A DNA stretch of 64,000 bases from contig MU004201.1 of assembly GCA_010093605.1 (NCBI GenBank), positions 62,001-126,000 of the forward strand, written 5' to 3'. Positions 1 to 64,000 of this stretch are shown here, one piece after another. Source of the DNA: Lophium mytilinum (Eukaryota). The notes under the pieces were generated by a model. The model was not told the DNA's origin. It saw only the letters and a program-made list of their open reading frames with translations, and did not search any database. Each line of letters starts with the position of its first letter. The first letter of the stretch is position 1. The position numbers and the translations under genes were made by a program.

Positions 1-426
1 TGTATAAAGATGCACTAGTTTAATTAAAATAAATATTGCTTGTTTAGGTTTAATTGAGTGTAATCTATATTATTTATTAATTTAATGAACTATTTACTTT
101 AATTATACATATCTTTCTACTATTACTATTAATATTCTATTTAGGTCAAATTTAAAAAGAAATATTGTTAAGTAAAATTTCATATTTCTATATATATACT
201 AGATTAATCTACTTTATTTGCTTTTGAATGTATTATTGTCTTTAGATTATATATGTTCACTTCATTACATTAACTTGTTAAAGTGATTTTAGTAAAGCAA
301 ATACTACTTATACTTCTTATATATAAAAGGACCTAACTACTACAATCTCTATAAATTAATATAGAAAGCGTTTATATTAATAATAGAGAGATTTATTTTG
401 CTATACTAGATTGCTATACTAGAAAA

Positions 427-1118
427 ATGGCCACTGATTTCGACAAATATAAAGATTTTAACCCTTACTGGAAAGAATTTGAAAAGGTATTATATGGTTA
501 TACAGAGCAAGTGATAACTACTATTGAAGAAAAAAACATTGAGTGCCAAGAGCTATATAATAAAGAACGCCCACATCAAAGTAGACAAGATCAGGAACAT
601 CCACCTTTATGTAAGATATAGAAGCATACTTATAACTACTCTAAGAATTAAAAGCTTAAAGATTATAGCCCTAAAAGAGAAGCATATAGAAGTAAAAATA
701 TAGAAATAAGTAGATAGAAGATAAGATATTTAAGAAGAAGAATTAGGGTTAAGCTTAAGTTTAAAAGAAATCTATACTAACTTTATAAAAGATAGGCCTA
801 TCTCTAAACCTTATTCTACAGAACATAGCAAAGATGAAATCAATACTGAATTAGTAGGTAATTTAGAAGAGCAATTAGATACTGGAAACCTTACTACTAC
901 TGAAAAGGGTAAGAATATTATTTATTATAATATAGTAATACTAATATTTAATAGAGGATATTGTAAAATTAAACGAAAAAGGTTATAAAATCCGTTGCCA
1001 ATGTCAAAAAGGAGGCTGTCAAAAAATGCAGAAAAACTGTTCCTGTCTTAAAGCTAGCCAGAAGTGTGGTGAAGACTGCAATTGTAACCTTAACTGTAAA
1101 AATAAATCTGAAGCATAA
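427..1118 (+). CDS. Predicted 154-aa spliced protein with a C-terminal CXC/CRC (tesmin/TSO1-like) cysteine cluster
   Basis: Exons 427-610, 792-908 and 955-1118 join in frame without stops. Both introns start GTAAGA and have branch-like sites (TACTAAC, CTAAT) before AG. Last exon encodes CQCQKGGCQKMQKNCSCLKASQKCGEDCNCNLNCKN. Confidence 0.6.
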
Positions 1119-4100
1119 AGTATGTTTAAAAATACCTATACTTTATTAGTATATATATACTAATATATCCCAAAGAGCTAAAGTGTAATAAATACTATAC
1201 TTTCTTTCTATAAAACTACTTATAAAGGAATATACTATTATAATTATAGTTAGGTATTACAAATAGAGTTCTTCTAAAGGATCAAATAGAAATAATTATT
1301 CATTTCAGCTCTATAGAGTAATAGTAGTAAGCTATATTACATTTTTAAATATAAAAGCAGTAAGATAATAGTTTTTAATATTTTTCTATATTTTTTCTTT
1401 AATTCTATATCCTTTTTTTGCTAGACATTAGCTTACTAAACTAAATTGTTTTATATATTTTGTATATCAAACATACACCTACTACTAGCTTTTTATATAT
1501 TAGTAGTACTTAGTTAGTATAAATATAGTAGATAGTAGAAATTAAATGTCTATGTTTTTAAACGTATAGTATAAAAGAAAAAAAGAATGTAAATATAGTT
1601 TATAAAATTAGTCTACTATACCTAAAGTAAACGTGCTAGCATATATACGTATATATAAAAATAAATTATAGAGTATATACTTCTTCTAGGAAAACTTAGA
1701 AAGAGTGAAAGTAAAAGATATAAATAACTATATAGTTTAAAATAGCTACTTTAAGTAGTATAGTAACTATATAATATATAGAGAAATATCCTCTACTAGC
1801 TAACTGAAAGATAGAAGAGCTGTATAGAACGCTTTACAAGTAAAGTATTTATATTTAAAAAGAATTAGAAAAAGCTCTTTTATAGCAAGTTAACTATAAC
1901 TTATAGTAAACTATAAAATAAAGAAGAATAGAAAAATAAAAGACGTTAGAAAGCAATAACAAATAGAAGGCTTTTCTTTATCATATCCATACTTTTTTAG
2001 ACAGAACAATAGCTAAATAGAAGAGCTATTCTAGAGGGTAAAAAAGTCGTGAAAAGTATTTATTAATAGGATAGAGCTATTAGGGCTTAAGGTTAGAACG
2101 TGAAATTAGAATTAAATTAATATTAACAAAAGATAAATACAAGAAGAGAAGAAGTTTCTAGGGCTAACGTTGTAATAGATCTAAGGTTAGAGCAATATTT
2201 ACCTATTCGGCAGAGCCTCTAGTATATAAATATAATATACTACAAACGTATAGCTATAACAAAAATAGGTTATACATACATCTAAATCTAAAAGCTAAGA
2301 AAATAGAATAATAAGGAATAAAGAAGGCTAAAAGCCCTATTATATTTAATTTTAGCTCATTCTAGTATATTATGTTTTTATTTATTTTAGTTTTATTTTG
2401 ATTTTAGTATAAAAGCTACTTATAAATATGAAAGCTATAGTATATACTACTATTATCTCCTAAGCTACTAGTATAAATATACAACAGTCTAGTCTTAAAA
2501 AATACTCTTAAAGTATAGCGTTTATCTATTAATCTTTATAGGGTTATTTATAAATTTTAATATTAGTCTATATAAATAATAGCTACATTCTACTCTCTAT
2601 AAAGATGCGTGGCTTACGCACTCTTATATAAGCAGGATGTTCTATAACTGCTATTAGCATGTATACTCTAGCTAAACTATAACCTAAAAGCTAGTTCTGC
2701 TCTACCTTCTTATAGTTACTTTTCACTTATAGATAATAGTTTTTTTTATACAACACCCCTTTAGTTCCGTAATACAAGCCTTATAAAACCTAGTAATTTA
2801 TAGACTAGTATTTTCGAAACTAGTTAGTTAGTATTTTTAAAAGTAATATTAGTAAGGAAGGACTTATAGCGTGCAGAAATTTATAAACTAAATATATAAT
2901 AGTAAAGTTAGTCTTAAAAGTTATACTATAGAAATAAGAAAGCAAATAATAAGTAACTTTATATATATAGTAGTATTATGTAATTTTCTAGACTAACTAT
3001 AAAGTAGTTTACTACTATTAAATTAAGTTACTACTATTTAAATAATACTATATAAAAAGTAATCTTAGTTCTTTCTAAGAACTAAGTAAAATAGGTTTAT
3101 AATAGTTCTTCTAAATAATTAAATAAAACTCTTATAAAATTATTAACTTATTAAAGGTTTTTACGAAATTCAAAGTTTTATTTTATTAAATTTAGATTTA
3201 TTATTTCTAGTAATTAAATTAAAACATAAAAGATTATACTATAATTTATGTCTAAAATCTATAAGATTTTACAATATAATAGTATATAAAGATTTATTTA
3301 GCTTTCGTAGGAGTTATCTTTATTATTTAGAAGTTTATAAATATACAAAATATCCTCTAGTACCTTTTTTATAGTAGACACTAAAATCTTATACTGTATC
3401 TATACTTAACTTATTACCCTAATTTAAAGATGGATAAAATCAGACAATCAGAATTTTTTTTAATAAACGCACCAGTTCGAATAGCCTCTATATACTATAA
3501 TATTAGAAAACAAACAGCATTTCTTATAGAAAAAAGAGACCAAAGAAATCCAAATTGTAATATCATAGATGATACTAATAAATGTATAGTTAGTAATTTA
3601 GAAAGCCAGATAAATGTAAATAGCTATAAAAGTAGGCATAATATTAGAATTAAGAAATATGCTATTGTAGAACTAATCTATTTATAGATATAGAAGCAAA
3701 AGACTATTTAGAATTGTGTGAAATATGTCTAGCACCTTGTTTTGCTATAGAGTTACTTTAAGGAAGTGTTATATAGGATATTAATACTTAAGCTTTCTTA
3801 ACTTAAAAGATCTAAGTAAATTTTATCTTTATTTTATACTAACACTATACTTTTAGAATCGACTTTAAAAATTTTGTTAAATAAAAATAATAGTAGATAT
3901 AGTTAGCAGTATATAGATTCTTTTTAAATCTTTTTTATAGGAGTAAAACTTAGAGAGATAAATAAAGCTTATATAGATAATTGTAGGAACTAATTAAGTA
4001 TTAGAGTTGTTAATCTAGATTTAAAAAAGCCCTAAGTAGTATATTAAGTTCTTTACCCACTCAATAGTATTTTATTAAAGGCGTATTGCAATATAAAATC

Positions 4101-6202
4101 TATTAGTTTTTCTCTACCAAGTACTATTTAGGCTTAACTATTGTCTTTTATTATATTTTGAATATGTAGGCTATAGTATATACTGAACTAATAATATACT
4201 TATACTATCAGTATTAAATATAATAGGTTTAGGTACGATAGGTTTAGGCATAAGATATTATATTTCGGTTTAGCGTCTAAATATTAAAGAAAGTATATAT
4301 ATATAGTTCTATTTTCTAGATATTAACTTTATGGCTCAATAATTCATATAGGGTCTATAATCTTATTTAGATAGTAGCATTCCTATTAAGTGCTTGTATA
4401 CTTAGCCTTTTATATCTAAGCCTAAATAAAATTCTCTTAAATATCTGTACTACGGTTAGTTATAGAAGTTATAATAATATTACTAACCTATATTTTCATG
4501 TTCTTTCTACTATATAGATCTCTATTTCTACTATTAGCTAGTCTACCTAGCTAGTGTCTATTGGAAAGAGATTTATTCTTGTAGGTAATTTATCTATACT
4601 ATTTACTTAGATGTATAGATAGTTAATATATCTAGTTATTTTATATAATTGTAGTTAAATAATTACTTTCTAACTTTTTAATAAAAATGTTTTATATAGC
4701 TCTATATAAAAATAGAAAACCATAGATATTATTAAAACTTTTTAACTATTTCTAGACTTTAAAGAGATATATACTTTCAATTTATTAAATTTAATTAATT
4801 GCAACAGTACATAGATTAGAAACATAGAAGAAAAGCCTTATATAATAGACCTAAAATTAAGACTATCTTCTATACTAAGAGAGTAATAGTCTATTAATCT
4901 ACTATAAGGTACTATAATACACTAATAAATAGTAACATTAAATTTAAAACTCGACCCCTATTATTGTACAGGCGTTTTTTTCTATCTTATTTAAACTGCA
5001 AGGCTTAGCTAAGAGTAAGAATTACGTTTATTACTAGTGCAGCGGCGTTATGCCGTAGCTGGAGGTTGTTTTTAGAAATGTCTCCCTTAACACCGCTAGA
5101 ATAGTAGAGTTGTTATAAGTCTTAGAGGCCTACTACTACTTGACTCTATACCTATAGATAATAAGAAAATAAATAGAGGATCATTATCTATAACTATCTA
5201 ATATTCTATTACTTACGATACTAGGCTAAGGCTATACCTAGTACCTATACTTGCTAGTAAAGTAGAGGCCTTTATTCTAATACAGTAATAGGACACCTCT
5301 ATACTAGCTATATTAGACGCCCTTATATCTATAGCCTAATAATACTATAACTAGAAAGACTAGGAGAGTAGGAGCAAAGATAGTAGCGAATTAGTTAGTA
5401 GATATTAAGGGGCAGTAGCTATATAGTATAAAGGCTGCTATAATAACCTCTATCTATAAGATATATTTAACCTATTATTTTAAAAATAATAATATAGGTA
5501 ACGCAAATGGGGCTGCTAGTGCCTAGGCTAGCGGCTGTAGGGCGTAGTATATAATACTAGCAATAGTTGGCCTTAGGCTTTACGCCTAGTTAACTTATAG
5601 AAGATAGTAGGTAGCTACTTATAGTAAGTATACATGCATACTTTCTATTTAGCCACTTATGCACGGCTAAATAAGCTATAGCTTATATAGTACCTCTATA
5701 CGCTAAGGCTAATATAGAGTATATAGTAGTCTTTTTATTTAATAGTAAGTATGCGGCTTTAGCCTTGCTATAATAGCGAGTATATAGTTTTAGCTTTACT
5801 ATCTAATAGTAAGTATACAACGCAGTCTTACTATTCTAGCTAGCTAGAGTCTATTATGTAGGGGGGAAGATTAATACCTTACCGGTAATACTATTTATAT
5901 AGCCTAAAAGGATAGATATCTATATTAGTTTATTAAGATGTAGGGGTAAGCTGCAAGATACGCTTAAGGAGTAGATTAGGTGTATGTAGATAGTAGACGG
6001 ATTTAGGCCCGACTACTACAGAAGCACTCTATTTAAAAATCTATAGTAAGGAAGCTAGGTAGGTAGCTTTATTTATAACTTACTATATATTTAGCTAGCT
6101 AGATATATATACTTAAATAATAAACTTTCTAGATAGATCTAGAATAACGCGTCTTAATAGCTTATTTTATACTATTATAGACCTACTATATATCCCCTAT
6201 AA

Positions 6203-6421
6203 AAAGGAACACTAAAATCGAAATTCGACCCGTATTGTCGTACGGGGGTTCCTTTCCATCTCGTTTAAACCGCAAGGCTTACACGAGAGTAAGAATCACG
6301 TTCATTACTGGTGCAGCGGCGTTGCGTCGTGGCTAGAGGTCGTCTTTGAAGACGTCGTCCTCAACGCCGCCAGAATGGCAGAGTTTTCACGGGTCTTGGC
6401 GGCCTGCTACTACCAAAACTC
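6203..6421 (+). ncRNA. Structured 5' leader RNA with multiple stems, a GNRA loop and a 3' pseudoknot; IRES-like candidate
   Basis: Complementary pairs AAAGGAAC/GTTCCTTT, CCCGTA/TACGGG, TCTCGT/ACGAGA enclosing CC-GCAA-GG, AGTAA/TTACT, GCGGCGTTG/CAACGCCGC, CGTCTT/AAGACG; TGGCAG/CTGCTA crossed by GAGTTTT/AAAACTC. Confidence 0.6.
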
Positions 6422-7317
6422 GACATCCATAGATAGAAATTTGAACAGTAGAACTTTCTTAAGAACCACCCGACCTGTTACTATCTAGAAGCTTACCGTC
6501 CTAGACTATAAGCCGGCGCCTGCATTTACTAGTGGGAGTGGAAGGCCTGGCAATAGGATAGGACACTACTATACTTATTCTATTCTAAGATTATGCTTAT
6601 AGCGAGGATAGGGAGAATCCTAGCACCATTAACTATATTGGACGACGTTAATCCTTATTACATTAATATCGACTCGGCCGCGGCGACGTTAATCCGGAAC
6701 TTAGAGAGCTAGGAACGGACTTGGGAGCAGGGGGAGGACGTATTGACGCAGTGCTGGAACGGACGAAGATGCAGGTAGTGGCTAAGGGAGGACAACAAGT
6801 TTAGTTAGTAGACGGGAGGCATGGCAGCCGCACGGCGTTAGGTTGCCATTAGGACAACAGCTGGCTACTAGGCACGCTGTTGGGCCAATACCTCCATCTA
6901 TAAGACACGGTCGGCCTGTCATTATAAGAATGATACAGGTAACGCAAAACAGCTGCTGGGACCGAAAGAGCTGCGGGGCGTGGTATATAATGGCAACAAC
7001 AGATGGCTCTAAGAACCTCACCTCTTTACTAGGCTCTGACTCTTGGTGGACCTGCAGCGGAGGAAGAATTAAACCCTTGCCAACAATACTGTCTATGTAG
7101 CCCGAAAGGACGGATGCGCGTATTAGTCTATTAAGAGGCAGAGGCTAGCTGCGAGATAGGCTTATAGAGCAAATTAGATGCACACGGAATAGGGGTACGC
7201 GTTTAGTAAGCTATGCCCGTGGTAGGGAGTCCTGGCAGGAGGGCTACGCCTAACTCTACTTTATATGTAACTCTCGTAGCTCTGCAATGTAAATGTATTC
7301 TAGACCTGGCAGCCTAA

Positions 7318-10300
7318 CTACTCGAGCTAGAAAACTGGAACAACCCCCTGGACGACGAAGAAGAAGAAGAAGACCTAGATGACTTTGTACGCATTCTCCA
7401 CTAACTTATTAAAATTACTATTGACGCCATAGTGCTAATAGCACGGCCCTTACAACACGCATTACTATCCTAGACTAAGGAGTGCTTGGAGGAGGTGCAT
7501 AAGACTAGGCGAGCGTATAGAACGTGGCGCTCATTACGCTCTATAGAGGACTAGATCTTATACTAAGTCTAATGCAACCGCAAGAAAAGAGCTATATAGA
7601 AAGAGAGTACTAAGGCATAGCGCCGCACGGTGGAGAAGGTAACGAACAACCCTAAAGGGGCATGGAAACTGGCCAAATGGGGCCGCACGGTTAGAAAGGA
7701 ATCAAGGCCCCCTTCTTAATTTCCCCCCCTCTCTCGGCCAGGTGACCCCACCCTGTATGCAGACAACGAGACGAAAGCACGCATACTTGCTGAACAGTTC
7801 TTTCCACCACCGGTGGAAGCTAACCTATCTAACCTAGAAGGGTTCTAATACCCGGAACCGCACACCACCTCTATAGAAGTTACCGCAGAAGACGTACTCT
7901 TGGCACTAATAGGAATCGCGCCGGATAAGGCCCCTAGAATTACAGGAATTACAAATAGATTTCTAAAGAAGTGCGAGATGCAACTAGCACTAGTGCTTGC
8001 CCGCTTCTTTATAAAGTGCCTATATAGAGGACACCACCCCCGCCCGTTTAAAGAATTAATTACGGTAGTTCTACGCAAACCCCAGAAAGCGTCCTATATA
8101 ATAGCGAAGGCCTACAGGCCTATTGCGCTGCTAGAAATAATAGGCAAGCTATTTAAACGCATTGTGGCCAAGAGGCTCTCTAAGATAGCAGAGGAAAAGG
8201 GCATGCTACCGCCTAGCTAAATGGGGGCACGGCCGGAATACTCTACATAGACAGCACTCGAACTCCTTACGGAACAGATCTATGCTGTATAGAAAGAAAA
8301 CCCACGGCTTGTAGCATTACTCCTTAGCTTAGATATATCGGGCGCGTTTAATCGAGTATTATATAAATGAATAATACACAACCTACAGGTCTAGAGAGTG
8401 CTAGAATGGATAATAAGGTTTACTAGGTCCTTCCTCCAGGACCGCACTACTAGACTGTCTATAGGAAACTACATAGCAGAACTAATTATAGTTACTATAA
8501 GCATTCTGCAGGGCTCTTCCCTATTGCCCATCCTCTTTCTCTTCTTCGCCAGCATACTACTGCCAACCCTTTAGGACGGCAACACAACGGTATATAGGTT
8601 TGTAGACGACATAAACATCCTTACATATAGTAGAACCACGGAGGCGAACTGCAGGGCTATTAAGAGGGCCTATAATAGGTGCATGGACTAGGCAAGGAAA
8701 CACAGCGTTATATTTAGGCTGGATAAATACCACCTAATATACTTTATAAGAGCCCGCATAGAAATTAACCTAAAGGCCACGGTTAATATATAGGGCTTTA
8801 AGGAAGGCCCTATTAAAGACCTATAAGTACTGGAAGTACAAGTAGACTCTAAGTTGAAGTGGGGCCCGCATATAAGCATAATAAAGAACAAAGCCATAAC
8901 CTAGATAGGGGCGCTTACTAGGCTCACGGCATCTACCTGGGGCGCGAGCTTTAGGAAGGCACGCCTAATATACTTAGTAGTGATTCGGCCTGCCATTATG
9001 TATAGATGCACTACCTGGTATACCGCACTAGGCATGCCGGAGCAGCTTAGCAAGATAAAGGTTAAGCAGCTTAAAACGGCCTAAAACCACTATCTCTAAA
9101 AGATCTTGGGGGCATACAAGACTATAAATACTAAGGTACTAGAGCACGAGACGTCGTGCCCTCCACTCCCGTTAAAACTGGAGGAACTTATGGTGGCTTA
9201 CGCGGACTGCACGCGCAAGGGGCTAGCACGCAAGCATATTGAAACAGCATGCAGCAATATATAAAGGGAAATCCACACTAACCATAAGCCGCTTACGAGG
9301 CTAAAGTACAGTCCTAGCCGGCGAGATATACTCCGCAACCTCGCAGTAAAGGCCATAAAGTCGTGCACTAGGTCTAAAGAGGAATTAGAGGACGCCCACA
9401 AGCGCTTAAGGCGATTCGCTATTAAGTGCGAATACGAAGAGAGGTGGGAGAAGAAGTGGGAGTCCTTCCGCAAATCAGAGCAGCGAGGACTACTAACGCC
9501 GGCCCTTAACACTAAATGGAGCAAACGATAAGAAACTATATATAAAGGGCTTATAAAGGTCGAGAGCACTATTCTTATAAACCGACGGACGGAGCACATA
9601 GGCCTTAACGGGTACCTGCACCGCATAAGAGTGCCCGGCCACCTAACACTAGCCTGCCCCTGCGGGCACGGCCTCCAATCGCCCCGGCACATAGTAATGA
9701 GCTGTAAGAGGCACGTAGAGGGCAGAGGTAAACTATTTAAGGAAGTAAAGACCCGGATGTACAAGAAAATATACAACAGTAAAAAAGGACCCAAGGCGAT
9801 AGCCCGCTGGTTTCTATAGAAAACGGACCTACTACCCTACCTCTTAATGGCTAGAGAGATGGAAACGGAAAGGCTGTAGGCTTAGCCTTCCCACTTCTAA
9901 TAGCCTTGCCATCTCTAACAGCCTTGCTATTTCCAACAGCCTTGCCATTTCCAACAGCCTTGCCGTTTCTAACAGTCTCGCCACTTCCAACAGCCTTGCC
10001 ATCTTTAACAGCCTTGCTATTTCTAACAGCCTACCTATAAGCCGCATACTACCTAAATAGTGTATACTCTAAATACTCTATACACCCTATATACTGCCGT
10101 CTATCTACCGCCCTCAGCCTACCTCTATTAGCCAGGCCACGACTCTCAGCCGCGCTATGGCCCTTAGCTATGCCACGGCCCCTAGCTATGCCATAAAAGC
10201 TTATACCTGCCATGCGCAGCTATAGACTCCCTATAGTATACTAGAGCTGCCCCTCTAGCTATACTCTCTATTACATACTTCCCATTCTATATAGCCCTCC

Positions 10301-10787
10301 TATTTCTTAGCAGCCTCTCCACTTTATAATAGCTGCCCGTAGAGCTGCATACTACCTAAACGCTGTATACTCCGCTATAGAGCCGCCCTTTAGCCCTTCT
10401 ATATCCGCCAGCCATGCTATAGAAGATTACACCTGCTACTAGCGGCGGTATACTTCCTACAGTATACTACAGGTTATATACTCTACTGTATACTGCCACC
10501 GCATACCTCCCGTGCCTATAAGGAACGGAACGGAATAACATCGCCACCTAATAAGCAGCTGTCCAACAGGCCTTATACTACCACACGCTGCGCAGCCTTC
10601 CTATTCTATTTTAGCCCTCCTATCCCCTTTACCTACAGGGCTTCCTATACTTAATTCCCTTCTTTAAACCCGCCTTTAAGGCAGGACACGCGTGCGCCCG
10701 TACTGCGCGCGTGCCCTCACGCTAATCCTCCACCAGCAAACCGCCCCGGATTCTAATTAACCCGACCTGAACCTAGGAGGACGACTA
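7318..10787 (+). mobile_element. 5'-truncated Tad1/CgT1-like LINE: RT plus C-terminal CCHC, endonuclease and ORF1 absent
   Basis: RT motifs YRPIALL (~8115), SLDISGAF (~8330), QGS..PILF (~8510) and FVDD (~8600); zinc knuckle CPCG..QSPRHIVMSC (~9655-9705); probable TSD CAGCCTAA (7310-7317) / CAACCTAA (10788-10795). Confidence 0.88.
9893..10032. repeat. 18-bp minisatellite, about 8 copies (AACAGCCTTGCCATTTCC), in the LINE 3' region
   Basis: Direct tandem repeats; they generate the MARLLE-repeat ORF 9844-10047(-). Confidence 0.9.
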
Positions 10788-12601
10788 CAACCTAATCCGG
10801 ATTGATCTCGGAAGACGCATCACGATGGCTTATTCCGTGGCAGGCCTGATAGACCTACTACGCGTCCCTAACAGCTAAATAATACTATAAGAGAGGGCGC
10901 TTAGCTTAATGCACTATAGAAGACAAGGTTTTCATCTAATAGCTACTTGGTAGCAAATGGTTTTCTTCTTGTAACTAGCCTAGATAGAATAGCTGCATGG
11001 ACCCTAACGGGAGCTACACCAGCTTAATAGAATTTAATAATAATAATAAAATAATATCCCCTTTAGTAAAACGCAATATAGAAGGGTACTTAGCGCCGTA
11101 TAAAATAGAGGACAAAGTTTTTACCCGAATGCTCCCCGGCAGTAAGAAGTTTTCCATTGCAAATTAGCCTAGATAGAACAGCTGCATAGACCTTAATAGG
11201 AGCTACACTTGCGTAATACGATTTAATAAAATAAAATTGCAAATAAAATACTTATATAAAAAATCATTAGAGATATATCTAGGGGAATAATAGCTGTATA
11301 TCTTTTAATCTTTCTATATATCTTGTTTCTTCTTTAGACCTTTCTATTCTACTCTTTTTTATCTAGTTTTCTTATTAGCCTAAAGCATTACTCTAAGGTC
11401 TTTAAAATACTTATTTAGGTTATTTATTATTTTTAAATGCCCTTTTAAAATGCAGTATTGCTATTAAATATTATATCCTTACTATATATCTTCCTAATAC
11501 GCTTACTATAGACCTTTAGCCGCTACTATAAACCTTAGCCTTTAGGCTGAAAAGTCTAGTATCTATAAATTTAATAAATAGCTATGCAATATTAGAAGAT
11601 CTAAGTCCTACTGCTATAGTTAACTAAAGATCCTCAAACTCTTATACTGAATGGATATCCTAGTACACAGTAAGTCTTTTAAAATTCAATTTGAAAAGAA
11701 GATATAGTATAGTCTACTTAGTATAGTAATTAGTTATCCTACCTACTTATATCTATACCTAATAGATAAATGACTTTCTCTATGCCTTATCTATAATACT
11801 AAAGATATTTTAAAAAAAGAAGCTTCTTTCCTAGGTGTTTTCATTATTATCTAATCTTGTAATAGCTCTTTTCTTTACACATTTTATAATAGATAGAAGT
11901 AGAAAGTGTCACTTTCTCTACTTAGTCTATAGGTCTCTTCTGCGCTAAAACTTAAGTTATATTCATTACAGAATATAATGATCTTTTATTAAGATTGGGA
12001 TTTTTTCTTAGCTAACTGTAGCACTAAGTTGTTTTTCTCTTAAACTAAAATACGTCTAGCTTCTTCTTTTTATCTATTCTGCTAAAAGTAATACTTCCTT
12101 TGTTTTTTATTATTTCTAAAATAGTATATTATTAAGTTCCATAGCGCTTGAATGTTATAATTATTAAAAGCAAATTAACTTTAATATATAGAAGAGAAAA
12201 TAGTACGTAATATCTTTAATTTACTCTCTAGCTATTATAGCAGGATGAAATTTAATACAATTAAGCTGTAGTATATAAAAGATGCTAGAATTTTAATATT
12301 TTAGTTTGAGTTATGGGGATAGTATCTATTAAAACAGTAGTAATCCCATAGCTAAGTACCAGGAATGTAATTCTACTCTAAATAACTCCTTAATTATTAA
12401 GGATTTCTAAATAAAATCTATAAGAAGGGATTAAAAAAGTATAATTCTTTCTAATAGCCTTATTGCATTATTATTAAATTCTAATACTAAAACTAGATTG
12501 CTAAAGAAATATAACCTACTATATCTAAGCTAAGCAAGTCTAGTGAATTATATAGAGAGGCTAGTAAATTTTCTTAGACTAGATAGATTTTTAGTTTACT
12601 A

Positions 12602-15600
12602 AGCCTATTAAACCCGCTTAGATCACTTATTATATAGTAAGGCCCTTCTATTATACTCTTTCTAATTAGATACCTTAATTTTAGTTCTTTTATTTTAGTT
12701 TGCTAATCTATTAGTACTTTTATTCTATAGCCCTCCCGCTTAATATCTCGTAATTGCATTCCTAAGGGTTTATTTTAGAGGAGAAGAAGGCAATAGAATG
12801 GAGCAGGCCGTCTTTACCTTCTTATAACATGACACTAGCAATAACGTAGTCTTAAGTGTTGGTCTAAATATAGACCTTTTTGCTATATTAAAAGTAGCAG
12901 AGAATAGGCGCGGTAGTGAACGCCGCTTTAAGTACTTGGAACGTTTATTTACATTTCTTATTCCAGACGAATTGGGCTTTAAGCTTCGTCTTCTTCCCGT
13001 TAGTTGTCTTTATTATAGAGGTGAGCGGTAAGACTATCTAAGAAAATGCGTGTATAAAATATTAGTAGAAATTGGCGAATCCTATAAAGGCTTGTACATC
13101 GCGTAGGCATATAGGAGTCTTCTAATTAATAACTCTGCCGACTTTCTCGGGGTCCATTTGGACGCCTCCTATTGTAATAATAAGACCTAGGTACTTAATT
13201 TCTATTTTGTTGAATTCGCATTTAGTAAAGTTATAATTGAGGTCGGCTTTATTAAGACGTTCGAGGACTTTAGCGACGTGCTCTTTGTATTGTTCTTTAG
13301 TGCTATTTATATAAACCAAGATATTATCTATAGATATAGAGCAGAAGTTGTCTAGGTAGTTGTACAGTATTTAATTAATAAAGGATTAGAATTGGCCGGG
13401 ACCTCCCGTAACGCTAAAAGGCATAATAATAGACCTGTATTACCCCCATTACGTAGAGAAGGCTGTAAGGCCTATATTACCTTCCCGCATTTAAATTTAA
13501 TTAGACGCGGAGATTATGTCTAGTTTAGAGTACTATTTATCGTTACTAAGCTTCTAAAGTGTCTCTTAGATAAGTAGTAGTAGCTATCTTATCTTAACTA
13601 TTATAGCGTTAATAGCTCTATAGTTAACGCAGAAATAAACACCCCCTCTAGGTTTCTAGACGAGAAGTATAGGGGATAATATAGAGAATTATAACTTATA
13701 GATAAATCCTTTATTAAGGTTGTTGTCGATTAATTTCTTAACGACTTTAAGTTCTTCTTTTAATATGGCGTATGGGCGGGCTTTTAGTAGCTTACCGGCT
13801 CCTTTAATAAGGTTAATTTTGTGGTTAATTCCGGGTTAATGCGGAGGCAGTGTATTGGTCTTAACTTAATTAAATATAGAGACGTAACGGCGTAGGCGTT
13901 CTAGAAGCTATTATTCCATCTCCTCTTAGAAGAGGTGCTTCGTAGTGCGCATGAATTTGTTAACGTCTTCGGCTAATATTTTACGTACTTTAAGAGGAAC
14001 GTCGTTACCCATGCAAAAGGCAATAACTTATAGTCCGTTGCAGGCAATAAAAAAGTCGTTGTCTCCGTTCTCTAGAGTCTCTAGGACATGGCAAGGAACC
14101 TGTTTAAGTTTCCATCCCTTACGCTTAGCAATGGAGGCTATGCGTATGCATGCGTCTGCGCTAATAGGTTTCTAGTTAGTGGCGTTGTAGTTAGTGTATT
14201 TGTTAGGCATATTTTTAGGGCGCATGCCGTTGGCCTATACAGTAATAGAGTTACAGTTAAAACGGTATTTACAGTTCTAGCATAGTTCGCAGTAAGACTA
14301 AATAGAGTCTAGACGGCCTGCTTTCTAGTTAATAGCTAGATTATAATCTTATAGCTAGTTAAGGCCTATTATAATGTCATAGTCTCTAATATTAGTAATA
14401 TAGGCCTAGTAACGGCTTTAATAGCTGTTTATATCCCTGCTAAGGATGGCTTTATATATTACTTCTTAGGCGACGGCTAATTAGTTAGCTAGTTCGAGAA
14501 CTCGGGCTTTCTTAAGGGGTCTCAAAGATAAATTTACTAGGTGCGCAAACTTAGTACTAGTAAATAGATTAGTGGCTCTATAATTAAGATAAGAATTAAT
14601 TTTTATTATTTCTATAGGCTGTCCTTTCTTATAGGTTTATACTATCGCTAAAAGAACTTTATTATTTACCTGCTTAACGTTGAATCCTCTATCTTTATTT
14701 CGAAATGGTTCCTATTAAGCTTTACTAAGAGAGGCTGCTAAAATAATAATCCTTCTATGTTAAAGATTCTTTATAACTAAGTTCTTATTATATTATAGAC
14801 TGCAATTATAGTCTATAGCCTCGCTTTTCTCTTAGAGCCCTACCTTTAGAGCGACTAGAGCCGCGGTTATAATTAAGGGTATTATAATTGTTAAAGCTGT
14901 TATTGTTATCTAAGAGTTCTTCGGCGCGGGCAGCAGGGTTGTTAAGACGGGGTACTAAGAATAAATCTATCTAGCGAGTAGTGAAGCCTAATTTATTAAG
15001 TTGGTTTATAGGATAATATAGATTGCGGGCGAAGCACTTAGAAAGATAGTAGTAGAAGCACTTACTATTCTTTATAAGCGCTTCTCTATTGCCTTCGCGG
15101 AGCTTATTAGGAGGTACCTAATTAGAAGAAGGGGTAATCTTAACGTCTTCCTAGGTTATAGAGGTAGTAGCTGCATTTAAAGAACGTAGAGTATAGTTGC
15201 AGTTGCTATTATAGTTGCGGCGATTACAGTCGCGGTTATTGCGGTCCCGGTTATTGCGGTCGCGGTTGTCGCGGTTACGACTTTCGCGATTAAAGCCCTA
15301 GGGCTAGTTGCGGTTAAAGTTGCCAAAGCTATAATTAGTAGTAGGCTGCGTGTTCTTATTAGTGCTATTATTATAGAGCTATTTACGTGCAGCGTTAATA
15401 TACTATAAGCTAGTTGTAAACCCTTTACCCGTAATGGCGCCATTAATAATGTCTAGGCAGAGTTTCTATTTAAGGTTGTAGACGTTGTTGTAGCCTTTAT
15501 AGCCTGGGAGGTAGATTGTATATAATCTTATTAGCTCCTACATTTAATTAGGTGTTATGCCGCTTATTAAGATAAGCTTATAAAGCTTATCTTTAGCGGT

Positions 15601-17757
15601 GCTAATTTTATTAGGGTTGTTATATTAGGAGTCTAAGAATGCGATAGCTTCCTAGACAGCAAGGAAGGGCTAATAGCTATCTTACTAGCCATAGAAGCCT
15701 ATAAGGGGTATTCTAGTAAGTTGTTTACTAAGATAGGTTAGGCGTAAGGGTTTGCTAGATCTTATAGCATAGCTGCCGCAGTTAACTTTATTAAGAAATC
15801 CGCAATAGAATTTAGGGTACTTATTTTTATTACCTCTAAACTTATCTAGGTGGGGCTAGAACTTATCTTCTATATAAAGAACTCTATTTAGAGTAACGCC
15901 GATGTTTTAATAGTCTTTAGACGTCTTAATATAGGCGTTTTAGTAACAGCTCGCATTTTCTAAGTGTAAACGTAATTATAAGTATTAATAAAAGTAATGC
16001 TTACGGGAGCAGCTACAACAACAAGGTGGGCTACGCGTGCGATCGCGACAAGGGGGGGCTTCCGTTGTTAGATAAGGGCGGGCTAGGGTTACGGCGGCTA
16101 TAAACGCGTGCGTGCTCTATAGTGCGGCGAGCTTAATTTTTATTACTTACATGCTCTATAGTGCGACGAAGTTATTAGTATTACGGCCTACTAAGGGGCT
16201 ATTATTAGCTTGCGCTTCTTCTAATTAGATTACTCTATTAAGGGAGGCGAGCAGATTTTTAGCTACTACAGTAATAGGGTCAACGGGTAGTAGAGGTATA
16301 ATAGAAGGGGCTGGACGGGACACTATTAGAGGCGTTATTGTAGGAGGCGTAGTTGCGAAAGTATGCTAGAGTGTCTGCAGTATTTTAATCTTGTTCTCTA
16401 ACATAGTAAGGCGCGTATTATATTTATACTTATTCTTAGCTGCTTAAGTAAGGTTAGCTATAAGGCGCTTAATAATCTTTTCTTGCTCTATAGAACTGCT
16501 TATTAGCTTAGATATAGTTCTTCTGCTAGGCGTTAATATCTGCATTAAGAGAAGCGATTATCTCCTTGTAAGTACGGAGTTCATTTTTACATTCTTCTAG
16601 TTTAGTTTTAATATTAAGTAGGCGTTTGAGTTTCTTATAGGCGGTTTCTAATTTATTGTCCTTTTTATTACATTCGTCCTTAAGGACTCTATTCTCGTTT
16701 TAGAGGTTGCGCTATACTTTCTAATTATCTTTGCATATTTACTAGAGGATCTTAGTTATAGCTTAATAGCTCCTAAGAATGCGGAAGAAGAAGATAGAAT
16801 TGGCTTAGACTTGTGTAAGGAAGTCTTAAGAGTCTATAATCTCAATTAAGCCGTTAAACTATTTATCGCCGGGCAGGAGTAAATGGTCCAGGAGATTAGT
16901 AACGTTGTTAATGGCGTTAAGGAACGTGCCCGGGTTACGGCCCTAGCTAGGAGTATAGTACTTAACAATAGAGCCGTGGATTATTAGGTCCGGGGTGTAT
17001 ATAGAATTATCGACATTATTATCTTTAGTAACGTCTTTGTCCTAGGTAAGCTAAATCTCTTTCTCTTAAGTAGGCTGCTAAGCGTCGTCTGCGCGTATTA
17101 TTTAGGTAGACTGTTAGGTATCTTCTTTAGTTAGCTTTTTAAGGGGCGCGCTCTTTAGAGTCTTATAAGAAGACTTAGAGGGCGCGCTCTTTAGAGTCTT
17201 ATAAGGAGACTTAAAGGGCGCATGGGACTATACGCGGGATAGTAGAAAGTAGCTGGCTAGTTATAAGCCGCTGCGCCCGGAGCGTCTAGGCTCTTTAGCG
17301 GAGACTTCTGCGCTTAGAGGTAGTGGATTGCTTATTATAGAGGTTTTAGCAGTAGCGCTTAGTAAGATAAGGTAGTATAGCGGCGCGCCTTTTTAGTGTT
17401 GTATATATAATTACATAGGCACACTTACTAAACTATTAGATAGCTTAGTAAAGAAGGATCGAGGTATAAAAGTTAAAATAGTAATAGTAAAAAAGAATTA
17501 GTACTAGTTTAAGTATTAGATATAACTTAATATTACAGTTACAGTGCAGAGAAGCTTAGTAGTATAAGGTAACTAGGTAGATTTATTTTAAGAGGTCGTG
17601 TAAGAAGCAGGAAAAGAGGCTTCCGGGAAGGAACTATATATATAGAGGAAAGAGAGGCGCGTAGGCGGCGCCAGGTAACGTAACAGGTGTAGAGGCAAGA
17701 GGCCGGTGACGGGTAAACGTATAACCGGAAGGTAGGGCGTAATCTATTATATTAACT
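12602..17757 (-). mobile_element. Ty3/Gypsy LTR retrotransposon A, RIPed and internally deleted (ends approximate)
   Basis: Minus-strand gag (~15000-17300), protease (~14350-14600), RT (DNFCSIYIDNILVY, ~13320-13360) and RNase H start (IAFFSSK..ECNYEI, ~12745-12800), then an abrupt break; LTR-like segment ~17530-17757. Confidence 0.8.
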
Positions 17758-18230
17758 TATTAGGGCTGTAATAGATCTCCCTAGCTTTTTAATAATGTAA
17801 TAGCTAGTATAGATATAGCTATAGGATTTCTAAGTTTATTATATACCTAGGAAGAAGACTAGTGCTATAGAAAGACTCTTCTAAAGTCCTCTAGATGCTA
17901 ATTAAATTCTAAAGGAACTCTATAGGGATATGAATGCATTTATTAATAGAAATATTAAAACTATAATATTAAATATTGCTCTAGCAGCAGTAGGCTATGT
18001 AGAGGACGCTACTAATAAGGTGTATAATATATAGCTAGTAGAAGAGTATCTAGAGAACTTAGAGTATATTATAGCTAAGCTACTAATAATGTTATATTCT
18101 AAAGATATAGATTTAAAGGAATACTGCTTATTTAAGAAGAACGCCTGCTAATTTAGAATTTAACAATGCTATCTCTTCCATTATTAGTCTAAGAAGGTAG
18201 CTATTTAATAGGTTATTAATAACCTAGAGC

Positions 18231-18445
18231 TGTAAGGACTTATAGGCTGTATAGAGAAAGGTAAGGTTTCTATTACTATACTATAGAAGTTGTAAAATAA
18301 AGAGAGAAAAGAGACGCGAGCGCAGCAGCTAGAAGTACGCTGCTGTGCGCGCGCTAACGCGCTAGCGTGCTAGGAGGCGCAAGGGCACGTAATCTACATG
18401 CCCATCCTACTATGAATAAAGGAAAAGGCCTTGCGAGGCCTAATA
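18231..18445. mobile_element. Solo LTR, 215 bp
   Basis: TGTAAGG...GCCTAATA (RIPed TAACA) flanked by a 5-bp TSD AGAGC; reverse-complement homologue at 23019-23233. Confidence 0.9.
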
Positions 18446-19651
18446 AGAGCTACACTAGAAGACTATTATAAATGTCTATAATAATAGTACTTATTGCAGG
18501 CAGAAGAAACTATACTAGTAAATAGCTTTTAGATACTAGGGGCTAGACCTCTAGTAGGAAATTTGCGCCTTTATTACTAGCTATAAAGAGTGCTAGGGCT
18601 AAGGATTGAATTGTATAAAAGAGGCCTTACATTCTACCTAGAAGAGCATATTTTTAAAACAAGTATTAATTAATATTATTAAGCTACCAACCTGCAGGGG
18701 TTTCTATTTAATTATTATTATTTAGGAATATATCTCCGGCTAGGTGGAGGATTATGCTCTATAAAAAGCTAACTTTAGATCTCTTGCATGCGTTCTATAT
18801 AAGGATATTATTACACTCTATACTTTAATGAGAAGACTAAGCATTAAGAGTAGAAGAGAGAATATAGTAAAAGTACTCTAGATGCTTATACTCTATATTA
18901 TAAAGTATGTCTAGGCCTTAGCTTATTATCCGAAGGCTTAAGGTCTTATTAAGCGCGGCTCTTACCCTATTCTAGATACCCTAGTAAAGATAGAGGGAAA
19001 CTAGTATAAAAATATATAATTACTTACTTAATATTTATTCTACTTTAAGTAGATGTAATAAGATTTCTAGAAAGTACATATTTTATCTAAATAAATACTA
19101 AAATTACAGTAGTACTATACTATAGAGGTTTTAATTTATTAATTTATAGACCAAAAACTATTTAATTTTAGTAGCTTTTATTAACTTATATAGTAAATTA
19201 TATTTCTAAGTAAATGTATTTATCATTATATTAAGGCTTAAAGATCTAATAATTAGTAAATTTACAAGATCTAATAATCTATTATAGAGCAATAGAAAGT
19301 TAAATTAACTATATAATGCCTTCTATAACTAGTTTATTTTTAAAAGTATTTAGGTAGTTATATTTGCTAGAACCTTTATATATTTCTTTCTACTTTTTGA
19401 TTTTTATATTTTTATAGTTAAACTTTATGTACCTTATAGAACATTTTGAAAAGACTCTTACAACTAGATTACTAGATCGGTTTTATTGAAATAGAGTAAG
19501 GACCATATTTATAGCAGTTAAGTTAAAGTTTTTAGAAACTTTATAGCTAGTAGAAAGTTACTTTGTCTAGTTTTATTAAAGATATAAATATATTATTTAT
19601 GAATATAGCTAATTAAAAACCTTCTTTAGATTTAGTATACTTATAATTACT

Positions 19652-20812
19652 ATGCATCATGTAGATCAGTTTATAAGAGTAGATGAACTTAATAAAAACA
19701 TTGGAAATAGAGTTATTAATCTTGCTATTACATGTTTAGTTATTCAGTCTATTTTCTTTATTCTATTTTACATTGCAAGACACCTTAGTAAGACTCTTAA
19801 AGCATGGGAGTGTTGGATTTTTATACCATTAGCATATTTATGCTGTACTACTTTATGTATATGTGAAATTTGTAAGTTTTTCTATATATATTCTTTATTA
19901 TATTTACTAAATCTAATAATCTTAAAGTAGCTGTTAAGATTGGTGGCGAAGGACAACATATTACAGTTTTAAATACAGATACTATTACAACCCGGATTAA
20001 GATTAATATAATTGCAGAATATATTGATATTACAGCTATTACTAGTACTAAACTTGCTATTCTAATTCTATACTACCGAATCTTTTCAGTATGGCCTAAA
20101 TTTCAGATTGCAATTTATTTTACTACTTTAATAGTACTAGGGACTTGGATAGGAGCACTAGTGCTTAGTATAGTAAAATGCCACCCATTTAGTAGTCAGT
20201 GGGACCACACTATTAAAGGCGGGCAATGTGGGGATTCTATAAGAGCATACCAGTTTCTTTTTATCCCTAATATCATTACAGATTGTATAATGTTAGTAAT
20301 ACTTTGTTATGCAGTCTATAAACTACAAGTCCAGTTACCAACTAAGATTAGTATTCTTACTACACTTTTAACGGGATCTATGTAAGCTTTTATCTTCTTA
20401 TTTGTAAGTAAAGGTACTAATAGTTTATATTAGTGGAATTATTACTTCAGTCCTCCGAATGCTATCTTTTCTTAATAATACCTCTTTACTTAATGACTTT
20501 ACCTATAATTCGGTTTCTTTAACTTTATTTACTATTATAGAAGCTAGTACCTACTTTATAGCTGCCTGTATGCTAAGTCTTCGCCCCTTTAAACGGTATA
20601 TATTTAAAGGGAAAAGCTTTACTAAATGGCTAGGGACTTATATAGGTAGAATTTGTGGAAGTTGGTTACAAAGCTCAGTATCTTTTAGCGGACTAAGATT
20701 AAGTAGTATATTAAGAACTACAGTAAACCAAAATAACTCTCTACAAGTAGATTGGAGCCATTTTGGTGAGAATTGGATGCAAATACTAGAAGAAGGTATT
20801 AGAGCAGACTAG
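19652..20812 (+). CDS. PTH11-like (fungal rhodopsin-domain) multi-pass membrane protein without CFEM, 349 aa, 3 exons
   Basis: Exons 19652-19871, 19931-20381 and 20434-20812 splice GT-AG in frame with no stops. Family motifs G.G.H, TKLAILILYYRIF, C.P....WD....G.C, NIITD, KLQ....K, TIIE.....IAAC..SLRP. Confidence 0.85.
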
Positions 20813-23018
20813 AATTTAATTTTTAAACTTATTAAGATAGTAAATAGTACTATTTAATAGAATATAAAAACTTATTTTTCTATCTTTTCTTTAAATACAG
20901 TAAAGATAGTCTTGATTTAATATTATATAACGTAATATGTTATTAGAAATATACACTAGATAGATTTAAATGTTTATTTTCCTTGTTTTATCTATTAAGT
21001 AGATAGAAATATTTGAATTTTTATACTACTTATAGAATCTTTACTATAAAACCGTTATTATATATGGAAATACATACTATATTTTATAGTTCTTATTGTT
21101 TTTATATAATTAATTCCTTTTTACTAAGTAAGCATATAGTATAGAGAGATTATATAGTCTATATATTTAATAAATGTTTCTATAAAGTCTAGTATACTTA
21201 AAGACAACCTTCAATACAAGTATATATTCTCTTTTTAAGTTTTATAGCAATAGGAATTATACTATAATAGAGTTTTTATATCTATAAAATTAGTAGATAT
21301 AATATATTAAAGAAATATAAAATATTTCAGATTAAACTATCGCTAATGACTATATTAGCTAACTAAGACTATCTAGTAGCGCATCGTTCTAAGCTAATTT
21401 ATTCTTTTAGATATATTTTCTCTTATTCTTCCCTTTTTAACTTCCAACGTTTCTAGTAATTTCAACAACTATTTAATTTACGGAAATATGATATACTTTA
21501 TATTATTATAGTCTAGTGTTAGATACTTACATACTATCTAATCAGTAATATATCGTTAGGGTAGATAGACCTAAATATATCTAGGTTTACTAATAATTTA
21601 GTTAGGTAAATATATCATTAAATAAATAATAAAAGAAGTATTAGCATTAAATATTAATATAAGTAGATGATATTTACTATTATAGCATAATGTACTCTAA
21701 GTTTATTCCTATTAAATAAGGCATAGTACTGCTTTTATAAGAAATAGTCTTTTATAGTGTAAATTTATAAGAAATAAGTATAACTAAATACTATATATTT
21801 ATTATCATTAAATTCTTCTACGCTGGCGTAACTCCCGTTAAAGTCTGTATAGCTGTTCTTTCTAGGCTAATTTAGAAGGGAAAAACAGTTTCCTGCTAGG
21901 CAGTATAAGGTAGAAACCTTATCCCTTATTATATTCGGGATTAAGCACCCTTTTCCATTATATTTTAGCTTTAGGGGCTATATAGTAGGTCTATAAGGAC
22001 AAGTCTAGAATAAACTTTTAAGAGCTATTATTCTAGATCTATTGAGATAGGGTTAGTGTTATTTTTATAGGTTTAAATTAAGTAGAATCTAGATAGTAAG
22101 ATAGGATAAATAGAATTAGCGTAAATGCTTGCATTTTATTAATGTCTAAGTAGGTCTTTTATCTAGAGTAATAAGAAAAGTTAAAAAATAGTAGTAAGAG
22201 GCCGTATAAGCTATAAAGAGTAAAACAGCTGCGTAGTATAAAGGTAGTATACAGCTATTAGGCAGGGCTTATTATATAGTAATATTTTTTTATCTTAGAA
22301 AAAGCTATATAGTCTATAGTTATACTATTATTATTTTAGTGGGCTATTATTATCTATAATAAAGAGTTACTTACCCTTATTAAAGCTTTTAAAGAATAGA
22401 GGCCCAAATTAGCTAGTACTAATCTAGACAACCCTATTAATATACTTACAGATTATTACAATCTAGATTACATTATGTCTATAAAACACCTTAACCGTTG
22501 CTAGGTCGACTAGGCCGGCTTCCTTACTAGCTTTAACTTTAAAATTATCTATTAACTAGGCATCTTAGGGGGAAACTAGACAGCCTTACTAGACGTTTAC
22601 AAGACTTTCCTACGGATCTAAACGATCCTCGTCATTAATTTCAATACTAAACGATCCTTAAATCTTACAACTTAGAGGATAGAGTAGCACCTAATTTACT
22701 AGATATTTAAATAAGCTTACCTAAAGACGGCCCACGCCGCGCGCTAAGTCTAATCGGGCTAGTACCTTGCTATAAAGAGCTAGATCCGTTAATCGCCGTA
22801 GAGTCGCCACTCTTAAAGATATACTCTTAATTTCTGCTTGCGCCCGTATAACTCCGCAGCCACGCGCGCAACAATAATAATGTTAACCTTAACCCTAACC
22901 CTTACTCTAACCCTAACCCTCCTCTCGCGGCTAATTCTTTTAAGAACAACGACAATCTTTATATAGAACCCGATTTAGTTTAATAACGCACACTTACTAA
23001 CCTATTTAATGAAGGCTA

Positions 23019-23233
23019 TGTTAGGCTTTATAAGGCCTTTTCTTTTATTTATTGCAGGACGGGCACGTAGATTATATGCTTTCGCGCCTCTTAGTATGCT
23101 AGTGCGTTAGCGCGCGCATAGCAGCCTACTTCTAGCTGCTGCACTTGCGTTTCTTTTCTCTCTTTATCTTATAACCTCTATAGTATAGTAATATAAACCT
23201 TACCTTTCTCTATATAGCCTACGAGTCTTTATA
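23019..23233. mobile_element. Isolated LTR, 215 bp, same family as 18231-18445 in inverted orientation, no TSD
   Basis: TGTTAGGC...CTTTATA aligns end to end with the reverse complement of 18231-18445; flanks GGCTA and CGCCC do not match. Confidence 0.85.
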
Positions 23234-26200
23234 CGCCCGCAATATTAAAACGGAGCGTAAAAATAAGTCTTTAGACTATAAGAATATTAGACTATATTAG
23301 ATTAAGAAAGTTATTAACTATAGCGCTATATATAAGCTTAAGCTTCTATAAGATATACTAGCTAAACGGGTCTAGCTAGTTCTCTTACCTTACTTATAAT
23401 ACCTCTACAACGCTTAACCGGTTAAAGGCTAATAATAACCCGAGCCGCCGCCTATTATAGTTATTAATAAAGAAGGATAAGAAAATGTAGAGTACCCTAT
23501 TTAGCACAGATTAAACGTAATAAAAGTAGAGGTAAAAGGTGTCCTATTACTAGCTAGTAGGCGTAGCCTTAAAGGCTATGCGGGCGTCGGCGTATAGGAC
23601 GCCGGCGTCCGGCTGGGCGTGCACGTGAACGTCCTGCACGTAAACACGTGCTGTACGCTAGAGCCTGCTATAGAACCGTAACAACTGCCCTAAATAATAA
23701 GATATTGTCGTCTTTAATAACTAGATATCTAAGCTACCCTCTATACCTAGGCTATCTTCTATGTCTAAGCCACCCTCTAATTTCTAAATAATAGCGTACT
23801 AAGATAATATAGACGATAAAGGCAATAGGGAAGAAGTCTAAACTTATGAAAGATAAGTCGTAAAAGACAACGGGTCCGTGGAAGAAGACGGATTCGTGGA
23901 AGTTGTACAAGATAGCGAGTTGTAAAGAAGAATAACTCTTAGAAGGCTGGTAAAGCTATAAAGGGCTATAAAGGCTTTATAGCCGGCCGCGATTAAGCCG
24001 CAGCAATTAGCTTGTAAGGAGCAATTAAGCCGTGGCGATTAGCTCGTAGATGAGCGATCGAGCCGTGGCGATCAGCTCGCTAAGGTCGTTGACGGGTTTA
24101 CGGAAGTTCTTGACGGGTTCGCGGAACTCAGCTAAGATGGAGGTTTCTGATAGACGACGGCGTACTAATAAACGGGGGCGTACTAATAAACGGGGGCGTA
24201 CGACGTTTAAGATATGCTTGTGCTAATAACGGCCCTAAAATAATAGATTTGCGGACGACTAGATGTTATAGACGGCCGTTAAAAACTAGCTATTTAGTAG
24301 GTGCGCCAGGTTATAGGTATTTATAAGGTCCTTATTAATATCCTCCTTCTAACGCCATTAATTATCTTCTAGCCTATATCCTTCCCACTTAACTAGATAC
24401 TCTATAAACAGCTTCTTTACGCGGCCTATCCGGCGGAGACGCCGGGCTACTAGGCGCTCAACCTTGTAGTAGGCGCTAGTCTTATTATTCCGGTCGTTTT
24501 TAATAGCGGCTAGCTTGGTCACCCTAGAAGTCTTATCGCGGACGTATAGGTCTTAGTTAGGCGAGCTTACAGGCTCTAGCTGCTCGACTAAGATAACGGG
24601 GTGTATTTTCCAGCTCTAGGGCAGGTCGACTTCGTACGCGTTTTCGCCAACCTTGCGCTTAATTACCCTTGGGCCTACATGCTATTGCCTAAACTTTCTA
24701 TATAGCCCTAGAATCTTAAAGCCCTTATAAAGCCGTATATATACTAGATCGCCGGGGTGGAGCTGTAGGGTCGCCCGCATTCTATTAAAGCGAAGCTTTA
24801 TCCTGGCGGCTGCAAATGCAAGAGCGTCGGCTGCTTCCTGTCTAGCTATATCTCGGGCGTCTAGAAAGCTTAATGCGGCTGGATTAGACTTAGCGGCTTG
24901 CGGGGGACGTGCAAGCTCTAACTCGGGAGCCTATACCGCTATGGACGCTCTTATAATTAATAACGGCCTAGAGGTTGCTTAGGCGCCGCCGTTCTTAACA
25001 GCTAGAGCATGGACGTGCTTAACGGCCGGAGGGGCGTGCTTAATATAGATGTTTGGCAAGCCTTTATTAAGGCGGAAGCCGTAGATAATTTTATTAGGGG
25101 ACTTGCCGGTGGATCTATTAATTGTGTTATTAAAAAGACGGCGTAGGGTAGTTAGAAACGCGGGCCAATCTGGGTTTCCTTGTAATAAGTAGAACCTTAG
25201 GGCTATTTCTATAGTCTAGTTTATATATTCCGACTGCCCGTTAGTATATAGGTGGTACGCTGTTAATATTAGAATTCTAGTTCCAAGACGCCTAAAGACC
25301 GCTCTCTAGAAGGAGCTAATAAACTTCCTATCGCGGTCTATGATAGTAGCGACTGGCACGCCCTAGTCTATTAGCAGCTTAAGAAATACCGGGGCCCAGT
25401 CTTCCGCATTGTATGTGTCCTTGCCGGCGCCTATTATAATACGCTTGGAGAGCTTCTAGGTAACTATAATTATCGCGTTGAACCTATTTAATTCTAGTAG
25501 ACCCACGACAAAATTAAGGAATATAGTGTAGAAAGGAATAGGCGGCGTCTAAACTAGAACAAGACCTCTATAGGGCTTGTATTGGGTGGTTTTATTAACG
25601 CGATAGATTGCATAGTAACGTAGGTAGCGCGTTAACTAGCGTGCTAGGTGCCGGATTTAATACGTGGCCCTTACGCGCTTATAGGTCCGCAAGAAGCCAG
25701 CGTGCGTTAGGATATAACAGTCTTTAAAAACGTCTCCTTCTAAGCTTTTCGCGACATAGAGACGTAAGCGCCCGTCGAGCGCGTTGCAGTAGTAGAGGAG
25801 GTCCTTGTGCAGTAAGAAGGGCACTCCAGGGGGTCTAGCAGCGGGCTGTTCCGTGGAGGACTCCGAGACTAGTAATTGAATTCCTGCCTAATGTTTATTG
25901 GTTTTGTAGGCAGCGATAAGGGCGTCCCGGAAGTCGTCCGCAAGCTCTATAATAGAGACGTTGAACGCCGCTTTGTAGGCTTTAGCGGTGTTAATATTAA
26001 AGGAGAGTTCCTCAAGCGTATTAGAGGTAGTATCCCCGGGCTGTACGTTTACTATAGGTAGTTGTAAGAGAGCGTCTGGCACTATATAAAGCCTACCGGG
26101 CTTATACTAGATGTCTAACTAGAACTGCAAGAGATATTAGGACGCCCGGACTAGGCGCATGTTAAGCTTGTCGGTCGCTAAGGTTGTAAGCAACAACGCC

Positions 26201-29200
26201 CTAGTAATTACTATAGTGGCCGTATAGTTAGTAACCACAATTATAGGGTGCTCCGATGCGGAGATTATGTAGTAAACACGTTGTACAGCCCAAATAAGGC
26301 AAGCCACCTCTAATTCGGTTGGCCAGTAATTCCTCTCCGCAGCGGACAGCAGCTTGCTAAGGAATAAAATAGGTTAGACCTTACCGCGCTTAACATCCTC
26401 TAACTCTATAGGGTCTCCTATAACGTGGTAAACTATTACGCTAAAGCCGCGTTTTAAAGCGTTAACGTCCATGTATAGCCGACAGTTCTAATTAAAGTAT
26501 ACTAAGATCCTTTCTTCTAAGAAGGCCTTTTAGAGAGATTTGTAGGACTTACGTATGTTGGCTTTATTATAGACGGCTGTAATCTGCGTATAATAGAGAC
26601 GTGCTTGCCCGGCTATAGGTGCCGTTTTTAACAGGCGCGTTTTCTCTTATTATAGGGCCTCTAAGAGCTGCGAATAGTACCCTATATACTGTTAGAGCTA
26701 TCCTATAAGTCCTAGATAGTGTTTAAGGTCCTTAAGTGTTATAGGGAAGCTAAGCTCTCGAATAGTAGCGAGCTTCTTAGACGTCGTCGTTATTCCCAAG
26801 GCGTCCACCTTCTAGCTAAGCAACGTGAGCAACGGGTAACCAAGGTAAGACTTCTCGCCTTTAAGGGTAATGTTGGCAGCTTAGAGTATAGTAAAGACTG
26901 CCCGTAAGTGCTCTACATGCTCGTCTAGGGTTTTGCTAAAGATAATAAGATCGTCAATATAGGCATAATAGAAGGATAGGCTGTGCTTGTAGATAAGGCG
27001 GCTAATCTACTGCTGTACGTACACTGGCGACCCGCAATAGCCTATAACAGCGACGTTGAAGTGCTCCTGCCCGCGGTGGAAAATAACCGTAAATTTTTCG
27101 CAGTTATTGTATGCTACAGGCTATTAATAGAAGAAGGACGCGGCGTCCACTGTTAAAATGTACGGGCAGCCGGCAACGGCTAAGGTTAAATTCTCCTATT
27201 GCGGGAGCGGGTAGCTATTCTTAACTGCAGCTCTATTAAGCCCTTAGATGTCTATAACTATATGGCCTTTCCTTATTAGTAAGCCGTTAATCGTGACCGT
27301 CCTCTAGACTATAAATACCGGGAATCCGAAGCGTGTGGGGCTAGACTATTCTATACAGCCTTAACTGTAGAGCTTGTTAAGTTCGGCGTTAATAAGAGCG
27401 CGCTCCTGTGGCCCTAAGGGGTAGACGCGGTGGGCAAGCTTTATAGAGGATAAGTCGTTTACTAGAGGTATTTAAAGCCATTAGTTCTTAGGTATATTTG
27501 CCAGCTTCACGTCGTCTATAAAGACGGGCTCAAAGTCTTCTACAACTTTACTAATGTAAGAGGCCGCGGAGGCGTTAACGCCGTAGATAGTGACGCCAAA
27601 AGGACCGCTAAACTCAGTGTTAGGCTTAAGGCTGGTCTAGGCGACGAGCTGTTTATAGGCGTCCGCGCCGGGCTTATAGATATTAGTGATAGGCTACCCT
27701 TAGACATTATTAATAGGCTGTTTATAGACGTTACTAATAGGCTGTTTATAGACGTTAATAACGGGCTGGTTGTGGGCGTTGCGGAAAACGGGCGGGTTGT
27801 CCGTAAGCAATTTAGTGCTCTCAATTCGATTAGTGTCCGCGGTGTAGGCCGCTGGAAGCGGGAAGGCGGGCGTTTAATCGCTCTGTGGCTGCCATAAAAT
27901 GTGCGTACGCGCCGCCTTCTTTGCCTAGCTTGTAGTGAGACAGCTGGTCTAGTAAGAAGATAAAGTCGCGGTTAGGTAGTATCTTACGCTTTCTAATAGT
28001 AATAGGGACGGCGGAGACTAAATAAGCGGCTACTATAGTTTTGGCCTTTGCTCTAACAACCCGTTGCACCTTAACAGTGTCGCTATTGCGGGCGTGGACC
28101 AAGATGGCCACTTCTAAGTCCTGGCAGCTTTAGATCCGTAGCCGGCGTTTCTATAGAATAATTACTATGCCTTCTAGGTATAAGACGTCTATGCCAATAA
28201 GAAGGTTAAATTGCAGGTAGTCGATAACGTGCGCCTTAAACTAGATAACGGCAACTTCACGCAGGCCGGGCGTGTAGAGAGTCACGATCACAAACTCGGT
28301 TAAAGGCGTTAGCTTATCCCCGATATCTTAAACTATTATAGGGCTCCCTTTTATAACCTTATATAGGTTGCCCTGCTGCTCTAGGAAGTTCCTTCCTATT
28401 AAGGTTATTAGGTTGCCGGAGTTAGGCGTAACGCTGGCGAGCTCGCCATTCTTAGTTAAGGACGCCCTTATTATAATATAGTGGTAGCCCCGGAAAGCAA
28501 CTCTAAAGCTAATATTAGGGTTCTTAACGGAGGACGCGATGTGTTGCCTTATGGAACCTCTGCAATTAGTTAATAGAAAAGGCCCCGTATAGCGGCCAGC
28601 TGGCCGGGTGTAAAGCTATTAGTTATACTGTTGTTTCTATAGGAGTCCGGCAACGGGTTCTAGGTATGCGTACGTAGGACATTCTCCGTACGGCCTAATT
28701 GCCCGGAGTTGCTAGACGCCGTTAATAGTCTGTAGCTATCGGGGCTCTAAATAGGTAACGCTAACGTTAAAGAACTATTAAAGAGCGGTGTATTGCGGTT
28801 TAGGCTTCCGCTGCCGGCACTAAGGCTGATGTTTGCAACCTCCTCGGCGTAGGCGATCCGGGCTGCTAAGAGGAAGTAATTAACGGCACTATCGGCACGT
28901 GCTGTCGTAATATTCTACTTAGGTGGAAAAGGTGGCGGGTGAATAGATTGTGACCGCCGTCTCTAAGTGCTGGAGACGGTTAGCGTGGAAGGGAAGTGCG
29001 CAATAAAGCTAGGCAGGATAGCCTTCAGCTTAATCGACTTAACAGCCCAACGGTTAGCAACTAAGAAAGCGTAGAGCTGGCGTCTAAGCAAGATAATATA
29101 ATCCGGGAGTTCTAGGCGTTAGGCACTAGATATAAGGTAGCATGGGCGTCGTTAGACACGGGCTTAGAAGTAATAACGGCCGCGAAAGACTAATAGCGGC

Positions 29201-30099
29201 CGTGCAAGACTAATGGCGGCCGTGAAAGACGCGGGGGCGTCGCTAACGCCTTATTCGGCGGCTTTGCCGACAAGAGCCTATCTTAACGCTTACTTTGAAG
29301 GGGTAGGCGCTTACGTCTAAGAACTAGACGTTGCCGTCTACGACGTGTACGCCGGCGTTGTAATAGAAAGAGACGCAGATAAAAGAGACGTTAATAAAGG
29401 AGACGTTAATAAAGGAGAGAGGGTATTAAGCGGAAAGTAGATAGGGGTTTTCTAATAACATGGTTTCCCGTAAACCACGGGACTGCTTCCTTAGAACCTA
29501 TAGATCGGCAGTTGCCGGAAGCTGTTAACCGGTTCTAGGAAGTTAATAAAGGCTTCCTGGAAGTCGTTGTATACGAACGGTTTCCTGGAAGTTATCAACG
29601 ATGGCGGTTTCCTAGAAGTTGTAGAAGACGGCGATTTCCTAGAGGCCGTAGTCATTAATAGACTATTAATCGGCGCTCGGGACGTTCGCAGCTAATAACT
29701 TGTTTAGAGACGTAGATGTCGGCGAGCCTTATAATAAAGGCCTCGTAGATAAGTATATCTAGCTAGAAGCTGTAGCGGACGTAGGTCAATGAATTTGCGG
29801 AGCTGAAGCTAGAGACAACGAAGTCGACAACTATAGCGACCTCTTGCGGGTGTCTAAGATTCTTTAGGGGGACTGCAAATCTAGTGCTTGCGATAAGCAA
29901 GCTGGCGAGCTAATAAAGCTCTACTGGTATAGTACTAAGCTACTAAATAGCACAGTTTAAACGTGATGAAAGTGGAGGTAAAAGGTGTCCTATTACTAGC
30001 TAGCAGGCGTAGCCTTAAGGGCTACGCGGGCGTCGGCGTATACCGTATAGGGTTATTCTATGTATTAAACTCCGGGCTTGCACCAAGTCTACGTAATGC

Positions 30100-31570
30100 T
30101 CGTCCTAACTCTATGCTTAAAGTTAGTAGGGGTATGCCGGTTATTTAGTGGAGTAGATAGTTTAATAAGACTTGTAGCTTAAGAAGTAATATATAGTCTA
30201 AAATAACGTAAGATTTTATTAAGGTTATTATTGTGGTAGATGTTAGGTTGAAATCTTAGCAGCTGTTATTTCCGAGCAGAGCGTTATACCCGAGTAGAGC
30301 ATTCGGCGCGAGCATAGCGTTCCTATTAACGTTAACCTCGCCGCTAGAATGCACATTATACTTAACATTATACTTATCTTAATGTTATTTTTAACATGGA
30401 GCAGACTCTTAGCGTTAAGTTTAAGGATAAATAGAGTATTAAGTATAACAGCTGTTAACCTTAATAGCATTTTCACTACTTAGCATATAGTCATGTTGGA
30501 GCAAATATTTAGAGAAACTAATGCTCGATTTCCTAGCTAGCTTATCCTTTACCTGCATCCACCGCCCACCTCCAGCATTAATATGATTGCAATCTAAAGA
30601 ATTTAAAGTTAAAAATAGAGAATGTAAAGAACGTACCTACCTTACTACCTTTGTCTTATAGCCTACCTTTTAATTTCCTCCACTCTCTACTGCGCAGAGT
30701 ATTGCGTCGATAGGGCGGTGCGACTTGTAGATGTGGTGTACATTAAAGGGTTTAGTAGGATAGAATAGCGAGAATAATTCGGTTGGGTTTTTTAAAGTTT
30801 AAGGAGTGGTTACTCTACTATAAGGCGTGATGGTTCCTCTCTAGTCTATATTCCTTGTGTTAAAGTTAGTTTTAGTTACTTATATTAGAGGAGTTAGATG
30901 GGTATTTTATACCTAGTATGCGAAGAGTCGTGCTTCTAAGTATAGACGTGTCTAGAGTCTTTTAGGTTAAGTTCCAAGTTAAAGAGCGCTAGATATGGGG
31001 TAAGTACAGGACTTATAGATTATATACCGATTTAACTACTATGAAAGGGAACTATCTCCTAGCGATAACGCAAGTGGAGCTGGTCAAGATCCCCGCTTTG
31101 AAATTGGGCGATTAATATGCTATAACTCTTGTATAGCAGGACTAGTTAATGTAATGGTTGTTAGCTTTTGTGTTAAACACTACGTAGGTCTTCTAGATAA
31201 CTTACTGTAAGGCAATTTAAGGACTTGTATTCTATATCTATTACTATCTGGGATTCTTATTAGTCGATAAAAACATCGGCGAGATCGATGCCAACTTACG
31301 CCTATTCTTTTTAAAGTAGCGCGAGTGGTGTTAGATAGGTAGGGGTAGACTTATATATTGCGCTGTTCCTATAAATACATTTAATATTTATTAGTTAGCT
31401 TTTAACTTTTAATTTAACTCTTTGTGGGCGAATGGTTTATAAACAAGGACTTCAGCAACTAAGCGGAGGACATAGTTGGGCTAGGACAGGATAGAGATAA
31501 GGCGGAATGCAGCATTTAAGTAAGAGAGGGTTAAGAGCATTAATAATAACCCCCCATCTTAAGAAGCTCT
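30100..31570 (-). pseudogene. Intron-containing accessory gene of unknown function inside the DNA transposon (bounds approximate)
   Basis: Minus-strand GTACGT..TAG intron at ~30594-30636 and other intron-like segments between coding-like stretches (PTELFSLFYPTKPF.., CNHINAGGGRWMQVKD..). Confidence 0.4.
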
Positions 31571-33200
31571 ATAGGAACCACTAAGAGATATAAGAATATA
31601 AAAAGAACACTAAAAGAACGTAGAATAAAGCTAGAATAATGCGCAACACATTAAAGACACTATAGAACAGTTCCTGAAAGGAGAGAAGGTAGAAAGGGAA
31701 GAGAGTAAAGGGGTGCAGGAGAGCGGAGATGCTTAAGATATACCTGCAGTAATTTGTGCAATGCGTCGCGGCATCGCGATTTATATAGGGCGGTCGATTT
31801 TCTAAGGGTAAGGTTAGAAACTCGAAATTGCCTAATAAACTCGCGGTTTGATTCGGGGATCTAGAACAGCTGCTGCACCTATTGCATTTGGCCACTTTAA
31901 AATCTCTAAAGTGTCGATTGAAGCCATAGAAGTGTGCGGCGATAGTTATTTAGTTAGTAAGTTGTGTAGTTAAAAACTGTGTACTTTAGTCAACATACTA
32001 TAAACGGAGGTTAAAAAATAAGGCTTACTAAGATAGCTCTATCGCCGCCTTCCCCACCTTAACCATATGGTAGCGTACCCCGTATTTCCAACCTAGCCCG
32101 CCTAGTATTCCTATCCTAAGCCGCCGTTGCATGTCTAGACTAGCTGCTATCGCCCCTAGACTCTAGGGTATGTTTTCTAAGGCTGCGAATTGCGTGGTGT
32201 AACTGTCGTGGTCGTATAGGGGTAGGGAATAGCTAGGAATGCGTTAGTAATGTGGGAGGGGATAGAGAAGGGATAAAACTAAGCGGGATGCTCCTAGCAA
32301 ATGAACTAGTTAGAGGATGCTGCTAGGTTATAGGGGGTTTGTAATATGCATAGCTAGCAGACCTAGCACTCTAGTATAGTAGCTAGAAGCTCTTGCAGTT
32401 AGTATCTAGGGATCGTAGGGATAGGATCGATAGGATACGCTTGGGGATACTTAGAAAAGGGTATTAATCTAGAATGTAATGCTCCTAGGAATCTAGAATC
32501 CTGCAACTCGCCCTTTACGTTCTAGGCTTCTATAGTAGCCGTAGATAGATAGCGCGTTTAACTTAGAGTTGATTAGTAGTCTTATAGTGTTTGTAAGGAT
32601 ATAGATTGCTATAGTAGTAATAGTAGTGTAGGAGAAAGCTAGGAGTCGCAATAATGCCCGGTTGATTCTTTTAGCGAGAGCGTGCCGCAGCCTATTAGCC
32701 GCAGGCCGTAAAAATAATTTTATATTTAGACATTAGAAAAGCAACACTACTTCTATCTCTGTTTTGTGAGAATTAAAAGCATTATACGCGCTATCCTAAT
32801 AGCTACCCTTTGCGCTAAGGAACTATTACAAATGTACTTCCGTCTATAGTGTAAACTTATTACTAACTATTATAAGAATACTATCGCGAGAATATTCTAA
32901 GACTTCTCGGGTTAACTCTATGAGTTTGTTATACGAGTCTATATCTAGTAAGGCACTTGCGGGACCTAGTTAAACTCGCATAACTGTAAAAGCTCTCACT
33001 TAAAATATCTCTAAGACTTAACGACTACATATTAAGTAATGAGGTATAGTAAAACTTATAGTATTTATGCTTTTCCTATAAGGCGCTTAATTTCCCCTCT
33101 ATCCGCCCTAAGACCAGCCTCCTACCCCCTAAGGAACTATGCCCTACCCCCTGCCCGGCAGAAAATACATTTCCAACCCCCCTTACTAATGCCAGGCATC

Positions 33201-36200
33201 CTAAAGAAACTGAATACTATCCTAATCACAATACAGCAGCTGCTCCGGCTTGAAAAGCGGCGTAATAAAGACCTTCCGGATATCTATAGACGGAAGATCA
33301 ATAATGCGAAAGCCGGAAGATAAACGCAGAAGCGGCAAGTCGAGAATAGGATCTCTTTCGGCCTGGGGTTTAGTTGGAGTAATAATAACGAAAACCCGCT
33401 TTACAAAGTTAAGCTTATGGACGAAGATGTACTCCACGCGGCCGACCTGCCCATCTTTTGCCTTTATGAGATTTCCAATTCGAAAGGTAACGCGATATTC
33501 GGATAACCTAAGATTTTCAAGACTAGTATTAGCACGAAGACTCACAAGATTCAGGAATAGAGTTAAGGCATAGTGGCAGACTTACGGGTTAGTAAATGAA
33601 AGCCGCTTAACCTAAATAAACGCTATAGTTCCGAGCCGAACTAGATTAGGCAGTTTATAGTAGTCGTCGTAGGCCTTTTAAAGGAGCATAATAAACGGAT
33701 AGGTCGTGTCGAGCTTTCTAGGGCTAGGATATATATTAGGATTGCTGCTGCGGGCATCTTTCTTAATTTAATTATAAACGGTTGCAGCTTAATGGCCTTT
33801 ATCGCTTTTAATACTAAGGGGAGAATTATTATTAAGCTTAAGCTCATTTTGCTCTAATTTTGGCAAGATGCGATTGAATAAATTTAGACAACTTTCGTTT
33901 AGGCGCTTTAGCCGTAGAGTGTGAGCTGGGTATATATTCTTAACCACATCAAGAATCGCAAGGCGGGTCGCAATGCGAACGTTCTCTTGCATTAATAAAG
34001 TCTTACATATATTCTAGGAGTTAGTATATTAGATGTCGTTCTTAAAAGTCCTATATAAATTTTAGCCTAGTTTAACCTTAATGTGTAGCTCTAGATGTTA
34101 CTAACTTATAGACGTGCTCGCCGGTAAGAGTTATTACATTTCTAGGAGTAATATATTTATATGCTGTGTCCCACATATAAAGCTCTTAATAAACGTTTAG
34201 CAGCGAGAGCGCGTTTGTATTAAGTTGCAATTTCTTTATAACTTTAAGAACTTCCCTAAATTCATCTATATATAGATCGGCTTTATCTACTATACTTCTA
34301 GCTTGTAAGCTAGTAGCACTACTCGCGACGCTTAGTGTTGGGGTCGCAGCTCTTCTTTTACCTTTGCCTTTTCCTTTGCCTTGTCCCTTTTTTTTTCTTT
34401 TGGCCGGAGGTAAAGCTATAGCTGCACAGCGGTGCAGATCTTAAAAAGCTATTCTACCTTTCTATAGTATCTCGAACATGTTATTGCGTTGAGCATGGGT
34501 TATAGAAGGAGATACTACGGCGGCGTTACTCTGCGCCATAGCGATAAAGCACTTTGTAATTGCATCAACGGGCGGAATACTAAAAACCTTGCGGGCGGCC
34601 TTAAGGTACCTATCTTCTATAAACCGCTCCTTCAACCAACAGCGGAGGATAATGGGCGTGATAACGGTAATTTTAGCACACTCTAATATCTAATAGCTCT
34701 TAATGTAAGTCTTAGGATTCTATAATTAAGACTAGCCCGGAGGAAAGTTTTAGGCGCTTAGTTGTTTTATAAAACCTGTCTTTCCTGCCTTATTTAGGAG
34801 GCTCTTAAAAAGCATAGTTTAAGCGCGCTTTAAGATTCTAGCATATTTGGAATGAGCGGCGTCGGCAGGTCGGCTGCGGATAATGTCTAGAGCTGGAGCA
34901 ATTCTTATAAGAGGAGTCTGTTCTGCTGCCATACTAACTTGTTAAAAGAATTTAGTCCAAGCAGCCTTACTTTTAAGTATATTCCCCTGTTGCCTAAGAC
35001 TAATAACCTGGTAGTAATATTGCCCGTTTATAATAGTATTAAAAGAGAGATTAGTACGCTTAGATTTTAGTATAAGGCAGAATCTATATAAGTATTCTGC
35101 TGACACCGATATTAGACCCTTTATCTTTAGTAAACCGACTATATTACTAGTAAAGGCTATCGTCCAGGCGCATACAAATTTCTCCTGGCCATTAATAGTT
35201 ATTTTAATACTAGTATCTAGATTACCAAGATAGTGTAGAGCTCTAATAATATCTTTAAATGAGGTCCTATATGGACTAAGTGTAATAGGAAAGGAGTTAG
35301 TTTGCCGTGTACGCTCGCGAGCACTTAAGCTGGCGGGTGTAATATAGAATCCTAGCATTTAGCGGTATATATTGCGATAAAGACTAAACTTATTAATAAA
35401 ATATATATAAGGAATAGTAATTAATCGATTTAGGAAGCTATATTGGAAGTGCTTTCGACTATAATACTAAAGCTCCAATTTAGCCCGAGTTAGGGCTAAT
35501 AAATTCAACGCGCGGATGCTCCGACCTTGCACATTAACTACGTATTGCACGATGAAGGCCTCGGGGCGTATATAGTTATGCTAATCCCCAGCCGCCGCGT
35601 ATTGGTAGTCTAGGTAGACGGATGGCTCGTGGCTTTAGAGTTGTGCTTTACTAATAAGACAGCTACTACCCTTAAGAAGAAACAATTTAATTGCATGAAG
35701 GGGAGGATTTAGCATTATAAGATCGTCCTAAATAGCATCCATAATTTCGGCAGAGAGCTAATGCCGTCTCCCGACATTCTGGATAAGTATAACAACCTTA
35801 CTATACAGCACAGACTTTATAGAATGCGCATAATTACTACCTATATAAGTAATTTAACCTATATATACTTTATTTATTATACTATAGCGGCAGCTATTAG
35901 TAGAATAAGTGTAGTAGACAAAGTTAGATAGAAAAGCTAGTAGACTGTTCGGGTATTTTATAAACTCTCTAGATGTGCTCCGTATAGAAGAGCCCCAGGC
36001 AAGAGAGTAGTATAGCTCGGTTAGCTTATCCATAAAAAGCATTATACTAACATATAGCTTCTTAATAAAAGAAGAAGTAGATAGAAGCATCTTTATTAAG
36101 TGGCGGATATTAAAGAAGGCCATTGACTTAGTATCCTTTAATCCAGTTAGCAGTCGTGATTTATTAACCACTAGAGCCTGCTTCCGCAGTTTTAGGAGAG

Positions 36201-36981
36201 GGAGATAAGATTACGCGCCCGCCTTAAGTTTATCTAATGTTTTTAGGAGCGAATATAGCTGCTTAATGTTCCAGGTCATTATAAAGATCTCTCGCAGTAA
36301 TTGCTACTTCTTTCTTAAGAGCCCTACACTCTTAGCCTATAGCCTAAGTGCAATTGCTATATTGTCTTCTTTGCTGGTAGAAGTTAATATAGGATACTCT
36401 ATCTCCTCTAAGTAGTCGATTGTTGCGGAGCTTAACGTCCTCCGAGTAGCAGGGGGCGGAGGCATTAGAGACGAAGGGCCGGGAAGTTAGAATGGTCCTG
36501 GTTTATGTATCGATTCAACGACATAATCCTAGAATAGTTCCCTAGGATTGTCAAAATTAAAATCCTTAAAGTTCCCTAGATCTTAATTAACCTAGCTAAT
36601 TAGATTATTCTTAAATATAGCATGCTCCTTTAAACCTTCTAGTTAAGCATCTTTAAGTAGTAGCTCTTCCTCTCGAGTAGCTACTCTAAGTACCCGCTCG
36701 TATATCTAATCTGAGTTGTGCGTGTCTGGGAGCGTTGGGATAGCTTCTTCCCCGAGCAAAGCCGTAGGCCTTTCTCCGCCTTTGTCTATCTAGTCCTGCG
36801 TTTAAGATTTGGAGGCAGCATTGGATATATAGCTATCGTTCCCACCTAGGAAGGCATCTTTATATTTATCCACCTCTTTAACTCCTTCTTACTCCTCTTC
36901 TTTAGAAGATAATAACATAGATGAACTTTCTTAGATGCGGCGCTTCTTAGAGTGGCGAATAAAATCTATAGTGCGGGCCAT
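33201..36981 (-). pseudogene. RIPed DDE transposase, CMC/EnSpm/Plavaka-like, with at least one intron (34051-34105)
   Basis: Starts MARTIDFIRHSKKRR. Motifs FI(D).F(G)LYRN, AFT(GD)....G......(C)RFC and L(P)NV(H)..L(H)...Y.TP.N..TLTGEHV(H)KTFK; ends (W)DSIQFL*. Homologous to 58367-62072. Confidence 0.75.
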
Positions 36982-38438
36982 GGTGGATTATATAGACGCC
37001 GTAGTAAGAGCGCAAGGAGGAGAGAGTAAATACTAAGTAAGACTTGTTAGAATAAGCCCTATACTAGAAGAGAAGTTAGGGAATTATAAAAAAGAATAAA
37101 ACTTAAGTAAAATACTAAAAGATAGCATAAGATACTTACAAGACTACACAAACAACTATAAGAGTATAAGAAATGTAGTAGAATAGGTAGGAGAGTAGAA
37201 GGGAGTAAGTAAAGATATTGCGATAGAGGGAGAGATACTAGAGACAAAATGTAGCAAACGGATATAGTGCCGCAACATACCTTAAATTCTAGTTTTCAAA
37301 AGTTAAGTAAGATCTGACAGGCCGGGGAGCTAGAATGTGCGCGGCTCCTGTAGCATTTAGCTACTACTGCATCTTACTACTAATCGATTAATATATAGTA
37401 GTATCTGCTTTACCATCTTAATTAGCAGTTGTTGTTTATATAGGGAGTTGAATTCTTAAACCTATACCGGTTACTAACACCAATTAAATGCTAAGAAATA
37501 TCCATACTTAACTTTTAAGAGATTCTACTCTAAGGTCGCTACTAGCATTCTCCTAGGGCCGCCCCGTTAGCCCCCTACAGTCTAAGTATCCCAGCCTAGG
37601 AGCGCCACCCGTAGTCGTGCAAACGATAATCCTATTGCTACCTATGGAGTTTCTATCTTTAGGACTGCAATAGTAGAGGTCTAGAGAGGTCTAGGGAATA
37701 GGGGACATCCGGGGATGTCGTCTATAGAGTAGGGGAAGAGTACAGCCTCTTAAGATACTATAATAAAACAAGCCGGTTAGTATATACTATCTAGTTATAG
37801 AAGGATAGTAGAAGGGCTATAGAATGATAAGTAAGTATATACAGCATCTAGCTATAGCTGCGCATAGTCTAATAGCGCTTAGGAGGGACAACTAGGGATA
37901 GAGGGATAGGAGAAGGGAAGATATATAGAGATCTGTAAATTAATATATATACTTCTATAGCGCATAACTTAGGGACCTTGCAACTCGTCCTATAGCTCTT
38001 AGGCTTATTTAGAAGGCGTAGATAGATAGCGCGCTTAATTTAGGGCTAATTAGTAGTCTTATAGTTGTAGTGCGGTGTTATAGTAGTGTAGAAGGAGAGG
38101 GTATAGTAGTAAACGCGTGGGGACGCGCAAGTTGCGAAAATCCCTAAGGCATTTTTTTTAGAGTGCGGGGTAATTTTACATTAAATAGTAGCCTAGCGCG
38201 AAACCTTAAATAAGGTTTAACCTATCTAAAGCACGGCAGCTAGAGGTCCCTGTTAATAACAAATTACGTGCATCTCGCGACTTAATATTAGAGCCAGCCC
38301 CGCTATCTTCCCCAGCCTCTATATTTACTATTTACGATCGCCCTATCTCCCTAATTACTACCTACCTTAATCCTTTTCCTGTCTATTTTGCTTAGAGTAC
38401 CTATTTTATCCGCTATAAGCATTTCTAGTAAACTATAG

Positions 38439-39728
38439 ATGGCCGACTTAGTACGTTCTAACAGCCCCAGCACATTAGTAAATACTTATCTCGTTCTTAC
38501 CCAATCTATTCTATCTACTTGCGAGCTTATATTAAGTACAACACTTTAATAATGTTCTTGCTAATTACTTCTCTATACCTAGGCTGCCACGTCCTTCTCC
38601 TATCTAAACCTAGACTAGTCCCAACCCTCCTTAGGCCTATACTTTTACATAATAGCAACATCCACCGTAAATAGCAGTAGTACCTTGACCCCTATTAACC
38701 CCCTTCTTAACCCCACCCCTACCACTCCTCCCGGCGGTTAAGGCGATGGAGCAAACGGGTCTACGACAGGCGGCGACCTCCCCCTATTTACGCCATCCAG
38801 GAAGCGCAAGCATAAAAAGCCGCGCGCAAAGAAGGCTAACTTATCTACTTTACGGTCGGCTACCAGGAGCGAAGAGGACACTAAGCGCCCTGCCGATATC
38901 TTAGACTTTAACTGGGAGATACTTCGAGAATGCGAGCTACGCTAGCGAGCGTACTTTTTTAGATTCTTTTAAGAGAAAGATACTAAGGCTATGCTAAGGG
39001 CGGTGTTTGCAAGTAAGGGTATTGCAGATAAGGATATTAGTCGCGAATTATGGAATTTATGCATGTTAAAGCAGTAGGGTAATTATAATAACTGGAAGTC
39101 TAAAGAAACTATAAAGACGGCAAAAGTAAGTTACTTCTATTATTCTTATATACTCTATTCTAATAACTTACTAGAAACATGTTTGTGAAATGCTTAAACT
39201 AAATCCTTTGCTAAAACACATTACCACTGTTGCTGGTCTGCGGGCAGATTTTGTAAAGTCTACCTCCTCCAATGCAAATATCTACGAGTGCTTCAAGTTT
39301 ATCCAGAAACATCTTAACTTGGAGAAGTCACACATAGACGGCCTCTAGTTTGCGCAGCGTAAGTAAATTCTATCTATCTTCTTTTTTTATTCTTTGCTAA
39401 TATGCTTTTAGAAATATATAGTAATCTGTGCGTTAAGGTGAAGCAGACTCTAGACTAGGAAGACGAACTAAAAGAGACGTGTTTGGCTGCGGATAAATCT
39501 TCGCATGCCGAGCTTCTTACTTAGGTTAATTTAATGGCGTCCTTAAAATAGTACAATAATATTAACCCGCTTACACACTTCTCTATCTGCGCCGTAGAGT
39601 TGGTGAGATTACTAAAGTTACTAAGAGAGCTAAACCTGCAGCACTCTTACTAGACGAGGACCCGGACTATATATTTATCCCCCGCCCATCTACTACTAGA
39701 GCTGCTAGAGGCAACACCTAGCTTCTAG
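38439..39728 (+). pseudogene. Divergently oriented 4-exon accessory gene of the DNA transposon with a basic NLS-like motif
   Basis: ATGGCCGACTTA followed by a GTACGT intron; further GTAAGT..CTAAT..TAG introns at ~39126-39174 and ~39359-39410; encodes PSRKRKHKKPRAKK then a helical-looking region; RIP stops present. Confidence 0.6.
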
Positions 39729-41799
39729 CGTGCTTGCTTTTATTGTCGGATTGCAACGATCCCCGTTTCTCTCTATTATGTTTTTAAAGCCTGCATACTG
39801 CTCCGGTGTTTTCTGCAAGCGGCATACTATACTAGTAGTCTCTAATAGGTGGCTCTGTTTCTATAAGCTTCTCTCAATTGTTTTTTTAAGATTTCTCTTT
39901 CTTCCCTGTAAATGTACGACGATGGCTATATAATAATATAAAAGGAAGATATCTATAGAGGTTTATATATATATCTGCAGCATTTATAATAAGCGGGTAA
40001 ATAGGTAGTAGAGGTTAGTTTACGGCGGAGTTTTACTAAAGGCATGATACTCCGGATTTAAAAGTTTATAGATTTAGAGACATTACAAATCTACTATAGC
40101 AGACGTAATATCACCTTCTTCTTAACTACTACTTACGCCCCAAGTGCTTAGTATTAATAAAGCCACACGCAAAAGATATACACACCGCTACTTCTAAACT
40201 CTATGTGCTTGGGCCTTTAAAAAAAAAGAAAAAGCCAATTTTAATAAAAAGAACCGCGCACTGGGGTTATTTTTTTGGGCTTCCCACTTCCCGTCCCCAC
40301 ATAGGGGATTTAAATATGGATTTTTGATGCTCTATTATTTATTAGGCAGGCATATTTTAAACATATAAGCCCTGCTTCTACTAATTTTTATTTAGCAGGA
40401 GCAGACTCTATATAAAGCTTCTTGTAGCTTTTTTAAACCTAAGGAATAGTCTATTAGACTATTAGGGGATTTCAATATAGATTTCCCGGAGGCTTGTGTG
40501 CGGGCTGGAGGTCGGCTTAAAGATTTCAAAATATATACTTAAGTGCTACGTTGCAATACATACTAGGATATTAAATTACGCGGTTATCGCGGCGTTTCTA
40601 TTACAGCTATATCTTATTATAGATGTAACATAGACCCGCTATATATATCGGTGCACTAAATAGATTTCCAACTTTAATTTAGCGGTCGGATAGCTAGCCA
40701 GCTCGCTGTCCTATGCAAGCATTCTCTCTATATTAAGTTTAACCCAACTTTAGTTTTAAAACTACTAGAATTAAAGGCTAGCTACCTACTTAGCGCGAGC
40801 ATATTATTGTTAGATATTTTAAAAGCAATATATAATTGTTGTAAATCTAATTTTTAAACCGACTAAAGTTTCATGCGCAATGCTAAGCTGGAAGGACATC
40901 CCGCTGAATAGGCGGCGAGCAGACAGTTCTATCAAGCATAGCATTCGCGCATTAGCATACTTGTGGCGGCAGATGTAGTACTTAACAGAAGCATATGCAG
41001 GCATATATTCTAATAAAATAGACCTTTAAATTAAACAAAATTCTAAATAATTTTAAGTTAGGATGATATTATATTAAACTGGGAGCTATTATGTAGTTGG
41101 GGAATAGCATTACGCTAACTTAGTGTAAACAAGTAATTCGATATATAGGATACCCCGGGACGCTAGAACGCCGGCGTCCGGCTAGGCGTGCATGTGAACA
41201 TCCTGCACGTAAACACGTACTATACGCTAGAGCCTGCCATAGAACCATAACACTATTAACAACATTATTACTAGTAAATAGCGCCGGCGCGGTAGCTATT
41301 AGAAACTATAATATAAGCTGTAGTGGACTTATTATACTACACTAAGTAACTAGAAGAATTAGAGTTGTTTTAAGGGAGAAGGCGCTTAGAAACTAGTATA
41401 GCGTTTCTATTAGCTACGCCCGCGAGAAGATAGGCCCTATTAGGACTTTCTAAAACTACCGGAAAGTTGGTACTATAATAAGAACCCGGATTTAAATAAT
41501 AATAAGCACCCCGCTGCATGTGTAGTAGCCCTATAGCTAGAATTAATTAAAGTTAACTACTTAAAGATTATAACAACGTAAGCTATAAGGTTAGCTAGCT
41601 AAGTAAAGTAAGACTAAACTCTTTACTTTAGAATTAGATCCTCCGCTGCAAAGTTTCCGCTAAGTAGTTAGAGGAGGTTATTACCCAGTAACGCCGTAAG
41701 CACGCCGCCGTAAGATTTTAAGTTTATCTATAATTATAGGTTATAGTGCAGTGCGTACTAACAACTCTAGCTAAGTATACTAAAGTTATAAGGCTACTA

Positions 41800-44080
41800 G
41801 TATATAGGTAAACGCTTACTAATATTTAACTATATAACCTTATATAGCTTTTCTATTATAACTAGTTCTTCTATTATAATTAGTCCTTTTATTACGGCCG
41901 CTTTCTATATACTCTCCATGGCGCTAAGCCCTATAGTTATTTTATCTTACGGTTTATATAAGTCTTATTTAAAGGAGGAGTTATCTCTTTATTAAAAGGG
42001 GGGTTAGTATAATAGATCTAGGCCTCTTTCTTAGCTATAAACCTAGCACGTGCCTGGTAGTTACGTGCTCGCTAGGAATATTATTATTCCGCCACCTGCG
42101 TGTCTAGATAGCATTGCGAGCAGCCTTATACTCCGGCCCTCTTATAGTACATCTTATAATATAATTCTACTTCTTATTCTATATACCTCTATACCTTAGT
42201 GCCCGTAATATTAGTGCTTATAGTTTAGACGCTATTATAAAGTAATAACTTATAACCTTATATAAAACTTTCCTATATACTTAAAATATAATATAGAATT
42301 TATACTAGACTAGGAGGCTTAACTTACTTTATAATTAGAAGGGCTAATAAGATGGTGTTAGAAAAGCAATTAGCTAATTACCGCTAATACTTGCTATTAG
42401 TGCTTATACTAGTGTTGTATAACCGTCCGCTGTTTTAGTAAAGATTAATAGTGTTGTCTTATTATTAGAAGAGAGCCGAAGCTAGCGCGCTAATTTATTA
42501 CTGCTTCTTTAAATTAATCAGCTAAAGCCTTCTTATCTTCTTTACTATACGCTTTAAGTATATTAGTTAATCTCTTAATACTAGTAATCCGTGTAGCCTT
42601 ATTCTTAATAACGTTAAAGCGCGTTTCTAAGTCTTTATAGAGCTCCTAGCCTATCTTAATATAGTTATTAATATTAAGTGTATAAGGTTCTAGAGCGGTT
42701 TTATAGTAAGCTTGCATCCGTTATCTAAGACTCTATTTAAATCCTCGCTTAAGGTCTATAAAGCATAGGAGGTTAATTATAACTAGTATAATATTTAAAC
42801 TATATCTAAAATTAGAAAGCTTATTTGCCTGCTGCTAATACTCTATATAGAAGCTAAGAAAGTTTTCTTAAAGAAAGGATTAATAAGAACGTCTAAACCC
42901 TATAAAGGCACTAGGTTTCCGGGATTAAATTTAATCCTTTACCGGTAAGCTCTACTAAAGTATATACTACCGCGCTTATTACATAAATATTATAAGAAAA
43001 TGCAATAATACTAAGACCTTAGGACGGTACTATATAATTTCTTAGGGAGGTTTTCTATAAAGCTACTATAATATTTACACTAATAGAGTTCTATATATTC
43101 TTCTTTAGGAAATTCTCTAGAGAAGCTTAAATATAGAACTCCTAATTAATAGTAGTAAGTAAATTAGCGAGCCGGTAATTATACCTAAGTAGCTACTAGG
43201 TACCTAGTAGTATAGTGCTGTTAGAGTAGTCTTTATAGAATCTCCGCCTGCGCAAATAGATAGTAAGAGGGAATATAGCGAACTACATAGTAAATTCTTA
43301 GAGTAAATAGCATCTCTATCTACCTCTAACTAAAAGCGACCTATAAGTAATAACGCTCTAGGAGAATAGCTACCTAAAAGAACCCGGTAATGCTAAGCTT
43401 TCTAGTATAGCTATAATTATAATGCGTAATAAGGCGTATATTTAAAGGGATTTTGCAATTACTCTACTATAAATAGAGGTAGTATAGATAAGTTAATAGC
43501 TAGCTATACTATGCGTGCGTATAGTTCTTCTTATCCTATAACTTAGGTTAACATTTTTTAATATTTACTATTTATTAGTTCGCTCTTCTAACTAATCTTT
43601 GGTAGTGTACTAACGCCGCAGTGTAGTAATTGCATGTCGTCCATCTCTCGCTATACTATAGGAACTTAGAAGAAGGGCTTATAACTATATAGCTTGCCTA
43701 CAGCTTAGTATCTTTAGCAGTTTTATAGTTATATAACTATGTACTATGTAAAACCATTAGGCCTTTTTACTTAATGCGATGTTCTAGTAAATGTATTATA
43801 TGCGCTTTATAAAGTGTAAATATAACTTTTTTACCTTAACTACTAGCTTAGAATCCGCTCTAGAAGAGAGTATATAGAAGGTATATAGATAGTATATAGT
43901 TTAAAGGTAGTCTATTATTTTATATATAGGCTATAAGAGTAGAAGGGTAAAGGTAGAAAGGCTAGTAAAATATACTAGAATAGGAGGGCTAAAATATAAA
44001 GACTATAATAGGGGAACTAGGTTAGGAGAACTAAAGTAGGGGGCTATAAGCGGCCTAGTAGAGTATACCGTTATTAATAT
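41800..44080 (-). mobile_element. Degenerate LTR-element remnant (gag-like region plus LTR-like segment ~43860-44080), unclassified
   Basis: RIPed coding-like minus-strand sequence and a purine-rich terminal segment; no pol motifs recognised. Confidence 0.3.
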
Positions 44081-46463
44081 ATAACAGAAAGTAAATAATA
44101 TAAAGTATATAGCTATAATAGCAAGTATAAGCGTCTATAGTATAGCTAATAGCTATGGGAAGGCTAAAGGCAATAGCTTTTAAATAGGAAATATATAGCT
44201 AGAGTATATAATAGAGTATACTATAGAGTATATAGCTATATAGAAAGTATATAGCTACTTATAGTAAGTATAATCTTTTACAATATAACTATATAAGAGC
44301 TGTAGAAGAGTCTTATAGATAGGCTTTTATAAAATAGGTAGGCTAACTAATATAATAGAGGAAAAAAAGCTATTACTTAAAATTTAAACTACTTTAAAGT
44401 ATTATACTTAATTAATTTTAGACTTAAAGCTAAGAGTTATACGTAGTTAAAGTATAGTAAATTAGAAATAGTAATATTAATAAAGATAACTTTTGAAATT
44501 TTAAACTTACTAGTACTATATAAGGTACTTTATTATACATTTAAGTTTTATATATTAATTCTTAATACTAATATTATGAATTTAATTTCTATATTCTAAA
44601 AAGAAAAACAATAAAGTGTTTATTTTCTTAGTTTTTAATGTTGATGTATATAAGTAAGTTATATAGCTTTAATTAATTTAGTGTTATTTATACATTTCTA
44701 TATAGTAATTACAAAATTAGATTAAACTTTAAAACTAAACTTTATATATTATATACTTCTTTCTTTAAAGATATATACTAGGCTTTTATATATATTAATG
44801 TTCAAACTACTAAGTTTTATATATATATCTAGTAGTTACCTTTTAATCTAACTTTTTCTAAAACTCCTAAAAATAAATATAGAGATAAAACTTTCTATCT
44901 TGTATTTCTCTAGTACAGAACTTTCTCTAAAATGGGTCGTAGTGGTTATGATACTACAGGAATAGTTATACCTTTTCCACCAATACTAAATAATAAAACC
45001 TTTAGTTTTTTATAGTATCATTTCTAAGACTTTATTCTACTATTTTCTAGATAGATGTTCTAAGAAAAAAGGCTATTTTATCCTCGCCTACTTTAAAGAA
45101 AGGAAAGGGAAAGGGTAAAAAGCGCGCCTTTTAGAAGGGCTCTCCCTTAGAATTACAGCAAAGCTTTTAATTTTATAGGGACTTTCCTCTACCTTTTTAA
45201 TTTTAGCCTAAGTTGTTGTAGAACTAGAGACTCTATCTATGCCTATTGCGGAATAAGCGCCCTGTTGCAAAATAAGCGCCGTTATAGAATAAGTAATCGT
45301 TGCGGAACAAGCGCAATACACCGCCCTTTTTCTTCTTCTTCCGCAGGTTACTAAGTTTTTTTCTACAGCCTACCTATCTTATAGTAAGCCTGTATTAGTC
45401 TTTCTATTTCTTTAATAGGCCTTACTACACTCAAGCGGCCTTGGCTTCTAGGTAGAGAGGCTACTCTTAACTATTACCCTTTAATTCCTTTTACTTACTT
45501 CTCTCTAACTATTACTATAGCTAACCTTCTATGCTCTCTTTCCTTACTGCGTATAATCTTTACTTTCTTTAGTTACTAGGTTTTCTTATTTTTTTACAGT
45601 TCTTAGCGCGTATCTACTTTACCTAGTAAATTATATTGTTATAGAATAACTCCTAGGTAGGGAGGTATATAGTAAGGTAAATTAGTGCAGGTATATAGGT
45701 GGCACGTAATAAGCGTTTAGGGCCTTTCTTAATTATAGAGGATAGGGCTTTATTATCTATTATCTCTTCTTCTTATAAAGCCTACTCTAGGAAGTGTAAT
45801 AGCTACGGCCTTATCTTTAATATAATATAATTAAGGTTATCTTCTTCTACTCTCTCTCCCCTTTAGTAAACGTAATTTTTACTTTTATAACTATCCCGCC
45901 CTCTACTACTATAGTATAGCGCTGCTATTAGTATTAATTACAGTAAAAGGTAACCTTAGCTACTTTAGTAGTAAGGCCTTTAACCTTAATACTAAGCTTA
46001 GTAATAAGAATTATCTAGGTGTTATACTTCTTGCGCTTATTTTCTAGCTACTTAGTAAGGCAGCGCGCTTATTAGTAAAGTTTTTAGCGTTAGCACGCAT
46101 TTTAGCTACTTAATTATAGAGCTAAGTAGTTTAGTCTTTAAGATTACTAAGTATAGTATTATTTTGCGCGCCTTATTATTCTTAATGTTATACTATCTTA
46201 TAATCTTTCTAGTAGATAGCTATATCTATATTTCTAATATCTTTATGCAACTCTTCTATTTGGCAATAGTTAAAGAGTGCGGTATAAATACTAATATATT
46301 TGCTTTAAGGTGCATTATAGAGGCCTTCTATTATATTAATTATAATATTAGTAGTTTAGGCGTTACTAGCGCAGTTAATGCTAAAGACTATGCTGTTATT
46401 ATTATCTAAGGGTATAAAAAGGGACTATTAGTAACTAGTCTCTATAGTAGAGCTAGTGCCTAT

Positions 46464-46665
46464 TATTATAGACTACGAGAGGCAAGACACGGAGCACGGT
46501 GTTAAACAAGGAATAGAGTGTATTTACAAAGATAAAGTCGCGTAGAGGTAGAGGTTCCACGTGGCGCAGGCTAAATACAGGCTGGAGGTGCGAAACCGCG
46601 CTAGCGCACGGGCTCACGTGACGTAGCCGAGGGCACGTGATATATGCGGAGCTGGATCCGTTACA
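46464..46665. mobile_element. Solo LTR, 202 bp
   Basis: TATTATAGA (RIPed TGT...) to TCCGTTACA, flanked by a 5-bp TSD CCTAT (46459-46463 and 46666-46670). Confidence 0.85.
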
Positions 46666-47329
46666 CCTATATTAGTTATAGTAGACTAGTATTAAGAGGG
46701 GAGGTTAGGGTAGGTATTTAGGTTGCAATAGTATTAGTAGTAGAAGTAAAAGCTTAAGTCTAATTCTTAGAGGTAATTAGAATTTAAGAAGACGCTAGAG
46801 TTATTAAGCTAACCAGGGGGTTAGTAAATTAGACAGCTCTAGGTATAGATATTTTAGTAAATAGCTTAAAGTTCTCTTTACTTTTGGCCTAATCTGCGTA
46901 GGCGTGATTATTAGTTTCCTACTTAGTAGAGTTAGTAAGGTTGTAATAGGCCTAGGGTTATAGTAGATTAGTGCCTAATTTATTTAGTAGAAGGTAAATA
47001 TCTAGTTCTAGATTACTAAAATAATTAGCGCATATAGTAAAAGCTTCCGGGGTTATAATTAATTAATATTAAGATATTCCTGTACTGCCTATTTTGCGGG
47101 CGGCTTTCTTTTCTTAATAGTTAAGCTTATATACTTTCTAAGAGTTAGATGCAAGAGTAGATTAAGTAGCTTATAAGCTAGAAGAGAGAGTAGAAGTAGT
47201 AATAACTAAGGTTAGAGTTACTACCGGGAGGTAAACCTACAGGCTACGCGCTAGATATAGCTATACTATATAGAGTTAGAGTTTTCCTACTATAGCTTAG
47301 TATAGTACTTAGACTTAAGTCTTATCTAA

Positions 47330-48377
47330 TAAACCGTGCGTACCCTACTAAACTCGCATCGCGTTAGGAACGCGTTCTAATTACCTCTATACTATACTAT
47401 AATAACACGCTCTTTTAGAACTCCAATTAATAGGATTATAAGGGGGAATAGTAAGCTTTTATCTTAATAGCGCACACCCATTATTGCTAAGCAGTAAGAA
47501 TGTGTTTCTAATAAGGATTTAGCGGCTAAATTTAGCTGCAACATGCGCATAATCTATACTACGATTAAACGGTTTAAAGAATACAATACTATAGATTTCT
47601 TGCCACGCTCTAGGCCCCTAGTAGTTCTTATACGTCGTAAGAAGCAGGACATTATTTAAATTGTAAGAAAAGCTCTAAAATTAGAGTATTCCTAGATTAT
47701 TAAAGAGGCAGACCTAAATGCCCGCCTAAATTAGAAGCATCCTATTTCTAAGAAGACTATCTAACGCTACCTTAGAGAGAATAGCCTGCATAAGCGCAGG
47801 TGTACTAAGAGGCTAATACTAAAGCCTAAGCATGCTGTAATTCACCGCTTATTTACTTAGAATTATAAGAATTTTAACTAGGAAGACTCTACTATTAAGT
47901 TTATAGATAAGTGCTCTATATAGAGGGGCTCCGGGCAGTAGGTAGAGTAGTGCTTCCGCTATTCTTATAAGAAATACCACCTAGAGATAATTATAGAGAA
48001 AGAGAAGTCTAATAAGATATTATAGATAGTGTAGATAGCTATTTAGGTGACGCCGGACGGCTATACTAGCCGGTTTGTATTAATTATTATAGAACGGGAT
48101 TAGGAGGCTAAGAAGATAGGCTATTTAAGTAGAAGCTATACTAAGATATTAAAGGATAGCCTCTTAGAATAATACTAGGTAGGGGAGATATTTATGCATA
48201 ATAATACCCCTATTTATAACTCTAAATAGACCTATAAGTTTCTAGAATCTTACAGGATTTAGACAATGGAATGGCCCCTCTATTTACCGGACCTCAAATC
48301 TATTAAGCACATATAGTGGGCGCTTAATAAGATAGTTTACAAGCTATATCTAGAATTAGTAATAATAGGCTAAGTAG
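47330..48377 (+). mobile_element. Tc1/mariner (Tc1-type DDE) transposon, RIPed, interrupted by Gypsy D
   Basis: HTH-like N-terminus, F(T)D(E)CS (~47900), FMH(D)N(A)PI(H) (~48195), EWP(P)Y(S)PDL..I(E)H.(W) (~48270-48320). Confidence 0.85.
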
Positions 48378-51300
48378 TGTTATAGCCACATGTTTACGCA
48401 TAACACGTAACTAGAGGTTACGTAATAGAGGCTCTGCAGAACGGATAAACGTTACTCCGCCCTTTAGGTTATTACAACGTCCGTCCTAGGAACCTCTTTC
48501 TCTCTTATATTTACCTTTTGTTAATATTAATACTATTTAATCTAACAATTCTAATATTCTAACCTTAAGCCCTAATATAAGATAAATACCCTCCTAGCTT
48601 CTAGGACTAACAGAAGCACCCCTAGGAATTTTCCGTAGTAGAGTGTGCTCTTATAATAAGCTATAGTATACCTATACCTTTCTATATAGCAACTATTAGT
48701 AGAGTTGTAGACCCCTAATAAAGACTATACTAATATAGTGTCCTATTAATAGCGCCGCGGGCCCCTAATAAAGCGATCTAACTGTTGTGCGCAACGTTGG
48801 GTAATAGACCTCACGACTGTAGCAGCGCTTGCGAGCCCCCATAATAGAGGGGTGGTAACAGTACCCTGGAAAGTCCTTACCAATTATATTAATTGCTTTA
48901 ACGGCTCTGCAACTCCCTCTTCCATCTATTTACTATTACTAAATAGAGACTAACGCCCGGAAAGCTTAGTATTAACTACAGTGCGTGCGCGCGCCTAGCG
49001 TTACTAATTAATTGCTATTGCCACATAAAGACTAACGCCCGGAAAGCTTAGTATTAATTATAGCTAGCCTGCGCGCATACTTAGCGTTATAGAATAAATA
49101 TTAGCAGACTACCTATTTCCTCTATACTACCCGTTTACTAAATAGACTACCTAATAATATTATTATTCACTATAACCCTCCAGGCAGTCCCGCGACTAAC
49201 TGCAACCAGCGCCCCTCTTAAACCTTCTAGGCGCCCGGCGCATGTAGTAAATAATCTAAATTTAATGGGCCCTCGCATATAAATTTAACACCTCGCCCCT
49301 CTAAGTTTCCTTCCTCCTATACTAACTTTTTCCTACCTCCTTACATAGCTAACCCTAACCGCTATACTTTTAACCGCGCCAAAGCTCTATAGTTTAGCAA
49401 CTCCGTCTCTAGTAGACGCTCCACTGCTAGACGCCCATTTAGCAACGCTAATAGTATTCCTATTAACCCCCGCCGCATTAGCATTATATTACGTTAAAAA
49501 GGCACCCTAAACTTGCAGCACCTTCTTATAGGAGATAATAACAATAATATAATATAGATTAATTACGGGCTATAGCCTCCTTTTATTCGGCTAGTAAACC
49601 CACCCTTCTAAGGCGCGACTTAATCCTAATTATAGATACTGGCTACTACTTCTTAACTAGTTCTATCTATTAGACTAGTTCCTCCGGTAATACTAGCTAA
49701 CCTATAATATTGTTAGACTAAGTTCGGTACTATAGGCAAGCCACCACTAATTACTCTAGCCCCTCTAGCAGTAACTATGGCAGACGAAACCATTCTACTC
49801 TCCCGTGTTGGTAGCTATATACCAGGCAACTTTAATTCACCCGAAGAACTTAAGAATACAACTACCGGCCTTAATAACAACACTGCTGGCCTTAATAATA
49901 CGACTGCCGCCTATAATAAGGACTCCTCCTCTAACTTTAATTTAGCTAATGAATATAACCGACAAGAGGAGGAACAACAGTTTAGTAATAACGCGGACGA
50001 CGAAGTTAACTAGCTTAAAACAGCCTATTAAGGCGTTACTATTAACACTTCTAACGCTACAGCGTATTATAATACTGTCCCTAAGGCTAACTATTAGTTA
50101 CGCGACCCTAAATATCTAAGAATACTATATATTTATAGTATTTCCTTGCCTAACATGTCCCTATTATAACACCGATCTACCTGCGTCGAATCTATTACTG
50201 GACTTAACACTCCTAACCTAGCCTAGTAAGCGGCGGGTATAGGACGTAGTTATAAACACTATACCATAGTACGCATGGAAGACCGCTAGTAGTTACATTT
50301 AGCAATTGTGCAGCGCGCTAATAGTTCTATCTTTAAGATACGCTATAGAAACGGCGTCTACTAGTAATATAAGCTATAAGTTCCACAAGATCTTATTAAA
50401 GACGTCCAACTTGCACCGGAATAGTAGTAGAACCGCATTATGCTAGCTTACTAAGATAGTAATAACTATAAGTATAAAATAAATGTTGCCGTATAGGAAT
50501 AAGACGCCACTAACGCTACTGTTAAGGAACTGAATAAAAAGTATTTACTTACTAACGGCAAACTCGCTAAGCTCTGGACGCAGGTCCGCACCCTTAATAA
50601 TAAACTCAAAGCTGAATAAATAGAGTTAGCCCGCGTACGTCGCCTACGTAATAAGAAGCACGCTAACTTCTAAGCCTAAACCTATTAGCTCGATGACCTT
50701 AAGGCTAGACACTAATAAGTATTAACGCAAATTACCTAGCTTAAGGCTTAAGCCCGATAGAGTAAATTAGCGGGACAACCTAATAATCTATACGCGGACG
50801 TACACAAACACCCTAACTATAACTCTGCTAATAATGCTTCCCCTCTACCGCTAATGGGACTATATAACCTAAACCTAGATAACTTCTAACGTAAACGCGT
50901 TCTAGGCTAATACTTTACAGCTGGAGGAGGAGGGGGCAACCTAGATCTAAGCTAACTAGAAGGTTTCGCCTAGCTATAAGTCTACGGGCCCGTCTATCCT
51001 TAATTTAAATAATAAGGCCCTTATCCTAAATATATACACCTTTAGGATTTTAAATTAGAAGCTATAGTATACGCAGCCTAGAAGAACTACCTAATCTATT
51101 TAATCTAAGTGGACTAGTAGACTTACCCTACTACTATAACTTAAATTTGACTCGCTGTTAGTTATTGTAAGGGACGCGTATATAAAGTTATTAAAGACTG
51201 TAGTCTTCTTACGTCTACTAACCCGTATTGTTTACTTAAGAAACTTATCCGGGACCTGGACGCCACATTTTAAGAAAGTGACGCTGTTTATTATAATTGC

Positions 51301-54300
51301 CTCCTTGACCAACTTTATAGTAAGGGCATGAAACAGCAATATAATAAAAAGACGTCTAACTTTCTACAACGTCTTGACGTTGTTCTTAATGGGCTTAAGT
51401 ACGGCAAAATTAATAATAGCATTGCGACTTAATACCGTTACCTTAAGGAAACACTACGCACGGATCTCGCCGAACATATTAACTTTAGTCTATTAACCTA
51501 GCACTAGGTAAAAGATAATGTCCTATACAAGAACTATTACTGCATTTAACGCGAAAAATGAGCTAATAAAGAGCTCCTTGCTGCATAGATCTTAGTACGC
51601 CGCTTAAATAACGCATACGCACAGGACGGCCGTCGTAATGTAAACCGCGTCCGACGCGAGCAGTCCACTACTAAGACTAATAACTGTATTACAGTTAAGA
51701 AGACTACTATAGTTCTATTGCTAAGTATTCTACTATATATTTATATACGCCTAAGTAAGGAAGGACGTTGCTTCGGCTGCTTTAAAGAGAATTACTGCGC
51801 TGGCGACCCCAAATACACTATAGCTGGAAAGACTATATTAGAGGCTTAGCGCGATAAGTACCTTGCTGCCGCTGGCATTAATAGTATAGAACTTAACGCG
51901 CGTTTAACTATAGTAGTAATTAGGAGTGCTAGTATAAGTATAAATATAAGAACAACTAAGACTAAGATAATAACAATAAAGCCGTCTATTCTAATAAGTC
52001 GGAAAACGCTTAATCTCTAACGAAAGTTGTTGTTAGAGATAGTTAGAAGACACGCTAGCTTAAGCTCTCGCATATATTTAAGAACTTGAGCTACCTCCTC
52101 TAAAACTACCTAATATTAAGCTCTCCGCATACGCTATTAGTCTTACTTCTCTCTCTAGCAAGCAAATGGACTTTAACTGTAAGATTATTACTTTAACCGG
52201 AACGGTTATATTAACTGTCCTTATAGACTCTAGATGCGGCGGCTTTGCATTTATTTCCACAAGCTTTGCAAAACAGCATAAGCTTAATGTCTATAAAGCC
52301 ACTCCGCGCAACAATAAACTACTAAACGGTTCTACATTAGTTATTAATAAGGCAGCTAAAGTTACTATATAGATCGAGGGCCACTATAATAAGCTCTAGG
52401 CTCTAATCTACGACCTTAAGGGCTACAATATTATTTTAGGCATAGGCTGGCTTGTAACACACAACGCCTATATAAAGTTTGGCACCTAAATAATGCAGCT
52501 AGATTTAGACTACTACTGTTCTTAATATCTAGTTAATTATAAACTAGTCTATGTCTAGTCTAAAGACCCCGTCGCCCGCACTAGTAAGCGCCTATTTCAG
52601 TAGAAACTTAATGCTTAGCTTGCTGCTTTTAAAGCACTTAATATTAATATAGTATCTAGCAATAAGTGTTTATATAACTTCTAGTAGTTACTAGAGGAAG
52701 ACACCATCTACATGTAGCCTAAGCATTTTGAGCTGGCACTTGCAGATAAGAAAGCGGAGGCTTAGGCGCGCGCTAATAGACGCCTATATAAATCTAGCAA
52801 TGTTATCTTAGGTCTAGCTAATTTTACTAATAACCTAGTAGCTATTAGTCTTTGCGCAATGTTAAAAGACGACCAACGGAAGTTCTTTAAAAAGATGGAG
52901 CGCAAGCTAATAACCTGTAATAAACTCAAAGCATTAGTACCTATAGAATATTATAGCTTCTTTAATATATAGAGCCTAAAGGAAGCTAATAAGCTACTAC
53001 CGCGTTGCAAAGTAAAAGACGGTATAGATATTAACTACTATATTAATATTAAACTAGGAATAAAGGCACTAGCCTATAAAGTCTATAGACTCTTACAAGA
53101 CGAGACACTAGTTGTTAAAACGTTTATTGATAAGATGTACAGCAAAGGCTATATTATAAAAAGCAATAGTTAGTATGCCGCTCTAGTTATTATTATTTGT
53201 AAACCTAGAGGAGGTCTTTACATCTATATTAACTACTGTAGACTTAATGCGGTTACTATTAGAGCCCGCAATATACCTCCCGCTACAAAGAACACCCTCG
53301 CACTTCTAAAGCACGCTCGATACTATATAAAATTTAACATTAACGCGGCTTTTAACGCTATTAGAATGGGAGAGGGCGATAAAAAGTATACGGCGTTCCT
53401 TACAAGATATAGTCTATTTAAATTTACTGTCCTGCCCTTTGGCCTGTGCAACGCCCTAGCAACCTTCTAGGCCTTTATTAATAATATACTGTTAGAGTAC
53501 CTTAATAACTTCTATATAGCCTACCTTAATAATATTCTTATCTTTAGTGAAACGCTTAAAGAGCATATTATTTACGTTAAGAAGGTCCTCTAACGACTTT
53601 GCAAAGCCGGCCTCTTTCTAGACATTATAAAATGCGAATTCTATAAGTAGAAAGTAAAGTACCTACGTGTTATTATTAGCGTCGACGGCCCAAAACATAG
53701 TTAAAAACCACGGCGTTAAGCTAGAGCTCTATAATTATATAATCCACAATAGCCTTATCTTTATTTAAAAGGATTATCTATATATTCTAGCTAAGAAGAA
53801 ACTCTGCTCAGCCATTATTAAGAGCCTTTATAAGCCCCCTCTAGTCGGCCACGGAGGAATAATGTCTACGTATAACTGCGTGTCTATGTACTACTTTTAG
53901 CTATATATAACATCTAACGTCGATTGTTATATTAAAGCCTGTTAGCCGTGCAATTAAATTAAACACGCGCGTGACGCAAAATAAGGCTTTCTTAAACTAC
54001 TGCTAATTCCTAAGTGATATTAGACTAATCTTACAGTTAACTTTATTAGGCCCCTACCTAAATGCATGCAATTTGGACGAGACTACTGATATATTATAGT
54101 AGTTGTTAATAGGCTTTCTAAAATGCGCAAGTTTATTCTAATAGTAATAATAGACGCTAAGGAAGTAGCTTAGGCCTTCCTAGAATAGGTCTAGCGCACT
54201 AAAGGATACCTAGAATCTCTTATATCCGATCGCGGATTATAATTTATATTAACTCTCTAGTCCCGCCTATGCAAGCGCTTTGGAATAAAGCTAAAGCTTT

Positions 54301-54844
54301 CTACTACCTTCCACCCTAAGATAGATAGATAGACGGAAATTATAAATATAGGCCTAAAGCAGTACTTTAGAGCATACATTAACTACTAGCAGGATAACTA
54401 GTGTAACTTCCTCGCTGTTACTAAGTTTAAGGCTAACTTAGTAAAGAATACCTTTATAGGAGTAGCGCCCTTTATAGCTACTAAGGGCTATATTTCTAGT
54501 ACGGGCACCGCGCCAGCCGCGCAATTACCTAAGGACGCGAACGCAAACGCGAACACGCCGACGGTTCGTCTTATGAAACTTGCAGATAAATTCGTTACTA
54601 GAATAGATAAGTTGCGCGCGTTTCTCCGCACGGAAATTAAATAGGCCTAAGCTAAGCAAAAAGAATACGCTAATGCAGGATAATAACTAGCTTATACATA
54701 TTATCTAGGTAACTAAGTTATACTTAATAGACAGTTTATTAAAATAAACCGCCTAAATAGGAAACCTAACTTTAAAAAGCTCGGCCCCTTTAAGATTCTA
54801 GAAAGCTACAAAAACGGCAGCGCATATAAGCTTAAGCTACCGTA
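48378..54844 (+). mobile_element. Ty3/Gypsy retrotransposon D, RNase H region deleted, 3' part cut by the second large DNA transposon
   Basis: Starts TGTTATAGCC; gag with zinc-knuckle remnant (GRCFGCF ~51765), protease VLIDS (~52220), RT (LPFGLCNA ~53435), integrase (SDRGL.F ~54230), ends in GPFKIL..AYKLKLP. Confidence 0.88.
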
Positions 54845-55249
54845 CCGCAATTAGGGGGTAAGCGACGGGGAACTTCGGGCGGACTTGCATATATCTAAGT
54901 TAATAATAAAGCTTCCTAACTAGTATTATTGCAACGCGGAATGCAGATAAAGTATTTTTAATGTAAAGATAATCTTAGACAATTAGGCGTAGACTCGTAA
55001 AGTGCTAAGCTTAAAGAGACGCGTTGCTAATAATACTCTTAACGCGGGGAAAATCTTGCGCTCAAGTATGTCTTAAGTATTTCTCGATGCTAAGATTTAC
55101 CCCAATAAAAAACTTCTTTATGTTTTCTTTAAACACGCGATTTTCTTGAACCTTAGATTACCTTATAAAATAAAAGTAATACTAAGCGCAAGATTTACAT
55201 TTGAAAAAAGTAGCTTGTAGTTAAGGAGTTTTTAATTTATTAAAGGATG

Positions 55250-56750
55250 CTTAAGATTGTCTATAGGTTTTCCCTGGTCACACTTAAGTACCCGAGAAGT
55301 TACCCTTAAGAACAACGCCTTAACCCAAGTAGTCCCTTAGTATTAGGTAGAATACGCGCACTACAGCTTAGGTTATTGTATAATAATTATCTAGATTTAT
55401 ATAATTATAAGGCCACTATATACACTGCGCAATCCCCGGTTCTATTCTTATGCGCCTGCATATACTTCTCGCCTAGTCCCTAATGTTGGAATTATATACT
55501 TTTAAAAGCGCCTATCCCAGAATCCAATATCTACCTAGAGTCCTAATAGCCAGGTGGCTTCCTCGCCATGTCTTGTTGTCTAAACTGGGTATAGACATCT
55601 AACGAGCGCCCGCTATTCCGCAGCGTGACTGTAGCTGGCTAAGTACTTAGGTGGATAATGTCTAATCGGAAGAGTCTCTAGCTGGGATATTAGTATGCTG
55701 TAGACTATTGTAGAAGAAGTAGTTTATGGTTAGCAAAGTAGGAATCTAGGATAAGATTAACGTACCGCTAAGTATACAGCGCGACTCCCACTACAGGTCG
55801 TGCCTTGTATTGCAACAAATTCCTAACTAATAGTATCCCTAAGCTCTGCGTTCTCTCCATGTTCGTCCGTTAAGTTGCACGCGCGAAGGAGAAGAGTAGG
55901 CGAAGAAAGAGGGCGGGCGAAGGAGCGGAGAGCGTAGAGTTGCTAGTAGAGATTAATGGAGTTTAATCGGTATTGCGTTAGCTATAGTATATAAGAAGGG
56001 GCCTTAGTTTTAACTTACTACTTAGGTATAAGAAGTCTAATAATAGGAGGCGTCTCTTACTGCTAGACTATCGGCGACTAATACTCTCCTTACTTAGAAT
56101 TAGCTATATAAGGAATCTGCTTTCTAGCAAGAGGGGAGTTCCCTACTAACGTTCCTAACCATCCTCTTACTGTGTCTTACCAACCTAGCGTAGTTATAGC
56201 TAATGGGCCTGGTTTAGTTCTAGACGTAGAATGCTCGCGTTTTTATTATGTCGGCCTAGCACGTTCTTGTTAGCGGTTTTAGAACTAGGTGGAGGTGTTT
56301 ATAACATTCCTATAAGCCTCTAGCTGTAGCGAGGCTGCGGCATAGTAGTAATAGGGTAACCTGTTTATTATAGGCATTTCTATATATATTAGTAGCTAGA
56401 GTATCGGCGCCTACAGCATATACCTAAGTAATAGAAGGCGGGCTAAAACGCAACACTAGAAACTAACGCTCTAAACTATGTTAAAAGTTAGTTAGGCTGG
56501 CACTAGTAGATTAGCCTTGCGGCTGAAATGAATTAGTAAACGTACTAATATAAATTGGGAGGAGAACGGGCGCGTTTAAGTGCATATAGTGTTTTAAGAA
56601 TAAGAAATAAATAAGAGCGTAAATCTGAAACGGGTTTAGTACCTATAGCAGAATTGGAGCCACTCTAAAAAGATGCCGTGATGGATGCCCTGACGAATGC
56701 CGTAAGAGTCCTGCCTAAGAATTAGCAAAATTCCAATAAATAGGCCATAA
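55250..56750 (-). pseudogene. Intron-containing accessory gene of unknown function in the second DNA transposon (bounds approximate)
   Basis: Minus-strand GTACGT..GCTAAC introns at ~55725-55765 and ~56485-56545 separating coding-like segments. Confidence 0.4.
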
Positions 56751-58366
56751 TAGCCCTTTTTAAGAGGTAGTTTAACTTTAAAAAGAAACTCTATAAAAAT
56801 AATTTAGCGGAAACATTCTATCCTAAGATGTTAGTAGGCTTCTACGTAAGAAGAGATTAATTTTGGTACCTTAGTAAAAGTAGTGCAATTCTAAAAAAAT
56901 GCTTTAAAAACAGCCCCTAAAGGTTTCTAATTTTTTAGTATAGAGTAAAGGTGGGCGGCTTTAGGGAACTTGTTAAAAATGTTGCTTTTTTCGTCTAGGG
57001 GAAGGCCGGCGTTCTGTGACTATTTGCAATATGTTGAAAAAATTATTTCTAAGGCCGGCCCTATCGCTATTAATGCAGGGGCAGGCAGGGTTAGGTAGAG
57101 ACTCGCCGAAGGTGGGAACCATTTAGGTGGGCCATGTGTTGGATAGGTTGAGGTAAGATATAGCACTAATTAGTACCTGTCTAGCCTTTTATCTTACTTG
57201 TATCCCTAAAGACGAGGAGTAGATCTCCACTTTAAAACATATCTCTGTCCAGGTAAGGTGTGGCCGTAGGTCTGTGGGAGGGTGCTTAAGGTATAGGTAT
57301 AAAAGCATTATATTTAAGCTATCTCTACTTAGGTGTATTCCCTACCCCGCTCTCTATAGAAGTTCCCGTATACACGTAATCTATATATAAATATTTTACA
57401 ACTATCCTACAATATTATATAGTACTTCTTAGGATTATCCTTAATTAATCCTAAGATCCTATATAGTAATTTCTAGAATTAATCCCCGACCTATATAATA
57501 CATTCTATAATATTACATAGTAAATTTTAGAATTAATCCTAAGATTCTATATACTATTTTATGGGATTTTAATAGGGTGCAGTTTCTATAGAATAATACA
57601 GAGCAGTCACGTAACTATAGCCCTATACCTAAGGCATTTTTTAATATATTAGTTTCTAAAGGTCTCTCCCGGGTATTGCATTTACTATATATCTATAACC
57701 CTATGGCGCTCTACCCCCAAGTAAACAGCATCTAGCGTAGTTACTACTTAGATAGCTTATATCTCTTAGGAGCACTTTAACCGCGTTTACTCGGCGTCTA
57801 AAGTTGCAGGCACTTATCGCACTTTAGTTTCCTTAGATAAATATACTAGTTAAGGCTTTAGACTATATAGACTTAAAAAACGTCCTAGAGATAGATTGCT
57901 AACGCTTACTCCTCGCTCTATACTCTGTAGCATTCCTATAGTACCTAGTAGCGGCAGTAAAACCCCTAAGCAGAAGACATCCCCGTTCGCGCAAGGAGTC
58001 TAAGAGTAAAACCCCTAATGTAAAACCCCCTGGAGCAGAACCGCCTAGAGTAAAACCTTCTAGAGTAGAAGCCTCCGCATATAAGCTGCCGTATACCTGG
58101 CTATCTAGCCTAGGAATCCATATTTGAAAATTAGATATAGGGCTAAAACCTAAGTTAAGGCGGGCTAATAGGCGGCGCAACTTTCAAGCGCAAAACTATG
58201 GTGTCGTGATTCTAAGCGTCGGCTATAAGATTAGGTATTGCAAGTATACTTAGAGATGCATATAATTAAGAAGTAGGTTGTATTAGAACGCTTATAGAAG
58301 AGCTATATAAGAAGTTAAGTACTAGTAAGAAGGGGTATAGGTAGATGCAGCACTTGCAAACTAATA

Positions 58367-61300
58367 CTAGAAGAACTGCAGACTGTCCCACGGATAGAAG
58401 ATAATCACGCCGTTATTATATAATAGAGAAATAAAAAGTCGCTTCGCTTCTACTACCGGTAGCCCAATAATGCTCTGCTGGAGTGGATTTAGCAAAGAAA
58501 GAAGGGGTAAGTTAAGGATATAATTACGCTTAACTACTTGTTCCACCAACTACGTTATAAGTAAGAATATCCTATCTTAACCCCGGAGCTCGTGAGCAAA
58601 GATGCCGTTGATTTTGCCTAGCTTCCTCTCTCTGCCGACGGTATAATTTCCTAGTACAAGGTTAATTCGCTTCTCGGACGCCCTATGCATATAGAGTTAG
58701 TTTTAGAATAACTAGTAAAGAAAGATATATAGAGAAGCACTTATAGATCTATAAATGCTAATCTCTTAAACTACTAAAGATTGTACTAACTAAGTTTAAA
58801 TAAATTGTAAATTCTATATTTAATAGAGTACGCCTAGTAAGGAATTACTAAGAAAGGATTAGATGGATTAGCTTTCCTTAGGTCTGATATCCGTCCACCG
58901 TCCTTAGCGAGTTGAGCGCGGTCGATTCGGTGGTGAAGAAATGGGCTTAGATGCCACTAGTTAGCACGCATTCTTCCTTTAGACTATGTTGCTTCTAGAT
59001 TCTTTTTCTAAGTAAAACCTAGCTATTTAGATCGTGGTAGTATAGAGTTAAATAGGTCTGGATATATTCTATAAAGTTCCTGAACTATTCTAGTGCGGCT
59101 AGAATACTCCGCCTTAAATAAGCCGGCGAGAGTAAGCCTAGTAGTAAGGCAAAAATTCTTATAGATAAGTAGACCCTTAGAGCAGTTGCGCTTATTAGTT
59201 TAGTATACTATAGCCTTAAATTTGCCATGTTCGTCCTCGCCAGCAAAAGTTGTAATATTCGCCGGCACAGCAAAGTTGTAAGTAACTGCGTTATAGTGCA
59301 GCCTAGTATATTAATTTAGGCAACTACAAAACGCTAGCAGTGCCTTTGCTCGTGCCTTAGGATTCTTCTTCTTTAAATGTATTTTGGAGAGGTTGTTGTC
59401 TGGATTAAGAGGGGTAGAGGCCTTACTTTCTATATTGCTGTCGTCCTGAGACGATAATGCCTGTAAGGAGGCTATAGATACAGCTTATCCCCTTCCTTAC
59501 CCTCGGCCTTGCTAACTAGCCTTAGTTAGTTCGCTTATAATATTAGGGTATACGCTCTTTGCGGCGCATTTAAAGAGGCGTTGCTACGATTCTTGGCCTT
59601 TATAGATTGCGCGATTAATTTATGCCATATTAGAAGCGTGTATAGAAGGAGATAGTATTAAGGTAGAGCTTTAAGCCATCTAAGCGTACGCCTGTATAAT
59701 TGCGTTGCAGACCAAAAGATTTGCTAAGAGTGTAAAGGTAGAAGAGATAGCTATCTAGAAGTTATGCTTGATTCACTTTAGCCTTAGCTATTAGTAAAGG
59801 ATAAGGGGTGTAATAATAGATATACGCGCACACTCGCCCATTTAATAAGACTTAAGATGCTTTAAGGGTGATTAAAGACGGGACTAGCTAGTAGGGAGTT
59901 GTTAGAGTTGAAGCTGCCTAGTATATTCTTCCTTGCTATTCTTCGTAAGTATACACTTAAAGAGGAGAGACTGGGCCTATTTCGCAAGGCCAGTATATTT
60001 AGAATGTGCGGAATCTAAAGGTTGAGATTCAACAATATTAAGCGCTAGGGCTATCTAGCAGACTGCGGGTGCTGTATCTATAAAGCCTAATCCTTTATAG
60101 AGTTTCTCTCTTACTACTTATAAATGGACTCTTTTAATCTACTCTCTCAGCTAATAGTTTAATGGTGATACCGGCCGAATTAGATAATATTAAACTTAAG
60201 ATTATGCTGTTTATCTTTGTGTATAAGACACGAACTATAGAAATAGTTCGCCGTCGGCCCATGGATGCCCCGGTTCTTATTCTGCTTAGCTATATCTGTA
60301 GTAAAAACTATAGTAAAGGCATATAGAAATATACGCTGGCCGGTAATAGTAGTATATATGCCTTTATCTAGGCGCCGAAGATAATAGAGTGTGCCAATAA
60401 TATCTTCGTGCAATGCCCTAAAAGGGCCTAAAGTGATAGGGAGAATATTGGCATTTCTGGTTTACTTATAGGCGGGGAGACTAGTAAGTATCTAGTATAT
60501 GCTAAATATAGCTCTATGCATATTACAATACAGGCCAAATTCATCTATATATGTAATAAGAGGAAGGGATATTATTTAGCCACTAATAAACAACGATATA
60601 ATAAAATGCCGCCCGAAATGGGCGATCTCCAGCTTAGCAGGAATAGGGGGAGATAGGCTTAGGGGTCGTAGAGTGCTATCCGAGCATATTAGATTTCAAA
60701 CCATAAAGGATGTATTAGTACGGATTTAAGCGGGTAGATATATAATTCCTTTAATTTTAGGTGCTATATACCGGTAGTCTAAATAAATAGATAGTTCCTA
60801 GCTAATAATAGACACTTTAGGAATAAACTCCCCTTGCCTAAGAATAATAAAGAGTTCCTAAGATTGGATAGGAGTAATAACACTAAATACAAGGTCGGCG
60901 TGGTCCTCTGTAAGTTTAGATTGTTAAAGGGCCCGACAGATTATAAGCCTTACTAGGCTAGGTTTATCTAAAGTACTTTAAAAGTCCCGACTAATATAAT
61001 ATACTCGCCTAAGATGTTGCTGCAGATCCTAGTGGCAGCCACACTCGCTATTAGGGCATCTGTAATAGATAAAGTCTAAAGGTAGAATAGGTAAGCCATC
61101 TAGGTACCTCGCAAATTCCCTAGACGTGCTGCGTGCCGACGCACCCTATGCCGTAGAGTAGTAGCATTCTAAAGGGGCATCTATAAACTGCATAAATCCC
61201 TAGTAGACCTTCCTCCTTAGCTAATTAGATGCTATAAACTTTATTAGCATGTCCTCTATATTAAAGAAGACTATATCCTTAGACGGAGTCTTACTAGTTA

Positions 61301-62072
61301 GTAGCTAGAGCCTATCTAGCTTTAGGGTTTAGTGTCTCATGCAAATAAGGGGGAGTTATGACCTGGCTCAATCGCGGAGTTGCTCGATGCGAGCTGGGAG
61401 AGTATAGAGGGGGTTAAGGTTATAGAGACCTAGGATAAGTATTTAAAAGGTAGTATAGTACTTCTATAATAAGCTAATAGAGTTAAAGAGTAGGTATAGG
61501 GCGAAGTAGAAGAGATCTATATCCCCGCTCTTAATGTTGTATAGAAGTTCTCGCGATGCGTTAACTGCAGTAAATAAAGGGGGTATAGGAGGAGGAGGCA
61601 TAAGAGGAGGAGGAGGAAGCATACCTGCAGCAGTCGCTGCAGCAGGTATTTCGTTAGTATTAAGAGCATCTTTGGCCTCTAATGCCTCATCGGAAGCGGG
61701 GCTAGAGTTGGAGTCCTTATAATTAGAGATAAGTTTAGGGTGCATTATTTCTCTCTCTAACCGCTGGCTACTATTGTCTATGTTACTTGTAAGGTTAATA
61801 TCGGTAATAATAGCCTTTAGGCGTTTATTTAAATCCCCGCCTTGTAGCCCAGGTTCCTCCTTATATGCCGGCAGGTCCCCAGCCTTATTATCTTAGTCTC
61901 CTCCTGGGCTGCCGATCTAAGATTCTATTTGTTGTCTGCGCGTTCGTTCTTCCGCGCGGGCTTGTAAGTTGCGGTTAGTAGGAGGGAGGGTTCTATAGGG
62001 GCGCGACTGCAATACTTAAGGCTAAGAAGGTTTAGATATAGGACTCTAAAGAGGGCGCTTTTATCGGGGCAT
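58367..62072 (-). pseudogene. RIPed DDE transposase homologous to 33201-36981
   Basis: Starts MPR(Q)KRPL. Motifs TYIDEFGLY.N, FTTDIAKQ...G..GPTANYF(C)..C and (RP)N.(H)T(G)LH....FAVPANITTFAGEDEHGKFK; ends WDSLQFF*. Confidence 0.75.
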
Positions 62073-62390
62073 TGATAAACTAAGCAAGGCAGGATTTAGC
62101 TTTAGCATAATTGTTCTTAATAAGAGGGATTAGTATAAAGAGTAGAATTCTTTACGGCGAAGAGTACTTACGAGAGGCTAGTATATGGGCAGCTGCTAAG
62201 GCTATAGTATTTAGTGATAGAGTAAACACGCAAACGCGTCTTAGTGTTTAGCGGGGTCTTTAGAGCGGGGACTTAGCATTACATATATAATGCTAAAAAT
62301 TTACAATATTAATTTAGAGTCTTAAAAAAATATCTTTTTACTAAGGTCCTAATATAGAGCGCTTAAATATAATGTTTTTAAAATGCTCTA

Positions 62391-62770
62391 ATCTAAAGTG
62401 CCTAGAAATTAGATAGCTATAATAGCATGATCTAAAGTGCCTAGAAATTAGATAGCTATAACAGCCTGATCTAAAGTGCCTAGAAATTGGATAGCTATAA
62501 CGACCTAATTTAGAGTGTCTAGAAATTAGATAGCTATAACGACCTAATTTAGAGTATCTGGAAATTGGATAGCTACAATGACCTGATTTAAAGTGGTTGG
62601 AAATTAGATAGCTATAACAACCTAATTTGAAGTAGTTGGAAATTTAATAGCCCAAACAACCTAATTGAAAGTGGTTGGAATTTATATAGCAAAAAGAGTC
62701 TAATTTAAAGTAGTTATAAATTGTATAGCGAGCATAGGCTAATTTAGGGGGTGTAGAAATTATATAGGGA
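62391..62770. repeat. 39-bp tandem array, about 10 copies (ATCTAAAGTGCCTAGAAATTAGATAGCTATAACAGCCTG)
   Basis: Head-to-tail units with no spacers, diverging progressively from left to right. Confidence 0.92.
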
Positions 62771-63349
62771 AAAAGTTCTAAAAACGCGCTGCCTGTAAAT
62801 TAAAGGTCTAAGATTATATTAGATAGAAGGTTACTTAGATATATAGGGATATATTTATGTAACATATATTTAATATAACTTTAGATGTTTTATACTATCT
62901 TATCCTACTCTACTTAACTTTTTACCTACTCTAATCCCCACCCTAGGGGGTTTTATCTTAAGTAACCTTATGTGTTCCTGTCTTAGATTATATAAGCTTA
63001 TCGCTTAAGAAGTGGCCGGAAGTCTCTGTTATGTAAGTATTATGTAACATCGCCTTACCGTCTTAACTATGTTCCCAAGTATAATGCTAACTATAATCTC
63101 TACTACCTAGGTATGCTAAGATATATATAATATGTTATAGCAATATTAGCTATATCCTAGAAATATTCCCTAAATCGGGACCATTTTCAAAATAAATGTA
63201 AGGTTCCTTCGGAAGGTTCCGTATTATCTAACCCCGCTTATTCCTAATTGCCTACTCTAGATCCCGACCCCTAACTTACTAACTACCTCTCTACTATTAA
63301 GCATTACAACTTATCTTCTATCTTAACCTATTCTGCTACTATTAGACAG

Positions 63350-64000
63350 CCTATTGTATAGGCTAGCCAGTAAGGCGGCTTACGCGTCTCTTGCCTTAAT
63401 TACTTTACTTTTAGCGCCTGTTGCCGCTTACTACGCCTTCTATAATTGCTTCTATCGTGAATGGCGAGGCATCTACTTCTCCTTAGCCTCCCGCGTCTCT
63501 ATCTAAGCGCAAGGGCGATAGTATATTACTGCTTATAAGAATCTAACTTCGACATTTAAAGAACTCTACTAACTCTTCTAGCCCTTGCCTAAGAGGTCTA
63601 CCCGGGCTAAATCGGCGCCTAAGACTACTAAAGCTCCTAAAGCTCCTAAGGCCCCTAAGGCTCTGAAGGCTCTAAAGGCCCCTAAGACTCCTAAGGGCCC
63701 GAAGACCCCGAAGCAAAGCCTTACAATAATAACTTCTAAGTCCTTAAAGGCGGTGTCGCCCTCTAAACCTAGCACCGTAGATCCTAAATTATAAACTATT
63801 GCGGGGGGTTTAACTAGAGAAAGCTTAGTCGATGGGCAGTCTCCCCTAGCTAAGTAGGTTCCGATGGATCCGGTCTTGCACGCGTCTGCCACGACGTTAG
63901 GTGCCACGGATCTAAATAGGGATGCTAGTGCGGATAGTAATAATTACAGCGAAGATAAAGAGAACAACGTCGAGAATAAGGAGGATAATAAGGGAGAGAG
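63350..64000 (+). pseudogene. Start of a divergent accessory gene with Lys/Pro-rich (KAP)n repeats followed by an acidic stretch (start approximate)
   Basis: PKRSTRAKSAPKTTKAPKAPKAPKALKALKAPKTPKGPKTPK, then D/E-rich codons; positionally equivalent to 38439-39728. Confidence 0.45.

Follow-up and report, generated by a model that had tools for sequence, protein, structure and literature searches.

The MINE elements of Magnaporthe grisea/oryzae, on which Fudal et al. 2005 is reportedly a further reference, are the closest described counterparts of the repeats analysed here. According to the accessible text of Gogvadze et al. (2007; PMC2104539), their 5' part, WEIRD, is a non-coding sequence of 1113 nt that is always full length and precedes MGL LINE pieces 230-5461 nt long, with repeats of 10-20 bp on either side of each chimera; no solo 5' part occurs in the genome, and in the LINE template the junctions are preceded by a GCC motif (GCC, then A/T). 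The same text treats mammalian bipartite chimeric retrogenes, such as U6-L1, for which template switching is the accepted mechanism, and canonical SINEs with LINE tails, such as Mg-SINE.

In the 64-kb stretch of DNA analysed here (the window), two nested repeats are probably bipartite chimeric retroelements of the MINE type, in which a non-coding head of ~1.1 kb is joined to a 5'-truncated LINE. An earlier reading of the DNA from its letters alone (the sequence-only reading) had mentioned a passing likeness to the WEIRD part of the MINE chimeras, which proves to be the best description of the element. As in MINE (PMC2104539, accessible text), the 5' part is full length, non-coding and of similar size (1119, 1202 and 1089 nt here), the join to the truncated LINE is direct and in the same orientation (with ~255 nt to >3.7 kb of LINE here), the whole unit is bracketed by a target-site duplication (TSD; here in the inner copy and in a metagenome contig, L008), and the head is not of the tRNA, 5S or 7SL type. 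The window TSD, however, is of 9 bp rather than 10-20 bp (that of L008 is of 18 bp), and the present head occurs in several organisms, whereas that text reports a WEIRD-like sequence from no other genome. When three published 20-nt WEIRD/MINE primers (PMC3978060) were compared with the heads, these primers alone representing the Magnaporthe sequence, they matched no better than shuffled primers, and homology of the head to WEIRD, set beside it by the three primers and the published description, is unsupported.

With the U6-L1 chimeras the repeats share a full-length 5' RNA, a variably truncated LINE 3' part and TSDs, but the RNA at the 5' side of U6-L1 is a known small nuclear RNA, for which a solo gene exists (PMC2104539, accessible text), whereas here it is a 1.1-kb RNA without an Rfam match. 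With canonical SINEs they share non-autonomy, the 3' end of a partner LINE as the recognition module and TSDs; here, in contrast, there is no Pol III-type head, the shortest form is 1.4 kb and the LINE-derived part varies among copies, while in SINEs it is fixed (PMC2104539, accessible text). An assignment to the SINEs was rejected on the head, in which ARAGORN found no tRNA gene and Rfam gave no match, although the 3' end is shared with a LINE.

Layout of the nested elements

The features of the locus, in window coordinates, are as follows.

4925..6126, + strand: outer head module, predicted non-coding, 1202 nt, heavily RIP-mutated (nhmmer head profile, E 7e-269, this copy being in the training set; alignments)
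5470-5585, + strand: internal duplicate block of the outer head
5739-5819, + strand: 31-bp tandem repeat in the outer head
6127..6198, + strand: start of the outer LINE-derived part (counterpart of inner ~10799-10870), ending in the 9-nt target site (6190-6198) that the inner insertion duplicated
6199..7317, + strand: inner head module, predicted non-coding, 1119 nt (homology to L008 1728-2807)
6206-6425, ~6940-7005 and 7059-7190, + strand: conserved parts of the inner head (the leader, a TATATAA-containing block and a further block, respectively)
7318..9873, + strand: inner LINE ORF2, 5'-truncated, without endonuclease (single frame, 24 RIP-type stops)
~8083-8742, + strand: RVT_1 domain of the inner LINE ORF2 (Pfam, E 4.9e-18)
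9874..10943, + strand: inner LINE 3' UTR, with internal duplications
9884-10032, + strand: 18-bp tandem repeat in the inner LINE 3' UTR
10944..11053, + strand: inner conserved LINE 3' terminal hairpin, then (TAA)n tail (alignment, consensus hairpin, tail profile E 1.7e-27)
11054..11062, + strand: second copy of ATATCCCCT, the 9-bp TSD of the inner element
11063..11237, + strand: outer LINE-derived 3' remainder, hairpin and A/T-rich tail (tail profile E 2.5e-22)
21787..~22110, - strand: third copy, limited to a LINE 3' end and corresponding to inner ~10719-11053 (tail profile E 5.7e-23)

Sequence comparison within the window places the inner element (6199-11053) inside the outer copy (4925-6198 and 11063-11237), and the 9-bp duplication ATATCCCCT, which brackets the inner element at 6190-6198 and 11054-11062, occurs exactly twice in the 64 kb. 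The nesting and this TSD had both been noted in the sequence-only reading and stand, as does the common 5' terminus of the two copies (76% match of outer 4925-5139 with inner 6199-6413, E 2e-40). A 73% match joins outer 5862-5982 to inner 7059-7180, the middle of the head is homologous and diverged between the copies (transition-tolerant local score 406 versus 244 +/- 15 for shuffles, z 10.5), and the hairpin and (TAA)n tail ascribed to both copies are confirmed by a 74% match of outer 11105-11234 with inner 10916-11046, the (TAA)n run itself lying at 11035-11056. Around the outer copy no TSD was recovered, the sole candidate being 10 nt that agree in purine/pyrimidine pattern at 4904 and 11243, and no head module was detected upstream of the third copy.

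The head module

The head was found in the window organism, in sequencing-run contigs of two other organisms and in four metagenome contigs, and the four copies that reach the 5' end all start identically with ...AAGGAACAC. The inner head matches L008 1728-2807 at 65% over 1005 nt (E 3e-52) and at 81% over 88 nt. The leader (~215 nt) and the 3' blocks are conserved, while the LINE 3' UTR drifts, as does the middle of the head, which evolves fast and with large indels; in L024 the leader alone aligns with the head. The leader had been described as folded, which holds for the consensus of four sequences (pairing kept in 94.6% of cells and both partners changed in 13 pairs, a level reached by 5 of 500 shuffles) but not for the single sequence, the fold of which is unexceptional (z -1.06). 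No Rfam match at E<=1 was obtained in the window region, L008, L024 or L078, and with no tRNA gene found by ARAGORN an origin from tRNA, 5S or 7SL RNA, or a Pol III-type head, is unsupported.

An ORF of ~350 codons had been ascribed to the element, but the three + frames of the inner head contain 22, 26 and 14 stops and nowhere stay open for more than 104 codons. The inner RT frame, by comparison, has 24 stops against 62-75 in the other two frames. In L078, nt 1-1095, upstream of the RT part, carry 12-19 stops in each + frame, and their last ~270 nt, the only part to do so, align with the end of the head, whereas the RT frame adjoining the head has one stop in 352 codons. The indels between heads (5, 10, 13, 17, 29 and 38 nt) are not multiples of three, and no Pfam match was found for the head. 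From the stops in all frames, these indels and the absence of a protein family match, the head module is evidently non-coding, and the description of the element as protein-coding is given up. The peptide pair that had been offered as evidence of an ORF, IRIDLGRRITMAY, maps to 10798-10836, in the LINE 3' UTR ~925 nt past the end of ORF2. A protein-coding or virus-derived retro-satellite was likewise rejected as a classification: no ORF is conserved, and a scan of viral contigs with one leader 19-mer returned four matches, all limited to the seed, so that the suggested RNA-virus or satellite origin finds no support. The head may still contain a small ORF: the antisense frame 6785-7144 matches five unnamed short ORFs with a conserved core of ~60 aa. 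In close pairs of heads, one codon phase carries somewhat more changes than the other two (10/11/20, 12/10/17 and 11/13/19), a bias that is absent from the comparisons with L078.

The LINE-derived part and its junctions with the head

The LINE from which the 3' portions derive is a fungal APE-type element with a CCHC ORF1, probably of the Tad1-like group. The inner element retains 3.7 kb of it, comprising ORF2 from just past the endonuclease, the whole 3' UTR, the hairpin and (TAA)n, while the outer copy retains only ~255 terminal nt. The inner ORF2 (best match 5e-198) is 43% identical to EN+RT proteins of ~1100 aa, of which it starts at about residue 257, its residue 19 aligning with residue 275 of P0004. 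These 3' portions belong to ordinary fungal APE-type LINEs, with 3' UTR tandem repeats, also present in the 3' UTRs of L006 and L008, and a terminal hairpin followed by a microsatellite tail; the difference is that ORF1 and EN are missing from the window copies, where a foreign non-coding head takes their place. An autonomous APE-type LINE was rejected as a description of the window copies: RT is present (RVT_1), but tblastn found no EN across the whole window, and the ORF1 profile gave no match in the heads of the window or of L008 (E>2).

Comparison of the 3' end with resident LINE tails, as the sequence-only reading had proposed, settles the ownership of the hairpin, which it had assigned to the element itself. 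In a profile search of 80 loci, the tail follows RT in eight (L004, L006, L007, L008, L014, L020, L024 and L046; E<1e-22) and, more weakly, occurs in four more. L006 is a full-length relative with ORF1 (E 2e-49), EN, RT and the tail, and no head was found in it. Because the tail stands downstream of RT in these eight loci, the headless L006 included, the terminal hairpin and tail are, on these alignments, the 3' end of the resident LINE.

The RT had been regarded as a separate insert between 7317/7318 and 10795/10796. The left edge is real, and the LINE reading frame begins there. The right edge is not a boundary: the third copy aligns through the equivalent of inner 10795/10796 (z 3.8, above all 200 shuffles), and a 2176-nt contig from another organism spans inner 10763-10874. 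The same arrangement recurs in L008, where the head (1728-2807) abuts an endonuclease-less RT (2806/2812-5226) followed by the LINE tail (5796-5908), the whole head-RT-tail unit being bracketed by an exact 18-bp duplication at 1707-1724 and 5899-5916; the reading of the RT as a separate insert is given up.

In all five copies in which the 3' end of the head is visible, it is LINE sequence that comes next; the sixth, L024, aligns over the leader. The five junctions fall at five different LINE positions, while the end of the head is constant. Entry into the LINE is at residue ~257 of ORF2 in the inner copy, ~41 residues later in L008 and at residue ~241 of P0001 in L078; in the outer copy it is within the 3' UTR, leaving the ~255 terminal nt. 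In L070, where, as in L078, the 3' part of the head is fused to the LINE at another point, entry is within the C-terminus of ORF1, and the junction can be located to no better than ~250 nt. The junction of the outer copy (~6122-6127) is blurred by RIP, and a permissive alignment can shift it to inner 10728; outer 6011-6126 matches the end of the head at a z of only 2.6.

Discussion

The fixed 5' end, the LINE-type tail and the TSDs support the view, already present in the sequence-only reading, that the element is a non-autonomous unit mobilised by a LINE. The constant end of the head and the variable LINE junctions are best explained by template switching of the reverse transcriptase, a mechanism that we infer from the anatomy of the elements and the steps of which are modelled on those given in the accessible text of Gogvadze et al. 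(2007; PMC2104539). The LINE machinery would nick the target and prime on the 3' tail of the LINE RNA, reverse transcription would proceed toward the 5' end of that RNA, and at a variable point the enzyme would switch onto the 3' terminus of the head RNA, copying it through to its 5' end, after which the chimera would integrate and create the TSD. Transcription from the head may later allow chimeras that keep the LINE tail to be mobilised again in trans. The inner chimera inserted into the tail region that the outer one owes to the LINE, after which both were degraded by RIP.

It is very improbable that the locus is instead a protein-coding SINE-like element of ~1.4 kb with its own tail, the inner copy of which was later hit by an unrelated 5'-truncated LINE (7318-10795), as the sequence-only reading had proposed. 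The outer copy is indeed a contiguous unit of ~1.4 kb without RT and the LINE frame does begin at 7318, but the supposed insert shows neither its own tail nor its own TSD at 10795, where the third copy and the foreign contig continue, and this model is further opposed by the head-RT adjacency inside one TSD-bracketed unit of L008, by the tail behind RT in eight LINE loci and by the lack of an ORF. The sequence-only reading had also allowed that its family might be an ordinary LINE ORF1 with simple internal deletions; the head is not ORF1 and simple internal deletions are not seen, but RT and tail do belong to one LINE. A related account, in which one LINE subfamily natively carries the head as its 5' UTR and all forms derive by internal deletion from a head-ORF1-ORF2 element, is unlikely, even though head and LINE are always found together in the same orientation, the window and L008 diverge to a similar degree in heads (65%) and RT segments (63.5%, nucleotide), and the head blocks of L070 precede an element that still has EN and RT. 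The five junctions share one left edge, the end of the head, and have five right edges, and therefore independent deletions are not expected to have produced them. In none of the loci examined is a head followed by a complete ORF1, the remnant in L070 covering profile positions 408-484 of 518; the full-length L006 has the same tail and no head; and among the 18 listed loci nine have EN, of which only L070 shows a head match.

A possible, though not a likely, reading makes the head an ordinary, abundant non-coding RNA gene of the cell, comparable to U6 in the human L1 chimeras, and the chimeras dead by-products rather than a transposable family. This is the interpretation given for WEIRD in the accessible text of PMC2104539, and the conserved blocks and leader structure across several genomes are in keeping with it, as is the lack of an A-run between head and LINE, which fits a non-polyadenylated RNA; on the other side stand the missing Rfam matches in the window, L008, L024 and L078, the chimeric state of all five heads with a visible 3' end and the fast-evolving, indel-rich middle of the head. 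The cellular-RNA reading and the MINE-type reading differ only on the further propagation of the chimeras, and the mechanism of formation is compatible with both.

Within the preferred MINE-type reading, it may be proposed, tentatively, that the head, rather than being a stray cellular RNA, represents a conserved line of non-coding 5' hitch-hikers whose divergence has paralleled that of a single fungal LINE clade in several genera, and that, having no 3' recognition signal of its own, it would spread only through jumps of the reverse transcriptase and would supply a promoter-bearing leader to dead 5'-truncated LINEs. If so, WEIRD would be one member of a widespread class rather than a single-species curiosity. 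In the literature found by full-text search, MINE/WEIRD elements are confined to Magnaporthe (the rice blast fungus), and a head comparable in size and behaviour is now seen in a RIP-affected fungus, in contigs of two other organisms and in four metagenome contigs. It thereby becomes testable whether heads are RNAs of the cell onto which reverse transcriptases tend to jump or parasites specialised on LINEs, and what it is about their 3' end that makes reverse transcriptases prefer them as acceptors. In annotation, pieces of head and RT in RIP isochores call for caution, as they are single insertion units and not nested events.

Nested copies in a RIP-degraded isochore

The window is set in a RIP-degraded fungal repeat isochore, in which the GC content falls locally to 0.21–0.25 and TAA/TAG-type stop codons occur throughout. 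The following copies are referred to below.

6199–11053: inner copy
4925–6198, resuming at 11063: outer copy, surrounding the inner element
21787 to about 22110, minus strand: third copy of the tail

In the 64 kb there are just two occurrences of ATATCCCCT, at 6190–6198 and 11054–11062, bracketing the inner element at 6199–11053; the nesting of the inner copy in the outer copy with a 9-bp duplication, as described in the sequence-only reading, therefore stands. The two copies also share their 5′ and 3′ parts as that reading had stated, with 76% identity over the first ~215 nt (E 2e-40) and 74% over the last ~130 nt, and at the 3′ terminus of both there is a hairpin with an A/T-rich microsatellite behind it, (TAA)n in the inner copy. 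In the ~1.1-kb 5′ module, which is referred to here as the head and the first ~215 nt of which form the leader, the identity between outer 5862–5982 and inner 7059–7180 is 73%, and the middle parts are homologous but much diverged, with many gaps and transversions (z 10.5 versus dinucleotide shuffles in a transition-tolerant alignment). Much of this poor alignment is owing to two features of the outer head: a second, internal copy of the GGTAACGC...TATATAA block at 5470–5585 and a 31-bp tandem repeat at 5739–5819. As a whole, the original observation is largely real and was confirmed in part; the following results change the assignment of several of its components.

The RT segment and the tail

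The region 7318–9842 is a single reading frame interrupted by 24 stops (TAA, TAG or TGA), versus 62–75 in the other two frames, and matches RVT_1 in Pfam (E 4.9e-18). The RT segment is 43% identical to fungal LINE ORF2 proteins of ~1100 aa containing an APE endonuclease and RT (241 matches, best 5e-198), and in alignment with a 1109-aa homologue its residue 19 corresponds to residue 275, so that the LINE piece begins directly after the endonuclease; no endonuclease was found anywhere in the window by tblastn with three full ORF2 queries. Of the two edges between which the RT had been taken to be inserted, the left one at 7317/7318 is real, as the LINE frame begins there, whereas the right one at 10795/10796 is not, as the alignment of the third copy to the inner element begins at ~10719 and passes this point without interruption. 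The third-copy stretch upstream of it scores z 3.8, above all 200 shuffles, and 10763–10874 is bridged by a 2176-nt contig from the run of another coded organism. Neither the lack of a 7317>10796 joint among the 15 matches listed of 38 nor the lack of cover over 9822–10677 in the DNA run of organism B was used as evidence.

A profile of the ~110-nt tail matches downstream of the RT in eight of the 80 metagenome loci fetched by ORF2 alignment (L004, L006, L007, L008, L014, L020, L024 and L046; E < 1e-22), with weak matches in four more. The hairpin and microsatellite tail, previously assigned to the element itself, is therefore the 3′ end of the LINE, and 7318–11053 is one 5′-truncated LINE with a complete 3′ UTR. 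This 3′ UTR contains a tandem repeat of an 18-bp unit at 9884–10032, and short tandem repeats are also present in the 3′ UTRs of L006 (~8500–8900) and L008 (~5330–5400); the repeats of this LINE clade are different from locus to locus, whereas its terminal hairpin is conserved. The hairpin loop is CCCTAA in most copies (window 10944–11053 and other tails), the complement of the telomere unit TTAGGG, which may be a coincidence.

Heads fused to LINEs in other loci

The inner head (6204–7306) is homologous to L008 1728–2807, with 65% identity over 1005 nt (E 3e-52) and 81% over 88 nt. The L008 head lies directly upstream of an RT match (2806/2812 onwards) without an endonuclease, the LINE part starting ~41 residues downstream of the window's entry point, and the element closes with the LINE tail at 5796–5908. 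The whole unit is surrounded by an 18-bp exact direct repeat (1707–1724 and 5899–5916), so that head, RT and tail recur together within one duplication-flanked unit and the RT can no longer be regarded as a separate insert. In L078, a copy free of RIP degradation with one stop in 352 codons of the RT frame, the last ~270 nt of the head (nhmmer E 8.6e-17) run into the LINE at approximately residue 241 of protein P0001. In L070, the conserved 3′ blocks of the head (72% identity over 204 nt with L078, E 9e-21) give way within ~250 nt to an ORF1 reduced to its C-terminal part (profile positions 408–484 of 518), after which EN and RT follow, the head/LINE junction being only roughly placed. In the outer window copy, only the terminal ~255 nt of the LINE 3′ UTR follow the head. 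In L024 the leader alone aligns and the similarity ends beyond it; L024 6665–7252 has no similarity to L078 1–1100. A covariance model of the leader, searched against the window and the 80 loci, detected no additional copies.

LINE sequence thus lies 3′ of the head in all five copies with a visible head 3′ end, and the five junctions fall at five different LINE positions, with the head 3′ end constant to ~10 nt. The 5′ end is present in four copies, and all of them begin with ...AAGGAACAC. One further locus, L001, a 4.3-kb metagenome contig, has an intact, endonuclease-less RT ORF of 894 codons (1109–3793) directly downstream of a 320-codon open frame (98–1060) that by eye looks like a DDE transposase. 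Because its RT without EN follows this transposase-like ORF and not a head, L001 was excluded from the count of chimeras; it may result from insertion of a 5′-truncated LINE into a DNA transposon or represent a different type of chimera.

Coding capacity and structure of the head

The sequence-only reading had proposed an ORF of ~350 codons in the head. The inner head contains 22, 26 and 14 stops in the plus-strand frames and has no Pfam match in any frame, and the indels between heads are of 5, 10, 13, 17, 29 and 38 nt, not multiples of three, which argues against such an ORF. In L078, nucleotides 1–1095 upstream of the RT part, of which only the last ~270 nt align with the head, contain 12–19 stops per plus-strand frame. 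The peptide pair cited for the ORF is no support for it, as 10798–10836 lies in the LINE 3′ UTR, outside any ORF. The alternative of an ordinary LINE, named in the same reading, holds for the RT and tail, which form one LINE, but not for the identity of the head with ORF1: an ORF1 profile derived from four full-length relatives, which detects the RIP-degraded ORF1 of L006 at E 2e-49, gave E > 2 on the heads of the window and of L008 in every frame. An EN remnant in the head was likewise rejected, as none was found by tblastn.

An antisense frame of 120 codons (6785–7144, minus strand) matches five short unnamed ORFs, P0122–P0126, which share a conserved core of ~60 aa (65–79% identical) with unrelated termini; the two that were scanned, P0122 and P0124, have no Pfam match. 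A 104-codon sense frame has three matches in 1.84 billion representatives. Differences by codon phase in close head pairs (10/11/20, 12/10/17 and 11/13/19) show a mild excess at one phase, which disappears against L078 (18/18/20 and similar). These short-ORF matches and the phase excess are read as reflections of a conserved nucleotide block; the head is not detectably coding, a small ORF being possible.

Of the folded leader that had been described, the single-sequence fold did not hold, as the fold of the inner leader is unexceptional against shuffles (z −1.06), but a consensus structure of four leaders did, with 51 pairs, 94.6% of cells paired and 13 pairs changed on both sides; its score, obtained on the same four sequences from which the structure was derived, was reached by five of 500 shuffles, and slid controls gave 1–4 pairs. 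RIP by itself yields G:C to A:U changes, which weakens the pair-change signal; the cleanest change is a transversion-type swap from A:U to U:A at columns 68/81. The conserved block 7059–7215 has a weak consensus fold (−10.3 kcal/mol, 18 pairs). The earlier statement that a Pol III-type head is lacking was borne out: no tRNA-like head or Rfam family was found in the head, with nothing in Rfam at E ≤ 1 over window 4800–11400 and, in L078, L008 and L024, a sole miRNA match that lies within the RT and is attributed to chance (E 0.75). Viral contigs scanned with the leader motif gave seed-length matches only and thus no support for the suggested RNA-virus or satellite origin. A TATATAA-like box inside the head (6985–6992), ~70 nt upstream of its most conserved block (7059–7190), is kept in the inner copy, L008 (TATACAA) and L078 and could be an internal promoter.

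Origin of the chimeras and comparison with MINE

The copies have a bipartite build with fixed head ends, variable LINE entry points, target-site duplications flanking the unit and a tail owned by the LINE. We infer that each chimera arose by a jump of the LINE RT to the head RNA: after copying part of the LINE RNA from its 3′ end, the RT would continue on the head RNA from that RNA's own 3′ end, with later re-mobilization of the chimeras as a possible further step. The main rival explanation, in which the head is the native 5′ UTR of the LINE and the observed forms are internal deletions, is disfavoured by the constant left edge at the junctions, where the head ends, and by the fact that no copy with a head and a complete ORF1 was found; L006, a RIP-degraded full-length LINE with ORF1, EN, RT and the same tail, has no head. 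The head itself may be either an RNA of cellular origin or a dedicated hitch-hiker.

According to the report on Magnaporthe grisea MINE (PMC2104539), WEIRD is a non-coding RNA of 1113 nt at full length, always on the 5′ side and directly fused to 5′-truncated MGL LINE pieces of 230–5461 nt, and the chimeras are flanked by 10–20-bp direct repeats; no solo copy of WEIRD and nothing similar in other genomes are reported there, and the authors explain the origin of MINE by RT template switching. The anatomy of MINE described there matches that of the window chimeras feature for feature, so the likeness to WEIRD noted at the outset holds. It is a likeness of anatomy; the three published WEIRD/MINE primers that were compared with the heads (PMC3978060) match no better than shuffled primers, and homology to WEIRD is so far unsupported. 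The literature found treats WEIRD/MINE in Magnaporthe only. The nested repeats are probably chimeric LINE retroelements of the MINE type, a new member that RIP has killed; the reading as an unknown protein-coding SINE with a viral origin has no support.

Distribution, possible expression and other features

The head is also present in runs labelled with two further organisms, B and C: contigs of organism B cover it over 6227–7297 in five pieces with 5–18% differences, and three 151-nt contigs from the organism C run fall on it. Together with L008, L024, L078 and L070, they place the head family in several genomes, evidence that non-coding heads of this type are conserved beyond one species.

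In run X5, the kind of which (RNA) is guessed, the summed depth, given per contig, is 2295 at the leader bin 6184–6397 and 14835 at the conserved-block bin 7040–7253, with RT bins at ≤28; in the DNA run that carries the same organism label, head and RT bins are of comparable depth. High expression of parts of the head is a lead from these depths and not evidence.

Elsewhere in the window, two adjacent open frames at 19876–20812 (plus strand) match Fung_rhodopsin in Pfam (E 9e-27 and 3e-08), and represent a gene for a membrane protein, or the remnant of one, within the AT-rich repeats.

Follow-up and report, generated by a model that had tools for sequence, protein, structure and literature searches.

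ESTA elements (EnSpm-like transposons with TA duplications) belong to the CMCT clade (CACTA/Mirage/Chapaev/Transib) and encode a transposase that is RAG1-like by HHpred (Kojima 2025, PMC12730594). In the available part of that source, the non-deletion entries among the matches listed are ~6.6-14.3 kb long, 79 of 79 listed sequences begin with CAC (a pattern of these entries, not stated as a rule), the species labels are of rusts or of one 'AB' species (83 of 88 matches), and the gene content seen is TET/JBP. Plavaka elements end in TGT..ACA (PlavakaA) or CATCA..TGATG (PlavakaB) (PMC12730594), have copies in Tuber (PMC12581995), and possess three accessory genes in red algae (10.1101/2025.02.11.637652), according to the parts of these sources at hand. 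As given in an excerpt of PMC5751038, the fungal CMC elements of Repbase come only from Basidiomycota and Mucorales. Two further TIR elements are described from ascomycetes in the sections seen: ToxTA, of 14 kb with 74-bp TIRs, a TA duplication and an unknown mobilising transposase (PMC12506042, PMC6737239), and the ~8-kb multi-ORF element Styx (PMC10853768).

The window, which is the whole stretch of DNA analysed here, comprises 64,000 nt (C21:62001-126000) of a 43.4-Mb genome in 49 contigs. It has a RIP-type dinucleotide bias throughout, and its longest ORF does not exceed 212 aa. Within it, an element of 11,121 bp (30043-41163) flanked by a duplicated TA is inserted in an LTR of a Ty3/Gypsy chromovirus, for which RT, RNase H, SH3 and chromo domains were detected. 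The features that define its ends are as follows.

23497..23683, minus strand: intact host LTR (Ty3/Gypsy chromovirus), the empty-site reference
29943..30042, minus strand: host LTR up to the break, with the left TA as its last two bases (30041-30042)
30043..30112, plus strand: left TIR, starting CCGTA (inverted-repeat alignment)
41094..41163, minus strand: right TIR, GCGTC when read inward (inverted-repeat alignment)
41164..41252, minus strand: remainder of the host LTR beyond the insert, opening with the right TA (41164-41165)

Both LTR halves match the intact LTR at 91% each, and once rejoined with one TA removed they align to it over 187 nt without a gap (14 transitions and 3 transversions). 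The insert therefore spans exactly 30043-41163, and the bounds and the 2-bp TA duplication proposed in the initial annotation both stand. So do the ~70-bp imperfect TIRs, identical at 43 of 70 bases in a gapless alignment, with a score reached by the element's own two ends alone among 127,860 window positions tested. Their outermost bases are degenerate, with CCGTA on the left versus GCGTC on the right, both read inward. The suggested collection of copies by their TIRs recovered the element itself but no further copy of the exact family, nor did DNA probes made from the transposase, the left interior and the two ends find a second one in the genome, among the best candidates scored; the element appears to be single-copy. 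Among the sequencing runs listed, its DNA was present in the possible source sample only, and no RNA run contained it.

The minus strand carries the ~3.8-kb transposase gene (36981-33201) that had been noted, in the following state.

33201..36981, minus strand: RIP-inactivated DDE transposase pseudogene with a RAG1/Transib-like fold (homology, motifs, homologue model)
35480..35975, minus strand: BAH domain region (approximate), N-terminal to the first catalytic Asp (sub-profile E 1.4e-8)
33214..33500, minus strand: conserved C-terminal β-rich domain (weak PWWP/Tudor-like match)

Exon 1 (36981-34106) is followed by an intron at 34105-34051, with a possible additional intron near 33585-33508. 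The first 956 codons contain 30 stops, every one TAA or TAG. The D..D..CxxC..H..E motifs are in the order originally reported, but D1, D2, one Cys and two His have been lost in this copy through G>A changes. At columns conserved in at least 80% of the homologues, 66 residues match those of this copy and 41 do not. Of these mismatches, 37 require C>T or G>A alone, four fit neither direction of change, and the reverse direction accounts for none. This copy of the transposon was killed by RIP.

Homologues of the transposase share 26-38% identity, and named hosts include Thermomyces, Flavoplaca, Alternaria, Trichoderma and Morchella. A three-sequence profile retrieved 36 proteins from one library and 2,473 clusters from another, 663 of them at E<=1e-30. 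In a set of 107 homologues with lengths of 780 aa or more, residues D488, D570, C589, C592, H666, H880, H884 and E904 (numbered as in homologue P0004) show 99-100% conservation wherever they align. Sequence searches of Pfam and PDB with the transposase gave nothing informative. Structural similarity search with the model of P0004 revealed RAG1, ProtoRAG and Transib as the best matches (PDB 6cij, 3jbw, 6b40 and 6pqn), over a catalytic core of ~470 residues, in addition to a BAH fold match at residues ~290-460. Another BAH domain, at the C-terminal end, was not supported, with a profile-profile probability below 1%. RAG1, ProtoRAG and Transib have a 5-bp duplication and a RAG2 partner. The present lineage resembles them in the predicted fold of the catalytic core, but differs in its 2-bp duplication, its BAH insert and an all-helical second protein, ORF2.

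The catalytic residues form the CMCT signature as given in the available part of PMC12730594. Together with the RAG1/Transib-like fold and the TIRs with a 2-bp duplication, they bear out the proposed CMC-type class and support a cut-and-paste TIR element of the CMCT group. The lineage has the TIRs and the 2-5 bp duplication of this group; the 5'-CA..TG-3' termini found there 'in most cases' are lacking, the left end here being CC and CA occurring in one of 12 insertions (L109). Tc1/mariner was rejected despite the TA duplication, there being no such Pfam family and the motifs and fold being RAG1-like. Styx/IS3EU was rejected as well: it has an IS3EU-related transposase, a 6-bp duplication and a 36-bp TIR in the portion of PMC10853768 seen, versus the 2-bp duplication and RAG1-like transposase here. 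A transposase of this kind is not described for ToxTA in the available parts of PMC12506042 and PMC6737239.

Four further transposase relics of the lineage lie in the same genome, with both ends recovered for three of them and ambiguous for the C22 copy. A metagenome scan added 75 loci, and both TIRs were found in 6 of the 26 longer ones examined. The insertions delimited in this way are listed below.

Window 54840..64000, on to C21:128088: sister element of the same lineage, a separate insertion of 11,249 bp, TA duplication
C10:317582-336545: relative of 18,964 bp with an LTR element nested inside, TG duplication
Contig C12: relative of 12.6 kb, TA duplication
L065: 7,852 bp, metagenomic, un-RIPed, starts CCGTA
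L078: 4,915 bp, metagenomic, un-RIPed, ORF2 absent
L084: 8,673 bp, metagenomic, un-RIPed
L095: 8,787 bp, metagenomic, un-RIPed, at the same insertion site as L102
L102: 9,086 bp, metagenomic, un-RIPed, TA on one side and CA on the other
L109: 9,428 bp, metagenomic, un-RIPed, the sole CA start among 12 insertions

The sister element has a layout like that of our element, a transposase with a divergent ORF2, and two non-coding elements of ~850 bp have a TIR in common with the sister family and a TA duplication. L065, L084 and L109 are intact. TA lies on both sides in five of the six metagenomic loci and in 10 of all 12 insertions with both ends (this element, five from its own genome and six metagenomic); the tabulation that had been called for thus favours TA, with the TG of the C10 relative and the TA/CA of L102 as exceptions. 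The un-RIPed metagenomic insertions with TA therefore make it the usual target of the lineage. It is not a RIP artefact, because the 11 other two-ended insertions mostly duplicate TA, and the suggestion that it was a RIPed CA/TG is needless, as TA flanks five relatives free of RIP at either end, although TG flanks one relative from the same genome. C is the first base in all 11, and the termini seen in the lineage are CCGTA, CCTTA, CTGTA, CTATA, CAATA and CCATG. Strict targeting to heterochromatin is not supported, with un-RIPed flanks at four of six own-genome insertions and RIP-damaged DNA at two. In a tree of family members only, the five own-genome copies group together; this may be an artefact of RIP composition and was left out of our reasoning.

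One gene besides the transposase has both homologues and a coding signal, and it is the only such gene in the element.

38439..~39725, plus strand: ORF2 pseudogene, divergent from the transposase, with introns 39126-39174 and 39359-39411 (homologues, coding signal)

The ORF2 relatives that were modelled are predicted to have an all-helical, possibly homeo-Prospero-like domain, with the best fold match to the homeo-Prospero DNA-binding domain (PDB 1mij, 1xpx and 2lmd) at 8-9% identity; Foldseek with the ORF2 model returned no match at E<=0.001, and the likeness may reflect a common helical arrangement. Pfam and PDB sequence searches with ORF2 yielded nothing informative and no enzyme family, exon 1 of the window ORF2 as a query recovered none of 127 candidate homologues, and ESM Atlas gave no usable match for two intact ORF2 pieces. 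ORF2 is retained from the Morchella-like clade through the other clade of the family tree, and it appears to be a conserved, family-wide partner rather than cargo.

CACTA/EnSpm elements have a two-gene design, with a transposase and a second factor. The lineage is similar in having two genes, and most of its termini have C at position 1 and TA at positions 4-5. By contrast, it has neither the 3-bp duplication nor the CAC ends of fungal CACTA/EnSpm, as described in the available part of PMC12730594, and neither Transposase_21 nor another CACTA Pfam family was found in the homologues scanned.

Altogether, we propose, with a probability of about 80%, that the element is a formerly autonomous, two-gene CMCT cut-and-paste transposon of an ascomycete lineage distinct from Plavaka in the strict sense. 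Its DDE transposase, of RNase H fold and with a zinc site (CxxC and His) like that of RAG1/Transib, would bind the ~70-bp TIRs and excise the element, which would reinsert at a 2-nt staggered cut, usually at TA, by a chemistry that we infer from the analogy to RAG1/Transib. Contact with nucleosomes, at the donor or the target site, is the probable task of the predicted BAH insert. ORF2 would be a second factor encoded by the element, a helical protein that binds specific DNA sequences and either recognises the ends or regulates the transposase; by analogy, an end-binding or regulatory cofactor is its most likely role. Such roles are filled by TnpA in CACTA and by the Myb protein in Harbinger. 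This copy inserted into the Gypsy LTR and was later destroyed by RIP.

A different role for ORF2, as an anti-silencing or regulatory passenger that aids persistence, we consider rather doubtful. Its orientation relative to the transposase varies among the metagenomic loci (9 divergent, 10 tandem, 1 downstream), it is missing from L078, and with 15-40% identity among relatives it evolves faster than the transposase, all of which would suit a passenger. However, its retention across both clades and a predicted fold closest to a DNA-binding domain, with no enzyme family matched, argue for the cofactor. As for the lineage itself, ESTA is its closest analogue by the available part of PMC12730594, with a TA duplication, a RAG1-like DDE transposase with C(2)C and H(3-4)H, and a similar size. 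It is therefore possible, though we would not favour it, that the lineage is an ascomycete branch of ESTA and thus a new member of this recently named group. The CAC start of every listed ESTA sequence, against none of the 12 insertions here, and the rust or 'AB' species labels, against ascomycetes, speak for separate groups, in a comparison based on descriptions.

The initial annotation had instead described a Plavaka-type element with about four further genes, a set of accessory genes, and a large cargo-carrying Plavaka of this kind is the least probable alternative. Some 5 kb of the element belongs to neither the transposase nor ORF2; intron-like signals occur in it, and it includes the following segments.

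30113..33200: interior beyond the 3' end of the transposase gene, where decayed ORFs are possible (coding score mostly under the null)
32502..32617: first copy of an internal duplication (matches the second at 83% over 87 nt)
37979..38094: second copy of this duplication, lying between the divergent genes

The duplicates have further, weaker gapped similarity over ~300 nt and could mark two paralogous gene starts, or may be a regulatory motif; the red-algal Plavaka with accessory genes offer a precedent. Yet these regions have almost no coding signal. Within 30600-33200, RIP-invariant coding scores stay under the 95% null except for one window at 32893, with no match in Pfam or, by tblastx and blastp, in related elements; at 37000-38400 one window falls between the 95% and 99% null. 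Pfam detected no family outside transposase exon 1 in 22 frames and exons, a scan that left out the minus frames of 32600-33200 and read exon 2 once, out of frame. A Starship has a DUF3435 tyrosine recombinase as its first gene and lacks a TIR transposase; the scan gave no tyrosine recombinase, which, together with the DDE transposase and TIRs, agrees with the earlier view that this is no Starship. Comparison with the sister family and metagenomic loci by tblastx and blastp showed nothing in common outside the transposase, a weak result as ORF2 was missed too. The accessory set thus reduces to the conserved partner ORF2, the remaining interior 'genes' being at most possible in this one RIP-damaged copy.

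The Plavaka assignment in the strict sense did not hold either. Plavaka and the lineage have in common a 2-bp duplication, the CMCT motifs and a weak overlap of profiles near the second Asp and CxxC: in two sets of intact homologues that have two proteins in common, the Plavaka profile PF18759 matches 2 of 33 and 8 of 45, over profile positions 187-323 of 325 only, with two of the 45 just reaching the curated cut-off. However, PF18759 finds 16 other RIP-damaged places in the genome and none of the loci of this lineage, this copy included, and the family profile matches none of the 12 of those 16 Plavaka loci that were fetched. The TGT, CATCA or CATAC termini and varied 2-3 bp duplications of Plavaka, in the parts of PMC12730594 and PMC12581995 seen, also differ from those here.

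The Leptosphaeria families DTx_Valwe and DTx_Olwe were also considered; their tabulated lengths are 1,793 and 866 bp. Among the top literature matches, from a search outside subscription papers, Iyer et al. 2014, Repbase and Dfam, none described the lineage, a fungal transposase with a BAH domain or a transposon protein resembling Prospero. In the papers searched the lineage has no published name. It is supported as the poorly described ascomycete lineage that had been supposed and, with hundreds of divergent members, as widespread.

The window copy itself is dead and contributes little past its exact ends. For the lineage, hundreds of divergent ascomycete members, most of them missed by Pfam, contrast with Repbase CMC elements from basidiomycetes and Mucorales in the excerpt of PMC5751038. 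Defined ends, a target and two genes would stop these genes from being annotated as host hypothetical proteins. More speculatively, and on balance improbably, filamentous ascomycetes harbour a separate two-component CMCT lineage in which a BAH-bearing, RAG1-like transposase needs a partner truly homologous to homeo-Prospero; true homology would connect proteins of transposons with the fold of Prospero/PROX1, and the enzymes of such a lineage might even be the missing mobiliser of TA-duplicating passengers such as ToxTA. With its own BAH domain and its dedicated partner, the RAG1-like transposase would offer a testable model for the encounter with chromatin and the gain of cofactors.

The main element (window 30043-41163) is less biased by RIP than the retrotransposon sequence that flanks it, with a composite RIP index of 0.78 compared to 1.6 in the flanks, which fits either a later arrival or fewer rounds of RIP.

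A sister element of the same lineage is inserted into a Gypsy pol gene in the right part of the window, and relatives of it occur on other contigs of the L. mytilinum genome:

Window 54840-64000, continuing to G000:C21:128088: sister element, 11,249 bp
G000:C22:454771-531468: sister-family copy, left end ambiguous by one base
G000:C11:473707-474562 and G000:C19:1334153-1335002: pair of ~850-bp non-coding elements (L029/L030)

The sister element is bounded by TIRs of ~80 bp and a TA duplication, and carries between its transposase and ORF2 a 39-bp tandem array (window 62303-62770) that is shared with the copies on contigs C10 and C22. The C22 copy is apparently spread over ~77 kb through nested insertions. 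Both ~850-bp elements possess the TIR and TA duplication of the sister family and are 78% alike across most of their length; one of them also shares ~110 bp with the intergenic region of the 12.6-kb relative on contig C12.

An inverted pair of 211 nt (85%) at window 18233-23231 encloses a RIP-damaged gene relic, identified as a fungal rhodopsin-domain gene (PF20684, E 1e-24). This segment is possibly a non-autonomous TIR element carrying a captured host gene. The window's left part also holds an 18-nt tandem array (8 copies; 9866-10063), along with two direct repeats of 230 nt (75%; 4910-6413).

On the long contigs of the further loci L046 and L047 (10001-12830), neither TIRs nor ORF2 were detected within 8-10 kb of a transposase homologue, which is possibly domesticated or truncated. 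L080 and L087 have foldback-like ends: on each side of the transposase, short GC-rich repeats form long inverted arrays. A complete 4.9-kb relative (L078:88-5002) has TIRs and a TA duplication, with ORF2 undetectable in it, and is a natural one-gene version of this transposon lineage.
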